Positions 1 through 64,000 of a stretch of 64,000 bases of DNA are shown piece after piece. This DNA comes from Ignavibacteriaceae bacterium. Its GTDB lineage: Bacteria; Bacteroidota; Ignavibacteria; Ignavibacteriales; Ignavibacteriaceae. The position numbers and the translations under genes are program-made. The stretch spans positions 4,823 through 68,822 of the forward strand of contig JBAYFO010000008.1 in NCBI GenBank assembly GCA_041667115.1, read 5' to 3'. Numbering within the stretch: the stretch's first letter is position 1; each line of letters starts with the position of its first letter. The notes under the pieces were generated by a model, which was given only the letters and a program-made list of their open reading frames with translations, was not told the DNA's origin and ran no database searches.

Positions 1-794
1 TGATAGCAGCATTGGCAAAAGCCGGAGCGGTATTTGAAGAAGAAAAATTTGTGAACGCTGCAGATACAGCCTCAAAATTTGTTTTGAGTAATATGCAAAC
101 ATCCGGCGGATTACTACGTCACCGCTATAGAGATAATGAAGCTGCTGTCCACGCAAACCTCGATGATTACGCGTTCTTTATATTTGCGTTACTTGAATTA
201 TATGAAGCGACCTTTGATGCGGAATATTTGGTACACGCAGAAAAATATCAACAGATAATAAACAAACATTTTGGTGATGATGTCTATGGTGGCTTCTACT
301 TTACCGCAGATTTCGCTGAAGAACTGATCATCCGCCAGAAAGAAATTTATGACGGAGCTATCCCTTCGGGTAACGCGGTTACCATGCTGAATCTTTTAAA
401 ATTGGCGCGCTATACGGGAAATACTGACTACGAAAACAAAGCGCTCGATCTTAGCCGGGCTTTCCACGAACAAGTAAAAGCTACACCGATGGGGCACCCA
501 TTTCTTATGGTTGCGCTTGAGTTTCTGCTTTCTGAAAGTTATGAGATTGTTATCGTTGGAAAACCGGGTGAGGCAAAAGTAAAGTCGGCGATTTTAGAAT
601 TAAGGAAAAAGTTCGTTCCAAATAAAATAGTGATTTGTAAAAATCCGGATGATGCGAATCTTCTCAATTCAATTTCAAACTATACTGCACAGCTAACAGA
701 ACTGAACGGTCAACCAACTTTTTATCTCTGCAAAAATTTTACGTGTGAATTACCGGTTACCGATTTCAATGAGATATTAAAAAAACTTGGTTAA
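1..794 (+). CDS. thioredoxin-domain protein of the DUF255/YyaL type, C-terminal six-hairpin (epimerase-like) part; 5' end lies outside the window
   Basis: The frame is open back to base 3, so the listed TTG at 12 is internal. Residues LDDYAFFIFALLELYEATFD, GGFYFT and YDGAIPSGNAV resemble the C-terminal domain of YyaL-like proteins. Confidence 0.6.
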   Translation, partial: IAALAKAGAVFEEEKFVNAADTASKFVLSNMQTSGGLLRHRYRDNEAAVHANLDDYAFFIFALLELYEATFDAEYLVHAEKYQQIINKHFGDDVYGGFYFTADFAEELIIRQKEIYDGAIPSGNAVTMLNLLKLARYTGNTDYENKALDLSRAFHEQVKATPMGHPFLMVALEFLLSESYEIVIVGKPGEAKVKSAILELRKKFVPNKIVICKNPDDANLLNSISNYTAQLTELNGQPTFYLCKNFTCELPVTDFNEILKKLG

Positions 795-800
795 GTATAA

Positions 801-1025
801 ATGAACGTAGAAATATCTCAAATAGGAAAACTGTTAATTTTGTTGGGAGGAATTATTGTGATTCTGGGAATTATTCTTTTGTCGTTCGGAAAAATTCCTT
901 TTCTTGGCAAACTACCAGGTGATATTATTGTCCAGAAGAAAAATTTCACATTCTATTTCCCGGTTGTAACTTCAATTCTTCTGAGTTTGCTTCTGGCATT
1001 GATTCTCTATCTCTTTAAAAAATAA
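801..1025 (+). CDS. small membrane protein, DUF2905-like
   Basis: 74 aa with two hydrophobic helices and a GKLPGDI motif typical of DUF2905; 7 nt downstream of the previous gene. Confidence 0.55.
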   Translation: MNVEISQIGKLLILLGGIIVILGIILLSFGKIPFLGKLPGDIIVQKKNFTFYFPVVTSILLSLLLALILYLFKK

Positions 1026-1048
1026 AAGCCCGACTAGGTCGGGCTTTT
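1024..1048. terminator. bidirectional rho-independent terminator between convergent genes
   Basis: AAAAGCCCGAC-TAG-GTCGGGCTTTT perfect hairpin flanked by A and T runs. Confidence 0.7.
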
Positions 1049-1065
1049 GAATAAGAAATTTATTC

Positions 1066-1554
1066 TTATTTTTTCAACAAGTTTTTAATTCCGGCTGCCA
1101 ATGTTTCTTTCGGAACCAGTCCGACATGCTTATCAACAATGTTTCCTTTTTTATCAATAAGAAAAGAAGTTGGGATTCCCGAAACTCCACCGAAAAGCTT
1201 TGCAGTGGTGTTATCTCCATACACAATGGGATAGTTAATTCCATAATCTTTTACGAAAGCGGGAACATCTCCTTTTGTATCAGTATCCAGCGAAATACCG
1301 AGAACAACCAAATCTTTTTTAAATTCTTTTTGTAATGCAATCAGATCGGGAATTCCTCTTCTACAAGGAGGGCACCAAGTTGCCCAAAAGTCTATAATCA
1401 CAACTTTATTTTTATAATCAGAAAGTTTTATAATTTTACCGTCAACGCTTTTAAGTGAAAAATCGGGAGCTTTTTTCTCTTGAGCAAGCGATGAGTTGGA
1501 GAACAGAAACATGATGAAAACAAAAAAAGTAACCGAAGCCAGAAGATTTTTCAT
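1066..1554 (-). CDS. TlpA/ResA-family thiol:disulfide oxidoreductase (periplasmic thioredoxin fold)
   Basis: Signal peptide; WATWCPPCRRGIP active site; typical length of 162 aa. Confidence 0.85.
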   Translation of the reverse strand: MKNLLASVTFFVFIMFLFSNSSLAQEKKAPDFSLKSVDGKIIKLSDYKNKVVIIDFWATWCPPCRRGIPDLIALQKEFKKDLVVLGISLDTDTKGDVPAFVKDYGINYPIVYGDNTTAKLFGGVSGIPTSFLIDKKGNIVDKHVGLVPKETLAAGIKNLLKK

Positions 1555-1603
1555 ATAAGTCCTTATTAAATTTTAAGTTTGATGTGAAAAAGCCGAAAAA
1601 GAT

Positions 1604-1825
1604 TCACTGATTTGAAACTTGTCCTGTTTTATTATAAAAAGGAGGGTAGGGTCCGCTTTCGGGTTCTTTTCTTGTGTTGTTCAAAATAAAGAAGAATAAA
1701 AGAACTAGAAGGAATACTATTGTTTCTATCCGGCTTTTTAATTTGGGGTCGAGTAGCGGTTTTTTTTCTTGTGCCGGTGTTTTACCAATTTGACGTGCCT
1801 GATTTTTTTTCTTTTCTTTTGCCAT
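1604..1825 (-). CDS. hypothetical small membrane protein
   Basis: 73-aa ORF with a basic N-terminus and one hydrophobic helix; no recognisable family. Confidence 0.35.
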   Translation of the reverse strand: MAKEKKKNQARQIGKTPAQEKKPLLDPKLKSRIETIVFLLVLLFFFILNNTRKEPESGPYPPFYNKTGQVSNQ

Positions 1826-1966
1826 ATTGCTTTCGCATTAAATTATAAATTTGCTAAAGGAAAATATAAAAATAATTGGATTAAAATAAGGCTAATCTAT
1901 AACACCGGACTATTACACGTAGTGAGAATTGCTTAATTTTGAATAAACCAGCTTAGGAATTATTGT

Positions 1967-3436
1967 ATGAACGATCTTCTTTTTTCTCAATTTATAGGTC
2001 CAAAGGGAGAAAACATTTCTCTGCTTCAATCTTTTATCGGAAAAATTCTTGACGAACAGAAAAAATGGCGCGCAAGTTATTCGCCGGAAGACATTTCTTT
2101 ATATAAAGAGAGTGCGTACGACAACAGTAAATTATCCGAAGAGTTTGAAAAATTTTTAGAGCGAAGCAAAGAGCATTTTCCATTTTTTCATCCACGTTAC
2201 GCGGCTCAAATGGCAAAGGACCCTTCGATTCCAACGATACTCGGCTATTTAACCTTCATGCTTTCCAACCCTAATAATCATGCGTATGAAGGAGGTCCGG
2301 TAACTACCGAAATGGAGATGGAAGTTGTCGAACTTCTCTTAAAAATGGTTGGGTATAAAACCGGCTGGGGACATTTAACAAGCGGCGGATCTCTTGCCAA
2401 CACGGAAGCGCTTTGGGCAGCGAGAGATTATTATAAAAAAGGAACTGTTTACTTCTCGGAAGTTTCTCACTATTCGTGGAAGCGGATTTGCAAAATTTTA
2501 AATATCGATTCCTTTAAAGAAATTCCGGTTGATAAGAATTTTAGAATGGACTGCGGCAAACTTGAAGAAGAATTGAAAAAAAACGAAGCGATGATGGTGA
2601 TGGCAAATCTTGGCTCTACAGGTACAGGTAGTGTTGATGATATTGAGGCAATTCTTGAGTTGAAAAAAAATTACAAATTTCATCTTCACATTGACGCTGC
2701 TTACGGTGGGTTTTTTAGATCAATTCTTTTAGATGAAAATTATAATCCTTCTTTGGATAAAACTCAATTAAGCGGACACACAGAAAAGCAATTACTTCTC
2801 TTGTCGGAATCAGACTCAATTACCATTGATCCGCACAAGCAAGGTTCCGTTTCATACGGAGCAGGAGCCGTCCTCTATAAAAATGAAGAACTGCGAAATA
2901 TTATTTTAAATACAGCTCCATACACTTATCACAAATTGGATAAACCGAATATCGGGATGTTTTCACTTGAAGGCTCACGATCCGGTGCAACGGCGGCAGC
3001 TTGTTACTTAACATACAAAGTAATTCCGCCGAATAATTCAGGGATCGGAGACCTGTTATCGCAAACTATTCTTGCTTCGCAAAAATTTTATGCGATGATC
3101 GAGCAGAGCGAAAATTATGATAACCTGAACTTTCCTGATTTGGATATCAACTGCTTTTTCAGAAAAGCAACAACAAAAGATATTTCTGAAGTAAATAGAT
3201 TGACTTTGGAAATTTATTCTGCTCTTTCAGTTGAAGCGGAAAACCCGGAGTTCATTCTCTCAAAATTTGTGCTTTCACCTGAAATCACACAAACAGTTCT
3301 TCCTGAATATGAAAACCCTAAAGGTGAATCACTGATTGCTCTACGGGCGGTTTTTATGAAACATTGGTATACGATGGATGATTTTTATTATCTTAAAGAG
3401 TTAATTAAAGAATTAGAATTGAAAGCCAACATATGA
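1967..3436 (+). CDS. pyridoxal-phosphate-dependent group II amino-acid decarboxylase
   Basis: GGSLANTEALWAAR, HIDAAYGG and the PLP-lysine motif DPHKQG. Confidence 0.8.
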   Translation: MNDLLFSQFIGPKGENISLLQSFIGKILDEQKKWRASYSPEDISLYKESAYDNSKLSEEFEKFLERSKEHFPFFHPRYAAQMAKDPSIPTILGYLTFMLSNPNNHAYEGGPVTTEMEMEVVELLLKMVGYKTGWGHLTSGGSLANTEALWAARDYYKKGTVYFSEVSHYSWKRICKILNIDSFKEIPVDKNFRMDCGKLEEELKKNEAMMVMANLGSTGTGSVDDIEAILELKKNYKFHLHIDAAYGGFFRSILLDENYNPSLDKTQLSGHTEKQLLLLSESDSITIDPHKQGSVSYGAGAVLYKNEELRNIILNTAPYTYHKLDKPNIGMFSLEGSRSGATAAACYLTYKVIPPNNSGIGDLLSQTILASQKFYAMIEQSENYDNLNFPDLDINCFFRKATTKDISEVNRLTLEIYSALSVEAENPEFILSKFVLSPEITQTVLPEYENPKGESLIALRAVFMKHWYTMDDFYYLKELIKELELKANI

Positions 3437-4164
3437 TTGAAATAAAAAATCTTCACAAAAGTTTCGGATCGAAAAAAGTTTTATCCGGAGTGAACCTGAA
3501 TATCCATGACGGTGAAACCATTGTTATTATTGGGCGAAGTGGTTGTGGAAAAAGTGTGTTGCTTAAACACATCGTTGGATTGCTTTCCCCCGATGAGGGA
3601 TTTGTGAAAGTTGAAGGGAAAATCATAAGCGAGCTTTCCGAAAAAGAATTATATGAAGTTCGGAGAAATTTTGGATTCCTTTTTCAAGGAGCCGCGTTAT
3701 TTGATTCGATGACGGTTGGTGAAAATGTTGCTCTTCCGCTGGTAGAAGCAAATTCCCGAACACCGGAGAAAGAGATCATCAAATTAGTTGAAGAAAAACT
3801 TGAACTTGTCGGGCTTTCCGGTATTCAAAATCTTAAACCGAGCGAGCTCTCCGGCGGAATGAAAAAACGGGTTGGGCTTGCCCGTGCGTTGATAACCAAT
3901 CCGAATTATATTTTGTATGACGAACCAACCACCGGGCTTGATCCGATTATGTCTGATTCAATTGACAATCTTATAAAAGAGCTAGCCGAGAAATTAAAAG
4001 TAACTTCAATTGTGGTTACGCACGATATGTTCAGTGTAAAGAATGTCGCTCACAAAGTGGCGATGATGCATGAGGGGATAATCCATTTTATTGGAAATAT
4101 TGATGAACTTGAAAATTCCACCGATGAGATTATGGCTGAATTTATTAAACGGACGGAAACATAA
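3433..4164 (+). CDS. ABC transporter ATP-binding protein (MlaF/Ttg2A-like)
   Basis: Walker A GRSGCGKS, signature LSGGMKKRVGLARAL, Walker B ILYDEPTTGLD; 4-nt overlap with the upstream gene. Confidence 0.85.
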   Translation: MIEIKNLHKSFGSKKVLSGVNLNIHDGETIVIIGRSGCGKSVLLKHIVGLLSPDEGFVKVEGKIISELSEKELYEVRRNFGFLFQGAALFDSMTVGENVALPLVEANSRTPEKEIIKLVEEKLELVGLSGIQNLKPSELSGGMKKRVGLARALITNPNYILYDEPTTGLDPIMSDSIDNLIKELAEKLKVTSIVVTHDMFSVKNVAHKVAMMHEGIIHFIGNIDELENSTDEIMAEFIKRTET

Positions 4165-4331
4165 AGATCATATTAGTTATCTGCCGTTAGCACTGGTTTG
4201 TGCAAATATCAGCTTAAAATAGTTGTGGAAGCCAAAAATCCTCTTGATTTTATCTCTTCAATTTTGATAGACACGCCGCTTTAGTTATTTTTAAAAAGAA
4301 ATTTTTTAACTCCATTATCCAAGAAAAAAAT

Positions 4332-6017
4332 ATGAAATTCAGTAAATCCTTTATTCCAACCTTAAAAGAAGTACCGAACGATGCGGTAGTCACAAGTCAC
4401 GTATTAATGCTTCGCACAGGAATGGTTCGCTCTCTTGGCGCGGGTATTTATTCCTTTTTACCACTTGGTTATAAAGTAATAAAAAAAATATCCGAAATTA
4501 TCCGTGAGGAAATGGATGCAATCGGCGGACAGGAATTTCATTTGCCGGCATTGAACCCAAAAGAAATTTGGGAAGAAACCGGAAGAGTGGAAGCATTCGG
4601 CGACATTCTCTTCCAAATTAAAAATCGTGATTACGTGCTCGCCCCGACGCATGAAGAGATCATGACGTATCACGCAAGAAAAGTTTTGAAATCATATAAA
4701 GAATTGCCACAGATATGGTATCAAATCCAAACGAAATTTAGGAATGAGGCGCGTCCCCGCAGTGGAGTTATTCGCGGGAGACAGTTTTTGATGAAAGATG
4801 CCTATTCATTCGATTCTTCGTATGAGAATCTTAATGCATCATATCAACTGCACGACGGAGCTTACCGAAAAATATTTGATCGGTGTGGACTGAAATATTT
4901 TGTTGTTGGAGCCTCAAGCGGTGCTATGGGTGGAAGTGGTTCTGAAGAATTTATGGTTAAATCCGATGCAGGTGAAGATACCGTTGCCTACTGCGAAAGC
5001 TGTGGTTATGCGGCTAATGTTGAAGTTGCATCTTCTAAGGTTTCGCATAAAGAAAGAGATGCTGAAAGCAAAACCATTTATGAAATATCAACACCGAATG
5101 TAAAATCGATTGATGAACTTTGTGCGTTTTTGAAAATTGATGAAACGGAATGTGCAAAATCCCGCGTGGTTATGCACGAAAGTAAAGCTGTCTTACTTTT
5201 AATGCTCGGGAACGATGAAGTGAACGAAACAAAAATAGAATCGATTTTAGGCGGAACAGTTCGCCCTGCTCATCCTGATGAATTAAAAGAAATTACCGGT
5301 GCTGATGCCGGTTCTATTGGTCCGGTTGGATTTAATGGAAGAATTCTGGCGGATTTACGTTTGAAAGAGGCAATCAATCTTTACAGCGGTGCGAATAAAA
5401 ATGATTATCACATCGGCGGAATTGATTTAAAACGCGATGTGAAAAGCGTTGAATATGTTGACTTGCGTATTGTTAAATCAGGCGAAGGTTGTCCGAAGTG
5501 TGATAAAAATCTTGATGTTTTTACCGCAATAGAACTCGGACATATTTTCAAACTCGGTACAAAATATTCACAAGCGATGGGCGCAATGTTTCTTGATGAA
5601 AACGGGAAAGAAAATCCGTTGATAATGGGAAGTTATGGTATCGGTGTAGACCGTGTTATGGCTTGTTTCATAGAACAGCATCACGACGAAAAGGGGATTG
5701 TTTGGGACAAAACGCTTGCTCCGTTTGATATTCATCTTGTAGCGTTGAATTTGAAAAGCCAGATCATTGTTGATACTTCCGAGAAAGTTTATCAAGAATT
5801 GCAAGCAGCCGGGTACAAGGTTTTATTTGACGACCGCGTTGATGCCGGAGCCGGATTCAAATTTAATGATGCCGACTTGCTCGGTATGCCAATTCAAGTG
5901 ATTATCGGAGAGAAAAAGTTGAAAGAAGGCAAGGTAGAAGTGAAGAATCGTAAAACCGGAGGACGGTTTGATGTTGAATTTAGCGAGTTAATAAATAAAA
6001 TTAAATCGGTCTACTAA
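4332..6017 (+). CDS. proS: proline--tRNA ligase (bacterial type with INS editing domain)
   Basis: 561 aa with class II aaRS motifs (FRNEARPRSGVIRGRQFLMKDAYSF, GSYGIGVDR) and a C-terminal anticodon-binding domain. Confidence 0.95.
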   Translation: MKFSKSFIPTLKEVPNDAVVTSHVLMLRTGMVRSLGAGIYSFLPLGYKVIKKISEIIREEMDAIGGQEFHLPALNPKEIWEETGRVEAFGDILFQIKNRDYVLAPTHEEIMTYHARKVLKSYKELPQIWYQIQTKFRNEARPRSGVIRGRQFLMKDAYSFDSSYENLNASYQLHDGAYRKIFDRCGLKYFVVGASSGAMGGSGSEEFMVKSDAGEDTVAYCESCGYAANVEVASSKVSHKERDAESKTIYEISTPNVKSIDELCAFLKIDETECAKSRVVMHESKAVLLLMLGNDEVNETKIESILGGTVRPAHPDELKEITGADAGSIGPVGFNGRILADLRLKEAINLYSGANKNDYHIGGIDLKRDVKSVEYVDLRIVKSGEGCPKCDKNLDVFTAIELGHIFKLGTKYSQAMGAMFLDENGKENPLIMGSYGIGVDRVMACFIEQHHDEKGIVWDKTLAPFDIHLVALNLKSQIIVDTSEKVYQELQAAGYKVLFDDRVDAGAGFKFNDADLLGMPIQVIIGEKKLKEGKVEVKNRKTGGRFDVEFSELINKIKSVY

Positions 6018-6025
6018 AAAATTCT

Positions 6026-6286
6026 ATGAATGAGTTGTATAAATTCTCCGAAGAAAATTTATTAAAGCAGATAGAAACTGGTGAGTATGAACTTGGTTTT
6101 TACCGCGTAAAATTTTTCATAAAGAATGGAACCCCCTCAAATATTGTTTCTGCCGAAGTAAGCGAGTTCTACCTTTATCCAAGCGGTGGAACGTTACGGG
6201 ATAAGGATTTTAATATCGTTTTCTATTCTTCACGATTTGATACATATCGTGGTTTCGTTCCTCCTCATCAACGGAATGCTACGTAA
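6026..6286 (+). CDS. hypothetical protein
   Basis: 86-aa ORF tightly packed after proS; no recognised motif. Confidence 0.4.
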   Translation: MNELYKFSEENLLKQIETGEYELGFYRVKFFIKNGTPSNIVSAEVSEFYLYPSGGTLRDKDFNIVFYSSRFDTYRGFVPPHQRNAT

Positions 6287-6328
6287 ATTTCTCTGTTCTT
6301 CATGTTCATTAATTTTTAGGAATTCTCT

Positions 6329-8164
6329 ATGAAAACATTAAAAAAAATAAATTATTTCTTCCTGATATTTCTCCTTCTTTCATGTTCATCTGTTGCTCAG
6401 CCTTTTAAGTTTGGATGGATTACCGATTTGCATATCGGATCAACAAATGCCGCCTCCGATCTGCAAGCGGTTGTTCAAGATATCAATCTTAAAAAAGAGA
6501 TCTCTTTTGTTGTTGCTACCGGAGATATTACAGAAACAGGAAAAACAGAAGACCTGATAAATGCAAAACAGATTTTAGACAAGTTAAATGTTCCGTATTA
6601 TATTATTCCAGGCAACCACGATACAAAGTGGAGTGAAAGCGGCGCCAAAGTTTTTTCCGATTTGTGGAAGGACGACAAGTTTAAATTTGAATATGGTAAT
6701 TCAGTTCTTGTTGGACTCAACAGCGGTATTCCCTGGCGCGGGGGTGGTGGTCATTTTGCTCCGGAAGATTTACATTGGCTAGACTCTCTTTTATCAACTG
6801 TTTCATCCGAAAAAGAAATTTTATTTTTCGCTCATCATCAACTTGATAAAGAAGTTGATAATTGGTTCAAGGTGACGAATATTTTATCAAAGAAAAACAT
6901 TAAAGAAATTTTTGTTGGGCATGGGCATGCGAACCGCGTTTATGATTTTAACGGACTTCCTGGTGTTATGTCACGATCAACGCAGACGGCAAAAGGAAAA
7001 AGCTGGGGTTATACTTTGGTAGATGACCAGGTTGATTCTCTTTTCTTTTATGAAATAACAAAAGATACACTTGTTAAAAAATGGAACGCTGTCGGAAAAC
7101 AAAATCCGATAGAATATGCATACATCGATTCTACGGATTATAAAAACTATTCTGCGGATGTGCTTTGGCAAAAAGATCTTAAAACAACAATGGTTGCCGG
7201 GGTAACAGCCTCAGCCGGAAAAGTTCTTGCCGCGACCAAAAAAGGAGTTCTCTTCTGTTTCGATGAAACCGGGAAACAACTTTGGAGAAACGATTTGGGC
7301 GCGTCAATATTCAGCAAACCGGCGGTGGCAAATAACATTGCAATTGTAGGAACGATGAAAGGTGATCTCTATACTCTCGATGTAACAAACGGACACGTTA
7401 TACAGGTGATCGGAATAGATGAGGCTATTACATCTCCTATTGCTACAATGGCTATAGATTACGAAGGGGAAAAAACGTACGCAATAATTTTTGGCACGGC
7501 TACCGGAAAAATATTTTCGTACGAACTTTCCAGTTTAGACCTTCTCTGGAGTAATGCATCTGCCGGAGGAATGATTGAGTCGAAGCCATTAGTTCAAAGA
7601 GATAAAATTATTTTTGGAAGCTGGGATACTTTTCTTTATTGCCTCGATGCAAATACAGGGTTATTAAACTGGAAATGGACGGGCAATCCGGTGTTTAATT
7701 ATTCTCCCGGGTCAACCCCGCTTGTGACAGATGGAAAAAATGTTTTTTTTGCGACACCGGACAAAGCCATCACCGCCGTAGATTTATTGCTTGGTACAAC
7801 CTCATGGCGAAAGACCGATTATGACGCTTGGGAATCAATCGGCATTAGCAACAATCGGAAATCATTATTCATAAAAGGCCAAAATGATAAATTGCATCTC
7901 ATCTCCACCTTGAATGGCAAGCTTCAAAAAACAATTGATATGAAATTCGGTTTAGATACCGGACCGGTTCAGCCTATCGAAGTAAACGGGACAATTTACT
8001 TTGGCGGAAAAAACGGAAATATTTATTCGATCGATTCTAAATTCAATTTTGCTTCTTTGTTTTTTATGGGAACGGCTAGAACGCACTCCTTAGAAGAACT
8101 TGACGAACACCGGATTGCCGCATCAAACATGGATGGAAAAATTATAGTCTTTAAGGTGAATTAG
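6329..8164 (+). CDS. secreted metallophosphoesterase fused to a PQQ-like/BamB-like beta-propeller
   Basis: Lipoprotein-type signal (LLSCSS); calcineurin-like motifs DLHIG, GDITETG, GNHD, GHGH; C-terminal repeated W/G-rich blades (LLWSN, LNWKW, TSWRK). Confidence 0.75.
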   Translation: MKTLKKINYFFLIFLLLSCSSVAQPFKFGWITDLHIGSTNAASDLQAVVQDINLKKEISFVVATGDITETGKTEDLINAKQILDKLNVPYYIIPGNHDTKWSESGAKVFSDLWKDDKFKFEYGNSVLVGLNSGIPWRGGGGHFAPEDLHWLDSLLSTVSSEKEILFFAHHQLDKEVDNWFKVTNILSKKNIKEIFVGHGHANRVYDFNGLPGVMSRSTQTAKGKSWGYTLVDDQVDSLFFYEITKDTLVKKWNAVGKQNPIEYAYIDSTDYKNYSADVLWQKDLKTTMVAGVTASAGKVLAATKKGVLFCFDETGKQLWRNDLGASIFSKPAVANNIAIVGTMKGDLYTLDVTNGHVIQVIGIDEAITSPIATMAIDYEGEKTYAIIFGTATGKIFSYELSSLDLLWSNASAGGMIESKPLVQRDKIIFGSWDTFLYCLDANTGLLNWKWTGNPVFNYSPGSTPLVTDGKNVFFATPDKAITAVDLLLGTTSWRKTDYDAWESIGISNNRKSLFIKGQNDKLHLISTLNGKLQKTIDMKFGLDTGPVQPIEVNGTIYFGGKNGNIYSIDSKFNFASLFFMGTARTHSLEELDEHRIAASNMDGKIIVFKVN

Positions 8165-8167
8165 CTC

Positions 8168-8812
8168 ATGAAAAAATATGACGGTGTTATTTTTGATATT
8201 GACGGAACATTAACTTCAACAAATGAACTTATTTTTTCAACTTTTAATCACATTACAAAAAAATATTTAAACAAGTCAATGACAAATGAAGAAATTATTT
8301 CTTTGTTCGGACCTACCGAAGATCAAATTATTGAGGATTGGTTTGGTGATGATGCGGAAAAAGTAAGAAGAGAATATTATTCATTCTATACAGCTAATCA
8401 CGCGATGGCAGATATTTATCCGGGCATGAAAGAGCTGCTCCATTTTTTGAAAGAAAAAGATGTACTGCTTTCAATCTATACCGGAAAGGGGAGAGAGGCA
8501 ACTCTTATCACTTTGAAAAAATTGGAGATTTATGATTACTTCGACTTAATTATCACAGGGAGTGATGTTAAGCTGCACAAACCTTCACCGGAAGGAATTG
8601 AAATGTTTCTCGATAAATACTCGTTAGAAAAAGACAAAGTTTTAATGGTCGGTGATGCACCGGCTGATGTTAATGCGGCAAGGACGGCGGGAGTTCAAAT
8701 CGCTTCTGTGGTCTGGGATAGTTATGCGTACGAAAAAGTGATATCAATGGAGAGCGATTATATCTTTCATACGGTTAACGAATTGAAAAAGTTTTTTATG
8801 GAAGTTCTTTAA
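8168..8812 (+). CDS. HAD-superfamily hydrolase (phosphoglycolate/pyrophosphatase PpaX-like)
   Basis: DIDGTL motif I, TGK motif, KPSPEG, VGDAPADV motif IV. Confidence 0.8.
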   Translation: MKKYDGVIFDIDGTLTSTNELIFSTFNHITKKYLNKSMTNEEIISLFGPTEDQIIEDWFGDDAEKVRREYYSFYTANHAMADIYPGMKELLHFLKEKDVLLSIYTGKGREATLITLKKLEIYDYFDLIITGSDVKLHKPSPEGIEMFLDKYSLEKDKVLMVGDAPADVNAARTAGVQIASVVWDSYAYEKVISMESDYIFHTVNELKKFFMEVL

Positions 8813-8817
8813 AACAA

Positions 8818-8848
8818 AAAAGGAGAAAATTCACTTTCTCCTTTTTTA
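8818..8848. terminator. bidirectional terminator hairpin
   Basis: AGGAGAAA-ATTCAC-TTTCTCCT followed by a T-run, between convergent genes. Confidence 0.6.
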
Positions 8849-8865
8849 AATTCTTAATAAAATAC

Positions 8866-10200
8866 TTACATATTGAACGGGTAAACAAAACTGATACGCG
8901 GTTCTATCTTCTTTTGTGGCTTATATCCGGTTATTTCTTTATCGCTGTTTCTAATCGGTGTAAAGGTCCATTGATAAACCATTGAAACTATTAAATAAGG
9001 ATAAGGTTTGTAACCAAGTTCCGTAAATAAAATTGAGCGGTCATTTAGTTTGAAGACATCGGCGCCGTCAACAAATATTTTATCATACCCGGCTCTTGCT
9101 ATAAATGAAAATCCGCTTGGAGCTACATCTGCAGTTAAATGTAAAATTCCTCCATCGTGGTTGTCCAACTTTTGCAAACCTCCAATTACATTGAAGGTAC
9201 CCAAAACAGAAATTCCCAACTCACCGTAATAACCATTTTCGGCAGCATTCATATACTCAAGCGTCGTGGCTTTGCTTGAAACACTATCCGTGTAGCGTTC
9301 AATTTCATAAAGGGAATTGAAATATGCCGGCATATATTGATCCTTATTCCATCGGCGTTCTAATTTCGCGGAAGCGTTAAAAATTCCCAGTCCATTCAAT
9401 TCCAAAATAATACCTGTAGCCGCACCGCTTCCAAAGTTTAGAATTTTCGTATAATCAAAATAAAGTGAAGCGTTTGCCATACTAAAATTAAAGAGAGGCA
9501 AACCTAGATCGAGTCCTACAATTTTAATAGCTCCTTTATCCTCAATTGTCGGCATCACTGTACTTGAGCTTGAAAAAGGTGGAGGAGGAACGATAACTTT
9601 TCCGGAATTTGCGTTAAAGTCGCTCGCAAATGTTGCTCCAACTTCAAGATTTCCGATAATCGGGATAGAAGCTGCCGACGTGTATTGAAGCGGTCGAACG
9701 TATCCGCGAATTCCTAATACTCCGGCTTGCGCAAAGTTACTATAGATGGATTCAAAACCGAATTTGTTAAAATCTAAATCAACAACGGCTCCGATTGTCC
9801 TCGTGTCAAAACTTGGACTATTATTATATTGGTAAATGATACTTCCATGTCCCAAGGTATAAAAATCCAAAGCCCCAACTTTTACATAAACCGGGTCTCG
9901 CTTTAGTCCATAGCGGACATAACGAATAATGCTCAAGTAATCTGAAGTTTCGTTAAAATTTTCTTTGCGTAATTTTCCTTGAGAACTGAATTCTAAATTG
10001 AGATCTAAGCCAACACCAACTTTAGCAAAAGAAATTTCCGGTCTAAACCGGAAGGAATAATAAGGCTGCCCGTCAATCCAGGTCATTCCTAATCCTCCGG
10101 TTAAGTCACCTTTGTTTGGATTAGGGAATTGATTGAATTGAGAAAAATTATCACTGACGAAAAAGAACAAGATGAAGAGAGTTAGTAAGATATTTTTCAT
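8866..10200 (-). CDS. predicted outer-membrane beta-barrel protein, function unknown
   Basis: Signal peptide, alternating-hydrophobicity strands and an aromatic-rich C-terminus. It is the last gene of the C25 / CTD-protein operon. Confidence 0.55.
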   Translation of the reverse strand: MKNILLTLFILFFFVSDNFSQFNQFPNPNKGDLTGGLGMTWIDGQPYYSFRFRPEISFAKVGVGLDLNLEFSSQGKLRKENFNETSDYLSIIRYVRYGLKRDPVYVKVGALDFYTLGHGSIIYQYNNSPSFDTRTIGAVVDLDFNKFGFESIYSNFAQAGVLGIRGYVRPLQYTSAASIPIIGNLEVGATFASDFNANSGKVIVPPPPFSSSSTVMPTIEDKGAIKIVGLDLGLPLFNFSMANASLYFDYTKILNFGSGAATGIILELNGLGIFNASAKLERRWNKDQYMPAYFNSLYEIERYTDSVSSKATTLEYMNAAENGYYGELGISVLGTFNVIGGLQKLDNHDGGILHLTADVAPSGFSFIARAGYDKIFVDGADVFKLNDRSILFTELGYKPYPYLIVSMVYQWTFTPIRNSDKEITGYKPQKKIEPRISFVYPFNM

Positions 10201-10263
10201 GGCTATCTCCGAATTATTATTAATTGTTTTTCCAAAGTTACTAAATGATAAAACAACATCCTT

Positions 10264-10944
10264 CTATTTTGCAATTACCAATTTTTTTGTCTCAACAAAA
10301 TTTCCCGCCCGAAGTTGGTAGAAATATACGCCACTAGGTAGTGTGTGGGTAGTTAGTTGAAGGTGGCTAGTCGCATCAAATTTAACGGAATGATCTCCAG
10401 CGCTTTGTTCTTCATCAACTAAGATTGCAACTTTATTCCCGATGAGATCATAAATAATTAAACTGACTTTACTGTTTACTGATAACCGATAGCTGATAAC
10501 TGTAGAGGGATTAAATGGATTTGGAAAATTTTGTTTTAAAGAGAAACCTGATGGCGGCTGAACCTCACTCTTAAGTTGTGTAATTGTTGAGATTGGAATC
10601 GAATCGGAATATTTATTTTTTCCATCGGTATCGATTTGTTTCAAACGATAAAAATAGACTGAACTCTGCAAATCTGTTGAATCTTCAAAGAAATAATTTT
10701 TCGGTGAATAACTTGTTCCGCTGCCGGATACAAACCCGGTAGTAATCCATGTTGTTTGGGGCATTCTTCGTTCAACTTCGAAACCGACATTGTTAATTTC
10801 AGTAGCCGTTCCCCAAAACAATATTACTTTCCCATCGGTAAAGGAACCTTCAAAATAAACGAGCTCAACCGGTAACGTTCCGGCTGGCTTTTGAGCAAAT
10901 AATGCTAAAGAAAACAAGAGAATAAAAACTATAAATAATTTCAT
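10264..10944 (-). CDS. T9SS type A C-terminal sorting-domain protein
   Basis: Signal peptide; LPVEL..F..WGTATEINNVGFEVER module; C-terminal NFPNPFNPST...GVYFYQL...KKLVIAK sorting domain; start overlaps the stop of the upstream gene. Confidence 0.75.
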   Translation of the reverse strand: MKLFIVFILLFSLALFAQKPAGTLPVELVYFEGSFTDGKVILFWGTATEINNVGFEVERRMPQTTWITTGFVSGSGTSYSPKNYFFEDSTDLQSSVYFYRLKQIDTDGKNKYSDSIPISTITQLKSEVQPPSGFSLKQNFPNPFNPSTVISYRLSVNSKVSLIIYDLIGNKVAILVDEEQSAGDHSVKFDATSHLQLTTHTLPSGVYFYQLRAGNFVETKKLVIAK

Positions 10945-13900
10945 TTTACTATTGCAAGTTTTTGTGTAACTGATTCTGATTTCCCATTCTTTTTTACAAT
11001 CACTTTATATAAATAAACACCGTTTGCTAAAGAGTTTCCGTCCTGGTCTTTAGTATCCCAGTAAATACGGTTGAAATCTATATTGAGTTCGGACGACGAT
11101 TTTTTTATTTCTTTTACTAAGCGTCCGGCAATCGTATAAATTCTAATTGTAAGTTCTTCGGGCACCTGCGGAAGTTTAAAGGTGAAATGCGTATTCTCTT
11201 TAATTGGGTTGGGATAATTGTAGCAGTTCATAATTGCTAAGTCACTTGAAACTACAAACACGCGTTCAAATCCAGGTTGATTATCTAACTTTCCGTAAAC
11301 GTTGTTCCCAAATATTTTGAATTGATGTTCGCCGTTGTCCAATGATGGATTAACCTCGAAAGTCAAAGTTCTGTTCGCTGAATCATTTTTAATATTCAAT
11401 TGATCAAAGGGTATCTTCTGATTATCAAGCAGCAAAGAAAGCGAGGATGTGTCACTTACGGAAAACCATGTCGGGTATTTTAGATCAACTTTTATATTGG
11501 GATTGCTTGAAACAAAATCGCCGTTAAGAATTTCCGTATTATCAAAAGTTACACTTACGGTTGAAGCGGAAACCGAAACAACATTCGTATCGGGTTTAGT
11601 ATAAAACGGAATAGTGAATTCATTATTGTCTTTGTATAACTCTCGGACGTGATTCTCGGGATCAATTTTTATTTTGAATCCCATATTTCCTTTGCCGTCA
11701 GTTTTATTGGTCATATAATTAAGAGTAAATAATGTTCGCTGCATCGTGTCAAGTGACGCGATCACCGTATCGAGTAACTGCCGCGAAGAATTATCCTCTT
11801 TCATTACATCAACCAGCACTTTAAAACTATCGGCAGATGATTCTCCTATATTATAAACATAAAACTTCAAGTCAAGACTGTCACCTTGAATAACCGTATC
11901 ACGTGAGACGGATACAACTTGATAATTTGTGGCAAGCTCGGGAAGCGTTTGAAACTTTACGCTGATACTCGATAAATTAGGCGAGACGGAATCTGAATCA
12001 GTTCTGAACTCTGATAAAACTTTAATCTTCGGATAAATGTTTGCATCTATGGAACCTAAGTTTGCTACATTATTTATTACTGACAAAGCATTTAAAGTAT
12101 CAATCGTTCCATCATCCCTTATTCCTAAAGGGCGGTATGAACTAATGAGTTGATTACTGTTTAATTGTTCGATGGAAAGGGAATCCCATTTCCCAACCGG
12201 TCCAATTTCTGAAGTTAAAAGTCGACCATTTTTGTTTGGTACATAATAGGTTGAGTTGATGGCCACGCTCCCCTGGGTTGGTTTGGAAAAAGCTTCCGGG
12301 ACGGAGCCCGGAGTCGCTCCTTTTTTCCCAATAATTGCCCATGAGCCCCGGAATTCAAGACTATCGATATAAATACTGCCAAGACTTTTTATTTGACTTT
12401 TTAATGCGGTAGAAGAAACACTTCCTTCGTCCGAGACAGCAATAACAACAATGTCTTTGTCGGAAAGTGTATTAAGAAAATTAATATAATTATTTATTTC
12501 TGTCGTTCCACCACCAAATACATCAAAGCGTCTGTAAGAGATAAATTCAAAACTACTGTCATCAAATAAACAGACATGGTGTCCACGTAATGTGTTTTCC
12601 GGAATATAATTTTTAGAATTTTTCTGAATTGAAGCTGAATTTCCGTCGCTGAATCCAGCCGAAGTAGCAGAAAAAACTGTCGTGATTGAATCAAACAATA
12701 TACTTTTGTTCAGATACTGTAAATTTGTTAAAGTAGATTTGGAAAAGGAAAGACTATCACTTAAGAAATATTTATTGTCATTCGTTTTAATAAATGAAAA
12801 AGAAGAACCAAACTGTTCATTCCCTGAAGTCTTTGTCCTCGCCCAATAGCGTGTTTCTTTTTGAAGATTCGCCGTACTTAATGAAGTGAAGAGAGTATCT
12901 AATGATTTGTTGACTACCTGGCTGTTCTCGAAGGAATCATTAGTTGCAAAGTCTATTTCCAAAGAATCGCTTTGCTGTTTACTGGCTGGATTAATCAAAC
13001 GCAGAAGATCACCTAATCCGTTTTCAACCGGCTGAGTAACCATCGTCTTGATTGTCGATCCGACAACTAAATATTTAATCGAAACGGAATTGTCAACTTC
13101 TGACAATTCGTCAACCGAATTATTTGCATCAAGATGGATCGAAAAAGTATGTTCTCCCGGCTTCTTTCGGATTGGTATTGAAATCTTCATAGAATCAGAA
13201 AAATTCGGCAGGGATTTAATTACTGAAAAACTAAAATTATTTGTATCTGCTATGGCATCATTCATCACAATCGAAAAAGAATCATTCGTTACTTTACCAT
13301 AATTGTAATAATTAAGAGATACAGATAAAGAGTCCATAAGATCTGAAGGATTGGTGGAATTTATGTGAATATCAGAAGCGGTGATGGATAAATTCGGTTT
13401 CTTGGGAATTGGAAGTTGTACTATTGGATCTCCAATCAGCGTATTCGTTAACGCGAATAATTGATACACTCCGGTATTCCCATAAGTTTGAAGCATCTTC
13501 AATTTTGCAAGTTTTAAAGCTTCACTTATCGTAGTGACCGAATCTTTCAAAACTTTCTCATAGAACAACTTGGGACCTAATAATGAAGTGGACAGAAATC
13601 CTAGCGATGAGTTTCCAATATAAGCGATTGCTTCTCCTTCATTTGAAACAACAAAAAGCTGCGAGAAGGAAGTAACATCGGGTTCTCCAAACCGTGCGGT
13701 TGAACATCCAAAATCAGTAATTAATGGACTCCCGAAGCCTTTACTTTTAAGCTGTGTAGGGGTTGTAATTGAATTATCCCATGTTTGGGTTCCGCTATGT
13801 CCTAAATATGAAATAAAAACCGATCCTTCATCAATTGTTTTCTGAAATTCAGCTTCTGAATAAGGTCCGAAATTTGTATTCGGGTTAATAGTTTTATAAA

Positions 13901-16259
13901 AATGTTTAAAGTTTCCTCCAATGGGTGGAGGTGAAACAAAATTATCTATTACATAATTGTTTACTTCACGAAGTTGATCCAACTGGCTCTGATTATCTCC
14001 AGTTCCACCTGAAAAGAAGATATATCGTTTATTCCAACTATCAGAAGCACGGGAAACATAGTTGATGTGTTTTGTCATGTAATAAGTTAATTCTTGTTCG
14101 GAGGTTACCGGTATTCTTCCAATATTCATCTGCGGGATATAAGCGCCGGTAGTATCCCACGTTACAAACCAATTGTCGCTTACCGAAGCCCCGAAAGATG
14201 GGACGAAATTGTATTTTGGCGGGGTATTCATATATTTGGTTTTATCGCCATGATAGTCATAGGTAGCTCCGCCAATTAAACAGACGTATTTTGGTAAAGG
14301 GGTTTGCCAATTGTTATGCGTGGATATTAAAAAATCTCGTATAGCTTCCGGATTAAAATAACCGTAGGAGAATTCATCATAAATATCATCAACATCAATT
14401 ACTTTCGCTGTAACGTTATAGCTGTTTGAAATAAATGAAGTGTAATCATTTGTCTTGTTGAGAAAATTTTTATGTGTAATTGCAAGATAATCAGCTTGAG
14501 TTTGGAGGTTCCTTAAATTCACAAATTTTTTCGCATAGTATAACATTGGTTCTGAAACGCTACTTGCATTGATAAGAATAAATTTATCCTGGCTCGTTAA
14601 CGTATCAAAGAAAACGATTTCATTATTATTTCTAAGCAACTGATATTTTTTATTTACCTTTCCATATCTCCAAATAATAATTGAATCGGAAGAAACATTA
14701 GTAATTTTTATTCCCTTGGCAGCCGGTATCGATTCAATAAACGGGAAGGAAAATATCAAAGAATCATTATAAGTACGTAACCACCTTGGATATTCAACTT
14801 CGTACCAATCGAAAATACAAAGGTTAGGTGATGAAGTAGTTGGAAAAGAGTAAATCTTGAGTGTGTTATCCCCATTTGACAGAATACTCGAGTTATATAC
14901 TCCTTTAAGTACTTTCCGGCTGTATTTGTCAATAAATCCTGAATCTTGTAATGCTGAAGAGTTAACTGAAATTGCAAGAAGGTGGGCATTTTGGTTAATG
15001 CTTGAAGCATAACTTTGCTGCTTTGAGAAAACATAAAATGGTTTATCGGGATAAACATCGGAAACAATAAAAGGTGAATTTCTTGTTCCCACTCCTAAAT
15101 TTCCTTCATGCCAGGTTTTATTTTCATACCAATTTGGCATTTCTCTTCTTACCTGATCTGCCATTGAAAAATCAAACCAATTATTTTTTTCGTAATGAAC
15201 AATTTCATGATAATATTTCAAAGTATCGGAGGTTTGTCCAGGGTTTCCATTGCTTGCGGTTTGAACACGTAACCCTTCCATTCCTCCCCATGTCAACCAA
15301 TATATTGTCGTATCAGAGTAGCGGTCCAAGTATTCATTATAAGGTTCACCATATTGGTTTACTTCGCGATGTTTTCCTCCCATGTTTCGTTCTCCCACAA
15401 ACTCAATAAAATCTTCCGAATCGAAGACATTATCATCTTCTCCTTTTACATAAATAGGGACTTCAATCCCTTTTTTATAGAGCTTTAAAGTTTTAGGAAT
15501 GATAGAAGATAAATTTAAATATGGACTCAGATCATTATAAGTCAGGTGGTAAATAGCGTCTTTGCTCACACCGATTTTTAGGTAAGTAGCATTATAATCA
15601 ATCCATTTATCAGAGGAATCGCTCCTTCTAAGATTATACCGCACCAATTTAGTATCGTTAAAGTTGATTTTACTTTCGGAAAAAGAATTTAAATTATTTT
15701 GAGTGTTGAATGTTGAGGCAATACTAACGGGATAAATAATTTCCAAATGAAATTTCACAACTCTCCGGACAGAACGTTTCGCAGGTTCGAAGAGGAATGG
15801 TGAAATTGAAAGATGAAGATAACTTTTTCCATCTTTTACTAATTGTCCGTTTACAATTAAGAATTTTGAATTATAAGATTTGGGAAGCGAAGTATTATAT
15901 TCGTAATGAATTTTTTTCTGATTATCAACAGTAATCGTTGGATTAACTTCCGGAATGGCTTCCAAAACTTCTTCACGATCAATGACGAATTGAACTTGAG
16001 GATTTGTGTTTGCGGCAATAGGAATAAAAATAGTTGCTGCAGGCAGATTAAATTGGTTTGGTTTTGATTCATCCAACGGGAAATCGAACTGTAATCTCTT
16101 TTGTCCGGAAGCTGGTGAGATGTGAAAGTTAAAATCATTTTGATAATAAAGGATATGCTTGTTTCCCTTCACATTTTCAGATGTAAGGGAGACTTGAGAC
16201 AGAATATTAAAACTGTAATTATAAAGAAATAAAATTATTAATAAGTATTGTTTCTTCAT
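10941..16259 (-). CDS. very large C25-family (gingipain/PorU-like) cysteine peptidase with CARDB-like repeats and a T9SS C-terminal sorting domain
   Basis: Catalytic-type motifs YLGHSGTQTW (His) and TDFGCSTARF (Cys); CARDB-like ends (DANNSVDELSEVDN, DPENHVRELYKDNNE); C-terminus YPNPIKE...NGVYLYKVIV...KLAIVK. Confidence 0.8.
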   Translation of the reverse strand: MKKQYLLIILFLYNYSFNILSQVSLTSENVKGNKHILYYQNDFNFHISPASGQKRLQFDFPLDESKPNQFNLPAATIFIPIAANTNPQVQFVIDREEVLEAIPEVNPTITVDNQKKIHYEYNTSLPKSYNSKFLIVNGQLVKDGKSYLHLSISPFLFEPAKRSVRRVVKFHLEIIYPVSIASTFNTQNNLNSFSESKINFNDTKLVRYNLRRSDSSDKWIDYNATYLKIGVSKDAIYHLTYNDLSPYLNLSSIIPKTLKLYKKGIEVPIYVKGEDDNVFDSEDFIEFVGERNMGGKHREVNQYGEPYNEYLDRYSDTTIYWLTWGGMEGLRVQTASNGNPGQTSDTLKYYHEIVHYEKNNWFDFSMADQVRREMPNWYENKTWHEGNLGVGTRNSPFIVSDVYPDKPFYVFSKQQSYASSINQNAHLLAISVNSSALQDSGFIDKYSRKVLKGVYNSSILSNGDNTLKIYSFPTTSSPNLCIFDWYEVEYPRWLRTYNDSLIFSFPFIESIPAAKGIKITNVSSDSIIIWRYGKVNKKYQLLRNNNEIVFFDTLTSQDKFILINASSVSEPMLYYAKKFVNLRNLQTQADYLAITHKNFLNKTNDYTSFISNSYNVTAKVIDVDDIYDEFSYGYFNPEAIRDFLISTHNNWQTPLPKYVCLIGGATYDYHGDKTKYMNTPPKYNFVPSFGASVSDNWFVTWDTTGAYIPQMNIGRIPVTSEQELTYYMTKHINYVSRASDSWNKRYIFFSGGTGDNQSQLDQLREVNNYVIDNFVSPPPIGGNFKHFYKTINPNTNFGPYSEAEFQKTIDEGSVFISYLGHSGTQTWDNSITTPTQLKSKGFGSPLITDFGCSTARFGEPDVTSFSQLFVVSNEGEAIAYIGNSSLGFLSTSLLGPKLFYEKVLKDSVTTISEALKLAKLKMLQTYGNTGVYQLFALTNTLIGDPIVQLPIPKKPNLSITASDIHINSTNPSDLMDSLSVSLNYYNYGKVTNDSFSIVMNDAIADTNNFSFSVIKSLPNFSDSMKISIPIRKKPGEHTFSIHLDANNSVDELSEVDNSVSIKYLVVGSTIKTMVTQPVENGLGDLLRLINPASKQQSDSLEIDFATNDSFENSQVVNKSLDTLFTSLSTANLQKETRYWARTKTSGNEQFGSSFSFIKTNDNKYFLSDSLSFSKSTLTNLQYLNKSILFDSITTVFSATSAGFSDGNSASIQKNSKNYIPENTLRGHHVCLFDDSSFEFISYRRFDVFGGGTTEINNYINFLNTLSDKDIVVIAVSDEGSVSSTALKSQIKSLGSIYIDSLEFRGSWAIIGKKGATPGSVPEAFSKPTQGSVAINSTYYVPNKNGRLLTSEIGPVGKWDSLSIEQLNSNQLISSYRPLGIRDDGTIDTLNALSVINNVANLGSIDANIYPKIKVLSEFRTDSDSVSPNLSSISVKFQTLPELATNYQVVSVSRDTVIQGDSLDLKFYVYNIGESSADSFKVLVDVMKEDNSSRQLLDTVIASLDTMQRTLFTLNYMTNKTDGKGNMGFKIKIDPENHVRELYKDNNEFTIPFYTKPDTNVVSVSASTVSVTFDNTEILNGDFVSSNPNIKVDLKYPTWFSVSDTSSLSLLLDNQKIPFDQLNIKNDSANRTLTFEVNPSLDNGEHQFKIFGNNVYGKLDNQPGFERVFVVSSDLAIMNCYNYPNPIKENTHFTFKLPQVPEELTIRIYTIAGRLVKEIKKSSSELNIDFNRIYWDTKDQDGNSLANGVYLYKVIVKKNGKSESVTQKLAIVK

Positions 16260-16306
16260 TGCTTAGATCGAGGATGTAGTTTATTGATCAAAATTGAACC
16301 TTACAA

Positions 16307-17047
16307 ATGTATATAAACGAAATTAAAATAAATAATATAAAAGACGTTGGTTTGTTTAAGAAAGAACTGGAGTTTCTGTTAAGCGAACGAAAGACAAACT
16401 TAATAGTAACATTTAATTTAGATTTTTTGAGAATCTCGGCAGAAAATAACACATTCAAAGATGTTTGTAAAAACGCACAAATTGTACTGGCGGATGGAGT
16501 TGGAATTACTTCTCTTCTCAAACTAAAATATGGGATATCTCTTCATCGATTAACGGGGAATGATTTATTTCAAGTACTTTTAGAAATTGCCAACGATAAA
16601 AAGTTAAGGTTAGCTTTGGTAGGTTCTACCACAAAATCGTTAGAGGTTTTGGGAATCAAATTGGGAAAAACTTTTCCTAACATCTCATTACTAACAATCT
16701 CTCCTCCGTTTTTATTTGAAACAGAAGAATCAACTAACAATAAAGTTATTGACGAATTGAAAAACTTCCAACCGGATATTTTAATTGCGGCATTAGGATG
16801 TCCAAGGCAAGAAATCTGGCTTTCTGAAAATATGAATACAATAAACGCAAGAATAAATGTTGGTGTTGGTGCAGCGCTAGATTTTTATTCTGGAATGAAA
16901 AAAAGAGCCCCTGTATTCCTGCAAAAAATTGGACTCGAGTGGGTATGGAGACTATTTTCAGAACCGAATAGATTAGTTAAAAGATATGTTTTTCTTGATC
17001 TTCCTTTTTTTATAAGATTAATTATAAAAGGGAGAAATATATTTTGA
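16307..17047 (+). CDS. WecB/TagA/CpsF-family glycosyltransferase
   Basis: LADGVGI, ALGCPRQEIW, GVGAALDF.SG...RAP...GLEW.WRL..EP.R...RY motifs. Confidence 0.8.
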   Translation: MYINEIKINNIKDVGLFKKELEFLLSERKTNLIVTFNLDFLRISAENNTFKDVCKNAQIVLADGVGITSLLKLKYGISLHRLTGNDLFQVLLEIANDKKLRLALVGSTTKSLEVLGIKLGKTFPNISLLTISPPFLFETEESTNNKVIDELKNFQPDILIAALGCPRQEIWLSENMNTINARINVGVGAALDFYSGMKKRAPVFLQKIGLEWVWRLFSEPNRLVKRYVFLDLPFFIRLIIKGRNIF

Positions 17048-17223
17048 GCGCCCACCGATTTTAATTCCTTATCGAAGTTAAGGTTTGGTGCATTTCATAT
17101 TATTGTTTTTATAACTTCCCGAAGAGGAAATCTTATCAATAAAAAACTGACCCATTCAGTGTTCCTTGTTCTTTATTTGATATTCTTTTTTCTTCAGACA
17201 AAGTCGAGTTCTGGAATTCAGTA

Positions 17224-18060
17224 TTAATAAATCGGATCCATCCCGTATTTACCGCAAGCGTACATCATCAACAAGGCGGAAAGATCAACAAGCGCTTTTT
17301 TCTGGTCGTCAATATAAATTACGAGGTCGTAGACTTCTGCAACAAAACTTAAATTCTTTAATACTTTTCTTAATTCCTGGTACGTTGGAGTACCGTGCCA
17401 GTTAGCGGTTTCGTGCACGAGGATTTTTTCATAACGGCGTAAAAATTCGTTAAAGGAAATTGTCTTGTAACTATTTGGAAACTGGGGGCGGCAGATGGAA
17501 ATGAGATCATTAAAATAAGTGTCCCATTTTTCAGCAAGATTTTTATTCCGTTCGCGCATAACATAGCGGGCTTTTTCTAATGAGAAGTGAGCTTTTGTAG
17601 AAACTTTTAGCTTCGGTACAACCGCATATCCGTCGTAACTTCTTTCGTTGGTTTCCTCATCAAAGTATTTCCATCTTTTTAAAAGCTGCGTAGGAGTAGT
17701 AATGACGATTACTTTATCCAAGGCACTATCCACGACAATATATTTATTTTGCTGAAAAGTGATCACTGTAAACCAGTGTTCCCAATTGTCAACGCTTAGT
17801 ACGCAAGGATACCCATCTTTCAGATGTTCGTTTAAAACTTTTAAAGCTTCTTTGGGAATTTCGCGCCTGAAGTATTTCATTTTACAGTTGTAAGCTTTTG
17901 CAGCTTTTGCTAGTCCTATTTCATCAGTTCCGTACCACCAATTACTTCCGGCTTTTTTACCGATCTCATTTTCATTTTGGAATTGTCCAAGCATAACTAA
18001 GGCATATTTTAAGGCAAAAGGACCGCACTGATATTTGTAAGGTTGAGGATAGAAACTCAT
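17224..18060 (-). CDS. hypothetical protein with an N-terminal papain-like / C39-like cysteine peptidase signature
   Basis: Q-CGPFALKYAL (Cys), EHWFTV (His) and VVDSA (Asp) at the spacing seen in C39-type peptidases. The C-terminal 130 aa are unassigned. Confidence 0.45.
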   Translation of the reverse strand: MSFYPQPYKYQCGPFALKYALVMLGQFQNENEIGKKAGSNWWYGTDEIGLAKAAKAYNCKMKYFRREIPKEALKVLNEHLKDGYPCVLSVDNWEHWFTVITFQQNKYIVVDSALDKVIVITTPTQLLKRWKYFDEETNERSYDGYAVVPKLKVSTKAHFSLEKARYVMRERNKNLAEKWDTYFNDLISICRPQFPNSYKTISFNEFLRRYEKILVHETANWHGTPTYQELRKVLKNLSFVAEVYDLVIYIDDQKKALVDLSALLMMYACGKYGMDPIY

Positions 18061-18146
18061 AGACGCTGTTCTAAGTTTTTAATTATAAATTGTTTATCGT
18101 AAATTTAATTCAACAAAATGAATTTATCGAGATATATTTTATAAAG

Positions 18147-19244
18147 ATGAAGAAAAAACAGACCGTAGCCGTAATTTATAACGAACCTTCCCCCGAGTTG
18201 TACGTAAAACGAGACGTTCCAAATCTGGAAAAGCTCAATTTTATCCCCTATTTCGAGATTGAGGATAAAACCCCGATGGAGGAATATGAGGTATTTGCTC
18301 AAAAAATTGAAGCCCGTGGTTATAATTGCTATACGCTGAATTTGATGGATGACTTTCACTTGTTGATAAATAGGTTAACTGAGGACCGCCCCGATGTTAT
18401 TTTCAATTTTGTAGAGTTGTTCCATAACAATCCTAAACTTGAAATGAATGTGACTGGAATATTTGAGCTTTTGGAAATTCCTTTTACCGGAGCCCCGCCC
18501 TTGGCGCTGGCAAATTGTCAAAGCAAAGTATTTACAAAAAGGATGCTTTCTTCGTATGGAATAGCCACTCCGGAATTCCAGTTAATAAAAACTTTTTCTG
18601 AAAAATATAAACACTCACTCCGCTTTCCTATTATCGTAAAGCCTGCGTTTGAAGATGCCAGCGTAGGGATTGATTACAACGCCGTTGTTCATAATAAGGC
18701 GGAATTGAACGCAAAGATAAATTACATTTTCGGTGAATTTAAACAAGCCGCGTTAATTGAAGAATTTATAGACGGACGGGAATTAAACGTTGCGGTAATG
18801 GGAGATGAAAATCCGGTAGTGCTTCCTATCAGCGAGATAGATTTTTCAGCAATGCCCGATCATTTTCCGAATATTGTAAGTTACCAGGCAAAGTGGGATC
18901 CGCTTCACGAAGCATATCATAAAACAATTCCAATTTGTCCGTCGATACTGCCGAAGAAAATTCAGGCGAAAGCGGAAAAGATAGCGTTAACTGCTTTTAA
19001 GGCGATGGGTGTACGCGATTACGCACGGATTGATATGCGGCTTTCTAAAGATAATGAACTTTTTGTACTGGAAGTAAACCCGAATCCCGATTTAACTGAA
19101 GGGGCAGGGTTTATGCGTTCGGTAGAAGCTGCCGGAATTGAGTATGATGAAATGCTTGAGAAAATAATTCAATTTGCATTGTTGCGCGGGGAAAAATATA
19201 AGAACCATGGGAAGGTTATAAAAAAACCTTCGAAGAAAAATTAA
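18147..19244 (+). CDS. ATP-grasp enzyme of the D-alanine--D-alanine ligase family
   Basis: Start moved to MKKKQTVAVIYNEP (the listed TTG at 18090 is unlikely). Motifs PIIVKPAFEDASVGI, EEFIDGRELNV, ARIDMRL, LEVNPNP. Confidence 0.8.
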   Translation: MKKKQTVAVIYNEPSPELYVKRDVPNLEKLNFIPYFEIEDKTPMEEYEVFAQKIEARGYNCYTLNLMDDFHLLINRLTEDRPDVIFNFVELFHNNPKLEMNVTGIFELLEIPFTGAPPLALANCQSKVFTKRMLSSYGIATPEFQLIKTFSEKYKHSLRFPIIVKPAFEDASVGIDYNAVVHNKAELNAKINYIFGEFKQAALIEEFIDGRELNVAVMGDENPVVLPISEIDFSAMPDHFPNIVSYQAKWDPLHEAYHKTIPICPSILPKKIQAKAEKIALTAFKAMGVRDYARIDMRLSKDNELFVLEVNPNPDLTEGAGFMRSVEAAGIEYDEMLEKIIQFALLRGEKYKNHGKVIKKPSKKN

Positions 19245-19302
19245 TTTCTGCGAAGGTTTCTGAAAATATAAAAATCTCTTTTCTTCGGAAGTGTAAAGTA
19301 AA

Positions 19303-19728
19303 CTAAAATGCTGCGTCTACATCTGGAAACCTATTCCAGCTTCCAGTATACATATCAATAATTAATGGAATTCCTGCACAAAGCACATCAAGAAACGCCC
19401 AACCAAAGCCAATTTTAGGATAAAGGGAAACGATTTTTTCTTTATCCTGATATTTTAAGTGGAGGGTATAATATTTATTGTTCCTCAGAGAAATCGTCTT
19501 TGATGTTTTATCTATAAAAGATCCTCCATCTTTAGGAATAAGAATTCGAACCGTTTGTGTTTTTACAAAGATTTCAGCCCCATGCTGGTCGACCACACGA
19601 ATACTGTCAGGAGCATTGTTTAGTGTGATTGTATCTTCATACCCTTTTAACAAGGTTGCACAATTAAATGATAAAAAAGAAAATAAAACGAGCGCAACAT
19701 TTATAATAACTAAGCGTTTCATAAACAA
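19303..19728 (-). CDS. hypothetical lipoprotein, last gene of the B12-regulated operon
   Basis: Signal peptide with a lipobox-like FLSFNC; 12 nt after the DUF6580 gene. Confidence 0.5.
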   Translation of the reverse strand: MFMKRLVIINVALVLFSFLSFNCATLLKGYEDTITLNNAPDSIRVVDQHGAEIFVKTQTVRILIPKDGGSFIDKTSKTISLRNNKYYTLHLKYQDKEKIVSLYPKIGFGWAFLDVLCAGIPLIIDMYTGSWNRFPDVDAAF

Positions 19729-19740
19729 CCCTCAAATAAA

Positions 19741-20268
19741 TTAACGAACTTTTACCACCTGTGGCAATTTTACTTTCACCAATTCATAAACTCCAAAGAG
19801 CAGTCCTGTATAAAACAGATCGCCCAGCAAAGTATTCTGGAAGAAAGGGATCGCAGCGGTAAAGCAGAGCAGTAGCCCGGCTAAATCTTTTGTATAGAGC
19901 GTACCTAAAGCCCACATTCCAAAATTTGTTATTACAAAAAAGAGAATTGAAGAACCGACAGAGGCAAGCGCCACGGTTCCGACCGATTTTTTGTTCTTAA
20001 TAAGGAATCCGATTCCAACTATTAATATAAAACTGAGATAAACGGTTATCATTTGCGGATGCAAACCGATAACTAAATCAGAAAGAAACATTGCTAAAAC
20101 CGGAACGGCAAAAGCAAATTTCTTTTCATCAAAATAAACGGCGGCAAATAATGCCATCCCTGTTATTGGCGCAAAGTTTAACGGATGGGGAATCAACCTG
20201 CTGATCGCTGCAAGTAGAATCAATCCAGTTAATACAAAAAATTTATTTGAGAATATTTTTTCTTTCAT
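19741..20268 (-). CDS. DUF6580-like polytopic membrane protein (ECF S-component-like; putative corrinoid uptake component)
   Basis: 175 aa with about 6 TM helices and an RLIPHPLNFAPITGMALFAA motif; sits downstream of a riboswitch-controlled btuB. Confidence 0.55.
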   Translation of the reverse strand: MKEKIFSNKFFVLTGLILLAAISRLIPHPLNFAPITGMALFAAVYFDEKKFAFAVPVLAMFLSDLVIGLHPQMITVYLSFILIVGIGFLIKNKKSVGTVALASVGSSILFFVITNFGMWALGTLYTKDLAGLLLCFTAAIPFFQNTLLGDLFYTGLLFGVYELVKVKLPQVVKVR

Positions 20269-20356
20269 GAGAGTTCCTTTTCTTACTTGTTCAAAATTAC
20301 AAAAAAAAATGAAATGTTTAGTTAAAAATTTATTTTATCTGTTTCGTCATTAAATC

Positions 20357-20424
20357 GGAACGGTCTCGACCGTTCCCTACATTTTGAAACAAAAATATAT
20401 CGTAGGGAACGCTCGCGAGCGTTC
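20357..20424. repeat. REPIN-like doublet: two inverted GTAG-headed palindromes
   Basis: GGAACGGTCTCGACCGTTCCCTAC, a 11-nt spacer, then GTAGGGAACGCTCGCGAGCGTTC. Each arm is itself a perfect palindrome and the two GTAGGGAACG heads are inverted. Confidence 0.55.
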
Positions 20425-20471
20425 TGTTAAATTTTATAGAATGACTGATGACCATTGACTAATACCTATGT

Positions 20472-22415
20472 TTAAAGTGAAAAATTAATTCCGGCGTAAA
20501 CTGCTCGCCGTTCTGTTCCGTAGCCAAAAATCTCTTCATACTTTTTATCAAAAATATTGTGCAGCTTCCCGAAAATTTCCAACCCGCTGGTAAGTTTATA
20601 AGAAGCTGATAAGTTAACCAAAGTATAACTTGCTAATTGAATACGCTGCACGGGAAAGGTTGAAAAATCTTTATCGTCCCGAACTCCCGTGTACAAAACA
20701 TCAAACCCGAGATTAAAATTTTTATTCAGGAAGAAAAACGTTGAAAAGGTTGCTTTATCTTTTGGTCTGCGGAGCAACGGCAAATCTTTGTCCGGGCTAT
20801 TCTCGCTTTTATCTTTAGTATTTGTTAACGTATAAGTAAAATTGAAAGCGGCAAATCCGTTTGATTTATATTTTAAGCCGAACTCAATTCCATTTGCTTC
20901 AGCCTTTGCAAGGTTGATTGTTTTAAAGGTTGCGTTATCGAAACTGAATAAATTATCAAAGTGATTGGTGAAGTAGGAAACTTCAAATGATAACTTATCT
21001 TGCAATAAAAATTGTTCTACGCCAAGATCCCAACCGGTACTTTTTTCCGGTTTTAGATCGGCGTTACCGTAACCGGGATCAAAGAGATAAAATAGTGATG
21101 GAGCTTTGAATCCCGTTCCGTACGCTGCGCGTATTTTTGTTCCGGTTCCTTCTACAAAATAAACGGGAGCGATGCGGTACGTTGTAACGGAGCCAAACAT
21201 TTTATGTTTATCGTAACGGACACCAACGGTTGCGTTAAAATTTTTAATTATAGAAACCTGGTCTTGCGCATAAAGACCAAACGTTGTTGTGCTGATCTTC
21301 GGGAAGAAACTGTCGAATGGTCCCCAATCGCTGTTTGAGTAATAATCGGACACCGCAACTTCTTCTTCCGCTTCGGCGCCAAAAGTTATCCGTTGAGCTT
21401 CAAAGAAGGATAAAGTATTGAGCCATTCAATTTTCTTTTTTGTTCCGTCATATCGTGCATCGGAGAAGGTAGCCGGACGCCGAGAGTCAACGCCGTCTAC
21501 ATATTTTCTAAAATTGCGCAGATAATCGAATGAAAGAGACTGCGTCCATTGTTTATCGAATAAAGAAAAATCGAGAGTAGTTTTTATTACCGATTCTTGC
21601 AGTGAATAAGAATAGTTCGGGTCGTCTCCGTTTATTCCGCCGCTGAAATCATAGTCAGTATTGGCTTTGTTGAAGCGGAGGAGAAGAGATAATAAAATAT
21701 CTTTTGGGAGAGCATATTGAAGCTTTGATGTGAACGAAGAAGTTTTGTATCCGTCGGCTTCGGTATTTCCGTATGCTTCCGAAGCTGAAGAAAACCCTTT
21801 CGTTTTGAAATCGTTAGCCGAGACGAGATAGCTTAACTCGTTTACTCTACCGGAAACAGAAGCGCTTGAACGCAAACTGCTATATGAACCGGCTTCAAGA
21901 TGAGCATGCACATTTAAGTTTTGAGAGAATTTTCTTGTGTAGATTGAGATAACACCCGCAAGTGCATCCGAACCGTACAGCGTGCTTTGCGGTCCGCGGA
22001 GAATTTCGATCCGTTCAATATCATCCGCTTGAAGATTGGAGAAATCAAACGCATTTGAAATATCGCCCGGGTTATTCATTTCAACACCGTCTAGCAGTAC
22101 AAGCGTTTGCCCGGAGTTAGCACCGCGAGTAAAAACAGTAGCAAGTTTTCCCGCGCCCCCTTGTTGCAACATAAAAATTCCGGGAACATCGGAAAGTAAT
22201 TCGAGAACCGTTCCTTTTTGTGAGAGTTCAATTTCGGCTCTATCAATTACGGTTACGGCAGAACCGATTTGCGTTGCCGGTGTTGGCGTTTTTGTTGCTG
22301 AAACTACCACATCGGAAAGATGATATGTTCGGAGAGAATCGTTACCCGGTTTTTCTCCTTCCGCATTTACAACGGAAATGAGGAAGACAAGAGAAAGAAA
22401 AATTTTGTGCACCAT
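20472..22415 (-). CDS. btuB: TonB-dependent receptor, vitamin B12 (BtuB)-type
   Basis: Signal peptide, plug-domain motifs (VVSATKT, IEILRGPQSTLYGSDA), 22-strand-sized barrel and a terminal aromatic residue; preceded by a cobalamin riboswitch. Confidence 0.85.
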   Translation of the reverse strand: MVHKIFLSLVFLISVVNAEGEKPGNDSLRTYHLSDVVVSATKTPTPATQIGSAVTVIDRAEIELSQKGTVLELLSDVPGIFMLQQGGAGKLATVFTRGANSGQTLVLLDGVEMNNPGDISNAFDFSNLQADDIERIEILRGPQSTLYGSDALAGVISIYTRKFSQNLNVHAHLEAGSYSSLRSSASVSGRVNELSYLVSANDFKTKGFSSASEAYGNTEADGYKTSSFTSKLQYALPKDILLSLLLRFNKANTDYDFSGGINGDDPNYSYSLQESVIKTTLDFSLFDKQWTQSLSFDYLRNFRKYVDGVDSRRPATFSDARYDGTKKKIEWLNTLSFFEAQRITFGAEAEEEVAVSDYYSNSDWGPFDSFFPKISTTTFGLYAQDQVSIIKNFNATVGVRYDKHKMFGSVTTYRIAPVYFVEGTGTKIRAAYGTGFKAPSLFYLFDPGYGNADLKPEKSTGWDLGVEQFLLQDKLSFEVSYFTNHFDNLFSFDNATFKTINLAKAEANGIEFGLKYKSNGFAAFNFTYTLTNTKDKSENSPDKDLPLLRRPKDKATFSTFFFLNKNFNLGFDVLYTGVRDDKDFSTFPVQRIQLASYTLVNLSASYKLTSGLEIFGKLHNIFDKKYEEIFGYGTERRAVYAGINFSL

Positions 22416-22499
22416 AGAAGTTACTCCTTTAGTAAAAATAAATTGAATTAAATAAGGTTGTAACTTCGTGGGATGAAAGAAATGAATTACGAATAGAGA

Positions 22500-22675
22500 G
22501 TACTATTGCGTTAATCCAACCTTACCCGCGAAGGTTGATTAAAATTTGTACGGCAGGTCTCCTGACTTTTGACTACAAGTGTTTTGCGAGCAGTCATTTC
22601 ACAGTTGCGCGACAGCTCCGGATTCTCACCGGATTCCCTATCATTCCCGTTCTATGCGGGACACCGTAACAATCT
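22500..22675 (-). promoter_or_regulatory. cobalamin (B12) riboswitch in the btuB leader
   Basis: The minus strand reads ...AUAGGGAAUCCGGUGAGAAUCCGGAGCUGUCGCGCAACUGUGAAAUG...AAGUCAGGAGACCUGCCGUA. The B12 box AGUCAGGAGACCUGCC maps to 22551-22567 on the plus strand. P1 is UACGG/CCGUA, and an AAUCAACCUU...AAGGUUGGAUU hairpin follows. Confidence 0.85.
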
Positions 22676-22970
22676 TAAAAGAACGGGCGAAATCTAAGTG
22701 AATTGTTTTTGAAATCAAAATGAAAAGAGAATAGAGAAGAAAATTTGCAAATTTCAAACGATAAATTTCAAATCCCATGTCCCGATTAATCACTAGGACT
22801 AAAATTGTAATGTTCAAAATATCGGGTGACCCGTTAATAATTTATTGGGATTTATTTGAACTTTAAAGTTTGTTTTTTGGATTTTGTTATTTGGAATTTG
22901 AAATGAACCGGGAATTAATCGGGAAGTTATGCGGGGTATTTTTTATCTTGAAGCAGATAAATGGTAAGCT

Positions 22971-23327
22971 GTGCGAGCTATTTTGAAAACCGCGCGAGGT
23001 GTTTTAAAAGTGGCGCGAAGGGATTTGAAAGTCGTGCGGAGTGTTTTGAAAGTGATGCGAAGTAAAATGAAAACCGTGCGAGGTGTTTCGAAAGTCGTGC
23101 GAAGCGAAATGAAAATCGTGCGAAGTGTTTTGAAAGTGATGCGGAGCGAAATGAAAATCGTGCGAAGTGTTTTGAAAGTGATGCGGAGCGAAATGAAAAT
23201 CGTGCGAAGTGTTTTGAAAGTGATGCGAAGCAAAATGAAAACCGTGCGGAGTGTTTTGAAAGTGATGCGAAGCAAAATGAAAATCGTGCGAGGTGATTTG
23301 AAAGTGATGCGAAAAAGGGGAAAAGTT
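22971..23327. repeat. tandem array of about 17 copies of a 21-bp unit, organised as a 42-bp higher-order repeat
   Basis: GTGCGAAGTGTTTTGAAAGTG / ATGCGGAGCGAAATGAAAATC alternate. GTGCGAAG recurs at 23118, 23160 and 23202. Identity decays towards both ends and degenerate copies continue to about 23520. Confidence 0.9.
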
Positions 23328-23550
23328 GTGATTTTTGAGCAAAATCATGGTTTTCTTTAATAAAATCTAGGAATAGAATTCCATGAGGAGAATGGAAGCG
23401 GCAGGTTAAAGGAAAAGTACTTGAATTCTTGACATTGGCGAATGAAAGGATAGATTTTGCTTAGTAGGAAATATAGATTATGAAATGGAATTGTTATATT
23501 TGAAAAATAGAAAAAAGTAAAAATGCTCGGGTAATCTTTTATCTTACTAA

Positions 23551-24525
23551 ATGATGTGGAGGTGTGAAATCAATTATACTACAATCGAAAAACTTGTCTC
23601 GGATATCCCCAACGAGTTGAAAGATTTAATTTCTAAAAAGTATGGCCAAATTTCAATAAGAGGAAAAATTACTGAAATTAACACTATAGAATCATATGGT
23701 TATTATTATGGAAAGATTGAAGATTTCAAGACAAGTGATTATATAAAATTCAAAGTACCAACATCACTACTCTCAAAATTGCAATTACAAAAAATATATC
23801 ATTTAACAGGGATACTTACTGTCCAAGAGAATAAGAAGTTCGGGTCACTTAATCCTTTGTTAAGAATAAATTCAATTGATGAAGTGGACGACAAAGTGGA
23901 GTTTGAAGAGAAAAGAAATCTTCATCAAATTTCAGATGAGATTTTTTCACGCCCTAAAATAAATGTCGATTACTATCTTAATAATAAAAGTAAAGTTGAA
24001 CTTACTGTAATTACCGGAAAGAATTCAAAAGCAAAAGAAGACTTTGAAAGTCAACTTAGAGGTACTCATAATTATTATTTCGTTCGCTATAAATTGATAA
24101 ATATTGAATCGGCATATGAGGTAGCAAAAGCAATTGAAGATTCACAAAAGGATTCAGATTTAATTGCAATCACAAGAGGCGGAGGTGAAAGTATTAAATA
24201 TTTAGGGGATGATATTATTGTTAAAGCAATTAGATTATCAAATCTCCCAATCATTTCCGCTGTTGGTCATGTTTTAGATTATATACGTTTAGATGAAGAA
24301 GTTGATAAATCATTAGGAACTCCAAGTGCTTTAGGAACATATTTAAGAGAACATGCAGAAAGAATCAATAAAAGACGGAGTTATCAAAATAATGTAAGTC
24401 AATATTCGCACAGGAGTCCTATCTATAAAAAAGGATATTATTCAAATTACTATAGACGAGGAGGATGTTTAAGTTTCTTTTTACTGACCTTTACTATAAT
24501 GGTAATAATATTGTCAGTATTATAA
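23551..24525 (+). CDS. divergent exodeoxyribonuclease VII large-subunit (XseA)-like protein with a C-terminal membrane anchor
   Basis: OB-fold-like N-terminus (ISIRGKITEINTIESYGYYYGKIED). XseA catalytic-core signature DLIAITRGGGESIKYL...PIISAVGHVLDYIRLDEEVDKSLGTPSALGTYL. No long coiled coil; it ends in the hydrophobic CLSFFLLTFTIMVIILSVL. Confidence 0.6.
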   Translation: MMWRCEINYTTIEKLVSDIPNELKDLISKKYGQISIRGKITEINTIESYGYYYGKIEDFKTSDYIKFKVPTSLLSKLQLQKIYHLTGILTVQENKKFGSLNPLLRINSIDEVDDKVEFEEKRNLHQISDEIFSRPKINVDYYLNNKSKVELTVITGKNSKAKEDFESQLRGTHNYYFVRYKLINIESAYEVAKAIEDSQKDSDLIAITRGGGESIKYLGDDIIVKAIRLSNLPIISAVGHVLDYIRLDEEVDKSLGTPSALGTYLREHAERINKRRSYQNNVSQYSHRSPIYKKGYYSNYYRRGGCLSFFLLTFTIMVIILSVL

Positions 24526-24925
24526 AATATTCTACTGTTTGGTCTTGAGAGCAATGCAAGAGTAAGAATGCGTAAAAAATTTGAAGGGTGTATTTTGAAA
24601 ATGATTCGACATAGAATGAGGGTTGTGCGGAAGAGGATTAAAGATTTGAATTTAGAGTAAACGCATAGTTTTTAAACCACATTCCTGATCCCAACTATTT
24701 AATTGACTACTTACCTTACTCAGAATTTATAATTGAATAGCCCCGGCATTTATGTCGGGGATCAAATTAGCAAGGAAAAAAGGGCTTTAGCTCAATATTG
24801 GCATTTGTTTTGGCTAAAGCCGGGAATTTTTTGCTTTATTCCACCACGACTTGAAAGTCGTGGCTATGCAAAGTTTTAGTTTTGTGTTAGGCGACTTACT
24901 AAAGCACTAAATGAGTTTCGGTTCT

Positions 24926-25303
24926 TTAACGCTTGGTCTCCTTCTTTGGCAAGGAAGATTCTTTCACATCCGAGTAATGAAACAGATGCAGCATTCGGTG
25001 TAACGCCGGTGCAATGATAAGAGTCGCTGCTATAAGAAAAACTAATCCGGCATAAAGCGCATAGAATCCCGCAAATAGTTTTCCGCCATCAGTTTTAGGG
25101 GCATCAACAGGACCCATACCACCAAGCAACATGGAGCTATTGAGAAAAGCATCACGCCACGGTAGTTGTTCGTAGTGTATATAGCCGATCATTCCAATAA
25201 AAAGTGAACCGATAATCAATACTACAGAGCCGAGAAAATGTAAAATAAGGCGACGCGCAAAGTGACTCCGTGATATAGGCTTTTGGTGATATCGTTCGTA
25301 CAT
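24926..25303 (-). CDS. hypothetical membrane protein (3 predicted TM helices)
   Basis: 125-aa ORF with hydrophobic helices; no family recognised. Confidence 0.45.
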   Translation of the reverse strand: MYERYHQKPISRSHFARRLILHFLGSVVLIIGSLFIGMIGYIHYEQLPWRDAFLNSSMLLGGMGPVDAPKTDGGKLFAGFYALYAGLVFLIAATLIIAPALHRMLHLFHYSDVKESSLPKKETKR

Positions 25304-25348
25304 ATGATTATTTCCTTTTAATAGTGGTCTTTTTCTCGCCGTTTTATT

Positions 25349-26077
25349 TTAGCTTTCCGGGTTCATCCTTGTAAAAGCTTTTTGCAAATCTTCAGGTCCG
25401 GCTTTCGTCATCGCTTCACTGAATCCAAAAGAAAGTTCTGTCTTTCCTTGTTTTAATTGTTCAAAGATGGCAATAATAAAATCGCTGACGGGCGGAGCAT
25501 AATCGTGGATGCCTTTCCCGCCAAGATCGGTATTAAGCGCGGGAGGAATTAATTCAATCACTTCTATATTTTTTGATTTTACAGATTGCCGCAGCGAAAG
25601 TGTGAACGAATGGAAAAAAGCTTTTGTAGCAGAATAAACAGGAACTTTAACGAGCGGGACGAAAGACAATCCTGAGGTTACATTAATAATTGTGTCCAAC
25701 GATTTCAAATTAAGAAAGAGTGAAGCCAGATGAATGGGAGCCTCAATATTAATCACAATCTCCTCTTTTGTGCGGGCAAAAAAGTCATCATCATAAATTG
25801 ACATCGTATTTTGAATGCCGGCGTTGTTAACGAGTACATTCAAATCATTATGTTCTTCCGAAATCCATGCAAAGAGTTTTTCCCTTTCTCCGGCAATTGA
25901 TAGATCGCATACTCTTGTAATTACCGAAGGATATTTAGCAAATATTTCTTTTAAGAGAGATTCCCTTCTTCCGCAAATAATTACGGTGTTGTTCTCTTTA
26001 ACAAATCTTTCGGTCAGCCCTAAGCCAATACCTGAAGCCCCTCCTGTAATTAATATTTTGTTGTTTGATGTTTTCAT
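25349..26077 (-). CDS. SDR-family short-chain oxidoreductase
   Basis: TGGASGIGLG cofactor motif, NNAG, catalytic YSATKAF. Confidence 0.85.
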   Translation of the reverse strand: MKTSNNKILITGGASGIGLGLTERFVKENNTVIICGRRESLLKEIFAKYPSVITRVCDLSIAGEREKLFAWISEEHNDLNVLVNNAGIQNTMSIYDDDFFARTKEEIVINIEAPIHLASLFLNLKSLDTIINVTSGLSFVPLVKVPVYSATKAFFHSFTLSLRQSVKSKNIEVIELIPPALNTDLGGKGIHDYAPPVSDFIIAIFEQLKQGKTELSFGFSEAMTKAGPEDLQKAFTRMNPES

Positions 26078-26293
26078 GTTTGAAGATTTTTCATGTTTTA
26101 TGATTACTTGTATGATTACAGGAAGAAAAATAATTATTTTCCAAATTATACCGCCTCTTATTTAAGAAGAAATTTGGTAAAAAGTAAGGGGAAGAATTTC
26201 TGTTTGACACTTGCCCTCTGAAAGAGTAAGTTGCAAATGTAAAACGGAGTTCGTTGCCGAGCTGAATAAGAATCATTAAATACCAAAGGTGAA

Positions 26294-26836
26294 ATGATGA
26301 AAACTTGTATTAACCATCCTGAACGGGAAGCATTATCGATATGTCACGGATGCGGAAAAGATTATTGTGGGTCTTGCTTAGATGAAGGGAAAGAATTTTA
26401 TTATTGTAAAAATCCCGAGTGCCAGGAATTGTTGAAAAAAGAAATGCCCGCGGGGAAGTTATCCGAAAAAATTATTTGTCCCAACTGTGCGAGTGAATTA
26501 GACCTTTCTGAAGAGGAAAGGTTAAATGGAAAAGTTCACTGCCCGGAGTGTGAAGTAGTAATAGACTTCACAGTTATCCCGACCAAAATAGTAAACCGGG
26601 AAAACTTTGTAGAATTATTAGTTTCGTTAAACCAGGGAGATATCGCATTAATAAAGTCTCTCCTTGATAACTCGAAAATCGAATATTACACAACGGGTGA
26701 AAACTTTTTAAGCGTTGATCCGTTGATTCAGCCCGCCAAATTTTTTGTAAACGAAAACCAGGTAGAAGATGCAAAGGAATTGCTGAAAGAATTTAATTTG
26801 CATATCTGGGGAACATCAAAAGACCAGGAGGAATAA
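26294..26836 (+). CDS. zinc-finger (B-box-like CxxC) protein with a DUF2007-like C-terminal domain
   Basis: CINHPEREALSICHGCGKDYCGSC plus two further CxxC pairs. The C-terminal fold (DIALIKSLLDNSKIEY...VEDAKELLKEF) is typical of DUF2007. Confidence 0.5.
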   Translation: MMKTCINHPEREALSICHGCGKDYCGSCLDEGKEFYYCKNPECQELLKKEMPAGKLSEKIICPNCASELDLSEEERLNGKVHCPECEVVIDFTVIPTKIVNRENFVELLVSLNQGDIALIKSLLDNSKIEYYTTGENFLSVDPLIQPAKFFVNENQVEDAKELLKEFNLHIWGTSKDQEE

Positions 26837-26882
26837 TTCTTTTGTGGTTTGAATTATAAACAAGGCTTTAAGGAGTTTTTTA

Positions 26883-27671
26883 ATGAAACGATTAGTTAAA
26901 AATATGCTAAACATAAGTTGTGTTCTTTTGTTTATTCAATTTGTTTTTACCGGTGCAGCCTTTGCTCAAGATGTTAAAAAACCGTTTCCCGATGAAGTGA
27001 TTAAAATGCTGCAGGAAGGGAATGAAAGATTTTATAGCGGGAAAGCAACTTATCCTCACACAAATGCTGCGCGACTTGAAATGGCTGGAAAAGAGGATCA
27101 GGGAAAATATGCCTATGCCACGATACTCTCTTGTTCTGATTCCCGTGTGCCGGTCGAACTTCTTTTCGATGCCGGAGTAATGGATCTTTTTGTTGTACGG
27201 GTTGCGGGAAATGTTTGCGATACGGATGAGATCGGATCGATTGAATATGGGTTGGCACATGTAAATACTCCCTTGCTCGTTGTATTAGGTCATACGCAAT
27301 GCGGCGCGGTTACTGCAGTAACCCATGCGGTGCATGGAGAAGGGCATAAACTCGAACGTAATATTCCACCGCTTGTTGATAATATTATTCCGGCAGTTAA
27401 ACGGGCAATGAAGCAACATACAGAAGCGCATGGTGACGCGGTTATTCCTTTTGCCATAGAAGAAAATGTTTGGCAGGCTGTTGATGACCTGTTTATGAAA
27501 AGTCCGGCAGTGCGCAACATGGTTAAAGAAGGGAAAGCCAAAGCTGTCGGAGCAATTTATGATGTTGCAACTGGCAAAGTAAAATGGCTTCCGCTTGAGA
27601 AGGTTGATAAAATTCTAAAAAAGGTTGAAGCTTCTTCAAATAAAGAAACAGAGCCGTTTCTTTCAGAATAA
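26883..27671 (+). CDS. beta-class carbonic anhydrase with signal peptide
   Basis: CSDSRVP and GHTQCGAV zinc-ligand motifs; N-terminal signal sequence. Confidence 0.85.
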   Translation: MKRLVKNMLNISCVLLFIQFVFTGAAFAQDVKKPFPDEVIKMLQEGNERFYSGKATYPHTNAARLEMAGKEDQGKYAYATILSCSDSRVPVELLFDAGVMDLFVVRVAGNVCDTDEIGSIEYGLAHVNTPLLVVLGHTQCGAVTAVTHAVHGEGHKLERNIPPLVDNIIPAVKRAMKQHTEAHGDAVIPFAIEENVWQAVDDLFMKSPAVRNMVKEGKAKAVGAIYDVATGKVKWLPLEKVDKILKKVEASSNKETEPFLSE

Positions 27672-27683
27672 TTTTATAATTGC

Positions 27684-28259
27684 ATGAACATAGAAATAAA
27701 TAAAAATATTTTTACGGTATTTCCCGAATTAGAAAGCGAGCGGCTTCTTTTTAGGAAGATTTTATTGAGCGATGCAAAAGATCTTTATCTCATCAGGTCG
27801 AATGATGAGGTTATGAGATTTATGGATACAAAAAAAATGGAATCAAGTGATGATGCGGAAAAGATGATCCGGTCGGTTGAGGAATCCTTTAACAATGGGA
27901 CCGGGATTAATTGGGGCATTATTGAAAAGTACTCAAACAATTTCATCGGTTATTTTGGATTTTGGAGAATAATGTATGAACATTGCAGAGCAGAAATTGG
28001 ATATGCGCTTGATATGAACTATTGGAACAAGGGGTACATGGCTGAAACGCTAAAGGCTATGATTACGTTTGGGTTCACCAACATGAACTTACACAGCCTT
28101 GAGGCAAATGTAAATCCGGGGAATAACAATTCTATTAAGCTGCTGGAAAAGACGGGATTCAAAAAGGAAGCCTACTTCCGGGAAAACTTTTTATTTAACA
28201 ATACGTTTTACGACAGTATAATTTTTTCGCTCTTGGAAAAAGATGTACGACGTATGTAA
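27684..28259 (+). CDS. GNAT-family N-acetyltransferase (RimJ/RimL-like)
   Basis: 191 aa with GYALDMNYWNKGYMAE..., NPGNNNSIKLLEKTGFKKE. Confidence 0.8.
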   Translation: MNIEINKNIFTVFPELESERLLFRKILLSDAKDLYLIRSNDEVMRFMDTKKMESSDDAEKMIRSVEESFNNGTGINWGIIEKYSNNFIGYFGFWRIMYEHCRAEIGYALDMNYWNKGYMAETLKAMITFGFTNMNLHSLEANVNPGNNNSIKLLEKTGFKKEAYFRENFLFNNTFYDSIIFSLLEKDVRRM

Positions 28260-28461
28260 GTTGTCACTGTTAAATATTGTCGGGGAGGGTTAAACTTTTT
28301 TCACCTCAAATTGCAAATCGCAAGTAGAATTCTTAATTTTCATTCAAATGAAAAAAAAATTGCTCACATTTGAACGCAAACTAAAATAGCATGAAACCTA
28401 CTTTAGCGCCGACATTCAATCAACAATTCCATTTCTTAACACTTAACTAAGGAGAAAATGA

Positions 28462-29124
28462 ATGAGTTGGTTCACTGATTTCACCAATTCCTCACTCGGT
28501 AAAAAGTTTATTATGGCTCTTACCGGGGTACTGCTGATGATGTTTCTTATTGTACACTTCATTGGTAACATGATGCTCTATTTTGGTCCCGCCGTTTTTC
28601 AAACATATGTCGAAACTTTGGAAACAGTAAAACCTGCCGTTAGAGTAATAGAAATACTTTTAGCATTAATTTTTATTTTCCATATTTATAACGCAATAAA
28701 ATTATGGTGGGAAAATAAAAAAGCTAGCCCGCAGAAATATGCCGTTAACGCTTCACGCGAGAACTCGGATATTTTTTCGAGAAGTATGGCAATAACCGGC
28801 AGCGTCATTTTTATTTTTCTGGCAATTCACTTATCTACCTTTTGGGCAACGTTCAATTTTGGAACTCACCCGGAGACAGAATATCCGTTTTACACAATTG
28901 TTTCCGATTGGTTTAGAGACCCCGTTTATTCCATCTTTTATTTTATTGCTATGGGATTTTTGGGCTTTCACCTGAACCACGCATTCCAAAGCGCGTTTCA
29001 AACCTTCGGCTTAAATCATAAAAAATATACACCGTTAATTAAAAAGTTAGGAACCGCCTTCGCGTTGGTGATGGCGTTAGGTTTTGCATCTATTCCAATC
29101 TACTTTTTGATGGGAGGCAAATAA
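28462..29124 (+). CDS. sdhC: succinate dehydrogenase/fumarate reductase cytochrome b subunit (b558 family)
   Basis: 5-TM protein with conserved His residues, directly abutting sdhA; strong SD (AAGGAG). Confidence 0.8.
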
Positions 29125-31034
29125 TGATAAAGTTAAATTCAAACGTACCTGAAGGCGGCATTACCGAAAAATGGTCGAACCATAAATTCTCGATGAAGCT
29201 CGTCAATCCCGCCAACAAAAGAAAATTTGATATCATCGTTGTTGGTACCGGACTCGCAGGCGCTTCAGCCGCAGCAACATTAGGTGAACTCGGTTATAAA
29301 GTAAAAGCGTTTACCTATCACGATTCCCCGCGCCGTGCGCATTCAATTGCAGCGCAAGGCGGAATTAATGCAGCAAAAAATTATCAGAACGACGCCGACT
29401 CTGTTTACCGTTTGTTTTACGATACCGTAAAGGGAGGCGACTTCCGCGCTCGCGAAGCTAACGTTTACCGGTTAGCTGAAGTAAGCAACAACATTATTGA
29501 TCAATGCGTTGCGCAAGGCGTTCCTTTCGCAAGAGAATATGGCGGAACGTTAGCGAACCGTTCATTTGGCGGCGCGCAAGTATCAAGAACGTTTTATGCA
29601 CGCGGTGAAACCGGTCAGCAATTATTACTTGGCGCTTATAGTTCACTCAACAGACAAATCCATCTTGGCAACGTAAAAATGTTTAACCGCCGGGAGATGC
29701 TTGATGTTGTTCTTGTTGACGGAGTAGCAAAAGGGATTGTTGTAAGAAATTTACTTACCGGAGAAATTGAACGGCATTCAGCGCAGGCAGTTGTTATTGC
29801 TACCGGCGGATATATGAATGTTTATTTCTTATCTACCAATGCGATGAACAGTAATGCTACCGCAGTGTGGCGTGCGCATAAACGGGGAGCGGCTTTTGCT
29901 AACCCTTGTTATACACAAATACATCCAACGTGTCTTCCGGTTCATGGAGAAGCTCAATCTAAATTAGTTTTGATGAGCGAAAGCTTGCGTAACGACGGAA
30001 GAATTTGGGTCTCTAAAAAAGTTGATGATAAAAGACCTCCAAATCAAATTCCCGAAGAGGAAAGAGATTATTATCTTGAAAGAAGATATCCCGCGTTTGG
30101 GAATTTAGTTCCCCGTGATGTTGCTTCCCGAAACGCAAAATATGTTTGCGATGAAGGTCGCGGTGTTGACGGCGGACGCGCGGTCTATCTTGATTTTTCT
30201 GAAGCATTCAACCGTATCGGGAAAGATGGTGTGAAAGATAGATACGGCAACTTGTTCGATATGTATCAAAACATTACCGGTGTAAATCCCTACGATGTTC
30301 CGATGCAAATCTATCCGGCTCCACATTATTCAATGGGCGGCTTATGGGTAGATTACAATTTGATGAGCAACGTTCCCGGATTGTTTGTACTTGGCGAAGC
30401 AAACTTCTCAGACCACGGTGCAAACAGACTCGGCGCGAGTGCTTTAATGCAAGGGTTAGCAGACGGTTACTTTGTTATTCCTTATACTATCGGAAATTAT
30501 CTTGCGACTGAAAAACCGGAAAAAGCAAATCCGGACGGCAATGAATTCAAAGATGCTGAAAAGAACGTAAATGACAGCACTAAAAAATTACTTTCCGTTA
30601 ATGGAAAACAAACCGTTGACGCTATCCATAAAAAACTCGGTTTAATCTTAATTGATAAAGTTGGTATGTCGAGAGATGAAAAAGGATTAAACGAAGCGAT
30701 TAAAACTATCAAAGAATTAAGAGAAGAATTCTGGACCGACGTAAAAGTTGTTGGTAAAGGGGAAGAACTTAACCAGACGTTAGAGCGCGCCGGAAGAGTT
30801 GCTGATTTTCTTGAACTTGGCGAACTGATGGCAAAAGATGCTCTCAACCGGAATGAAAGCTGCGGCGGACATTTCCGTGAAGAATATCAAACCCCTGAAG
30901 GTGAAGCCTTGAGAAGGGATGATGAATATTCTTATGTGGCAGCCTGGGAATATAAAGGTCCCGGCGAATCGGAACTCGCTAAAGAAAATCTTGAATTTAC
31001 AAATATTAAATTAGCGACGAGGAGTTATAAATAA
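29124..31034 (+). CDS. sdhA: succinate dehydrogenase/fumarate reductase flavoprotein subunit
   Basis: [15 protein letters not shown] motif, [14 protein letters not shown] (covalent-FAD His), [19 protein letters not shown]. Confidence 0.95.
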
Positions 31035-31804
31035 TGAGCAATAATCATATAACCTTGAAGTTAAAAATCTGGCGTCAAGAAAATAAGAATGCAAAGGGAC
31101 ACTTCGACGACTTCAATCAAAAAGTTTCTCCCGATTCTTCCATTCTTGAAATGCTTGATGAAGTGAATAATCTTTTAGAGTCTCAAGGAAAAACACCGAT
31201 TGCTTTTGAAAGCGATTGCCGTGAAGGTATTTGCGGAACTTGCGGATTAGCCGTTAACGGACATCCGCACGGACCATTGCCTAAGACTGCAACCTGCCAA
31301 TTGCACATGCGGAATTTTAAAGACGGCGAAACGCTTTATATTGAACCGTTCAGAGCCGCGGCGTTTACTGTTATAAAAGATTTAATTGTTGATAGATCGG
31401 GATTCGATAAAATCCAGCAAGCCGGTGGGTACACCTCCATTAATGCCGGAAGCGCACAGGATGCGAATGCAATTCTTATTTCTAAAGAGAAAGCAGACCT
31501 TTCACTTGACGCAGCTGAATGTATCGGCTGCGGCGCTTGTGTTGCGGCTTGTAAGAATTCATCTGCAATGCTGTTTGTAAGTGCGAAAGTTTCTCAATTT
31601 GCTTTACTGCCGCAAGGGCAGCCGGAACGGTATGAGCGTGTTCAAGCGATGGTGAAAGTTATGGATGAAAATTTCTTTGGAAGCTGCACAAACACCTATG
31701 CATGTGAAGCCGAATGCCCAAAAGGAATTTCAGTCAGTAACATTGCCCGTATGAACCGTGATTATTTCAAAGCAAAAATGGTGGTTGAAAAAATAGAAGT
31801 GTAA
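31034..31804 (+). CDS. sdhB: succinate dehydrogenase/fumarate reductase iron-sulfur subunit
   Basis: CREGICGTCG (2Fe-2S), CIGCGACVAAC and CTNTYACEAECPKG cluster motifs. Confidence 0.9.
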   Translation: MSNNHITLKLKIWRQENKNAKGHFDDFNQKVSPDSSILEMLDEVNNLLESQGKTPIAFESDCREGICGTCGLAVNGHPHGPLPKTATCQLHMRNFKDGETLYIEPFRAAAFTVIKDLIVDRSGFDKIQQAGGYTSINAGSAQDANAILISKEKADLSLDAAECIGCGACVAACKNSSAMLFVSAKVSQFALLPQGQPERYERVQAMVKVMDENFFGSCTNTYACEAECPKGISVSNIARMNRDYFKAKMVVEKIEV

Positions 31805-31887
31805 GAGGAAAGTAACAAGTAACAAATACCAAAGCACAAACAACAAAAAACAAGTAGGTATTTGTTTTATATTTCCGAAAGAATAGT

Positions 31888-31936
31888 GAAGCAAGAGAGA
31901 TCGAACGAATAAAGATTTTTCTTGCTTCTTTTTTTA
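31888..31936 (+). terminator. probable sdh operon terminator
   Basis: GAAGCAAG...CTTGCTTC stem followed by TTTTTTTT. The loop is long (25 nt), so strength is uncertain. Confidence 0.4.
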
Positions 31937-32552
31937 TCCGGGACGATTGTTGTGTTTATCTTTCGAATGTAGAAAGAACATATTCCATCCAGCCAAGTGA
32001 GACGCACTCCCTCAGAATTAAAATACTATTTGATATTAAAATAAAATTTTTCTAATTTTTAAACAGAAAGGGAACAAATTCTCATATACCGGTTTCCTTT
32101 TCTGATTTCATCATAAAAATTTGTTCGGAGGTTATTTATAATGAAGCAGTTACTGGTACTTTTTCAGTTTTTCTTGTACAGCAGACTAAACATTATCTTG
32201 TTTAGTATTCCTCTCCAAATAAATTCATCACAAAACAAATGCCTCTAGCGTTAGGGTTAACTGCAATCCGTTATTAGGTACTCTCTTCAGCAGTTGATCC
32301 TGTAAACAATTCCACTTTCACATCGCGCGGTACACCGCAGAAAATAAATCACGGCAGCTATTCATTATGAATTTGCCGGATATCGAATTCCCTTTAAAAG
32401 GGGAGAAATATTTTTAGAACACAAGAACTTGAAAATTTAAATGGATGGTTGGATGTGTTATGAAACCCGTCAACCACAACCGTTTTTCATGTCTGTGGAT
32501 AAACAAAATAAATAAGATTAAACATTACTAATAGTATTGGAGGTTACGTGAC

Positions 32553-33233
32553 ATGGTAACAGAGACTAATAAAAAATTGATTGAGCGCGTGATTAATGTA
32601 TTTGAAACCGGAACACCGGAAGGGAAGTACAATCAAATTACTATCCTTGCCGATGGAAAAGGGGGAACCCGGCAAATCACATACGGTCGCAGCCAAACTA
32701 CGGAACAAGGAAATCTTGCAAAGCTTATTGAGATGTATATCCGGAACAATGGAGTTTATGCAGAGCAACTTTCCAAATACATTGATAAAATTGGAAAGGT
32801 TTCTTTAGTAGATAACAAAACATTCAAAGATCTTTTACGCACGGCAGCCACAGAGGATGAACTGATGCGTTCTACACAAGATGAGTTCTTCGATCTCGCA
32901 TACTACAATCCCGCGTTTGAATTTTTTACAAAGAACGGATTCGATCTTCCTCTGAGTATGCTTGTTATTTACGACAGTTATATTCATTCGGGAAGCATAC
33001 TGCAATCATTGAGGAAAAGATTTGGCGAGTACCCGCCGGCAAAAGGAGGTGACGAAAAGAAGTGGATAACATCGTACGTCGATATCCGCCATCAATGGCT
33101 GAAGTATCACACCAATCCGATTGTGCAGCGAACAATTTATAGAACACAATGTTTTAAGGATCAGATCGTTGCGGACAATTGGCAATTGGATAAGCTGCCG
33201 GTTATGGCGAACGGAACAGCGGTAAACGTTTAA
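32553..33233 (+). CDS. glycoside hydrolase family 46 (chitosanase-like, lysozyme superfamily), no signal peptide
   Basis: Aligns by eye to Streptomyces N174 CsnA: FETG (catalytic Glu), ADGKGGTRQITYG (catalytic Asp region), DEFFDLAYYNPA, VIYDSYIHSG, GGDEKKWITSYVDIRHQWL. SD is GGAGG. Confidence 0.75.
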   Translation: MVTETNKKLIERVINVFETGTPEGKYNQITILADGKGGTRQITYGRSQTTEQGNLAKLIEMYIRNNGVYAEQLSKYIDKIGKVSLVDNKTFKDLLRTAATEDELMRSTQDEFFDLAYYNPAFEFFTKNGFDLPLSMLVIYDSYIHSGSILQSLRKRFGEYPPAKGGDEKKWITSYVDIRHQWLKYHTNPIVQRTIYRTQCFKDQIVADNWQLDKLPVMANGTAVNV

Positions 33234-33295
33234 TAGTAAATGAATCACCATAAAGAAAATGATCAAAATATTTTATTATAAAAGGAGATTGAGTT

Positions 33296-34489
33296 ATGGA
33301 AATAGAACAACAAACAACTTCTGCCAATCCTACTGTTGTAGTAAAGAAAAAACGGTTTTTATCCTGGGCAAAAGAAATATTCTTACTTGCCTGGTATTTG
33401 ATTAGAGATTTATTCGCCGCTTTTTTACGGTTCTTCAACATCAAGCAAATTTATTATTTGGATGCTCATCAAGCGTATAGAAAAATACTTAGTGAATACG
33501 CGGTAATTCATTCGGTAATCCTGGCAAAGGAAAAGATCAGCGCAGAAGAGCATGATACTATTCAAGAGATTGATTTAATTATTGCTGAAGCAAACCGGAT
33601 TAACCACTATGAAGAATTGTGGCCGTTCATTCATCTTATTGAATTACAGATACTCAGGCTTTATGATTTGAAAGCGCTTCTCTCCCACCTAATTATTATC
33701 CGTAATAACCTTTATGTGCTGGATGAGGAAGATAGAAAACGGTGGGAACCGGTACTTACTAAATTTGATGTGGCGGACAACGCCCAACCGCTTGACGAAA
33801 ACTATTTCCGTAATGTGATCTATTCGGTAACGGCAGAAATTCAAGAAGCCCGGCGGCTGAATTTTATGACCACCGATCTTAAACATGCGTTAATGAAAAG
33901 ATTTTTCTGGATCACCCTTGGTGTAGGAATTCTTGCATGGGGATTTGCCTTTGCGATTATCCGCGACCCGCTTGTACACTACGCGGTAATCTTCGGACTG
34001 CTGGGAGGATTCTTCAGCCGTGTGTTAGCGTTAAAGAGTCTGGAATTTAAGCCCGCGGCGTTTTCTCTTTTAGCGCTTTACACTTACATTCAACCTTTGT
34101 TGGGAGGTGTCGGCGCTTTGATCTTGTATCTTATTCTCATTTCACCTCTTGGTCCGCAGGTAATAAGCGGTGATACTTTTTATCTAAGCGATACCGAAAC
34201 GCACAACTACATTGTTGCTAAAATTAGTGACTCGACCACCGTAATGAGTTGGAAAGTACCCGCGTTAATTAGAGATACTTCGCTCATCTCAACCTCCAAA
34301 GTTATTTCACAGTATCCGAAGCCGGGAATGTTTTTACTCTTAGCCTTCCTTGCCGGCTTTTCTGAACGGTGGCTGCTCGGTACGCTTGAAACAATTGTAG
34401 GAAAGAAATTACAAAAGGATGGTGATGGAAAATCCACACCGGAAGTAAAACCGGCTCCGGTTACAACTACGCCGGAAGTAAAACCTTAA
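33296..34489 (+). CDS. hypothetical polytopic membrane protein with a helical cytoplasmic N-domain and a Pro/Lys-rich tail
   Basis: 397 aa with about 5-6 hydrophobic helices (FFWITLGVGILAWGFAFAII, VIFGLLGGFFSRVLAL and others). C-terminus is TPEVKPAPVTTTPEVKP. SD is AAAGGAG. Confidence 0.6.
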   Translation: MEIEQQTTSANPTVVVKKKRFLSWAKEIFLLAWYLIRDLFAAFLRFFNIKQIYYLDAHQAYRKILSEYAVIHSVILAKEKISAEEHDTIQEIDLIIAEANRINHYEELWPFIHLIELQILRLYDLKALLSHLIIIRNNLYVLDEEDRKRWEPVLTKFDVADNAQPLDENYFRNVIYSVTAEIQEARRLNFMTTDLKHALMKRFFWITLGVGILAWGFAFAIIRDPLVHYAVIFGLLGGFFSRVLALKSLEFKPAAFSLLALYTYIQPLLGGVGALILYLILISPLGPQVISGDTFYLSDTETHNYIVAKISDSTTVMSWKVPALIRDTSLISTSKVISQYPKPGMFLLLAFLAGFSERWLLGTLETIVGKKLQKDGDGKSTPEVKPAPVTTTPEVKP

Positions 34490-34500
34490 GGAGAAAAATA

Positions 34501-34788
34501 ATGACTAATTCATCAAATGAAATTCGGAATTGTGTTAGGGCTAAAGTTCGTGCATTCTGTTTTGCTGGAGCTCAAATAACGGATGACGAAATCGGAAAGA
34601 CTAAAATAAGTGATTTACCGCTTTCTCAGAATCCCAATATGCCCGGTGTTTCACCAATGCAGCCATTGGTAATCAAATTAAAGAAGTGTGTAGATATTAG
34701 TATTGATCTTTCGGTTGATACTTTAACAAGTCATTCTACCTGGACTGTGGATGATGTTTCACAATATATAAATGGACAAACAATATAA
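34501..34788 (+). CDS. hypothetical small protein
   Basis: 95 aa, SD GGAG 8 nt upstream, 11 nt after the preceding stop; no family recognised. Confidence 0.5.
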   Translation: MTNSSNEIRNCVRAKVRAFCFAGAQITDDEIGKTKISDLPLSQNPNMPGVSPMQPLVIKLKKCVDISIDLSVDTLTSHSTWTVDDVSQYINGQTI

Positions 34789-34798
34789 AGGAGCTAAC

Positions 34799-35839
34799 AT
34801 GAAATTCTTTTATAAGTTTTTGCTAGCTGTTGTGGTATTAGCATGTGCCATTTATCCACAAAATGTTAGCATGTTAACTACTAATAAGATTGAGTCGGGA
34901 GAAATCGTTTATTTCGAAAACGCTAAGGATAGTAGTGAGTTAACAAAAAGATATAATTATTTTCTGAAAGCAAAGATCGTTCTTAAAAACGAAACAAAAG
35001 GAAGTGAAGTTACTGCCAGGGAGAGTATCGGTGTTAAAGATGGGGAGCTTGTATTTATCAAGTTCGTCGATAATGCTATCAAGAATATGGCTGGCGATGA
35101 CTTTGCGTTATATCTTGATAATGTTTTAGTAAAGCGGACTGATTCTGTTTCAGCAATAGGAGGAGGTGTTTTCAAACTAGATCTTAAACCTTCTCTTGAC
35201 GCAGCAGAAGCTCAGAAACTTGATCTTGTTTGGGGAAGGAAGTTTGTGGAAAGTTATACTAATGGCACAGCCATGAATGTTGACTTAAATCTTAAAGGGG
35301 CATTCTCTTCTAAACCAGATTCCGCCGCATTGAACAGCGTTCAAATAAAAGGAGGATATACTTTCATCTTTACGGATGTGGGTCTTTTTAAATATCTAGG
35401 ATTAAACGGAAATATCGGGAGCGAACATCCTCAAAATTTTAGTCAAACGAATATGGTTGGGAGTGTTGCTTTTAGTACGGTTCTACCCTGGACGGATATT
35501 CTTGCAAGAGTTATTGCTAATAATAGAACAAACGCTTCAATAGGGTTGCTTCTTCAACCTGCAATAGAATTTGTAAAGAATACTACGGTAAAAGATTCTT
35601 CTTATTTACGTGGAGCTATACATGGAGGTTGGGACATCCCCTTATTAAAAAATCAGTATGTCAGTTTTTATGGCGTTGCTTACTTTCAAAAGGGATATCA
35701 ACCGCGCTCATATGTTGAGATGACATTGGAACAAGATCTTTCGGAGTCTCTTGCAGTAGTAGCTAAATGGGTAAATGGTGCGCTGCCTCCTTTGTTTCAA
35801 CATGAAGCTGATTTTAGAATAGGATTACGTTTTAAATAA
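34799..35839 (+). CDS. secreted hypothetical protein, possible outer-membrane beta-barrel
   Basis: Start moved to MKFFYKFLLAVVVLACA (signal peptide, SD AAGGAG). The C-terminal half has alternating beta-strand patterns and ends FRIGLRFK. Confidence 0.55.
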   Translation: MKFFYKFLLAVVVLACAIYPQNVSMLTTNKIESGEIVYFENAKDSSELTKRYNYFLKAKIVLKNETKGSEVTARESIGVKDGELVFIKFVDNAIKNMAGDDFALYLDNVLVKRTDSVSAIGGGVFKLDLKPSLDAAEAQKLDLVWGRKFVESYTNGTAMNVDLNLKGAFSSKPDSAALNSVQIKGGYTFIFTDVGLFKYLGLNGNIGSEHPQNFSQTNMVGSVAFSTVLPWTDILARVIANNRTNASIGLLLQPAIEFVKNTTVKDSSYLRGAIHGGWDIPLLKNQYVSFYGVAYFQKGYQPRSYVEMTLEQDLSESLAVVAKWVNGALPPLFQHEADFRIGLRFK

Positions 35840-35981
35840 GGGGAGGGATGGATTCTAAAAGTGACTAATGGAAAGACTGAGCTATCGATAGATAAAGATA
35901 ATATGGTTTTTAAGAAATAAAAAAGTGAAGCACTGTTTTAATAGATGGAGGGCTGTTCTTTGAAATTACATGGCACATTTT

Positions 35982-36340
35982 GAAGGGTTACCTTCAAGAA
36001 ATGAAAGGTGACTCCAATGAAATGAGAGGTGACACCGGAGAAATGTTATCTAACGGTGAGGAAATAAAAACTGACATGTGAGAAATGTCATGTTGCAGTG
36101 AAGAAAAGTAATCTTACAGTAAGGAAATGAATGCTCGCGTGCGAGAAATATCATCTAACAGCGAGGAAATAAAAGCTTGCACTGAAGAAATGTCAGCTTG
36201 CAGTGAAGAAATGTCAGCTCGCTGTGAAGAAATGTCAGTTTGCTGTGAAGAAATGTAATCTTGCAGTAAGGAAATGAATGCTTGCATGTGAGAAACATCA
36301 CCTAACAGTCAAGATCTAGAAGGTGAAAGATGAAAAATGT
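35982..36340. repeat. second tandem array of about 17 copies of a 21-bp unit
   Basis: Core unit GTCAGCTTGCAGTGAAGAAAT, with GTCAG at 36192, 36213 and 36234. Flanks are degenerate. It shares the phased TGAAR...ATG pattern with the array at 22971. All frames contain stops. Confidence 0.9.
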
Positions 36341-36501
36341 TTGAATTTGGGAGAAAAACAAGGATTTGTTACACAAAGGGGACACGAAGAGCGCGAAGAA
36401 GATCCCTTCGTGGAGCTCTGCCTGAGGCAGACAGGTTCGAGACAGTATTTGTTCTTAAAAATAAATTAAATCTTCATTCATTAACAAAAAGGAGTACTAC
36501 A

Positions 36502-37200
36502 ATGAATACCCGTGAAAAAAACAAGCATGAAATGCTTGGCACCGTTACCGGTTTTTATGAGACGGAGAAGAGCACATTCGCTGATCTGCCCGGATTAATC
36601 TCGGCATTCTCGGATGTTATCGCGATCAACAAGGAGATCGATCTGAATGAAAAGGTCGTTCAGGAAGGGACAAAGGGGAAAGTAGTTTCCCGGGATGATT
36701 CCCAGTCCGAGCTGATCAAAATTGCTCTGGTTTGTGCCGGGGCTATCTACGGCTATGCTGCCGCAGAAAACGATCTTGAACTGTTAACCTTTGCCGATGT
36801 AAGCAGCAGCACGTTCAAGAAAATGAGGGACGCGGAAATTCCTCTTAAGGTTGAAAAGATTCTGGATAAAGGGGACGAGCTCGGGGCGGCGCTCATTCCT
36901 TTCGGCTTGTCGGAAGAAAAGAGGACCACCGGCAGGGCGAGTCTGGATGATTACATGGAGAAATTCGGCAGTGTAAATACGGGAAAGGGGAATAAAAAAT
37001 CAGCCGCGGAAAGCAGTAAGAAGCTGCTCGTAAAAGTTGATCAGAAGCTGAAGGTGCTGGATAAGTTGATGCTGAACTTTAAGGAGGAGAAACCCGACTT
37101 ATATTCCCGGTACAGCATGGCACGGATTATCTACGACAAGAGGGGGAGCCGAAGGGGAGGGAACGGTGAGACTCCTCCTCCGCCGGAAGAGCCGAAATAA
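36502..37200 (+). CDS. hypothetical protein
   Basis: Start moved to MNTREKNK (SD AAAGGAG 7 nt upstream); the listed 36337 start lies inside the repeat array. 232 aa, helical, Gly/Pro-rich C-terminus. Confidence 0.55.
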   Translation: MNTREKNKHEMLGTVTGFYETEKSTFADLPGLISAFSDVIAINKEIDLNEKVVQEGTKGKVVSRDDSQSELIKIALVCAGAIYGYAAAENDLELLTFADVSSSTFKKMRDAEIPLKVEKILDKGDELGAALIPFGLSEEKRTTGRASLDDYMEKFGSVNTGKGNKKSAAESSKKLLVKVDQKLKVLDKLMLNFKEEKPDLYSRYSMARIIYDKRGSRRGGNGETPPPPEEPK

Positions 37201-37513
37201 TTAACGATTGCAACAAAAGCACTCCCACGGTTGCGATCCATTGCAGCGATACCCTGAAGGGTATCGCTGTTCGAAAAAATCATCCCGATAAATCGGGATG
37301 ATATGGGAATTGATGGTTTGTTAGAATGAGATAGAAAAAAGTTGGAATACATCTACCTGTCCGCCTTTGGCGGATGAAGTGCCGTGCGGTAATGTATTCC
37401 TTAATTAACTAAACTGTGCGGCATAAGTAATAATTACTTGACTTTCTTTTCTATAGACAACATGGTTAGACGAATAGGACTGGAATCAAGAATAATTAAA
37501 AAGGAGATAAAAA

Positions 37514-38038
37514 ATGAACAAAGATCCAAGGTCAGCCGAAGAAAGAGCAGCGCATGAGGCATTTGCGAAAGCAACGCTGCAACATACTAATCAACGGATA
37601 CTGCAGCTTCTTGAGAAACCTCCGGCAAACGATATCTTGCAGAAGATGCCGGGTTTAAATATTGAAGCTGCAAGGTTGGCAGCTAGTTCAAACGAATCGT
37701 ACAGCTACAGTGCTCAAATGGATTTTGCAAATTTATTTGGCGGTGTAGTAAATCTGTTTCCGGAGGGGTATCCGCCATTCTTTAAGGGATTTTATGGAGG
37801 GTTAGGGGTAGGTCTTGGCTCTACGTGGGGAACTTGCTTCTTCAACTTTGATTTGAAATCACTTGACAAAGTGATCGCGAACTTTGAGTTCAACATAGCT
37901 CCCGCATTCACGCAAATTAATTTCTGGAAGCTGGTGGACGGCAGTTTTATTGGTCATTTCATTGGTGGTGGAGTAGCATTCGGGCTGGGTGTTTATGGAG
38001 GACAAGGCAGCTGGAGCGACCATAGGGAATGGCAATAG
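37514..38038 (+). CDS. VapA-family (Rhodococcus equi virulence-associated protein, R_equi_Vir-like) beta-barrel protein homologue
   Basis: The C-terminus FEFNIAPAFTQINFWKLVDGSFIGHFIGGGVAFGLGVYGGQGSW parallels VapA YNAVGPYLNINFFDSSGSFLGHVQSGGVSTVVGVGGGSGSW as I recall it. SD is AAGGAG. Confidence 0.55.
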   Translation: MNKDPRSAEERAAHEAFAKATLQHTNQRILQLLEKPPANDILQKMPGLNIEAARLAASSNESYSYSAQMDFANLFGGVVNLFPEGYPPFFKGFYGGLGVGLGSTWGTCFFNFDLKSLDKVIANFEFNIAPAFTQINFWKLVDGSFIGHFIGGGVAFGLGVYGGQGSWSDHREWQ

Positions 38039-38240
38039 CAACTCAATTAATATGTAAAAGTTGGTTGGTTGTTTTAGTCGTCTTCGGCTTTATGGTAGCT
38101 TAGGTGATTCTATTGCCAAAGGGAATTGTAGGGATTTGAAAAATAGAATCGTATAACACTTGTTGAAGTCTTGACTTGTTAAAGTTTAGAAGGGAGGGTT
38201 GTGCCCGCCGGTGTTCCCAACAACCGGGAATCAATTTAGT

Positions 38241-38707
38241 TCTGTCCCGATAGCTATCGGGACAGGTTATGAATTAGATAGTTAGTAATCCGCCAGAGGC
38301 GGACGGCGCAGGATGGCGAGAATATTAAAAATTTAAGAATAACGATTAACGATATTTGATTTATGATGTGACAAAATCTTCTAACCATGGCAAGCCTTGG
38401 CATGCTTCTAAAATCGTTAATCCCCGTCTGAGCCGGGCAGGCTTGTTCTGAGATCAATTTTGGTTCCAGCTTTGCCGATTTATATAGTTAGTAAAAATCC
38501 GCCGCGGCGGACGGCGCTGGATGGCGAGGATATTAAAAATTTAAGAATAACGATTAACGATATTTGATTTATGATGTAACAAAATCTTCTAACCATGGCA
38601 AGCCTTGGCATGTTTCTAAAATCGTTAATCCCCGTCTGAGCCGGGCATGCTTGTTCTGAGATCAATTTTGGTTCTGTCCCGATAGCTATCGGGACAGGTT
38701 ATGAATT
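38241..38707. repeat. tandem duplication (2 copies, about 97 percent identical over about 190 bp) of a 225-bp non-coding module bounded by a GTCCCGATAGCTATCGGGAC hairpin
   Basis: Copy 1 is about 38276-38465 and copy 2 about 38490-38675. Each has a TCCGCC-loop-GGCGGA hairpin and a 10-bp long-range inverted repeat GATTAACGAT...ATCGTTAATC. The bounding hairpin is at 38244-38263 and 38676-38695. Confidence 0.85.
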
Positions 38708-39042
38708 CCGCCGCGGCGGACTAATAACTAATAACTGTAAACTGAAAACTTTTTTTATAAATTGGAAATATGTCAGAAACTCCTTAGGTTTGTCCATAGT
38801 AATTATTGAGAGAAGAGGCACTATTATTTCTTCATTAGTATTACATAGAACAATATTACCGAACGGGGTAAATACATTACCTTCTCCCCTTTTATTTCCT
38901 ACATCGAAAAAGACAACAAAAGAATTTTACTTAAAAGTATTTATATCTCTTTTAACAACTTGTCACGCAAGGCGTGATAACACGGCGGTATACCTTTGAT
39001 AATTATTTAAAATAAATTAATTATAAAGTTACATACTAATTT

Positions 39043-39903
39043 ATGGACAGTTATTTTTTAAATTTTATTATTAACACTTTTTTAATGGTATTTGCCATTG
39101 TTTCAGTTATAGAACTTATCTATGATAAAACTATTAAAGGCTCTATCTTCGGTAGAATTAGTAAAAGAGGGTGGTACTTAGTCATAAGTGCAGTACTAAG
39201 TATTGGTTTTAATCTTTACAGGGACTGGCAAGCGGATACTAAACAAGAGGAAACTGACAAGGCAAAAGCCATAAGTGATTCATTGCTTCAATCATCACAA
39301 ACAAAAATACTTCTACTCCAAATATCAACAAAAGATACAATTATTAAAAAAGTAGATAGTACTTATGCGAAAAGTATCAAGGCTTCAAACGAGGCCCTAG
39401 CAAAATATAACCTAAAAATTACTGATTCACTGCATTCTGTAGTTAGCAAATTAAAACTGGATGCAGCGAAACCACAAATACTAATAGCTCCATTAGAAAA
39501 AGGAAGAAGTCCAGCATTCCTAACAAAGGACAATGATAAAAATCGGTTTAATATTCAATTTATTTCAAAAGGTGGCACATGTTATCATATAAGTCTTTAT
39601 TGTTATTTGCTAAAAGATAGAGGTCATGATGATTATTTATTATTAGGGTCATCTCCTCTAACGATTGGAGAAAGCTTTCTTGCTGAAGATGTTTTAAGAA
39701 CAAAATATCTGGAAATATCTCCTGGTATTCTTGTTTACCCTGAGGTTGTGGTATTTCTCACGGGATATTTTTCAAAAGATCCTGATGGAAATATTTTAAT
39801 TCCCTTTAATGAAACTTTTAAATTTAATTTTAAGGAAAACATTTATATATCCGGTTTGGAAATGAAGTACGATAAGATAAAGAAACAACTAAATATTAAA
39901 TAA
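39043..39903 (+). CDS. hypothetical membrane-anchored protein (2 N-terminal TM helices)
   Basis: 286 aa, very AT-rich, no SD, no family recognised. Confidence 0.5.
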   Translation: MDSYFLNFIINTFLMVFAIVSVIELIYDKTIKGSIFGRISKRGWYLVISAVLSIGFNLYRDWQADTKQEETDKAKAISDSLLQSSQTKILLLQISTKDTIIKKVDSTYAKSIKASNEALAKYNLKITDSLHSVVSKLKLDAAKPQILIAPLEKGRSPAFLTKDNDKNRFNIQFISKGGTCYHISLYCYLLKDRGHDDYLLLGSSPLTIGESFLAEDVLRTKYLEISPGILVYPEVVVFLTGYFSKDPDGNILIPFNETFKFNFKENIYISGLEMKYDKIKKQLNIK

Positions 39904-40092
39904 AAACCGCACATAAACCACGAACGTATAAACGATTTTACAGTGCTGTTTTTTCGGGTTTTGCATTTCAGTTCAGTAGTTTTGTGTTAAGAGTTCTAGA
40001 TAAGTAAATAGTTAAATAATTATGATTGTTGTAACTAACACGGCGGAGCGTTCTTGGCGGTGTGTTAGGCGCAACAACGTTATACGATTTGT

Positions 40093-41028
40093 ATGAAGGA
40101 TATATCTAAAATAGAATCTGAAGTTCGCACATATATAAATGCTGCTAGAAAAATAAATGTATTACTAAAAGATAAGATTGCTTGGAATAAATTATGTAGT
40201 TCTTTAGATATTATTGGGGATACAGAATTAGCTATTAAAGAATATCTAAAAATTAAAAAAACAAAAAATGATGGAGAAAAATATTTAATTGTATTCGGAA
40301 TTCTACAAATTCTTTTTGTTCAACAAGATGCTGTTAACAATCTTTGCGAAGCATTAAATATTAAATTTCCCCTCAATCAGGATTTAATTAAAATTAGAGA
40401 AATTAGGAATGATAGTATTGGGCATCCAACAAAAAGAGGTTCTGGGGAAGGGAAATATTTTAATTTTATTAGTCGTCCATATTTGGGACACACTGGATTA
40501 AGTTTGATGACAGTTTATCCAAGCAGAGAAAAAGAAACTGAATTCAGACATTATAATATTCACGAGCTAATAAGAACTCAAAATGAAATAATTTATAATT
40601 CATTGATAGAAGTTGTAAAAAAATTAAAAGAAGAAGAAATGGAACATAGAAAGAAGCATCGTGACAAAAGTATCGCTGGAATATTTCCAACAACTTTACA
40701 CTACCATTTTGAAAAAATGTACGAATCAACTCATCAAACAGCTCCACTTGATATTGGAAAAATAAATTATGATGTAGTAAAAAAAAATCTCGGAGAATTT
40801 ATTACAGAATTACAGAATAGAGGAGTTTACGATGCTTACGATTGGTTAAAGTATCATATTGAATTAATAGAATATCCCCTGGAACGACTTAGAAATTATT
40901 TTTATAGAATAGATGATGTTCCTAATGATAAAGATGCCTATATCTATATTTTTTTTCTTGAAAAACAGTTTAAAGAAATAGTCCAAATGGCAAAAGAGAT
41001 TGATGCAGAATACCAAGAAGATTTATAA
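40093..41028 (+). CDS. hypothetical protein with a candidate HEPN-type Rx4-6H motif
   Basis: 311 aa, all-helical composition. FGILQILFVQQDAVNNL is followed by IREIRNDSIGHPTKR (R-x5-H). AT-rich; the start lies 8 nt after a GTTATAC motif. Confidence 0.5.
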   Translation: MKDISKIESEVRTYINAARKINVLLKDKIAWNKLCSSLDIIGDTELAIKEYLKIKKTKNDGEKYLIVFGILQILFVQQDAVNNLCEALNIKFPLNQDLIKIREIRNDSIGHPTKRGSGEGKYFNFISRPYLGHTGLSLMTVYPSREKETEFRHYNIHELIRTQNEIIYNSLIEVVKKLKEEEMEHRKKHRDKSIAGIFPTTLHYHFEKMYESTHQTAPLDIGKINYDVVKKNLGEFITELQNRGVYDAYDWLKYHIELIEYPLERLRNYFYRIDDVPNDKDAYIYIFFLEKQFKEIVQMAKEIDAEYQEDL

Positions 41029-41137
41029 AACTTATAACATCTTTAATCCGCCAGAGGGCGGATAAATAAGTAAAGCGTACACGCTATGGTGTGGCAGGCG
41101 CAACATCGTTATACCTCATAAATAAAAGGAATGTCTT

Positions 41138-41347
41138 ATGGCAAATAGTATTACAGGAAATCATGATGGTGAAAATGGACGTAATGAATCTTACCATATT
41201 CCTGGTAGAGGAGATGTCCCACGGAAGAAACTAGTTAGAGAAGTTGAAGAGGATAAACATCCCAAATTCAGTATTTATAAAATTAATAGGGAAAAATTTG
41301 TTCGAGGCAAACCTGATGACTCTGAAAAAAACAATATAAATAAATAA
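41138..41347 (+). CDS. DUF3892-like small protein
   Basis: 69 aa; the C-terminal FVRGKPDDSEKNNI resembles the conserved Y.RT..D....NNL end of DUF3892. Confidence 0.45.
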   Translation: MANSITGNHDGENGRNESYHIPGRGDVPRKKLVREVEEDKHPKFSIYKINREKFVRGKPDDSEKNNINK

Positions 41348-41602
41348 TATTTTCGGTTATGGTTATTATAATTAACCAACGAGCGTAACTCTAAGGATTG
41401 TTCTTTCTTTCAATTTTGTTGCAATATTTGGAAATATTACTTTCACAGTAAATTTATTTGTGGAGGCAGTTATGAATCTAAATACGAACATTTATTTGTT
41501 TGCTTGTGCTTTGGCGGGGATTGCCCTTACGAGGAGGTCTGGTGACTTTCTCCAATAATAGTAGATTGCAAAAAAATGGAATAAGAATAATCTGGAATTA
41601 CG

Positions 41603-41640
41603 GTTAAGGGCTGGGGGTTCGATTCCCCCACTCCTCGCCA
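41603..41640 (+). other. tRNA-like 3' fragment (T-arm, acceptor 3' strand, CCA); not a complete tRNA
   Basis: GGGGG-TTCGATT-CCCCC canonical T-arm, then ACTCCTC-G-CCA. The only complementary 5' strand (GAGGAGG at 41531) is 110 nt away and no cloverleaf can be drawn. Confidence 0.45.
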
Positions 41641-41991
41641 TAATTTGAAATATAATGATATAACATCTTTAATAAGTTAAGAGTCATGCTAGGATTGGTA
41701 GTCAAGAGAAAAATATACGCCAGAGGCGTATCCGCCTTTGGCGGAAATTCCACTAACAATCCACAAATGCGGGTGGTTAGCTAAAATGTTTTTTGTTTTT
41801 ATTGTTCAGTACAACTCCGTCACTTTGGGTGCGGAGATTTTTAATAAGTAAATAATCCGTTTTGTTTATAAAACGAGAATGGAAATCTTTAATTAATTAA
41901 TACGGCGTGTTGGGTTTTAACAACTTGCAACGCAAGGTGTGATAACACGCCGTTATATGACTAAACATAATTTCTAAACAAAAGGTGCTTT

Positions 41992-42918
41992 ATGAAACAA
42001 TTATTTATAACTATAGTTACAGTTTTTATTTTATTGCTTGACTGTACTACACTATCTTTTGCTCAAACCGCCACGGTGTCAGGTGCGGGAACAGGGGGTG
42101 TAAATGGCACTTATACGCAGGCAGGGACTTCAAATAGTCGTCCATATTTTACGTATGGTATATACAGACTCGAGTACAGGGATGGTGGTTATGGCATTGA
42201 ATGGGAGATCTGGGATACAAATGAATCCAACCTATCGTACGAAGTTAAATATTATAATTTAAGTACTGCACTAACACCACCATCAATAGGTTGGCAAACT
42301 GATGTTGCCTCAGTCCCTGCTCCAACTGTAAATTATGTATTACCAGTTGAATTGACTTCTTTTAATGCAATTATTAGTAAAAGCACAGTAGAACTGAATT
42401 GGCAGACTGCAACCGAAGTTAATAATTACGGTTTTGAGGTTGAACGCGCCGCGACTTCGCTCGTCATGAAATGGGAAAAGATATGTTTTATTCAAGGTCA
42501 CGGGAATAGTAATTCACCAAAAGAATATTCGTATGCCGACAAACCTGACGGCGGAAGTAGATTTAAGTACCGACTAAAACAAATTGACACTGACGGGAAA
42601 TATGAATATTCGCCGGAAGTTGAAGTGAGCTTTAATGTTCCCTCAGATTTTTCTGTTAAGCAGAATTTCCCGAATCCGTTTAACCCAACAACTAAAATAG
42701 AGTTTTCTATTCCTTCAGATGATAATGTGCAGATAAAAGTATTCAATGTTCTGGGTATGGAAGTAGCAACATTATTAGATGAGCACAGACAAGCGGGAAC
42801 CTATAGTGTAGAATTCTCCACCATAGGCGGAGCAAGTAATCTTTCGAGCGGAGTTTACTTCTATAGAATAGTAAGTGGAAAGTATTCTCAAATTAAAAAA
42901 ATGATCCTCCTTCGCTAA
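41992..42918 (+). CDS. T9SS type A sorting-domain protein (paralogue A)
   Basis: Signal peptide; LPVELTSF..NWQTATEVNNYGFEVER module; C-terminal NFPNPFNPTTKIEF...GVYFYRIVSG...KKMILLR. Confidence 0.8.
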   Translation: MKQLFITIVTVFILLLDCTTLSFAQTATVSGAGTGGVNGTYTQAGTSNSRPYFTYGIYRLEYRDGGYGIEWEIWDTNESNLSYEVKYYNLSTALTPPSIGWQTDVASVPAPTVNYVLPVELTSFNAIISKSTVELNWQTATEVNNYGFEVERAATSLVMKWEKICFIQGHGNSNSPKEYSYADKPDGGSRFKYRLKQIDTDGKYEYSPEVEVSFNVPSDFSVKQNFPNPFNPTTKIEFSIPSDDNVQIKVFNVLGMEVATLLDEHRQAGTYSVEFSTIGGASNLSSGVYFYRIVSGKYSQIKKMILLR

Positions 42919-42949
42919 TTGCTGCTGCACAGCGTTAAAGGATAAGAAT

Positions 42950-43159
42950 ATGAAATCTCTGGTTGTATTTGTTGGATGGAGCATTTTGTTTGTTCTGTGC
43001 TGGCCGGTGGCACTGGTTGCATTAATACTCTTTCCCGTGGTTTGGCTATTGTCTTTACCATTGCGGCTTATCGGGATCACTCTTGATGCGGTTTTTGCGC
43101 TGATCCGTACTTTGATGTTTCTTCCGGCTCGTGTGCTCGGGTGGAGGAGAAATAAATAA
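42950..43159 (+). CDS. small hydrophobic membrane protein (69 aa), paralogue A
   Basis: 2-3 TM helices; conserved as a pair with the upstream CTD protein in both copies of the duplication. Confidence 0.55.
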   Translation: MKSLVVFVGWSILFVLCWPVALVALILFPVVWLLSLPLRLIGITLDAVFALIRTLMFLPARVLGWRRNK

Positions 43160-43541
43160 GGTGTTTGACGAAAACGAGGGTGTTAAGCTAAAATGTTTTT
43201 TGTTTTTAGTATGCACGAGTATTAAAATAAAACTTATAAATCCTCTACGAGGATTAAGGTGAGAGAGCGTGTTGTTGGTTACAAGAATAAGACCTCTACG
43301 AGGTCTAAGGCAAAACATCGTAGATGTTTAATAGTTGTAAAAAAATAGACCAAAGAAAGATGATCCTCGTAGAGGATCAATAAAATTAAACAGAAATGGA
43401 AATCTTTAAATAATTAATACGGCGGTGTTAGGTTTTAACAACTTGTAACGCATTGCGTGATAAGACGGCGTTTGGTGGCTTAAGAATAGAGATTTATTCA
43501 CGATTATAGATATACTAAAACACTAAATAAGAGAAAATATT

Positions 43542-44897
43542 ATGAACAAAAAATTACTTTTTATTTTATCATTATTCGTCGCATTTTCAATCAATGTAGA
43601 GTTAAATGCTCAAACTACTCTAAATGCGGGGGATATAGTCATTATTGCCATTAATGGTGACACAGATGCCACTTATGGGCGAGGCTTTTCATTTATGCCA
43701 CTGGTTAATTTAGACGCTGGAACAGAGATTTATTTCACTGACTATGGTTGGAGCGATGTAGCCGGTGCTTTTATAAATAGTACTGCAATATCAGATGTAT
43801 TCGTGAAATATACTGCTCCTGCAGGAGGCGTTTCTGCCGGGACAGTAATACGAAACGCTACTAATTCGACAACAAATTTTGCGTTTTATTTTGCATATGG
43901 CATTTCAGTTTACGACTACGTGAATCTTGTTGGAGTTACTGCATCCGATGAAGTTTTAGCATTTCAGGGAAGTATCGCTTCACCAACATTTCTATTTGCT
44001 GCAACATATGTGTCTACCGCTGTAGTAGCTTCAGGTTGGGCAACAGGTGTCGCCGCAACAGGAGGTACTAATGGTGTTGGATCAGCTTTGCCAGGTACTG
44101 GAAATGCTTCTGTTGCTGATTTGACAGATGATGTAACAGCTTTATCTTTTAACCAATTAGCAACTGCCAATGATAATTGTGCATATACCGGCCCAACGAC
44201 AGCCGCCACGATGGCAGAATGGCGTAACAGAGTCAGCAATTATACAAATTGGACATTTAATGATGTTATACCAATACCAACGCCACTTAATACTGGCCCA
44301 TTTACGGTTACTGATGCGTTGCCGGTGGAATTAACCTCGTTTTCTGCAACTATTATACAAGGTAATATTTCATTAAACTGGCAGACAGCAACAGAGGTAA
44401 ATAACTACGGATTTGAAGTTGAACGCGCCGCGACTTCGCTCGGCATGACATGGGAAAAGATCGGATTTGTACAAGGACATGGGAATAGTAATTCACCAAA
44501 AGAATATTCGTATGCCGACAAACCTGACGGCGGAAGTAGATTTAAGTACCGGCTAAAACAAATTGACACTGACGGGAAATATGAATATTCGCCGGAAGTT
44601 GATGTTAGTTTAGATATTCCAACAGAATTTTCTATTAAACAGAATTTCCCGAATCCGTTTAATCCAACTACAAAAATAGAGTTCTCGATACCTACAGATA
44701 ATAATGTTCAAATAAAAGTATTTAATGTTCTGGGTATGGAAGTAGCGACATTATTAGATGAGCACAGACAAGCGGGAACCTATAGTGTAGAATTCTCCAC
44801 CATAGGCGGAGCAAGTAATCTTTCGAGCGGAGTTTACTTCTATAAAATAGTAAGTGGAAAGTATTCCGAAATAAAGAAGATGATCTTTCTTCGCTAA
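43542..44897 (+). CDS. T9SS type A sorting-domain protein (paralogue B, different N-terminal domain)
   Basis: Signal peptide and a unique 270-aa N-terminal region. The C-terminal 190 aa are nearly identical to 41992..42918. Confidence 0.8.
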   Translation: MNKKLLFILSLFVAFSINVELNAQTTLNAGDIVIIAINGDTDATYGRGFSFMPLVNLDAGTEIYFTDYGWSDVAGAFINSTAISDVFVKYTAPAGGVSAGTVIRNATNSTTNFAFYFAYGISVYDYVNLVGVTASDEVLAFQGSIASPTFLFAATYVSTAVVASGWATGVAATGGTNGVGSALPGTGNASVADLTDDVTALSFNQLATANDNCAYTGPTTAATMAEWRNRVSNYTNWTFNDVIPIPTPLNTGPFTVTDALPVELTSFSATIIQGNISLNWQTATEVNNYGFEVERAATSLGMTWEKIGFVQGHGNSNSPKEYSYADKPDGGSRFKYRLKQIDTDGKYEYSPEVDVSLDIPTEFSIKQNFPNPFNPTTKIEFSIPTDNNVQIKVFNVLGMEVATLLDEHRQAGTYSVEFSTIGGASNLSSGVYFYKIVSGKYSEIKKMIFLR

Positions 44898-44928
44898 ATG
44901 CTGCTGCACAGCGTTAAAGGATAAGAAT

Positions 44929-45138
44929 ATGAAATCTCTGATTGTATTTGTTGGATGGAGCATTTTGTTTGTGCTGTGCTGGCCGGTGGCACTGCTTGCA
45001 CTCATTCTCTTTCCCGTTGTTTGGCTTTTATCTTTACCATTGCGGCTTATCGGAATCACTCTTGATGCGGTTTTTGCGCTGATCCGTACTTTGATGTTTC
45101 TTCCGGCTCGTGTGCTCGGGTGGAAGAGAAATAAATAA
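44929..45138 (+). CDS. small hydrophobic membrane protein (69 aa), paralogue B
   Basis: Differs from 42950..43159 at only a few residues. Confidence 0.55.
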   Translation: MKSLIVFVGWSILFVLCWPVALLALILFPVVWLLSLPLRLIGITLDAVFALIRTLMFLPARVLGWKRNK

Positions 45139-45374
45139 GGTGTTTGACGAAAACGCGGGTGTTAAGCTAAAATGTTTTTGTTTTTAGTGTTTATGGTGTA
45201 ATAAACCGATAAATCGGTTGCGGGGTTGAGATGTGGTGTAAATGCCCACGACTGAAGTCGTGGGTTAATGAAAAAGTTTTTAATAATTAATACGGCGATG
45301 TTGGGTTTTAACAACTTGTCACGCAAGGCGTGATAATACGCCGTTAGGCGATTTAATATAAATGGAGATAAAAA

Positions 45375-45809
45375 ATGGTTAAATATATATCGAAGTTCGC
45401 GCTTCTAATTCTTGTTTTATCGATTATTTATTTGTTGATCTCTGGAAACATGTTGTCGGAATCACCATTTATTATAGTTGGTCAATTACTATCTGTTGGC
45501 TTTAGTATTTGGGCACGTCGCAGTTTTCAAAAAGAACAATTTAGCATTCATGCAGAACCTTCAAATGGTTCTCCTCTTACTACTGGGCCGTATAAATTTG
45601 TTCGTCACCCTATGTATACATCCGCATTGTTTCTTATTTGGATAAGTATTATTGGTCATTTATCCATTTTGACAGTTACAATTGGTGTAGTTGTATCTAC
45701 TGTAATATCACTTCGCATAATTACCGAAGAACAGTTACTTCGTGAAAGATTTCTTGATTACAATTTATATGCATCAAAAACTAAAACTATAATTCCGTTT
45801 CTTTATTAA
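45375..45809 (+). CDS. isoprenylcysteine carboxyl methyltransferase (ICMT/PEMT)-family membrane methyltransferase
   Basis: 4 TM helices and the GPYKFVRHPMYTSALFLIW motif. Confidence 0.7.
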   Translation: MVKYISKFALLILVLSIIYLLISGNMLSESPFIIVGQLLSVGFSIWARRSFQKEQFSIHAEPSNGSPLTTGPYKFVRHPMYTSALFLIWISIIGHLSILTVTIGVVVSTVISLRIITEEQLLRERFLDYNLYASKTKTIIPFLY

Positions 45810-46288
45810 TAAATCTATTCATTAATATTGAGTTTAAATGAGCGCCTAACATCTTTAATAAGTAAAGAGTCCACGCTAAGGCGTGGCAGGCACAGAAAAT
45901 AAATATTGGTGACAATCCGCAAATGCAGGCGCTTAGCTAAAATGTTTTTTGTTTTTAATATGCACGAGTATTAAAACAAAACTTATAAATCCCCGCCAGA
46001 GGCTGGCAGGCTCTACGAGGATTAAGGTGCGAGAGAGTGTTGTTGGTTACAAGAATAAGACCTCTACGAGGTCTAAGGCAAAACATCGTAGATGTTTAAT
46101 AGTTGTAGAAAAATATAACCATGAAAGATGATCCTCGTAGAGGATCAATAAAATTAAACGGAAATGGAAATCTTTAAATAATTAATTCGGCGTGTTGGGT
46201 TTTAATAACTTGCAACGCAAGGCGTGATAACACGGCGGTAGGGCAATTAAAAAAAATTACTCAACAATCCTTTTAAGAGGAAGGAAAT

Positions 46289-46786
46289 ATGGATGAATCA
46301 GAGAATAACTTATTAACGTGCGAAGCTTGTAATAATTCAGTTAAAAAGGATGACGATTTTTGCCCTTATTGTGGCTCTCTTTTCATTGATGAAATATTTT
46401 GCGATAACCACAATGCTATTCTTGCTGATGGTGTTTGTATAATATGTTCTATCCCGTATTGTAAAAAATGTGGAGCAAAAATAAATAATCATTTTCTATG
46501 CAATCAACATTCCAATTATGAAATTTATGAAGGAATGGCCAGAGTCTATGGAACTCTTGATATCACAGCTATTCAATATGCAAAAACTTGTCTTGAACAG
46601 GATGGTCTTCATCCTGTTTTGTTTAGTCGTAATTCCACTTATGGAGGTTCAAGATTGTCATATAGTCTTTTTGAGGCTGCCGGAGACTATTTAGGAAATA
46701 TAATAGATGAAATTAAAGTTATGGTTCCTTGTCAGGAAGTGTTAAAGGCTGAGGAAATCCTTAAATCAATTAATATAATTACCTAA
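46289..46786 (+). CDS. zinc-ribbon protein with a DUF2007-like C-terminal domain
   Basis: CEACN...CPYCG and several further CxxC pairs. Same architecture as 26294..26836 but a divergent sequence. Confidence 0.5.
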   Translation: MDESENNLLTCEACNNSVKKDDDFCPYCGSLFIDEIFCDNHNAILADGVCIICSIPYCKKCGAKINNHFLCNQHSNYEIYEGMARVYGTLDITAIQYAKTCLEQDGLHPVLFSRNSTYGGSRLSYSLFEAAGDYLGNIIDEIKVMVPCQEVLKAEEILKSINIIT

Positions 46787-46904
46787 CAGTTTATAAATAG
46801 AAAACTACCTGACTTCTTCAATCCGCCAAAGGCGTATAAATAAGGAAAGGGTCCTCGCAAGGGCGTGGTAAGTAAAAAATAACACGATTGATTATTACCA
46901 ACGC

Positions 46905-46988
46905 GAAGCATAAATTGCACCCAAGATTTGTAGTGTGTTTTACTTATTTCCGACAACTTCCTCTTAGTAACCCACGACCGATCACAAA
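46905..46988. repeat. 84-bp direct repeat, copy 1 (left of the RhuM-Fic gene)
   Basis: GAAGCATAAATTGCACCCAAGATTTGT...CTCTTAGTAACCCACGACCGATCACAAA; about 4 mismatches to 48163..48246. Confidence 0.9.
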
Positions 46989-47042
46989 CGAATGGAATCT
47001 CTAAATGTTCGAAGGAGCATTGGTTTAGTGAAAACCACAAAG

Positions 47043-48040
47043 ATGAAAAACAATAAAATATCTTCTCTTTCAAAAGGAGAGGTAATTATTTACAAGTCTG
47101 CTGAAGGTGACACGGCAATTGATGTAAAATTTGAAGAAGAAACCCTTTGGCTAACCCATCAACAAATTGCCGCTCTCTTTGGAAGAGACCGCAGCGTGAT
47201 TACACGCCATATAGAGAACATCTTAAGAACTAAAGAACTTGACGAAAAAAGCAATGTGCAGAAAATGCACATTCCAAATTCCGATAAGCCGGTAAAATTC
47301 TACAACCTTGATGTAATTCTCTCAGTTGGTTATAGAGTAAATTCAAAACGCGGAACCCAATTCCGGATTTGGGCAAATAAGATTCTGAAAGAATATCTGA
47401 TTGAAGGATATGCCTTAAATGAAAAAAGATTGAAAGAGCAAACCGGAAAAATAAAAGAATTAGAAAAATCTCTGGAAATTTTTAAGCGGATTGCCGATAC
47501 TTATCAATTAGAAAAAGATGAACTTGCCGGCATACTAAATGTTATTTCTGATTATACTTATGCGCTTGATATTCTAGATCGGTACGACCATCAGCAACTC
47601 AGTATTTCCAAACCCGAAAAGAAAGAGGAGTACAGAATAATATATGAAGACGCAAAGTTGTTAATAAAAAATCTCAAAAAGAAATTTAGCAGTTCCACTT
47701 TGTTTGGTAAAGAAAAGGATGAATCCTTAAAGAGTACGGTGGGGACAATTTACCAGACATTCAATAAAAAAGAACTCTATCCAAGTATCGAAGAAAAGGC
47801 AGAATGCTTTTGTATCTGACGATTAAAAATCACTCGTTTATTGATGGCAATAAAAGAATCGCCGCTGCAATTTTTTTGATGTACCTTAGCAAAAATAATT
47901 ATCTCTACACCAAGGATGGTGAAAAAAGAATTACCGATAATGCTTTAGTGGCAATAAGTCTAATGATAGCTGTGAGTGATCCTAAAGAGAAAGATATAAT
48001 AGTTAAGGTAGTCGTCAACCTGATAAACAAGAATAATTAA
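47043..48040 (+). pseudogene. RhuM-family virulence protein fused to a Fic/DOC domain, interrupted by a frameshift near 47803
   Basis: The N-terminal part ends ...PSIEEKAECFCI* at 47819. Frame -1 continues MLLYLTIKNHSFIDGNKRIAAA (Fic motif HxFxDGNKR). Joining the two gives the family consensus EEKA..LLY.I.KNH.F.DGNKR. There is no slippery heptamer. Confidence 0.7.
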
Positions 48041-48162
48041 CATCCCCGTATTAAAAGGGGAATAATGACAGAAGGATTTCAATTGATTGAGTTTATGACT
48101 GACTAAAAAAACGAATAAAAGTTTAGGCTTACAAAATTTACTAGATTGATTTTGAATAAAGA

Positions 48163-48246
48163 GAAGCATAAATTGCACCCAAGATTTGTCGTCTGTTTTA
48201 CTTACTTCCGACAACTTCCTCTTAGTAACCCACGACCGATCACAAA
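48163..48246. repeat. 84-bp direct repeat, copy 2 (right of the RhuM-Fic gene)
   Basis: Same sequence as 46905..46988; lies about 100 nt upstream of the 48347 gene. Confidence 0.9.
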
Positions 48247-48346
48247 AGCATGTAGTTATTTCTCGACCTTTACTTGCACACCCGTAAAAATTTTAGCAAG
48301 TATCAGTCATATGTAAAAATAATAAAACTATCATATGAGGTAGATC

Positions 48347-48961
48347 ATGAAACGCTTAGTTTTTCTTCTCTGTCTTGGATGTTTTATTGGCTGCTCCTCT
48401 ACACAACAGACAACCGATGATTCCCTTCCGCAATTGTTAAAGCGAACTCCACTCCCGCAAATTCCCGCGACGGTAACGCAGCCCTATTTTGAGCTTGATA
48501 TGGTTTTATATGTTCTTGAAAACGGATCGGTTAGTGATGTGCGGATGCTAAAAGGAAGTGGCGACAGCACATGGGATACGCTTGCCGTGGCTTCGATAAA
48601 AGGATGGCAATTTATTCCCGCCCATTTAAATGATCATCCGGTAAGTACGTGGCATCATATAAAGACCCAGGTACGCTATGCCAACCCGCAATATTGCTGC
48701 CTGGCGGAAATAGTATGCGCATCAAAGGAAGAAGCCGATTCGGTTTACAAAGCCTTAGAAGAAGGAAAGGATTTTGGAACTCTGGCGGCGCAATATTCAA
48801 CTGCTCCTTCCCGCGAAAAGAAGGGTGCGCTTGGAGAAGTTGATGTGAATCTCTATCCGGAAAATATTTGTCAGATCATTCAAAAGCTTAGCCGGGAAGA
48901 ATACTCAAAACCAATACAGTATGGCGAGCAGTTTGTTATCTTCAAAAGAATGAAGAAATAA
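48347..48961 (+). CDS. lipoprotein with a TonB C-terminal-like domain and a PpiC/parvulin-type PPIase domain
   Basis: Lipobox LGCFIGCSS; TonB_C-like VSDVRMLKGSGDSTWDTLAVASIKGWQFIPA; parvulin-like DFGTLAAQYSTAPSREKKGALGEV. Confidence 0.65.
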   Translation: MKRLVFLLCLGCFIGCSSTQQTTDDSLPQLLKRTPLPQIPATVTQPYFELDMVLYVLENGSVSDVRMLKGSGDSTWDTLAVASIKGWQFIPAHLNDHPVSTWHHIKTQVRYANPQYCCLAEIVCASKEEADSVYKALEEGKDFGTLAAQYSTAPSREKKGALGEVDVNLYPENICQIIQKLSREEYSKPIQYGEQFVIFKRMKK

Positions 48962-49240
48962 TGGAGGGCTGGAGATGGTTGATGGGAGATGAGAGATGGT
49001 TGAGGGGTGATGGATTACAAGATTGCAAGCTTAGAATTGATTTGTTTTATCTTCTGACTTCTGTATTCTGACTTCTGAATATAACCAACTTCAAGTTTTT
49101 TGGCTCTGGCTCTGCCAGGTTATGAGTTTCAATATATGATTTAGCTTACCCGAAGGTTAAAAATCTTCGTGAATACCCACCCGATTAACTTTTAACCTGG
49201 ATTTTTTTTATTTTAGAGGTAAGAATAAGAGAGATATGCA

Positions 49241-52619
<3,379 letters not shown>

Positions 52620-52621
52620 GC

Positions 52622-53617
52622 ATGCAGTATAGAAAACTCGGAAAAACAAATTTATTAGTATCTGAAATTGGTTTTGGTTCATGGGCGCTCGGGGGTCCGG
52701 TAATGGCGGGTGATGTTCCGATCGGATGGGGCAAAGTTGATGACGACATTTCCAAGAAGGCAATCTTAAAAGCGTCCGAACTCGGGGTGAATTTTTTTGA
52801 TACCGCCGATTTTTATGGGCTCGGTCATAGCGAAGAATTGTTCGGAAATGTTTTCGGCGGCAGGTGGAAAGACATTATGCTTGCTACTAAAGTCGGCAAC
52901 ACAATACTGGATGACGGTTCGGCAGGTTTAAATTATTCTAAACAATATATCCTGAAGGCATGCGAGCAAAGTTTAAAGAGGCTAAATAAAGAAGTTATCG
53001 ACGTCTACCAATTGCATAGCGCGCGCATTCAACATCTTGAACAAGGTGAATGTATTGAAGCTATGGAACAGCTGCAGGCGGAAGGGAAAATTCGTTATTG
53101 GGGAATTTCGCTCAATACGTTTGAACCGCAGCAGGAAGCGAAGTTTTTTATTGAACATAAAATCGGGCATACGTTTCAAATTGCTTTCAGCATTATTAAT
53201 CAAATTGCTTTGAAGGAAGTTTTTCCCCTGGCAGTTGAACATAATTATGGAATTATTGCCCGCGTTCCGCTCCATTTTGGGTTATTGACCGGGAAATTTT
53301 CAAAAGAAAAAGTCTTCCCGAAAAATGATCACCGGAGCAATAGATTAAATCCGGAATTGTTAAATCTTTCACTTGTTAAACTTAAAAAAGTTTTTGAATT
53401 AGCCGCAGCAAGAGGAATAGAACCGGTTGATTTTGCGATGCGGTTTATTTTAAGCCATGCAGGAGTTTCCACCATAATTCCCGGTATTAGAAATGAAGGG
53501 CAGGCACTTGCAAACGTAAAGGAATTTGCTTCGCTTACAAGCGAAGACGTTGATTTTCTGCATTCCTATTACTCAAGCGATTTAGAACTCTTGATGGAAG
53601 CTTACAAAAAAGGATAA
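52622..53617 (+). CDS. aldo/keto reductase
   Basis: GFGSWALGG, FFDTADFYG, ATKVG, YQLH motifs. Confidence 0.85.
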   Translation: MQYRKLGKTNLLVSEIGFGSWALGGPVMAGDVPIGWGKVDDDISKKAILKASELGVNFFDTADFYGLGHSEELFGNVFGGRWKDIMLATKVGNTILDDGSAGLNYSKQYILKACEQSLKRLNKEVIDVYQLHSARIQHLEQGECIEAMEQLQAEGKIRYWGISLNTFEPQQEAKFFIEHKIGHTFQIAFSIINQIALKEVFPLAVEHNYGIIARVPLHFGLLTGKFSKEKVFPKNDHRSNRLNPELLNLSLVKLKKVFELAAARGIEPVDFAMRFILSHAGVSTIIPGIRNEGQALANVKEFASLTSEDVDFLHSYYSSDLELLMEAYKKG

Positions 53618-53624
53618 AAAAAAA

Positions 53625-53651
53625 GTACCACAGTTTATTAATCTGTGGTAC
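53625..53651. terminator. bidirectional terminator hairpin
   Basis: GTACCACAG-TTTATTAAT-CTGTGGTAC preceded by an A-run, between convergent genes. Confidence 0.65.
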
Positions 53652-53671
53652 AAAGATAAAAGTCAAGGACA

Positions 53672-54421
53672 CTACTTATCAGCCAGTGGATTGCGAAGTT
53701 TAACCGGGACTACTTTTTTCCCTTTCGCTTTTAGATTTAGCATTTCAACAAGTAAAGAAAACGCCATCGAAAAATAGATATATCCTTTCGGGATGTGCTG
53801 ATCGAAACCTTCTGCAATTAAGGTTATTCCAATCAAGAGTAAAAAACTTAACGCAAGCATTTTTACCGTTGGATGGTCATTGACAAAAGCGCTGATCTTT
53901 CCAGAGAGAAAAAGCATAAAAATTACGGCAACAATAACAGCTGTAACCATCACCCAGATTTGATTAGCCATTCCGATTGCGGTAATTACGGAGTCAAGCG
54001 AAAAAACGATATCAAGTAAAAGAATTTGCACGATTACTGCGGCAAAAGATGACTTTATCCTAAAATTTTCTTCTCCTTCCTCTCCTTCAAGTTTCTCATG
54101 GATTTCCCGGGTACTTTTTATTAGGAGAAAAATTCCTCCTGAAATAACAATAACGTCTTTCCCTGAAATTTCATTTCCCCAAAGAGTGAATAAGGGAAAG
54201 GTTAGTTTCATCAACAGAGTAAGCGATAGCAGGAGCAGTATTCTCGTGATCATAGCAAGCGAAAGCCCGGTAATTCTCGCTTTTTCCTGCATCGAAGCAG
54301 GTAGTTTCCCTGTCAGGATAGAAATAAAAACAATGTTGTCAATACCAAGTACAATTTCCAATAAAACCAATGTGAGTAGCGAAATAATGATTTGAAGGTC
54401 AAATCCCATAGATAATACCAT
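53672..54421 (-). CDS. TerC-family integral membrane protein
   Basis: LLEIVLGIDNIVFI and LLLDIVFSLDSVITAIG duplicated TerC motifs. Confidence 0.85.
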   Translation of the reverse strand: MVLSMGFDLQIIISLLTLVLLEIVLGIDNIVFISILTGKLPASMQEKARITGLSLAMITRILLLLSLTLLMKLTFPLFTLWGNEISGKDVIVISGGIFLLIKSTREIHEKLEGEEGEENFRIKSSFAAVIVQILLLDIVFSLDSVITAIGMANQIWVMVTAVIVAVIFMLFLSGKISAFVNDHPTVKMLALSFLLLIGITLIAEGFDQHIPKGYIYFSMAFSLLVEMLNLKAKGKKVVPVKLRNPLADK

Positions 54422-54515
54422 TCTAAAAATGATTTAAAGATTTTAAGAATTATACGATAATTTTTGCTAAAATTGTAATGTTTAGTATATTTGGAAGCCA
54501 TTTTTTGACAACGAT

Positions 54516-54592
54516 GGCGGGGTAGCTCAGTAGGTTAGAGCAATGGAATCATAATCCATGTGTCGGGGGTTCGAATCCCTCCCCCGCTACCA
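54516..54592 (+). tRNA. tRNA-Met (anticodon CAT; an Ile-lysidine identity cannot be excluded)
   Basis: GGCGGGG acceptor, GCTCAGTAGGTTAGAGC D-arm, ATGGA-ATCATAA-TCCAT anticodon arm, GGGGG-TTCGAAT-CCCTC T-arm, encoded ACCA. Confidence 0.9.
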
Positions 54593-54615
54593 TTTTATAC
54601 AGAAGAAAGGTGTTT

Positions 54616-54927
54616 ATGTATAGCGTTTTAATAGGAATCTCGGTTATCATATCAATTTTATTGATAGTTATTATTCTCATGCAGGCTAGTAAAGGTTCAG
54701 GTTTAGCCGGAACCTTTGGCGGATCAAATGTTGGTTCTGTTTTTGGAACAAGAAGAACGGCTGACTTTTTAAGCCAATCAACATGGTGGCTTGCAGGCGT
54801 GCTTGTGGTATTAGCAATAGTTGTAAATCTTTTTTTTCTTCCGACAGCAAAGAATGACACTACGAATAGTATCATTCAACAGGGCGGAAGACAAAGTGTT
54901 CCCACTAATCCGGCTTTACCGCGATAA
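54616..54927 (+). CDS. secG: preprotein translocase subunit SecG
   Basis: MYSVLIGISVIISILLIVIILMQASKGSGLAGTFGGS is a typical SecG N-terminus. ATG at 54616 is preferred over the listed GTG at 54610. Confidence 0.85.
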   Translation: MYSVLIGISVIISILLIVIILMQASKGSGLAGTFGGSNVGSVFGTRRTADFLSQSTWWLAGVLVVLAIVVNLFFLPTAKNDTTNSIIQQGGRQSVPTNPALPR

Positions 54928-54929
54928 TA

Positions 54930-56189
54930 TTAATTGCCGGATTTATATTTGAATCCGGCTAATTTTTCAATTATTTCGTCCTCAACTTCTCTATAATAGT
55001 TGCTACTCTTTTTTGAGAACTCAAAAATCATACTGATGATGAGATCATCTCCGTTATCTAACTTTAAATAACCGGATACGGAAGAAGCGCCGTTAAGCGT
55101 TCCTGTTTTTCCTCTAAAATTAACTTCAGCATTTGGTGTTTTCATCCGGTTTCTAAGCGTTCCGTCTGTACCGGCAGTGCTAAGCGAATTGTAAAAAGTA
55201 TCGAAATACCTGATATCGAAATAGATTTTTTCCAACAACCCCGCAATAGCTCCAACAGAGACTTGATTGTTTCTGGAAAGCCCTGAACCGTCAACCACCT
55301 TAGTTCCCACTGAAGGAATGTCATTGTCGTACAGAAATTTATTGATTGTTTGCGCGGCGTAAAATGCCGAGCCTTCTTTCCCGGAAGAAACTGCGCCGAC
55401 TATTTTAAAGAGGCATTCGGCTAAAAAGTTATCACTTCTTTTATTCACAACGCTTAGATAATCTTTTAATTTAATTGAATGAACGGCAAGTTCCTTTGCC
55501 GATTTTGGAGTTGCTCCTTTTTTATAAACGCCATCAACAGTTATCGAAGCCTCTTTCAATTTGTTCAAAACAATTTCTGCAATCTTAAGTGGAGGATTGG
55601 AAAAGAATTCTGTTACCATCCTGTACTTTTTTCTACGGATCTTTTTTCTTACTTCATATTTGTTCCTGTCCAGCACCAGAGCGCTTACCGGCGGCAGAGA
55701 AACGGTCTTTGTCTCGTCTTCAATCCAATCTTGTCTTGAATAAACATCATCAAAAAAAGTATCGTCTCCAATTATATCGCCGGTTATTTCCGTAACACCT
55801 TTACGTTTTAGATCGGCGATCATTTTATCAAGATCGCTGCTGCTGAATAATCCGTTTCCGTACCCTTTTAAGTAAAGGTTTCCATCCAATCTTCTTTGAT
55901 CATCATTCTTGGCATCGGTGAAAAATTTAGTTGAAAGTGAATAGCCGGGTCCTAAAAAATAAACCGCAACTACCGTGGTAAAGAGTTTTGTGTTTGAAGC
56001 CGGGATGAGAGGAACATTAGCATTGACTGCAAAGATCGTATCCTCTTTCATCGGGTTTAAGATGACAATTCCATAACGGGATTGAGGAGGAACTTTTTTA
56101 AGAATATTTTCAATATCCTTTTTAATTGATTGTGCAGAAGCGGAAAGGATGTTTCCGAGTAGTAGTATAGCTAAAATAAGTTTTTTCAT
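54930..56189 (-). CDS. dacB: D-alanyl-D-alanine carboxypeptidase/endopeptidase (PBP4, peptidase S13)
   Basis: Signal peptide, SxxK motif PASNTKL, DGSGLSRNN, KTGTL. Confidence 0.85.
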   Translation of the reverse strand: MKKLILAILLLGNILSASAQSIKKDIENILKKVPPQSRYGIVILNPMKEDTIFAVNANVPLIPASNTKLFTTVVAVYFLGPGYSLSTKFFTDAKNDDQRRLDGNLYLKGYGNGLFSSSDLDKMIADLKRKGVTEITGDIIGDDTFFDDVYSRQDWIEDETKTVSLPPVSALVLDRNKYEVRKKIRRKKYRMVTEFFSNPPLKIAEIVLNKLKEASITVDGVYKKGATPKSAKELAVHSIKLKDYLSVVNKRSDNFLAECLFKIVGAVSSGKEGSAFYAAQTINKFLYDNDIPSVGTKVVDGSGLSRNNQVSVGAIAGLLEKIYFDIRYFDTFYNSLSTAGTDGTLRNRMKTPNAEVNFRGKTGTLNGASSVSGYLKLDNGDDLIISMIFEFSKKSSNYYREVEDEIIEKLAGFKYKSGN

Positions 56190-56274
56190 AATTCAATGGT
56201 TAAAATAACAGAAAATAGATTATATTAAGACCCCAATTAATAAACAGAATTTTATTCACTAATCAAAATGTTTT

Positions 56275-57090
56275 ATGGAAAAATTTAAAGCCTACGAAAA
56301 ATTAGAATTTCTTCACTCAGCAGACGCAAGGGTTGTAAGAATACTCTCCGAATATCTGGAACCGGCAGCCCGCTTCAAAAAATTTAATATTCTTGATACC
56401 ATCGTTTTTTTTGGTTCTGCGCGGCTTCGGTCAAAAAAGGAAGCGTCAAAAGAATACAGCAAAATTAAAGCTTCTGATCCCAAAACCACCCCTAATTTTG
56501 TTCAAAAATTGCGCGCAGCTCAACAGCATGTTGAAATGTCTAAATATTATGAAGATGCTGTGAATCTCTCTAAAAAAATTACAACATGGTCTATGGACTT
56601 AGGGCTAGACAGTAACCGGTTCATTATCAGTACCGGTGGCGGTCCAGGAATTATGGAAGCTGCAAATAAAGGGGCAAAACAAGCAGGCGGCTATTCAGTC
56701 GGTTTGAATATTTCCATTCCATTTGAACAATTTGTAAATAAGTACGTCACTCCGCAATTAAGTTTTGAATTTCACTATTTCTTTATGCGGAAATTCTGGT
56801 TTGCTTATCTTGCGAAAGCACTTATAGTTTTTCCTGGTGGGTTCGGAACAATGGATGAATTTTTTGAGATGGTTACCCTTGTGCAAACAGGGAAAATTAA
56901 AAAGAATTTACTCATCATCGTTTATGACGAAAAATATTGGAAGAATCTCATCAATTTTGATGCACTGGTAGAAACAGGAATGATAAGTAAAGAGGATCTA
57001 AATTTATTTTCTTTTTGCAACACACCGGAAGAAGCCATGAGTTGTGTGGCTAAGCATTTTGAGAAATATTATTTAAAGAAGAAGAGTTAA
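56275..57090 (+). CDS. LOG-family (TIGR00730) nucleotide-binding protein
   Basis: GGGPGIMEAANKGA and PGGFGTMDEFFE motifs. Confidence 0.85.
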   Translation: MEKFKAYEKLEFLHSADARVVRILSEYLEPAARFKKFNILDTIVFFGSARLRSKKEASKEYSKIKASDPKTTPNFVQKLRAAQQHVEMSKYYEDAVNLSKKITTWSMDLGLDSNRFIISTGGGPGIMEAANKGAKQAGGYSVGLNISIPFEQFVNKYVTPQLSFEFHYFFMRKFWFAYLAKALIVFPGGFGTMDEFFEMVTLVQTGKIKKNLLIIVYDEKYWKNLINFDALVETGMISKEDLNLFSFCNTPEEAMSCVAKHFEKYYLKKKS

Positions 57091-57103
57091 AAGTAAGGGT
57101 ATA

Positions 57104-57139
57104 AAAAAAGCCATCTCGATTGTCGGGATGGCTTTTTTA
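57104..57139. terminator. bidirectional terminator hairpin
   Basis: AAAAAAGCCATC...GATGGCTTTTTT between convergent LOG and rpsU. Confidence 0.7.
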
Positions 57140-57331
57140 TTAATCCATATCATCATTTCGTTGAGCTCTGCGAGTAGCTTTAATTCTTTCCAATCGTTTT
57201 TTTACCGAAGGTTTAACAAAAAAAGTTCGCTTTTTAAATTCTTTCAGAATGCCTGAGCGTTCATATTTCTTTTTGAATCTTTTAAGAGCTTTATCTATTG
57301 ATTCGTTTTCCGAAATAGTAATTCCTACCAA
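57140..57331 (-). CDS. rpsU: 30S ribosomal protein S21
   Basis: [37 protein letters not shown] is a typical S21 sequence. Confidence 0.95.
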
Positions 57332-57358
57332 TTAATTCACCTCAATTCCCGGGTAGCT

Positions 57359-57736
57359 TTAATGAGTTTCAAGTAATTTTTTTAATCCTAATTTTTGAAA
57401 TTCAACCGTAATTGAGCCTTTTCCATTAGAAAGCGAGGTCTTGGAAGTAACAATTCCGAAGTCATCCCAGGTTTTATGGTAAATAGTTTCTCCAACGTTA
57501 AACGTTTTATCGGGAGAATAGTCGATTGAATTTTCTAGTACAATTAAATCGATTTTATGTTTAGAATCTCTCACAATAGAAACGGTTTCGATCAGGAGAA
57601 TTTGCTTGCACTTTTTGCACTTTGCCCATTCTTTACCTTCGTGTTCTACGGATGAAAAGACTTCGCCCGTAAGTTCCATTTTTGTAATTGCATTGCAGAA
57701 TTTGCAAAATGCTTCGATGTTTTTAACTTTTGCCAT
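57359..57736 (-). CDS. hypothetical zinc-ribbon protein
   Basis: CKFCN...CKKCK pairs; sits upstream of rpsU in the same orientation. Confidence 0.5.
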   Translation of the reverse strand: MAKVKNIEAFCKFCNAITKMELTGEVFSSVEHEGKEWAKCKKCKQILLIETVSIVRDSKHKIDLIVLENSIDYSPDKTFNVGETIYHKTWDDFGIVTSKTSLSNGKGSITVEFQKLGLKKLLETH

Positions 57737-57964
57737 AAAATCTTATTTATTAAGTGTCTAAATATATTGATTTATCGAAGGATTTGCAAAAATATTATTC
57801 TCTTAAATCAACAACCGGCTATTTTACTATGAAATAGGCGAAAATTAACCGGTTTTTTTGTCTTCCGCCCGGAATTATGCATTATTCAGTCCGATGAAAA
57901 CTTGCCTTTCCCCTTGAATAAAGAAAGAGCCTCCATTAAATGAAGCTACTTTTCTCTTAAAAAC

Positions 57965-58531
57965 TTATTCTTTATCAATATATCCTTTATTATCTGCGTA
58001 GTTATACAATTTTGAATAAAGCATTTTTCGTGCCCTGTGTAAACGGGAACGAACGGTTCCTACCGGGCAATCGATGAAATCCGCAATTTCGTCATACGTG
58101 AATCCTTCAATATCGGAAAGGATAACCACAGTTCTGAAATCCTCCGGCAGCGTTTGGATAGCTTCGGAAACTTCATCATCCAAAAGATTATCAAAAATTT
58201 CTTTTTCAAGGTGAGAATCATCTGTGTTTGAGGGTTTCGCCGATTCGTAAAAATTCTCAACATCCTCATAATCAACTTTGTTGGGTTCTTTTTTCTGTTT
58301 CCGGTAAGCGTTGATGAAGGTATTTTTTAAGATCCTGAAAAGCCATGCTTTGCAATTAGTCCCTCTTTCAAATTTATCGAAAAAACGAAAAGCTCTAAGG
58401 TAAGTTTCCTGCACCAGGTCGTTGGCATCATCCTCGTTCCCGGTCATCCGTATGGCAAAATTTAACAAAGCATCCATATGCGGGATGGCTTCTTTATTAA
58501 ACTCTTCGTAAAACTCGGAGGATTTATTCAT
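57965..58531 (-). CDS. RNA polymerase sigma-70 factor, ECF subfamily
   Basis: Region 2 (DLVQETYLRAFRFFDKF) and region 4 (SDIEGFTYDEIADFIDCPVGTVRSRLHRARK). Confidence 0.9.
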   Translation of the reverse strand: MNKSSEFYEEFNKEAIPHMDALLNFAIRMTGNEDDANDLVQETYLRAFRFFDKFERGTNCKAWLFRILKNTFINAYRKQKKEPNKVDYEDVENFYESAKPSNTDDSHLEKEIFDNLLDDEVSEAIQTLPEDFRTVVILSDIEGFTYDEIADFIDCPVGTVRSRLHRARKMLYSKLYNYADNKGYIDKE

Positions 58532-58643
58532 TCTATAATCGGTACAATTCTTGGTTTATTAATTTAATCTTAACATCAAAATAAATGAAAATAAGTTTGT
58601 ATTGCAAAATTCCGGATAGTTTTTTACTGGTTAAAATCTGCCG

Positions 58644-60083
58644 CTACTTTTTTAAATGAATTACCGAACCGTTTAGCACCACATATTTGGGGATATCATT
58701 TTTAAGAAGATAAAACGCAGGGTGCTCTCCAATCTTTAATTGAAATTGAAAGCCGGTTGCTTCAACAAAACGAAGAGGATACCGCTCTTGGGCAGAAGAC
58801 CGGCGATAACTGCTGAGTAAGTCTTTTTCAACAGGTAAAAATAAAACCCCTTCATCGATAAGTTTTTGAAAATCTAATGAAGCTAATTCTGCTTTTGTTG
58901 TTATCATTTTTGGATAAACTTTCCCATCTTTAAAAGTTAAGCCGGTACAATCCATTTCTTCAATTCCATGAAAACCCGAAAGATCTCCGAGGTCTTCAAT
59001 AGCGCCGGAGATTGTAAACTTTTGTTCCGAATCAACTTTCTGCTCGGCAGTGTTTATTGCTATATCGAGCGGGAAACTTAATCCGTACTTCTCAACCGTG
59101 ATGTTCGTTAAAAGCAGATTAAAAAGATGATTATCGTTCATCGGGATTGCGTTATACGTATCCGTCGGAACTTCGGTATACGTTTCATTCGAGATTGAGA
59201 GAAATGCGGATAGCATGGCAATGAAGTTTAATTTTCTGATAAACTGTTTTTCAATATCATCTTTCCAGCCACCCGATTCTATTAAAATTGTGCTTGTTCC
59301 TTTTTTCTGAAACATATCTCCGAAAGCGCGTGGTTCATAATCATCCGAATACTTTGCTATATGCCCCGGAACGAATTGCTGCAACACTTGATTCATCATG
59401 CCGATAAGTTTTAGCGCTCGTTCCCGTTTCTCGTTAAGGTCTTTCTTCTCATTAAATGCCGGAGCCAGAAAGGAAAGAGTGGCTTGCTTATAATCTTTGC
59501 CTACCGAATAGGTCGTCTTCTGGTCGTGAAGATTAAATCCAAAATCAGCATTAAGACTATCGAACGTGTTCATTAAAATAACGGCTTCAGGAGAGACTAA
59601 ACGGCTCGCGTCTCGATTGAGATCAATTTCTAAAATGTTTCTTCGTTGGAAAGCTTCTGCTCCATCGGGATTGACCATCGGAAGAACATAGATTGTGGTT
59701 TCACGGAGTATTTTTTCTCTCGTCTCATTTAAATAATCATTAGCCGAAAAAAAGTTGAAGATATCAAACAGCGCCATGGTTGCGGTTGATTCATCTCCGT
59801 GCATCTGAGACCAGAGAAAAATTTTTGTTTTCCCCGTTCCGATTTTTATTAAAAATAATTCCCTTTTTTCTACAGATTCTCCTAATTTATGCACTACAAA
59901 TTTTGAGTTGTGATGCAATTTTTCGATGAGCGGCAGAATATTCTTGTGCGTTATCCTGCGGGAGTTCAACGACGGTTCGCGGTAACTTTCGTATGTATTG
60001 TAAAGGTTTTGCGCAAAAGAGATTTCTTGACTCATGCCAATCACCGGGAATAAGGTTATTAATAAAAAATAGAAAAACTTCAT
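58644..60083 (-). CDS. M14-family zinc carboxypeptidase
   Basis: Signal peptide; QMHGDEST zinc-binding motif, NPDG, and the downstream His/Glu region. Confidence 0.75.
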   Translation of the reverse strand: MKFFYFLLITLFPVIGMSQEISFAQNLYNTYESYREPSLNSRRITHKNILPLIEKLHHNSKFVVHKLGESVEKRELFLIKIGTGKTKIFLWSQMHGDESTATMALFDIFNFFSANDYLNETREKILRETTIYVLPMVNPDGAEAFQRRNILEIDLNRDASRLVSPEAVILMNTFDSLNADFGFNLHDQKTTYSVGKDYKQATLSFLAPAFNEKKDLNEKRERALKLIGMMNQVLQQFVPGHIAKYSDDYEPRAFGDMFQKKGTSTILIESGGWKDDIEKQFIRKLNFIAMLSAFLSISNETYTEVPTDTYNAIPMNDNHLFNLLLTNITVEKYGLSFPLDIAINTAEQKVDSEQKFTISGAIEDLGDLSGFHGIEEMDCTGLTFKDGKVYPKMITTKAELASLDFQKLIDEGVLFLPVEKDLLSSYRRSSAQERYPLRFVEATGFQFQLKIGEHPAFYLLKNDIPKYVVLNGSVIHLKK

Positions 60084-60141
60084 TTCAAAATTAGCGATTA
60101 TTGTATATGGAAATTAAGAAAAAATCGGAAGGAATAAGAAA

Positions 60142-60684
60142 ATGAATAAAAGAATTGATCTTGGACACGACGCGCCGGATTTCAGTCTCCCGGATGTAAG
60201 CGGAAAAAATTACAGCATTTCTGATTTTGCCGCCAGTCCTTTGCTGCTCATTATTTTTTCGTGCAACCATTGTCCTTACGTTCAAGCGTATGAAGAAAGG
60301 ATAAAAAAACTTCAAAATGATTTTCGCGGAAAAGGACTTCAGATCGTAGCGATCAACGCAAATGATGCTGATTTATACGAGGAAGATTCTTTTGATGAAA
60401 TGAAAAAGAGGGCAGTAGAGAAACAATTTAATTTTCTTTATTTAAGAGATGAATCGCAGGAAACCGCTAAAGTATTTGGCGCAGCGTTTACGCCAGAACT
60501 ATTCCTTTTCAACGCCGAACGAAAATTAATTTATACCGGGAAGATTGACGATAACTGGCGCGAACCGGAAAAAGTGCAGACGAAATATTTACAAAACGCA
60601 ATCGAAGAATATTTACGAGGCGAAGAAATTTCTGTTCCCGAAACCTACGCGATAGGCTGCACTATCAAATGGAAGCCGGGTTAA
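60142..60684 (+). CDS. thioredoxin-fold protein (AhpC/TSA-like redoxin)
   Basis: APDFSLPD..GK...SDF, CNHCPY active-site region, DDNWREP. Confidence 0.75.
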   Translation: MNKRIDLGHDAPDFSLPDVSGKNYSISDFAASPLLLIIFSCNHCPYVQAYEERIKKLQNDFRGKGLQIVAINANDADLYEEDSFDEMKKRAVEKQFNFLYLRDESQETAKVFGAAFTPELFLFNAERKLIYTGKIDDNWREPEKVQTKYLQNAIEEYLRGEEISVPETYAIGCTIKWKPG

Positions 60685-61415
60685 TCTGCAACACCCATTT
60701 GCTCCTCAAATTTGGCGAGAAGTTTAAGCGGTTGTTCCGAAATTGCAAAACAATAGAGGGGGTAAAGCCGTGAGAATGTTTTAATAACATCATTAATAAA
60801 GTTCGGTGATGAAATATTTTTCTTTTCCTTAGGCAGCATTGGTTTTTCAATTAGGATATATTTCATCGGGGTGAGGAGTTTTCCCTCTTTGCTAAAATTA
60901 AATTTTTTCCGGACAAGCACCATCTCTTTTTTCATTTCCGTTAAAGAAAATTGATTGTTCAATCCGTAATTGGAAAAAACTTTCTCAATTTCTTTTTCAT
61001 ACGTCAACAAATTCTTTTTGAAGAAAAGATTTTCTTCTTTTGTATTGTTGATAAACATCCCGTATTGAACGCCTGCCTTATCTAAGTAAACATAGAACTC
61101 GCTGTCCATTTTAAATCTTCCAAAATGAACCAGCAGAAAAGTCTTGTATGGAACCCCTTTCGAGAACCGCATGTCTTTACTCAATTTCATAATTGTTTGA
61201 TTGAACTTCGGCTCTCTTCGTATTGAAGGATTGAGTTGTTCAAGAAAAGGTGCAATGGTTGAAATAAAAGCCTTTGCGGGCGCTACAACAAATTGTTCGT
61301 ATTCGTCTCTGTGTTTATCAAAATAAACTTTTGAGTTATTCTTCTCTAACCCTTCCAGAAAAGCAAATAATTGTGGTGGGAATCCTTGGAACTGAGTTAT
61401 CTCCGCAGTTTTCAA
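60681..61415 (-). CDS. DUF2461 (TIGR02453) family protein
   Basis: FLEGLEKNNSKVYFDKHRDEYE N-terminus is typical of the family. Confidence 0.7.
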   Translation of the reverse strand: MKTAEITQFQGFPPQLFAFLEGLEKNNSKVYFDKHRDEYEQFVVAPAKAFISTIAPFLEQLNPSIRREPKFNQTIMKLSKDMRFSKGVPYKTFLLVHFGRFKMDSEFYVYLDKAGVQYGMFINNTKEENLFFKKNLLTYEKEIEKVFSNYGLNNQFSLTEMKKEMVLVRKKFNFSKEGKLLTPMKYILIEKPMLPKEKKNISSPNFINDVIKTFSRLYPLYCFAISEQPLKLLAKFEEQMGVAD

Positions 61416-62056
61416 TACATCGAACCGATATTGATGGTTATATAAAATCCGCCAAATGTTTTTTTCGGCTTCCCTTCAAGACTTTCAATGCCCTGGTTAA
61501 AAAATTGAATGACATAATAACGAATATTTATGCCGGCAAGATGCTTTTGATCGATTCCAAAATTTGCTCCTAAGCCAATATATCCGCCGACCGTAAAATT
61601 TGCTTGTGCATATTTTAACGAATTAAAAAACTCACGCGCATACGGGGTGGTTACAACCATCGCCGGTCCGGCTGCAAAATTTAAATAAGGACGGAAATTA
61701 TCGCCGAGATCATTTGCAAAGAAACGGTTTTGGAGTCCCGCAAAAAAAGGAACGAGAAAAATTCTGTTCTTTTTCCCAGCGGTATACGTCTGTCCCCAAT
61801 AATCAATATATTCAAACTCATTTTCATCTTTTGCTTCAGAGATGGACATATCGGTGAAAAAAGTTAACGTATTATTCAAATTATTTCTGTAAAAACCGCC
61901 GAGGCCAAATCCCCCTTCTCCGAACATTAAATCAACGCCGTAAGCATTATCGGGGAAGGCGAGAGGTTCGCGGTCCGGGGCAATTTCTCCAATGCTTTGT
62001 GGTAAGAGAAGATTCATTGGGAAAAAGAGTATTGCTAAAAGAAAATATTTTTTCAT
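61412..62056 (-). CDS. predicted outer-membrane beta-barrel protein
   Basis: Signal peptide, Gly/aromatic-rich alternating strands, 214 aa. Confidence 0.5.
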   Translation of the reverse strand: MKKYFLLAILFFPMNLLLPQSIGEIAPDREPLAFPDNAYGVDLMFGEGGFGLGGFYRNNLNNTLTFFTDMSISEAKDENEFEYIDYWGQTYTAGKKNRIFLVPFFAGLQNRFFANDLGDNFRPYLNFAAGPAMVVTTPYAREFFNSLKYAQANFTVGGYIGLGANFGIDQKHLAGINIRYYVIQFFNQGIESLEGKPKKTFGGFYITINIGSMY

Positions 62057-62186
62057 ACTTATCTAAATTTTTATTTTAAAATTACTTAGTTTATAACAAA
62101 AATCAATTCATTTTTTGATATCGAACAAGAAATTATCAAAACACAATTCGTTTATAGTTTTGAACAAAACAGAGGAAGAAGAGAAA

Positions 62187-62696
62187 ATGCCGATCAATCT
62201 GGAAATAAAAGTTAGAGTAAAAAATTTCGATTTGATCCTTGCAGGCTTAAAAAAAGTAAAGGCAAAGAAATCGGGAGTACTGCATCAGAAAGATGTTTAT
62301 TTTTCAAATGCAAAGGGATTGTTAAAACTCCGGAAAGAAGGAAAAAATCAGCAGTTGATCCGCTATCAAAGGGACGAAAAAGGAAAAAACCGCTGGTCAA
62401 ATTTTGAGATTCTTGAACTGCACCAGGCACATGCGGAAAGTTTTTTGAGAAATTTGTTAACGTGTGAAGTTGTGGTAGAGAAAGAAAGGCTTCTTTATTT
62501 GTTTGGTGATACACGCATCCATCTTGACAAAGTGAAAAAGTTGGGAAATTTTATAGAACTTGAAACACGGGTTCTTTCAACAAAAAAAGTGGCACAGCAA
62601 CAATTCCTCTTTTTGCTGAAAGCTTTGCAACTTAATCCGAAAGAGGAGTTGCGGCTATCCTATCACGATCTCCTTTTACAAACCGGTAAAAAATGA
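62187..62696 (+). CDS. CYTH-domain protein (class IV adenylate cyclase / triphosphatase-like)
   Basis: Start moved to MPINLEIKVRV (ExExK motif at the N-terminus, as in CYTH). Also LRKEG..QLI.Y.R and FIELE. Confidence 0.7.
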   Translation: MPINLEIKVRVKNFDLILAGLKKVKAKKSGVLHQKDVYFSNAKGLLKLRKEGKNQQLIRYQRDEKGKNRWSNFEILELHQAHAESFLRNLLTCEVVVEKERLLYLFGDTRIHLDKVKKLGNFIELETRVLSTKKVAQQQFLFLLKALQLNPKEELRLSYHDLLLQTGKK

Positions 62697-64000
62697 TCTT
62701 AACCAAAAAGAAAACTTTTTCTGATTCTCTTCTTAAAATGATTGAAGAGAAAATACTTAGCGGTAAAACAAATGAAGTTTTGCATTTGGTGCCGACAAAC
62801 CGGAAAGCGCGCGCGCTAAAAAAAGAAATCATTGATAAAACTCCGACGCAGGCAGTTTCAATTATTCCTATCGAAACAATTTTTACACTCGCAGAAAAAC
62901 TGTTCGGTGTGGAAGTGCCTTTGTCCCTTGCCACTGATGCAGCTTCATCGGTTCTCTTAAAAAAAGCATTTCAGAAAAATCATCTTGAATATTTCCGGAG
63001 CTTTTCAAAAACAATTCCGCAAGGAAGTTTAGACCGGATTAAAAATCTTTTTTCGGAATATAAACGAAACGGAATTACTTCCGAATATTTGTTGAGGGAA
63101 TTGGAAAAAGCCGAGGGAATTGAAAAGCAAAAACTTTCCGAATTGGCAAAAGTTTACGACAGTTACTGCGAACTTTTCCGCCAACTTGATCTTTATGAAA
63201 TAGGCGATGTAATCCGGGCTGTAAACACTCTTTCATATCAAGACATTGCCAAACGGTTCGGCAGACTTTTCCCTTCGGTTAAAATTGTTTATGCATTTGG
63301 TTATTCCGAATTTACCACGCCGGAGATTGCTCTGTTGAGCATCCTCGCGGATTTGCCGGGGATAAATCTGTACATCAATCTTGATTACCGGAGTAATAAT
63401 TCCGGATTATTTTCATTCGCGGGAGACGTGAAAGATAAATTTGAGAAAGCCGGATTTTATGCTTATCCATTCTCGAAAAAAAACATTGAAAATCAATTTA
63501 GCGAATATCTTTCAAAACGATTATTTAACGAAAAGAATTTTATTAAAAAAGAACCGATGGGAAATTCCGCTGTTTTAATCGCGGCGAAAAATAGAGAAGA
63601 TGAGATCGTTCAAATTGCGAAAGAAATTAAAACTCTTCTTGTTGAAAAAAATGTTCAACCGAATGCAGTCTGCGTCGCCTTTCATTTGATACAAAACTAT
63701 TCCGGGATCGTTCGTGACGTTTTTCATCAATATGGAATTCCGTTTAACCTGACCGATAGATTTTCACTCCATACGTTTAATCCCGTAATATCTGTGATTA
63801 ACTTGCTTGAGGTAATTGCGACCGATTTTTATCACAAAGCGGTCTTCCGTGTTTTTAGCAGCGAATATTATCAACCGGTAAATGCGCAATCCTCCGATAT
63901 TTTTCAAGTGGCTTCCAAGCTGCGAATTATTTCCGGTTATCAAACATGGGTTACGCACATCAACCATTTTATTGATGGCGGGAATGAAACCGAAGATGAG
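62693..64000 (+). CDS. AddB/RexB-like PD-(D/E)XK nuclease-helicase family protein, N-terminal part; continues beyond the window
   Basis: Not in the ORF track because it has no stop in the window. The ATG at 62693 overlaps the upstream TGA. Translation MILTKKKTF...VLHLVPTNRKARALKKEI stays open to base 64000 where I checked it by hand. Confidence 0.6.
   Translation, partial: MILTKKKTFSDSLLKMIEEKILSGKTNEVLHLVPTNRKARALKKEIIDKTPTQAVSIIPIETIFTLAEKLFGVEVPLSLATDAASSVLLKKAFQKNHLEYFRSFSKTIPQGSLDRIKNLFSEYKRNGITSEYLLRELEKAEGIEKQKLSELAKVYDSYCELFRQLDLYEIGDVIRAVNTLSYQDIAKRFGRLFPSVKIVYAFGYSEFTTPEIALLSILADLPGINLYINLDYRSNNSGLFSFAGDVKDKFEKAGFYAYPFSKKNIENQFSEYLSKRLFNEKNFIKKEPMGNSAVLIAAKNREDEIVQIAKEIKTLLVEKNVQPNAVCVAFHLIQNYSGIVRDVFHQYGIPFNLTDRFSLHTFNPVISVINLLEVIATDFYHKAVFRVFSSEYYQPVNAQSSDIFQVASKLRIISGYQTWVTHINHFIDGGNETEDE

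Follow-up and report, generated by a model that had tools for sequence, protein, structure and literature searches.

What gathers a run of unrelated small genes into a single array, separated by copies of a shared structured spacer, in an Ignavibacteriaceae bacterium? The initial annotation of this locus, which lies in a stretch of 64,000 nucleotides (the window), proposed an array of integron cassettes bounded by attC sites. As detailed below, the cassette array and its integron-type 7-mers stand, but the spacers are not canonical attC sites and no integrase is in view.

Gene content and repeat modules

The ORF listing of the window contains nine ORFs between 39043 and 46786, all on the plus strand as previously described (Table 1). 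The GC content falls to 0.28-0.30 in the 39-41 kb region compared to about 0.35-0.44 in its surroundings, in agreement with the AT-richness noted earlier for 39.0-41.3 kb. Of the functions predicted by the initial annotation, those of the T9SS (C-terminal tails), ICMT (PEMT/ICMT family) and zinc-ribbon (with DUF2007) proteins are supported by Pfam, whereas the 311-aa ORF labelled 'HEPN-like' belongs to no Pfam family and the DUF3892 match of the 69-aa ORF in cassette C is sub-threshold (E 0.014). Cassette E is paralogous to cassette D from 44304 onward. The arrays hold small ORFs without known function, secreted and membrane proteins and toxin-antitoxin pairs (one of them reversed), at low GC; this content is typical of sedentary integrons. 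The RhuM gene and Fic fragment at the right edge are an insertion separate from the array.

Motif searches of the window recovered the three spacer modules L, M and T where they had been reported and nowhere else in the 64 kb, with none expected by chance. The T core has five matches, all on the plus strand (38950, 41915, 43433, 45306 and 46200), compared to 0 expected from 100 shuffles; M occurs at 41777, 43184 and 45933, with a copy 1 nt shorter at about 45162, and L (TAACATCTTTAAT) at 41035, 41661 and 45847. Further modules, unnamed until now, are also common to the spacers (Xa, Xb and Xc), Xb being a 182-nt sequence with 95% identity between 43243 and 46011. The resulting architecture runs from L, a pair of GC hairpins, through the T-rich M and one X module out of several to T, a 65-nt dyad element terminating in CGCC-GTTA; the spacers are 83-450 nt long, mostly 220-450 nt. 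The two spacers lacking T share the end GGCGCAACAWCGTTATAC, S1 contains a T-5′-like palindrome (40033-40070) ending in GTTAGGC, and the Xa hairpins of S5 are AACCGATAAATCGGTT and CCACGACTGAAGTCGTGG. In the window, the next ATG lies 25-65 nt past the end of T, much as had been observed. The proposal that L directly follows a stop codon fails for two copies: at 41660 it follows the tRNA-like 3′ fragment, and at 45846 it lies 35 nt past the stop.

Table 1. Coordinates of the variable island, its cassettes and its spacers (window positions).
Feature	Position	Strand	Description
Whole variable island	31805..48103	+	between sdhB and native PPIase upstream region
Leftmost T, partial	38950..38993	+	3′ 44 nt only (TTTTAAC..hairpin..GGTATAC); left end of T-type array
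Cassette A ORF	39043..39903	+	286 aa, N-terminal TM segment; no Pfam family
Spacer S1	39926..40085	+	start GTATAAAC, end GCAACAACGTTATAC
Cassette B ORF	40093..41028	+	311 aa; no Pfam family
Spacer S2	41032..41114	+	shortest, 83 nt; TTATAAC + L (two hairpins) + GCAACATCGTTATAC
Cassette C ORF	41138..41347	+	69 aa; DUF3892 under threshold
tRNA/tmRNA-like 3′ end fragment	41604..41640	+	within cassette C
Spacer S3b	41658..41958	+	ATATAAC-L, M (41776-41801), Xc, T (41889-41958, end GTTATAT)
Cassette D	41992..43159	+	T9SS cargo 308 aa + 69-aa membrane partner
Spacer S4	43160..43476	+	no L; M (43180-43208), Xb (43209-43405), T (43406-43476, end GTTTGGT)
Cassette E	43542..45138	+	T9SS cargo 451 aa + 69-aa membrane partner
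Spacer S5	45139..45349	+	no L; M, Xa, T (end GTTAGGC 45343-45349)
Cassette F	45375..45809	+	PEMT/ICMT-family methyltransferase
Spacer S6	45844..46243	+	full form; GCCTAAC-L, M (45931-45957), Xb, T (end GGTAGGG)
Cassette G	46289..46786	+	zinc-ribbon + DUF2007 protein
Last spacer, degenerate	46781..46874	+	ACCTAAC, L-like hairpins, ..ATAACACG, then flank
Right-edge insertion	46875..48252	+	RhuM + Fic fragment; flanked by two 120-nt direct copies of PPIase upstream region

Core-site motifs bracket individual genes

The integron-type 7-mers reported at the module boundaries were confirmed, both the core-type sites (GTTATAC at 40079 and 41108, GTTATAT at 41952 and GTTAGGC at 45343) and the inverse-core ones (GCCTAAC at 45844, ACCTAAC at 46781, TTATAAC at 41032 and ATATAAC at 41658). 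M does not qualify as a GTT core site, its sequence being CTTAG or CTGAG in most copies. RYYTAAC opens each conserved spacer and GTTA closes it: conservation starts at YTAAC in 12 spacers and stops just past the GTT core (GTTA in most) in 17 T copies. A unit consists of unique DNA starting with TTARRY, one or two genes, and a complementary inverse core RYYTAAC at its end, and the units are joined by the lineage-specific mosaic repeat.

Bracketing of a gene by matching core and inverse-core sites had been seen for two ORFs. It is perfect for cassette F (TTAGGC and GCCTAAC, 7/7 complementary) and extends to a set of 12 cassettes from three genomes, where the TTRRRY after the upstream GTT site and the inverse-core 7-mer after the same gene (R″) are complementary at 34/48 variable positions (permutation P = 3e-4; P = 0.0056 when permuted within arrays). 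Such complementarity around one gene is the hallmark of integron cassettes. R″ and the R′ of its own spacer, on the other hand, are complementary at only 27/52 positions, no better than chance. In the two T9SS cassettes (D and E) the inverse core is absent, which counts against an integron-type reading.

Variation among relatives

The locus is a replacement hot spot between sdhB and the PPIase gene. In blastn comparisons with the relative L030 (sdhB protein 91% identical), homology ends at window position 31799 and restarts at 48104; the 16.3 kb of the window is replaced in L030 by 1.55 kb carrying a single unrelated gene (421 aa). L030 contains no modules and represents an array-empty site. 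A second relative, L017 (PPIase about 84% identical), carries four different genes at the same locus, each followed by L-M-Xb-T, with the array/chromosome junction a few nt past the R′ position of the last T. Since the locus is polymorphic between relatives, down to an empty site, the array cannot be dismissed as a run of genes in an order fixed among them.

The initial annotation suggested looking for presence/absence differences exactly at the GTT boundaries, and the breakpoints between genomes lie there only in part. A RelE-type toxin-antitoxin unit common to L002 and L003 shows 99.1% identity over 340 nt, through GCCTAAC, past which identity falls to about 88% and different genes follow downstream. 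Next to a core PQQ/BamB-like gene, however, T stays in place (92-98% identity) while the upstream cassette changes, with breakpoints at the 5′ edge of T or within Xa, not at GTT; this also counts against an integron-type reading. Among species-representative genomes and JGI metagenomes, the modules occur only in a few Ignavibacteriaceae contigs: T was found in 2 of 185,579 genomes and in five metagenome stretches (the same two contigs being among these five), no stretch holding more than 3 copies, and no modules were found in viral contigs.

Integrase search and attC tests

As noted earlier, the window contains no recognizable tyrosine recombinase, by Pfam among the ORFs of 20 to 54 kb or by tblastn with IntI1 over its whole length (nothing below E 2.8), and no IntI gene or fragment was found in the window or any related locus. 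A covariance model built from 9 class-1 attC sites (training sites 52-78 bits; held-out arr-3 attC 17-18 bits) matched neither the window nor the related loci; switching the filters off yielded at best 11.8 bits (E 0.44), at a position outside the modules (38151). When whole spacers were folded as single-stranded DNA, they formed several local hairpins and no R-box/L-box hairpin, and their ends never paired, compared to 5/6 known attC sites. In 22-nt arm duplexes, R-box pairs numbered only 4-7 (z ~0 vs. shuffles), whereas the R and L boxes of known attC sites reach -8.7 to -14.6 kcal/mol; neither an L box, the anticipated extrahelical bases included, nor arm complementarity past the 7-mers was found in the spacers. 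Most spacers (220-450 nt) also exceed the 57-141 nt range of attC sites. T showed neither covariation (paired cells 86.5% vs. 86.0% in shuffles) nor strand bias (10 G-T vs. 15 A-C), and so offers no indication that a folded strand is under selection. Judged by these models, none of the structural tests run identifies the spacers as attC sites.

Interpretation and alternatives

The reading we tentatively prefer is that of a strain-variable, integron-type cassette array without an integrase (CALIN-like), built on a non-canonical composite repeat. Site-specific recombination at the GTT/AAC core would add and remove cassettes, driven by an IntI-type tyrosine recombinase whose gene lies elsewhere in the genome or has since disappeared, with the long repeat standing in for the attC of ordinary integrons. 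Homologous recombination among the 86-93% identical modules would then reshuffle the spacers and make them mosaic. Complete integrons are already known in Ignavibacteriae (PMC9024848).

The main competitor, possible though we rather doubt it, is that L/M/X/T is a lineage-specific mosaic intergenic repeat, comparable to Escherichia coli BIMEs or Neisseria NIMEs, whose core-like 7-mers are mere repeat ends and whose intervening genes are exchanged, deleted or duplicated by homologous recombination, for example after DNA uptake. The spacers do combine Xa, Xb, Xc and Xd with two L types, breakpoints that separate genomes are spread over several points of the spacer, 300-nt stretches of 86-93% identity are good substrates for such recombination, and copies from different genomes resemble each other as much as those of a single genome do; the two T9SS cassettes resemble a local duplication, and integrase and attC fold are both missing. 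Homologous recombination leaves unexplained, however, why many unrelated genes carry one repeat joined at an identical nucleotide position, why the variable bases around each gene are complementary and why a 99% identity tract stops exactly at GCCTAAC. Nor is the repeat dispersed, being absent from the other 56 kb and found in only a handful of public contigs. The same distribution leaves scarcely any room for ordinary genome-wide REP or terminator hairpins adjoining core genes, already largely refuted within the available data: similar short GC-rich hairpins do occur outside the T array at 37.2-38.8 kb, as reported initially, and terminator-like sites are enriched (19 vs. 6.9 expected), but 20/32 of the window's GC-rich hairpins are concentrated in 36-48 kb, 14/19 terminator-like sites lie on the non-coding strand, and the other 56 kb, core genes included, is free of L, M and T.

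Two further explanations concern the spacer itself. A MITE-like non-autonomous element with terminal inverted repeats (..TAAC/GTTA..), inserted between pre-existing genes, would account for the RYYTAAC start and GTTARRY end of each spacer, one of which in L002 has perfect 7-bp ends (GCCTAAC/GTTAGGC). We consider it very improbable: a spacer's own ends are complementary at chance level only, which argues against terminal inverted repeats, while the ends around one gene exceed it; there are neither target-site duplications nor copies beyond the arrays, and the genes between spacers are wholly different among relatives. It is unlikely, to a lesser degree, that the spacer is a portable expression module, with M as promoter and X + T as a structured 5′ leader or operator, placing unrelated accessory genes under one regulator and repeated by selection. 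The constant position of T ahead of start codons in the window, the match of M in S4 and S5 to TTGACG-N18-TAAAAT, the operator-like dyad symmetry of T and of the CCTC-TAC-GAGG units of Xb, and the persistence of T beside the PQQ gene are consistent with this, as is the greater conservation of the spacers (86-93%, unpaired stretches included) than of the orthologous PPIase gene (83.5%). Against it, a T in L002 precedes an opposite-strand toxin-antitoxin operon, other copies of M lack the promoter-like spacing (S6 and L017 show about 23 nt), Rfam gave no relevant match, covariation is absent in both T and Xb, and in distant relatives PQQ and PPIase are not preceded by T. A regulatory role leaves the cassette polymorphism unexplained; it is nevertheless compatible with the integron-type array, whose repeat may be a source of expression signals for the downstream gene.

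Comparison with known systems

The array resembles integrons and CALINs in its co-directional unrelated small genes, toxin-antitoxin pairs and low GC (PMC4889954; PMC8618304). It shares with them a single homogeneous lineage-specific repeat separating the cassettes, with a RYYYAAC-like start and a GTTRRRY-like end, cassette-by-cassette TTRRRY/inverse-core complementarity and array content that differs between close relatives; like CALINs, it has no adjacent integrase. It differs from integron attC sites in that its repeat is an 83-450 nt mosaic of several local hairpins rather than a single R-box/L-box hairpin, has no arm complementarity past 7 nt, no L box with extrahelical bases and no match to the class-1 covariance model, conserves sequence rather than structure, and contains part of the recombination breakpoints.

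The VCR of Vibrio cholerae, a species-specific repeat of about 120-130 nt and roughly 90% identity, separates hundreds of superintegron cassettes of unknown function; it forms one imperfect palindrome in accordance with the attC model and adjoins intIA. The present repeat is likewise long and species-specific between cassettes, but can be as much as 3-4 times longer, has a modular build and does not form a single palindrome. Enterobacterial BIME/REP and Neisseria NIME/dRS3 elements are intergenic mosaics of short palindromic units and other conserved motifs, lying downstream of genes in tens to hundreds of copies dispersed over the genome, and NIMEs flank variable surface and toxin gene cassettes. 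Our spacers share this intergenic mosaic of palindromic units and other motifs, whereas L, M and T stay within one or two arrays, with integron-type 7-mers as their boundaries.

Composite spacers separate co-directional genes between sdhB and PPIase

The initial annotation described nine ORFs between 39043 and 46786, all on the plus strand, separated by spacers that reuse three modules, L, M and T, in a partly AT-rich stretch. The ORFs and their strand were confirmed, and GC content indeed falls to 0.28-0.30 in the 39-41 kb part. The core of module T matches five times (38950, 41915, 43433, 45306 and 46200, all on the plus strand) and in none of 100 shuffles. Module M is found at 41777, 43184 and 45933, with a copy one base shorter near 45162, and module L at 41035, 41661 and 45847; none of the three recurs in the window's remaining 56 kb. 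The functional labels of the ORFs stood only in part: Pfam supports two T9SS sorting tails, a PEMT/ICMT methyltransferase and a zinc-ribbon plus DUF2007 protein, but DUF3892 scored below threshold and the 'HEPN-like' label found no support. The zinc-ribbon plus DUF2007 gene, the last cassette of the array (46289-46786), has a paralogue at 26294-26836, among core genes 20 kb upstream.

The spacers share more than these three modules. The 65 nt of T form a dyad, ACGGCG(N)TGTT .. AACACGCCGT around TCACGC-AAG-GCGTGA, and three kinds of a further module, X, occur between M and T; one of them, Xb (182 nt), has two copies in the window with 95% identity. Two T-less spacers have a common end, GGCGCAACAWCGTTATAC. 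Spacers are mosaics of alternative L and X types and vary in length, S2 being 83 nt, S1 160 nt and the others 220-453 nt. The two T9SS cassettes share the gene for the 69-aa membrane partner and the M module that follows it, and look like a local duplication.

Features within and beside the cassette array (window coordinates)
Feature	Position	Sequence	Remarks
34-nt palindrome	38151-38184	GTATAACACTTGTTGAAG.CTTGACTTGTTAAAG	R-box/L-box-like arms with almost no loop; non-significant score with the attC model
Second repeat type, left of the T array	38235-38707	hairpins GTCCCGATAGCTATCGGGAC and TCCGCCGCGGCGGA	169-nt direct repeat (97% identical)
tRNA/tmRNA-like 3' end	41604-41640	GGGGGTTCGATTCCCCCACTCCTCGCCA	T arm, acceptor strand and CCA; in the ORF-less part of a 69-aa cassette, 18 nt before L
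T9SS cargo genes	41992-43159 and 43542-45138		N-terminal domains differ; C-terminal part common, 84% over 300 nt and then nearly identical
RhuM-family gene and separate Fic fragment	46875-48252		between two 120-nt direct repeats, 88% identical

Several other features lie in or near the array. The tRNA/tmRNA-like fragment, for which ARAGORN makes no gene call at 41604-41640, may be what is left of an attachment site, or may have been carried in; as an att site for the arrays it was rejected, having no counterpart in the others. The RhuM gene and Fic fragment are apparently a split RhuM-Fic gene, and the 120-nt repeats around them copy the native PPIase upstream region, so that the right edge of the array seems to have received this segment as a separate insertion or duplication. 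Short GC hairpins of a similar type were correctly noted outside the array: they are present in 37.2-38.8 kb, and the 36-48 kb part holds 20 of the 32 found in the window. Tandem 21-nt (or 42-nt) repeats occupy 35976-36322, upstream of a 287-aa ORF, and likewise precede its homologue in the related locus L007 (150-480); a further 21-nt periodic array lies at 22900-23353, and iteron-like 21-22-nt ATGTCA repeats lie upstream of PPIase in another related locus (L021, 100-330). L007 also carries spacers related to the second repeat type, which separate small lipoprotein and OMP genes, and a GxxExxY-type small gene with near-identical 90-nt repeats (..ttgtgaaaaacctttgtgttccttgtggttaa..) on both sides (540-1380), a further example, in a related variable region, of a small unit flanked by repeats.

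Complementary 7-mers bracket the cassettes

The core and inverse-core 7-mers quoted in the initial annotation had all been located correctly. Conservation between spacers begins at an RYYTAAC-like 7-mer, 0-35 nt past the stop codon; twelve spacers start with xxxTAAC variants (GCCTAAC, ATATAAC, GCATAAC, AGCCAAC and others), and an inverse core is missing from the two T9SS cassettes. Conservation stops at a GTT core (mostly GTTA) after CGCC, beyond which the copies diverge completely. Seventeen ends, with or without T, read GTTA plus 3 nt, with a few GGTA or GTTT variants, and the second R is often T. The spacers therefore carry an inverse core (RYYYAAC) on their 5' side and a core (GTTRRRY) on their 3' side, as attC sites do.

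Complementary 7-mers had been pointed out around two of the ORFs. We extended this comparison to 12 cassettes from three genomes (the window and the related loci L002 and L017), using the four variable bases of each 7-mer. The GTTRRRY upstream of a gene and the inverse core 3' of the same gene are complementary at 34/48 variable positions, compared to 22.8 +/- 3.1 expected from random re-pairing (P = 3e-4; P = 0.0056 for re-pairing within arrays). The inverse core and core of one and the same spacer are complementary at about chance level (27/52 variable positions). Bracketing of this kind is predicted for integron cassettes, because both 7-mers stem from one R box in the circular cassette.

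Comparisons between genomes also place recombination junctions at the 7-mers. A toxin-antitoxin unit common to the loci L002 and L003 is 99.1% identical over 340 nt, non-coding DNA included, through GCCTAAC inclusive; past this point identity is about 88% and the downstream genes are different. The junction between array and chromosome in L017 lies a few nt after the core position of its last, degenerate T. The initial annotation had suggested looking for presence/absence polymorphism exactly at the GTT boundaries; a second array locus, upstream of a core PQQ/BamB-like lipoprotein gene, gives a more complex picture. There, T remains linked to the gene at 92-98% identity while all the upstream sequence changes; in L025 the breakpoint is the 5' edge of T, and between L003 and L008 it lies inside Xa. 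These breakpoints inside the spacer, together with the mosaic of L and X types, indicate that homologous recombination between modules, or recombination at module borders, must also occur. Reading the array in the reversed orientation, with the minus strand as top strand, fits the break at the inverse core but not the PQQ contexts, where T alone stays with the gene; this was rejected.

The spacers do not fold as attC sites

Known attC sites are about 57-141 nt long, a range into which only spacer S2 (83 nt) falls. They have a pair of imperfect inverted-repeat arms, with an R box, an unpaired central spacer and an L box with extrahelical bases (PMC4889954). As controls we used 12 sites extracted from class-1 integrons on plasmids, 11 of which show an R box, a 5-nt spacer and an L box with one extrahelical base, with at least 8/9 pairs. 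A generic scan for this architecture, written in Python, passed 11/12 known sites; being unspecific (119 matches vs. about 100 in shuffles), it served only as a test of a necessary condition. The initial annotation had proposed looking for R and L boxes in the folded spacers. Minimum free energy folds with DNA parameters gave no terminal pairs in any of 10 whole spacers, on either strand, and several local hairpins instead; under the same conditions the ends of known attC sites were paired (4-6 terminal pairs) in 5/6 cases. In known sites, the 22-nt terminal arms pair as R and L boxes with energies of -8.7 to -14.6 kcal/mol; the arms of the candidate spacers form only 4-7 R-box pairs, with energies no different from shuffles, so that pairing is confined to the R box and the L box is missing.

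A match to an attC covariance model is the criterion that IntegronFinder applies. A surrogate model built from nine class-1 attC sites has limited reach, with scores of 52-78 bits for the sites it was trained on and only 17-18 bits for an arr-3 attC that was held out; within that reach, it matched no module, either in the window or in related loci. When the 31.8-49 kb part was scanned with filters off, its top match (11.8 bits, E 0.44) was the 34-nt palindrome at 38151, which belongs to no module. M as a second core site and T as an attC in its own right were also rejected. Most copies of M read CTTAG or CTGAG; the 65-nt form of T has an invariant 5' arm, TTAATAC, that neither pairs nor co-varies with the core-side 7-mer; and only the inner hairpin of a 44-nt form (TTTTAAC-5 nt-hairpin-GTTA) folds. 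By its structure, the junction element does not qualify as attC.

The repeat does not resemble a known RNA either. Rfam 15 gave no relevant match in 38-48.5 kb at E values up to 5; ARAGORN and Rfam (gathering and E-value modes) returned only a tRNA-Met, a cobalamin riboswitch and the tmRNA T-arm fragment, none of them matching L, M or T. Pairing in T is at the level of column shuffles (86.5% vs. 86.0%), with two compensatory cells and wobble pairs that show no strand bias (10 G-T vs. 15 A-C). The covariation term from RNAalifold was +1.2, with 2/67 compensatory pairs. A 14-bp long-range helix enclosing three hairpins is possible in Xb; it is invariant and so gains no support from covariation. 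What is conserved is therefore sequence, and not demonstrably structure.

The reported absence of a tyrosine recombinase held for the ORFs of 20-54 kb. A tblastn search with IntI1 found nothing below E 2.8 in the window and nothing below E 0.1 in 12 related loci, and no integrase was found near any array when flanks were walked via PPIase, PQQ and sdhB homologues and contigs, the arrays being mostly at contig ends.

The repeat is rare and its locus is polymorphic

Of 185,579 species-representative genomes, only two, both of them Ignavibacteriaceae MAGs, contain a match to a degenerate T pattern; it also matched five metagenome stretches, two of which are the same contigs of these MAGs. Each matched stretch has at most three T copies: a 1.4-kb stretch around the match in a 284-kb contig has one, and the stretch around the match in a 124-kb contig has two exact matches. 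T is absent from IMG/VR viral contigs, and a viral origin was rejected.

The core genes at the ends of the locus, sdhB (31034) and PPIase (48347), allow it to be compared between relatives, which confirmed the suspected presence/absence polymorphism. L017, whose PPIase is 84% identical, has the same flank preceded by four different co-directional genes or gene units (a secreted protein; a DUF2975 protein with a small HTH gene; an M23 peptidase; an alpha/beta hydrolase), each followed by L-M-Xb-T. L030, whose sdhB protein is 91% identical, has no modules and is empty of the array: homology with the window ends at 31799 and restarts at 48104, 1.55 kb replacing 16.3 kb. L023 (GCA_030693705.1, JAUYAB010000064.1, positions 1-520; PPIase 63% identical) carries a CRISPR array with repeat GTCGCATGAATGATTCTTATGAAGAAGATTGAGAC directly upstream of the PPIase orthologue, the position of the cassette array in the window. 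No L, M or T modules were found at the locus in more distant relatives. Both the toxin-antitoxin unit and the PQQ flank are seen in 2-3 contexts each, T lying 5' of the PQQ/BamB-like gene in three contigs with a different upstream gene in each. M-Xb-T is 86-93% identical within and between genomes alike, a level above that of the PPIase coding sequence (83.5%) and of the native upstream region of this gene (78%).

Origin of the array

Both the array and the integron-like logic of its junctions are real and have statistical support; relatives differ at the locus, which in one of them is an empty site. We tentatively read the array as an integron-type cassette array, similar to the integrase-less arrays known as CALINs, with a non-canonical composite repeat that homologous recombination has secondarily reshaped. 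The bracketing 7-mers point to this reading, and the failure of the spacers to fold as attC speaks against it. A more doubtful interpretation is a distinct, undescribed cassette platform, with GTT/AAC 7-mer limits and a large mosaic L-M-X-T repeat in place of a foldable attC. Such a platform could use a divergent recombinase acting on the T dyad or on the 7-mers in double-stranded form, or repeat-mediated recombination alone, and its repeat might also provide every incoming gene with a portable promoter and leader. That the mosaic repeat is shuffled without any dedicated recombinase seems to us equally doubtful; the breakpoints inside spacers fit this idea, and the complementarity of 7-mers across each gene is what integron cassettes predict.

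A repeat that is primarily a portable expression module is improbable. In S4 and S5, M looks like a sigma-70 promoter, but other copies do not keep the spacing, and one T in L002 precedes an operon on the opposite strand, so that T is not simply a 5' leader; an expression role of the repeat is nevertheless compatible with everything seen. A MITE-like mobile spacer is very improbable, the ends of one spacer being complementary at just 27/52 variable positions, about chance level, which speaks against terminal inverted repeats, and no target-site duplications having been seen. An ordinary REP or terminator family is scarcely credible. Terminator-like sites (hairpin plus T-run) are enriched in 37000-48400 (19 vs. 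6.9 expected), but 14/19 are on the non-coding minus strand, the coding-strand hairpins thus being preceded by A-runs. REP/BIME elements would be dispersed in many copies beside core genes; the lack of L, M and T in the rest of the window, the few genomes and copies in which T occurs, and the position of most arrays at contig ends rule out an ordinary genome-wide REP family.

Between one pair of core genes, one of three related genomes has a full array, another a different array and the third an empty site, and a fourth relative has a CRISPR array at this spot; with this compact natural experiment, the mechanism of recombination can be tested directly. The attC fold is what defines integrons and what searches for them rely on. 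If there are cassette arrays whose junction elements keep the 7-bp core logic alone and otherwise consist of long mosaic repeats, surveys based on attC models and proximity to intI would miss them, and cassette-type gene flow in poorly sampled phyla would be underestimated. Ignavibacteriae are already known to have complete integrons (PMC9024848), and CALINs are common (PMC8618304). If the array does represent an undescribed platform, the FCB group would have solved the integron problem independently or in a deeply diverged way.
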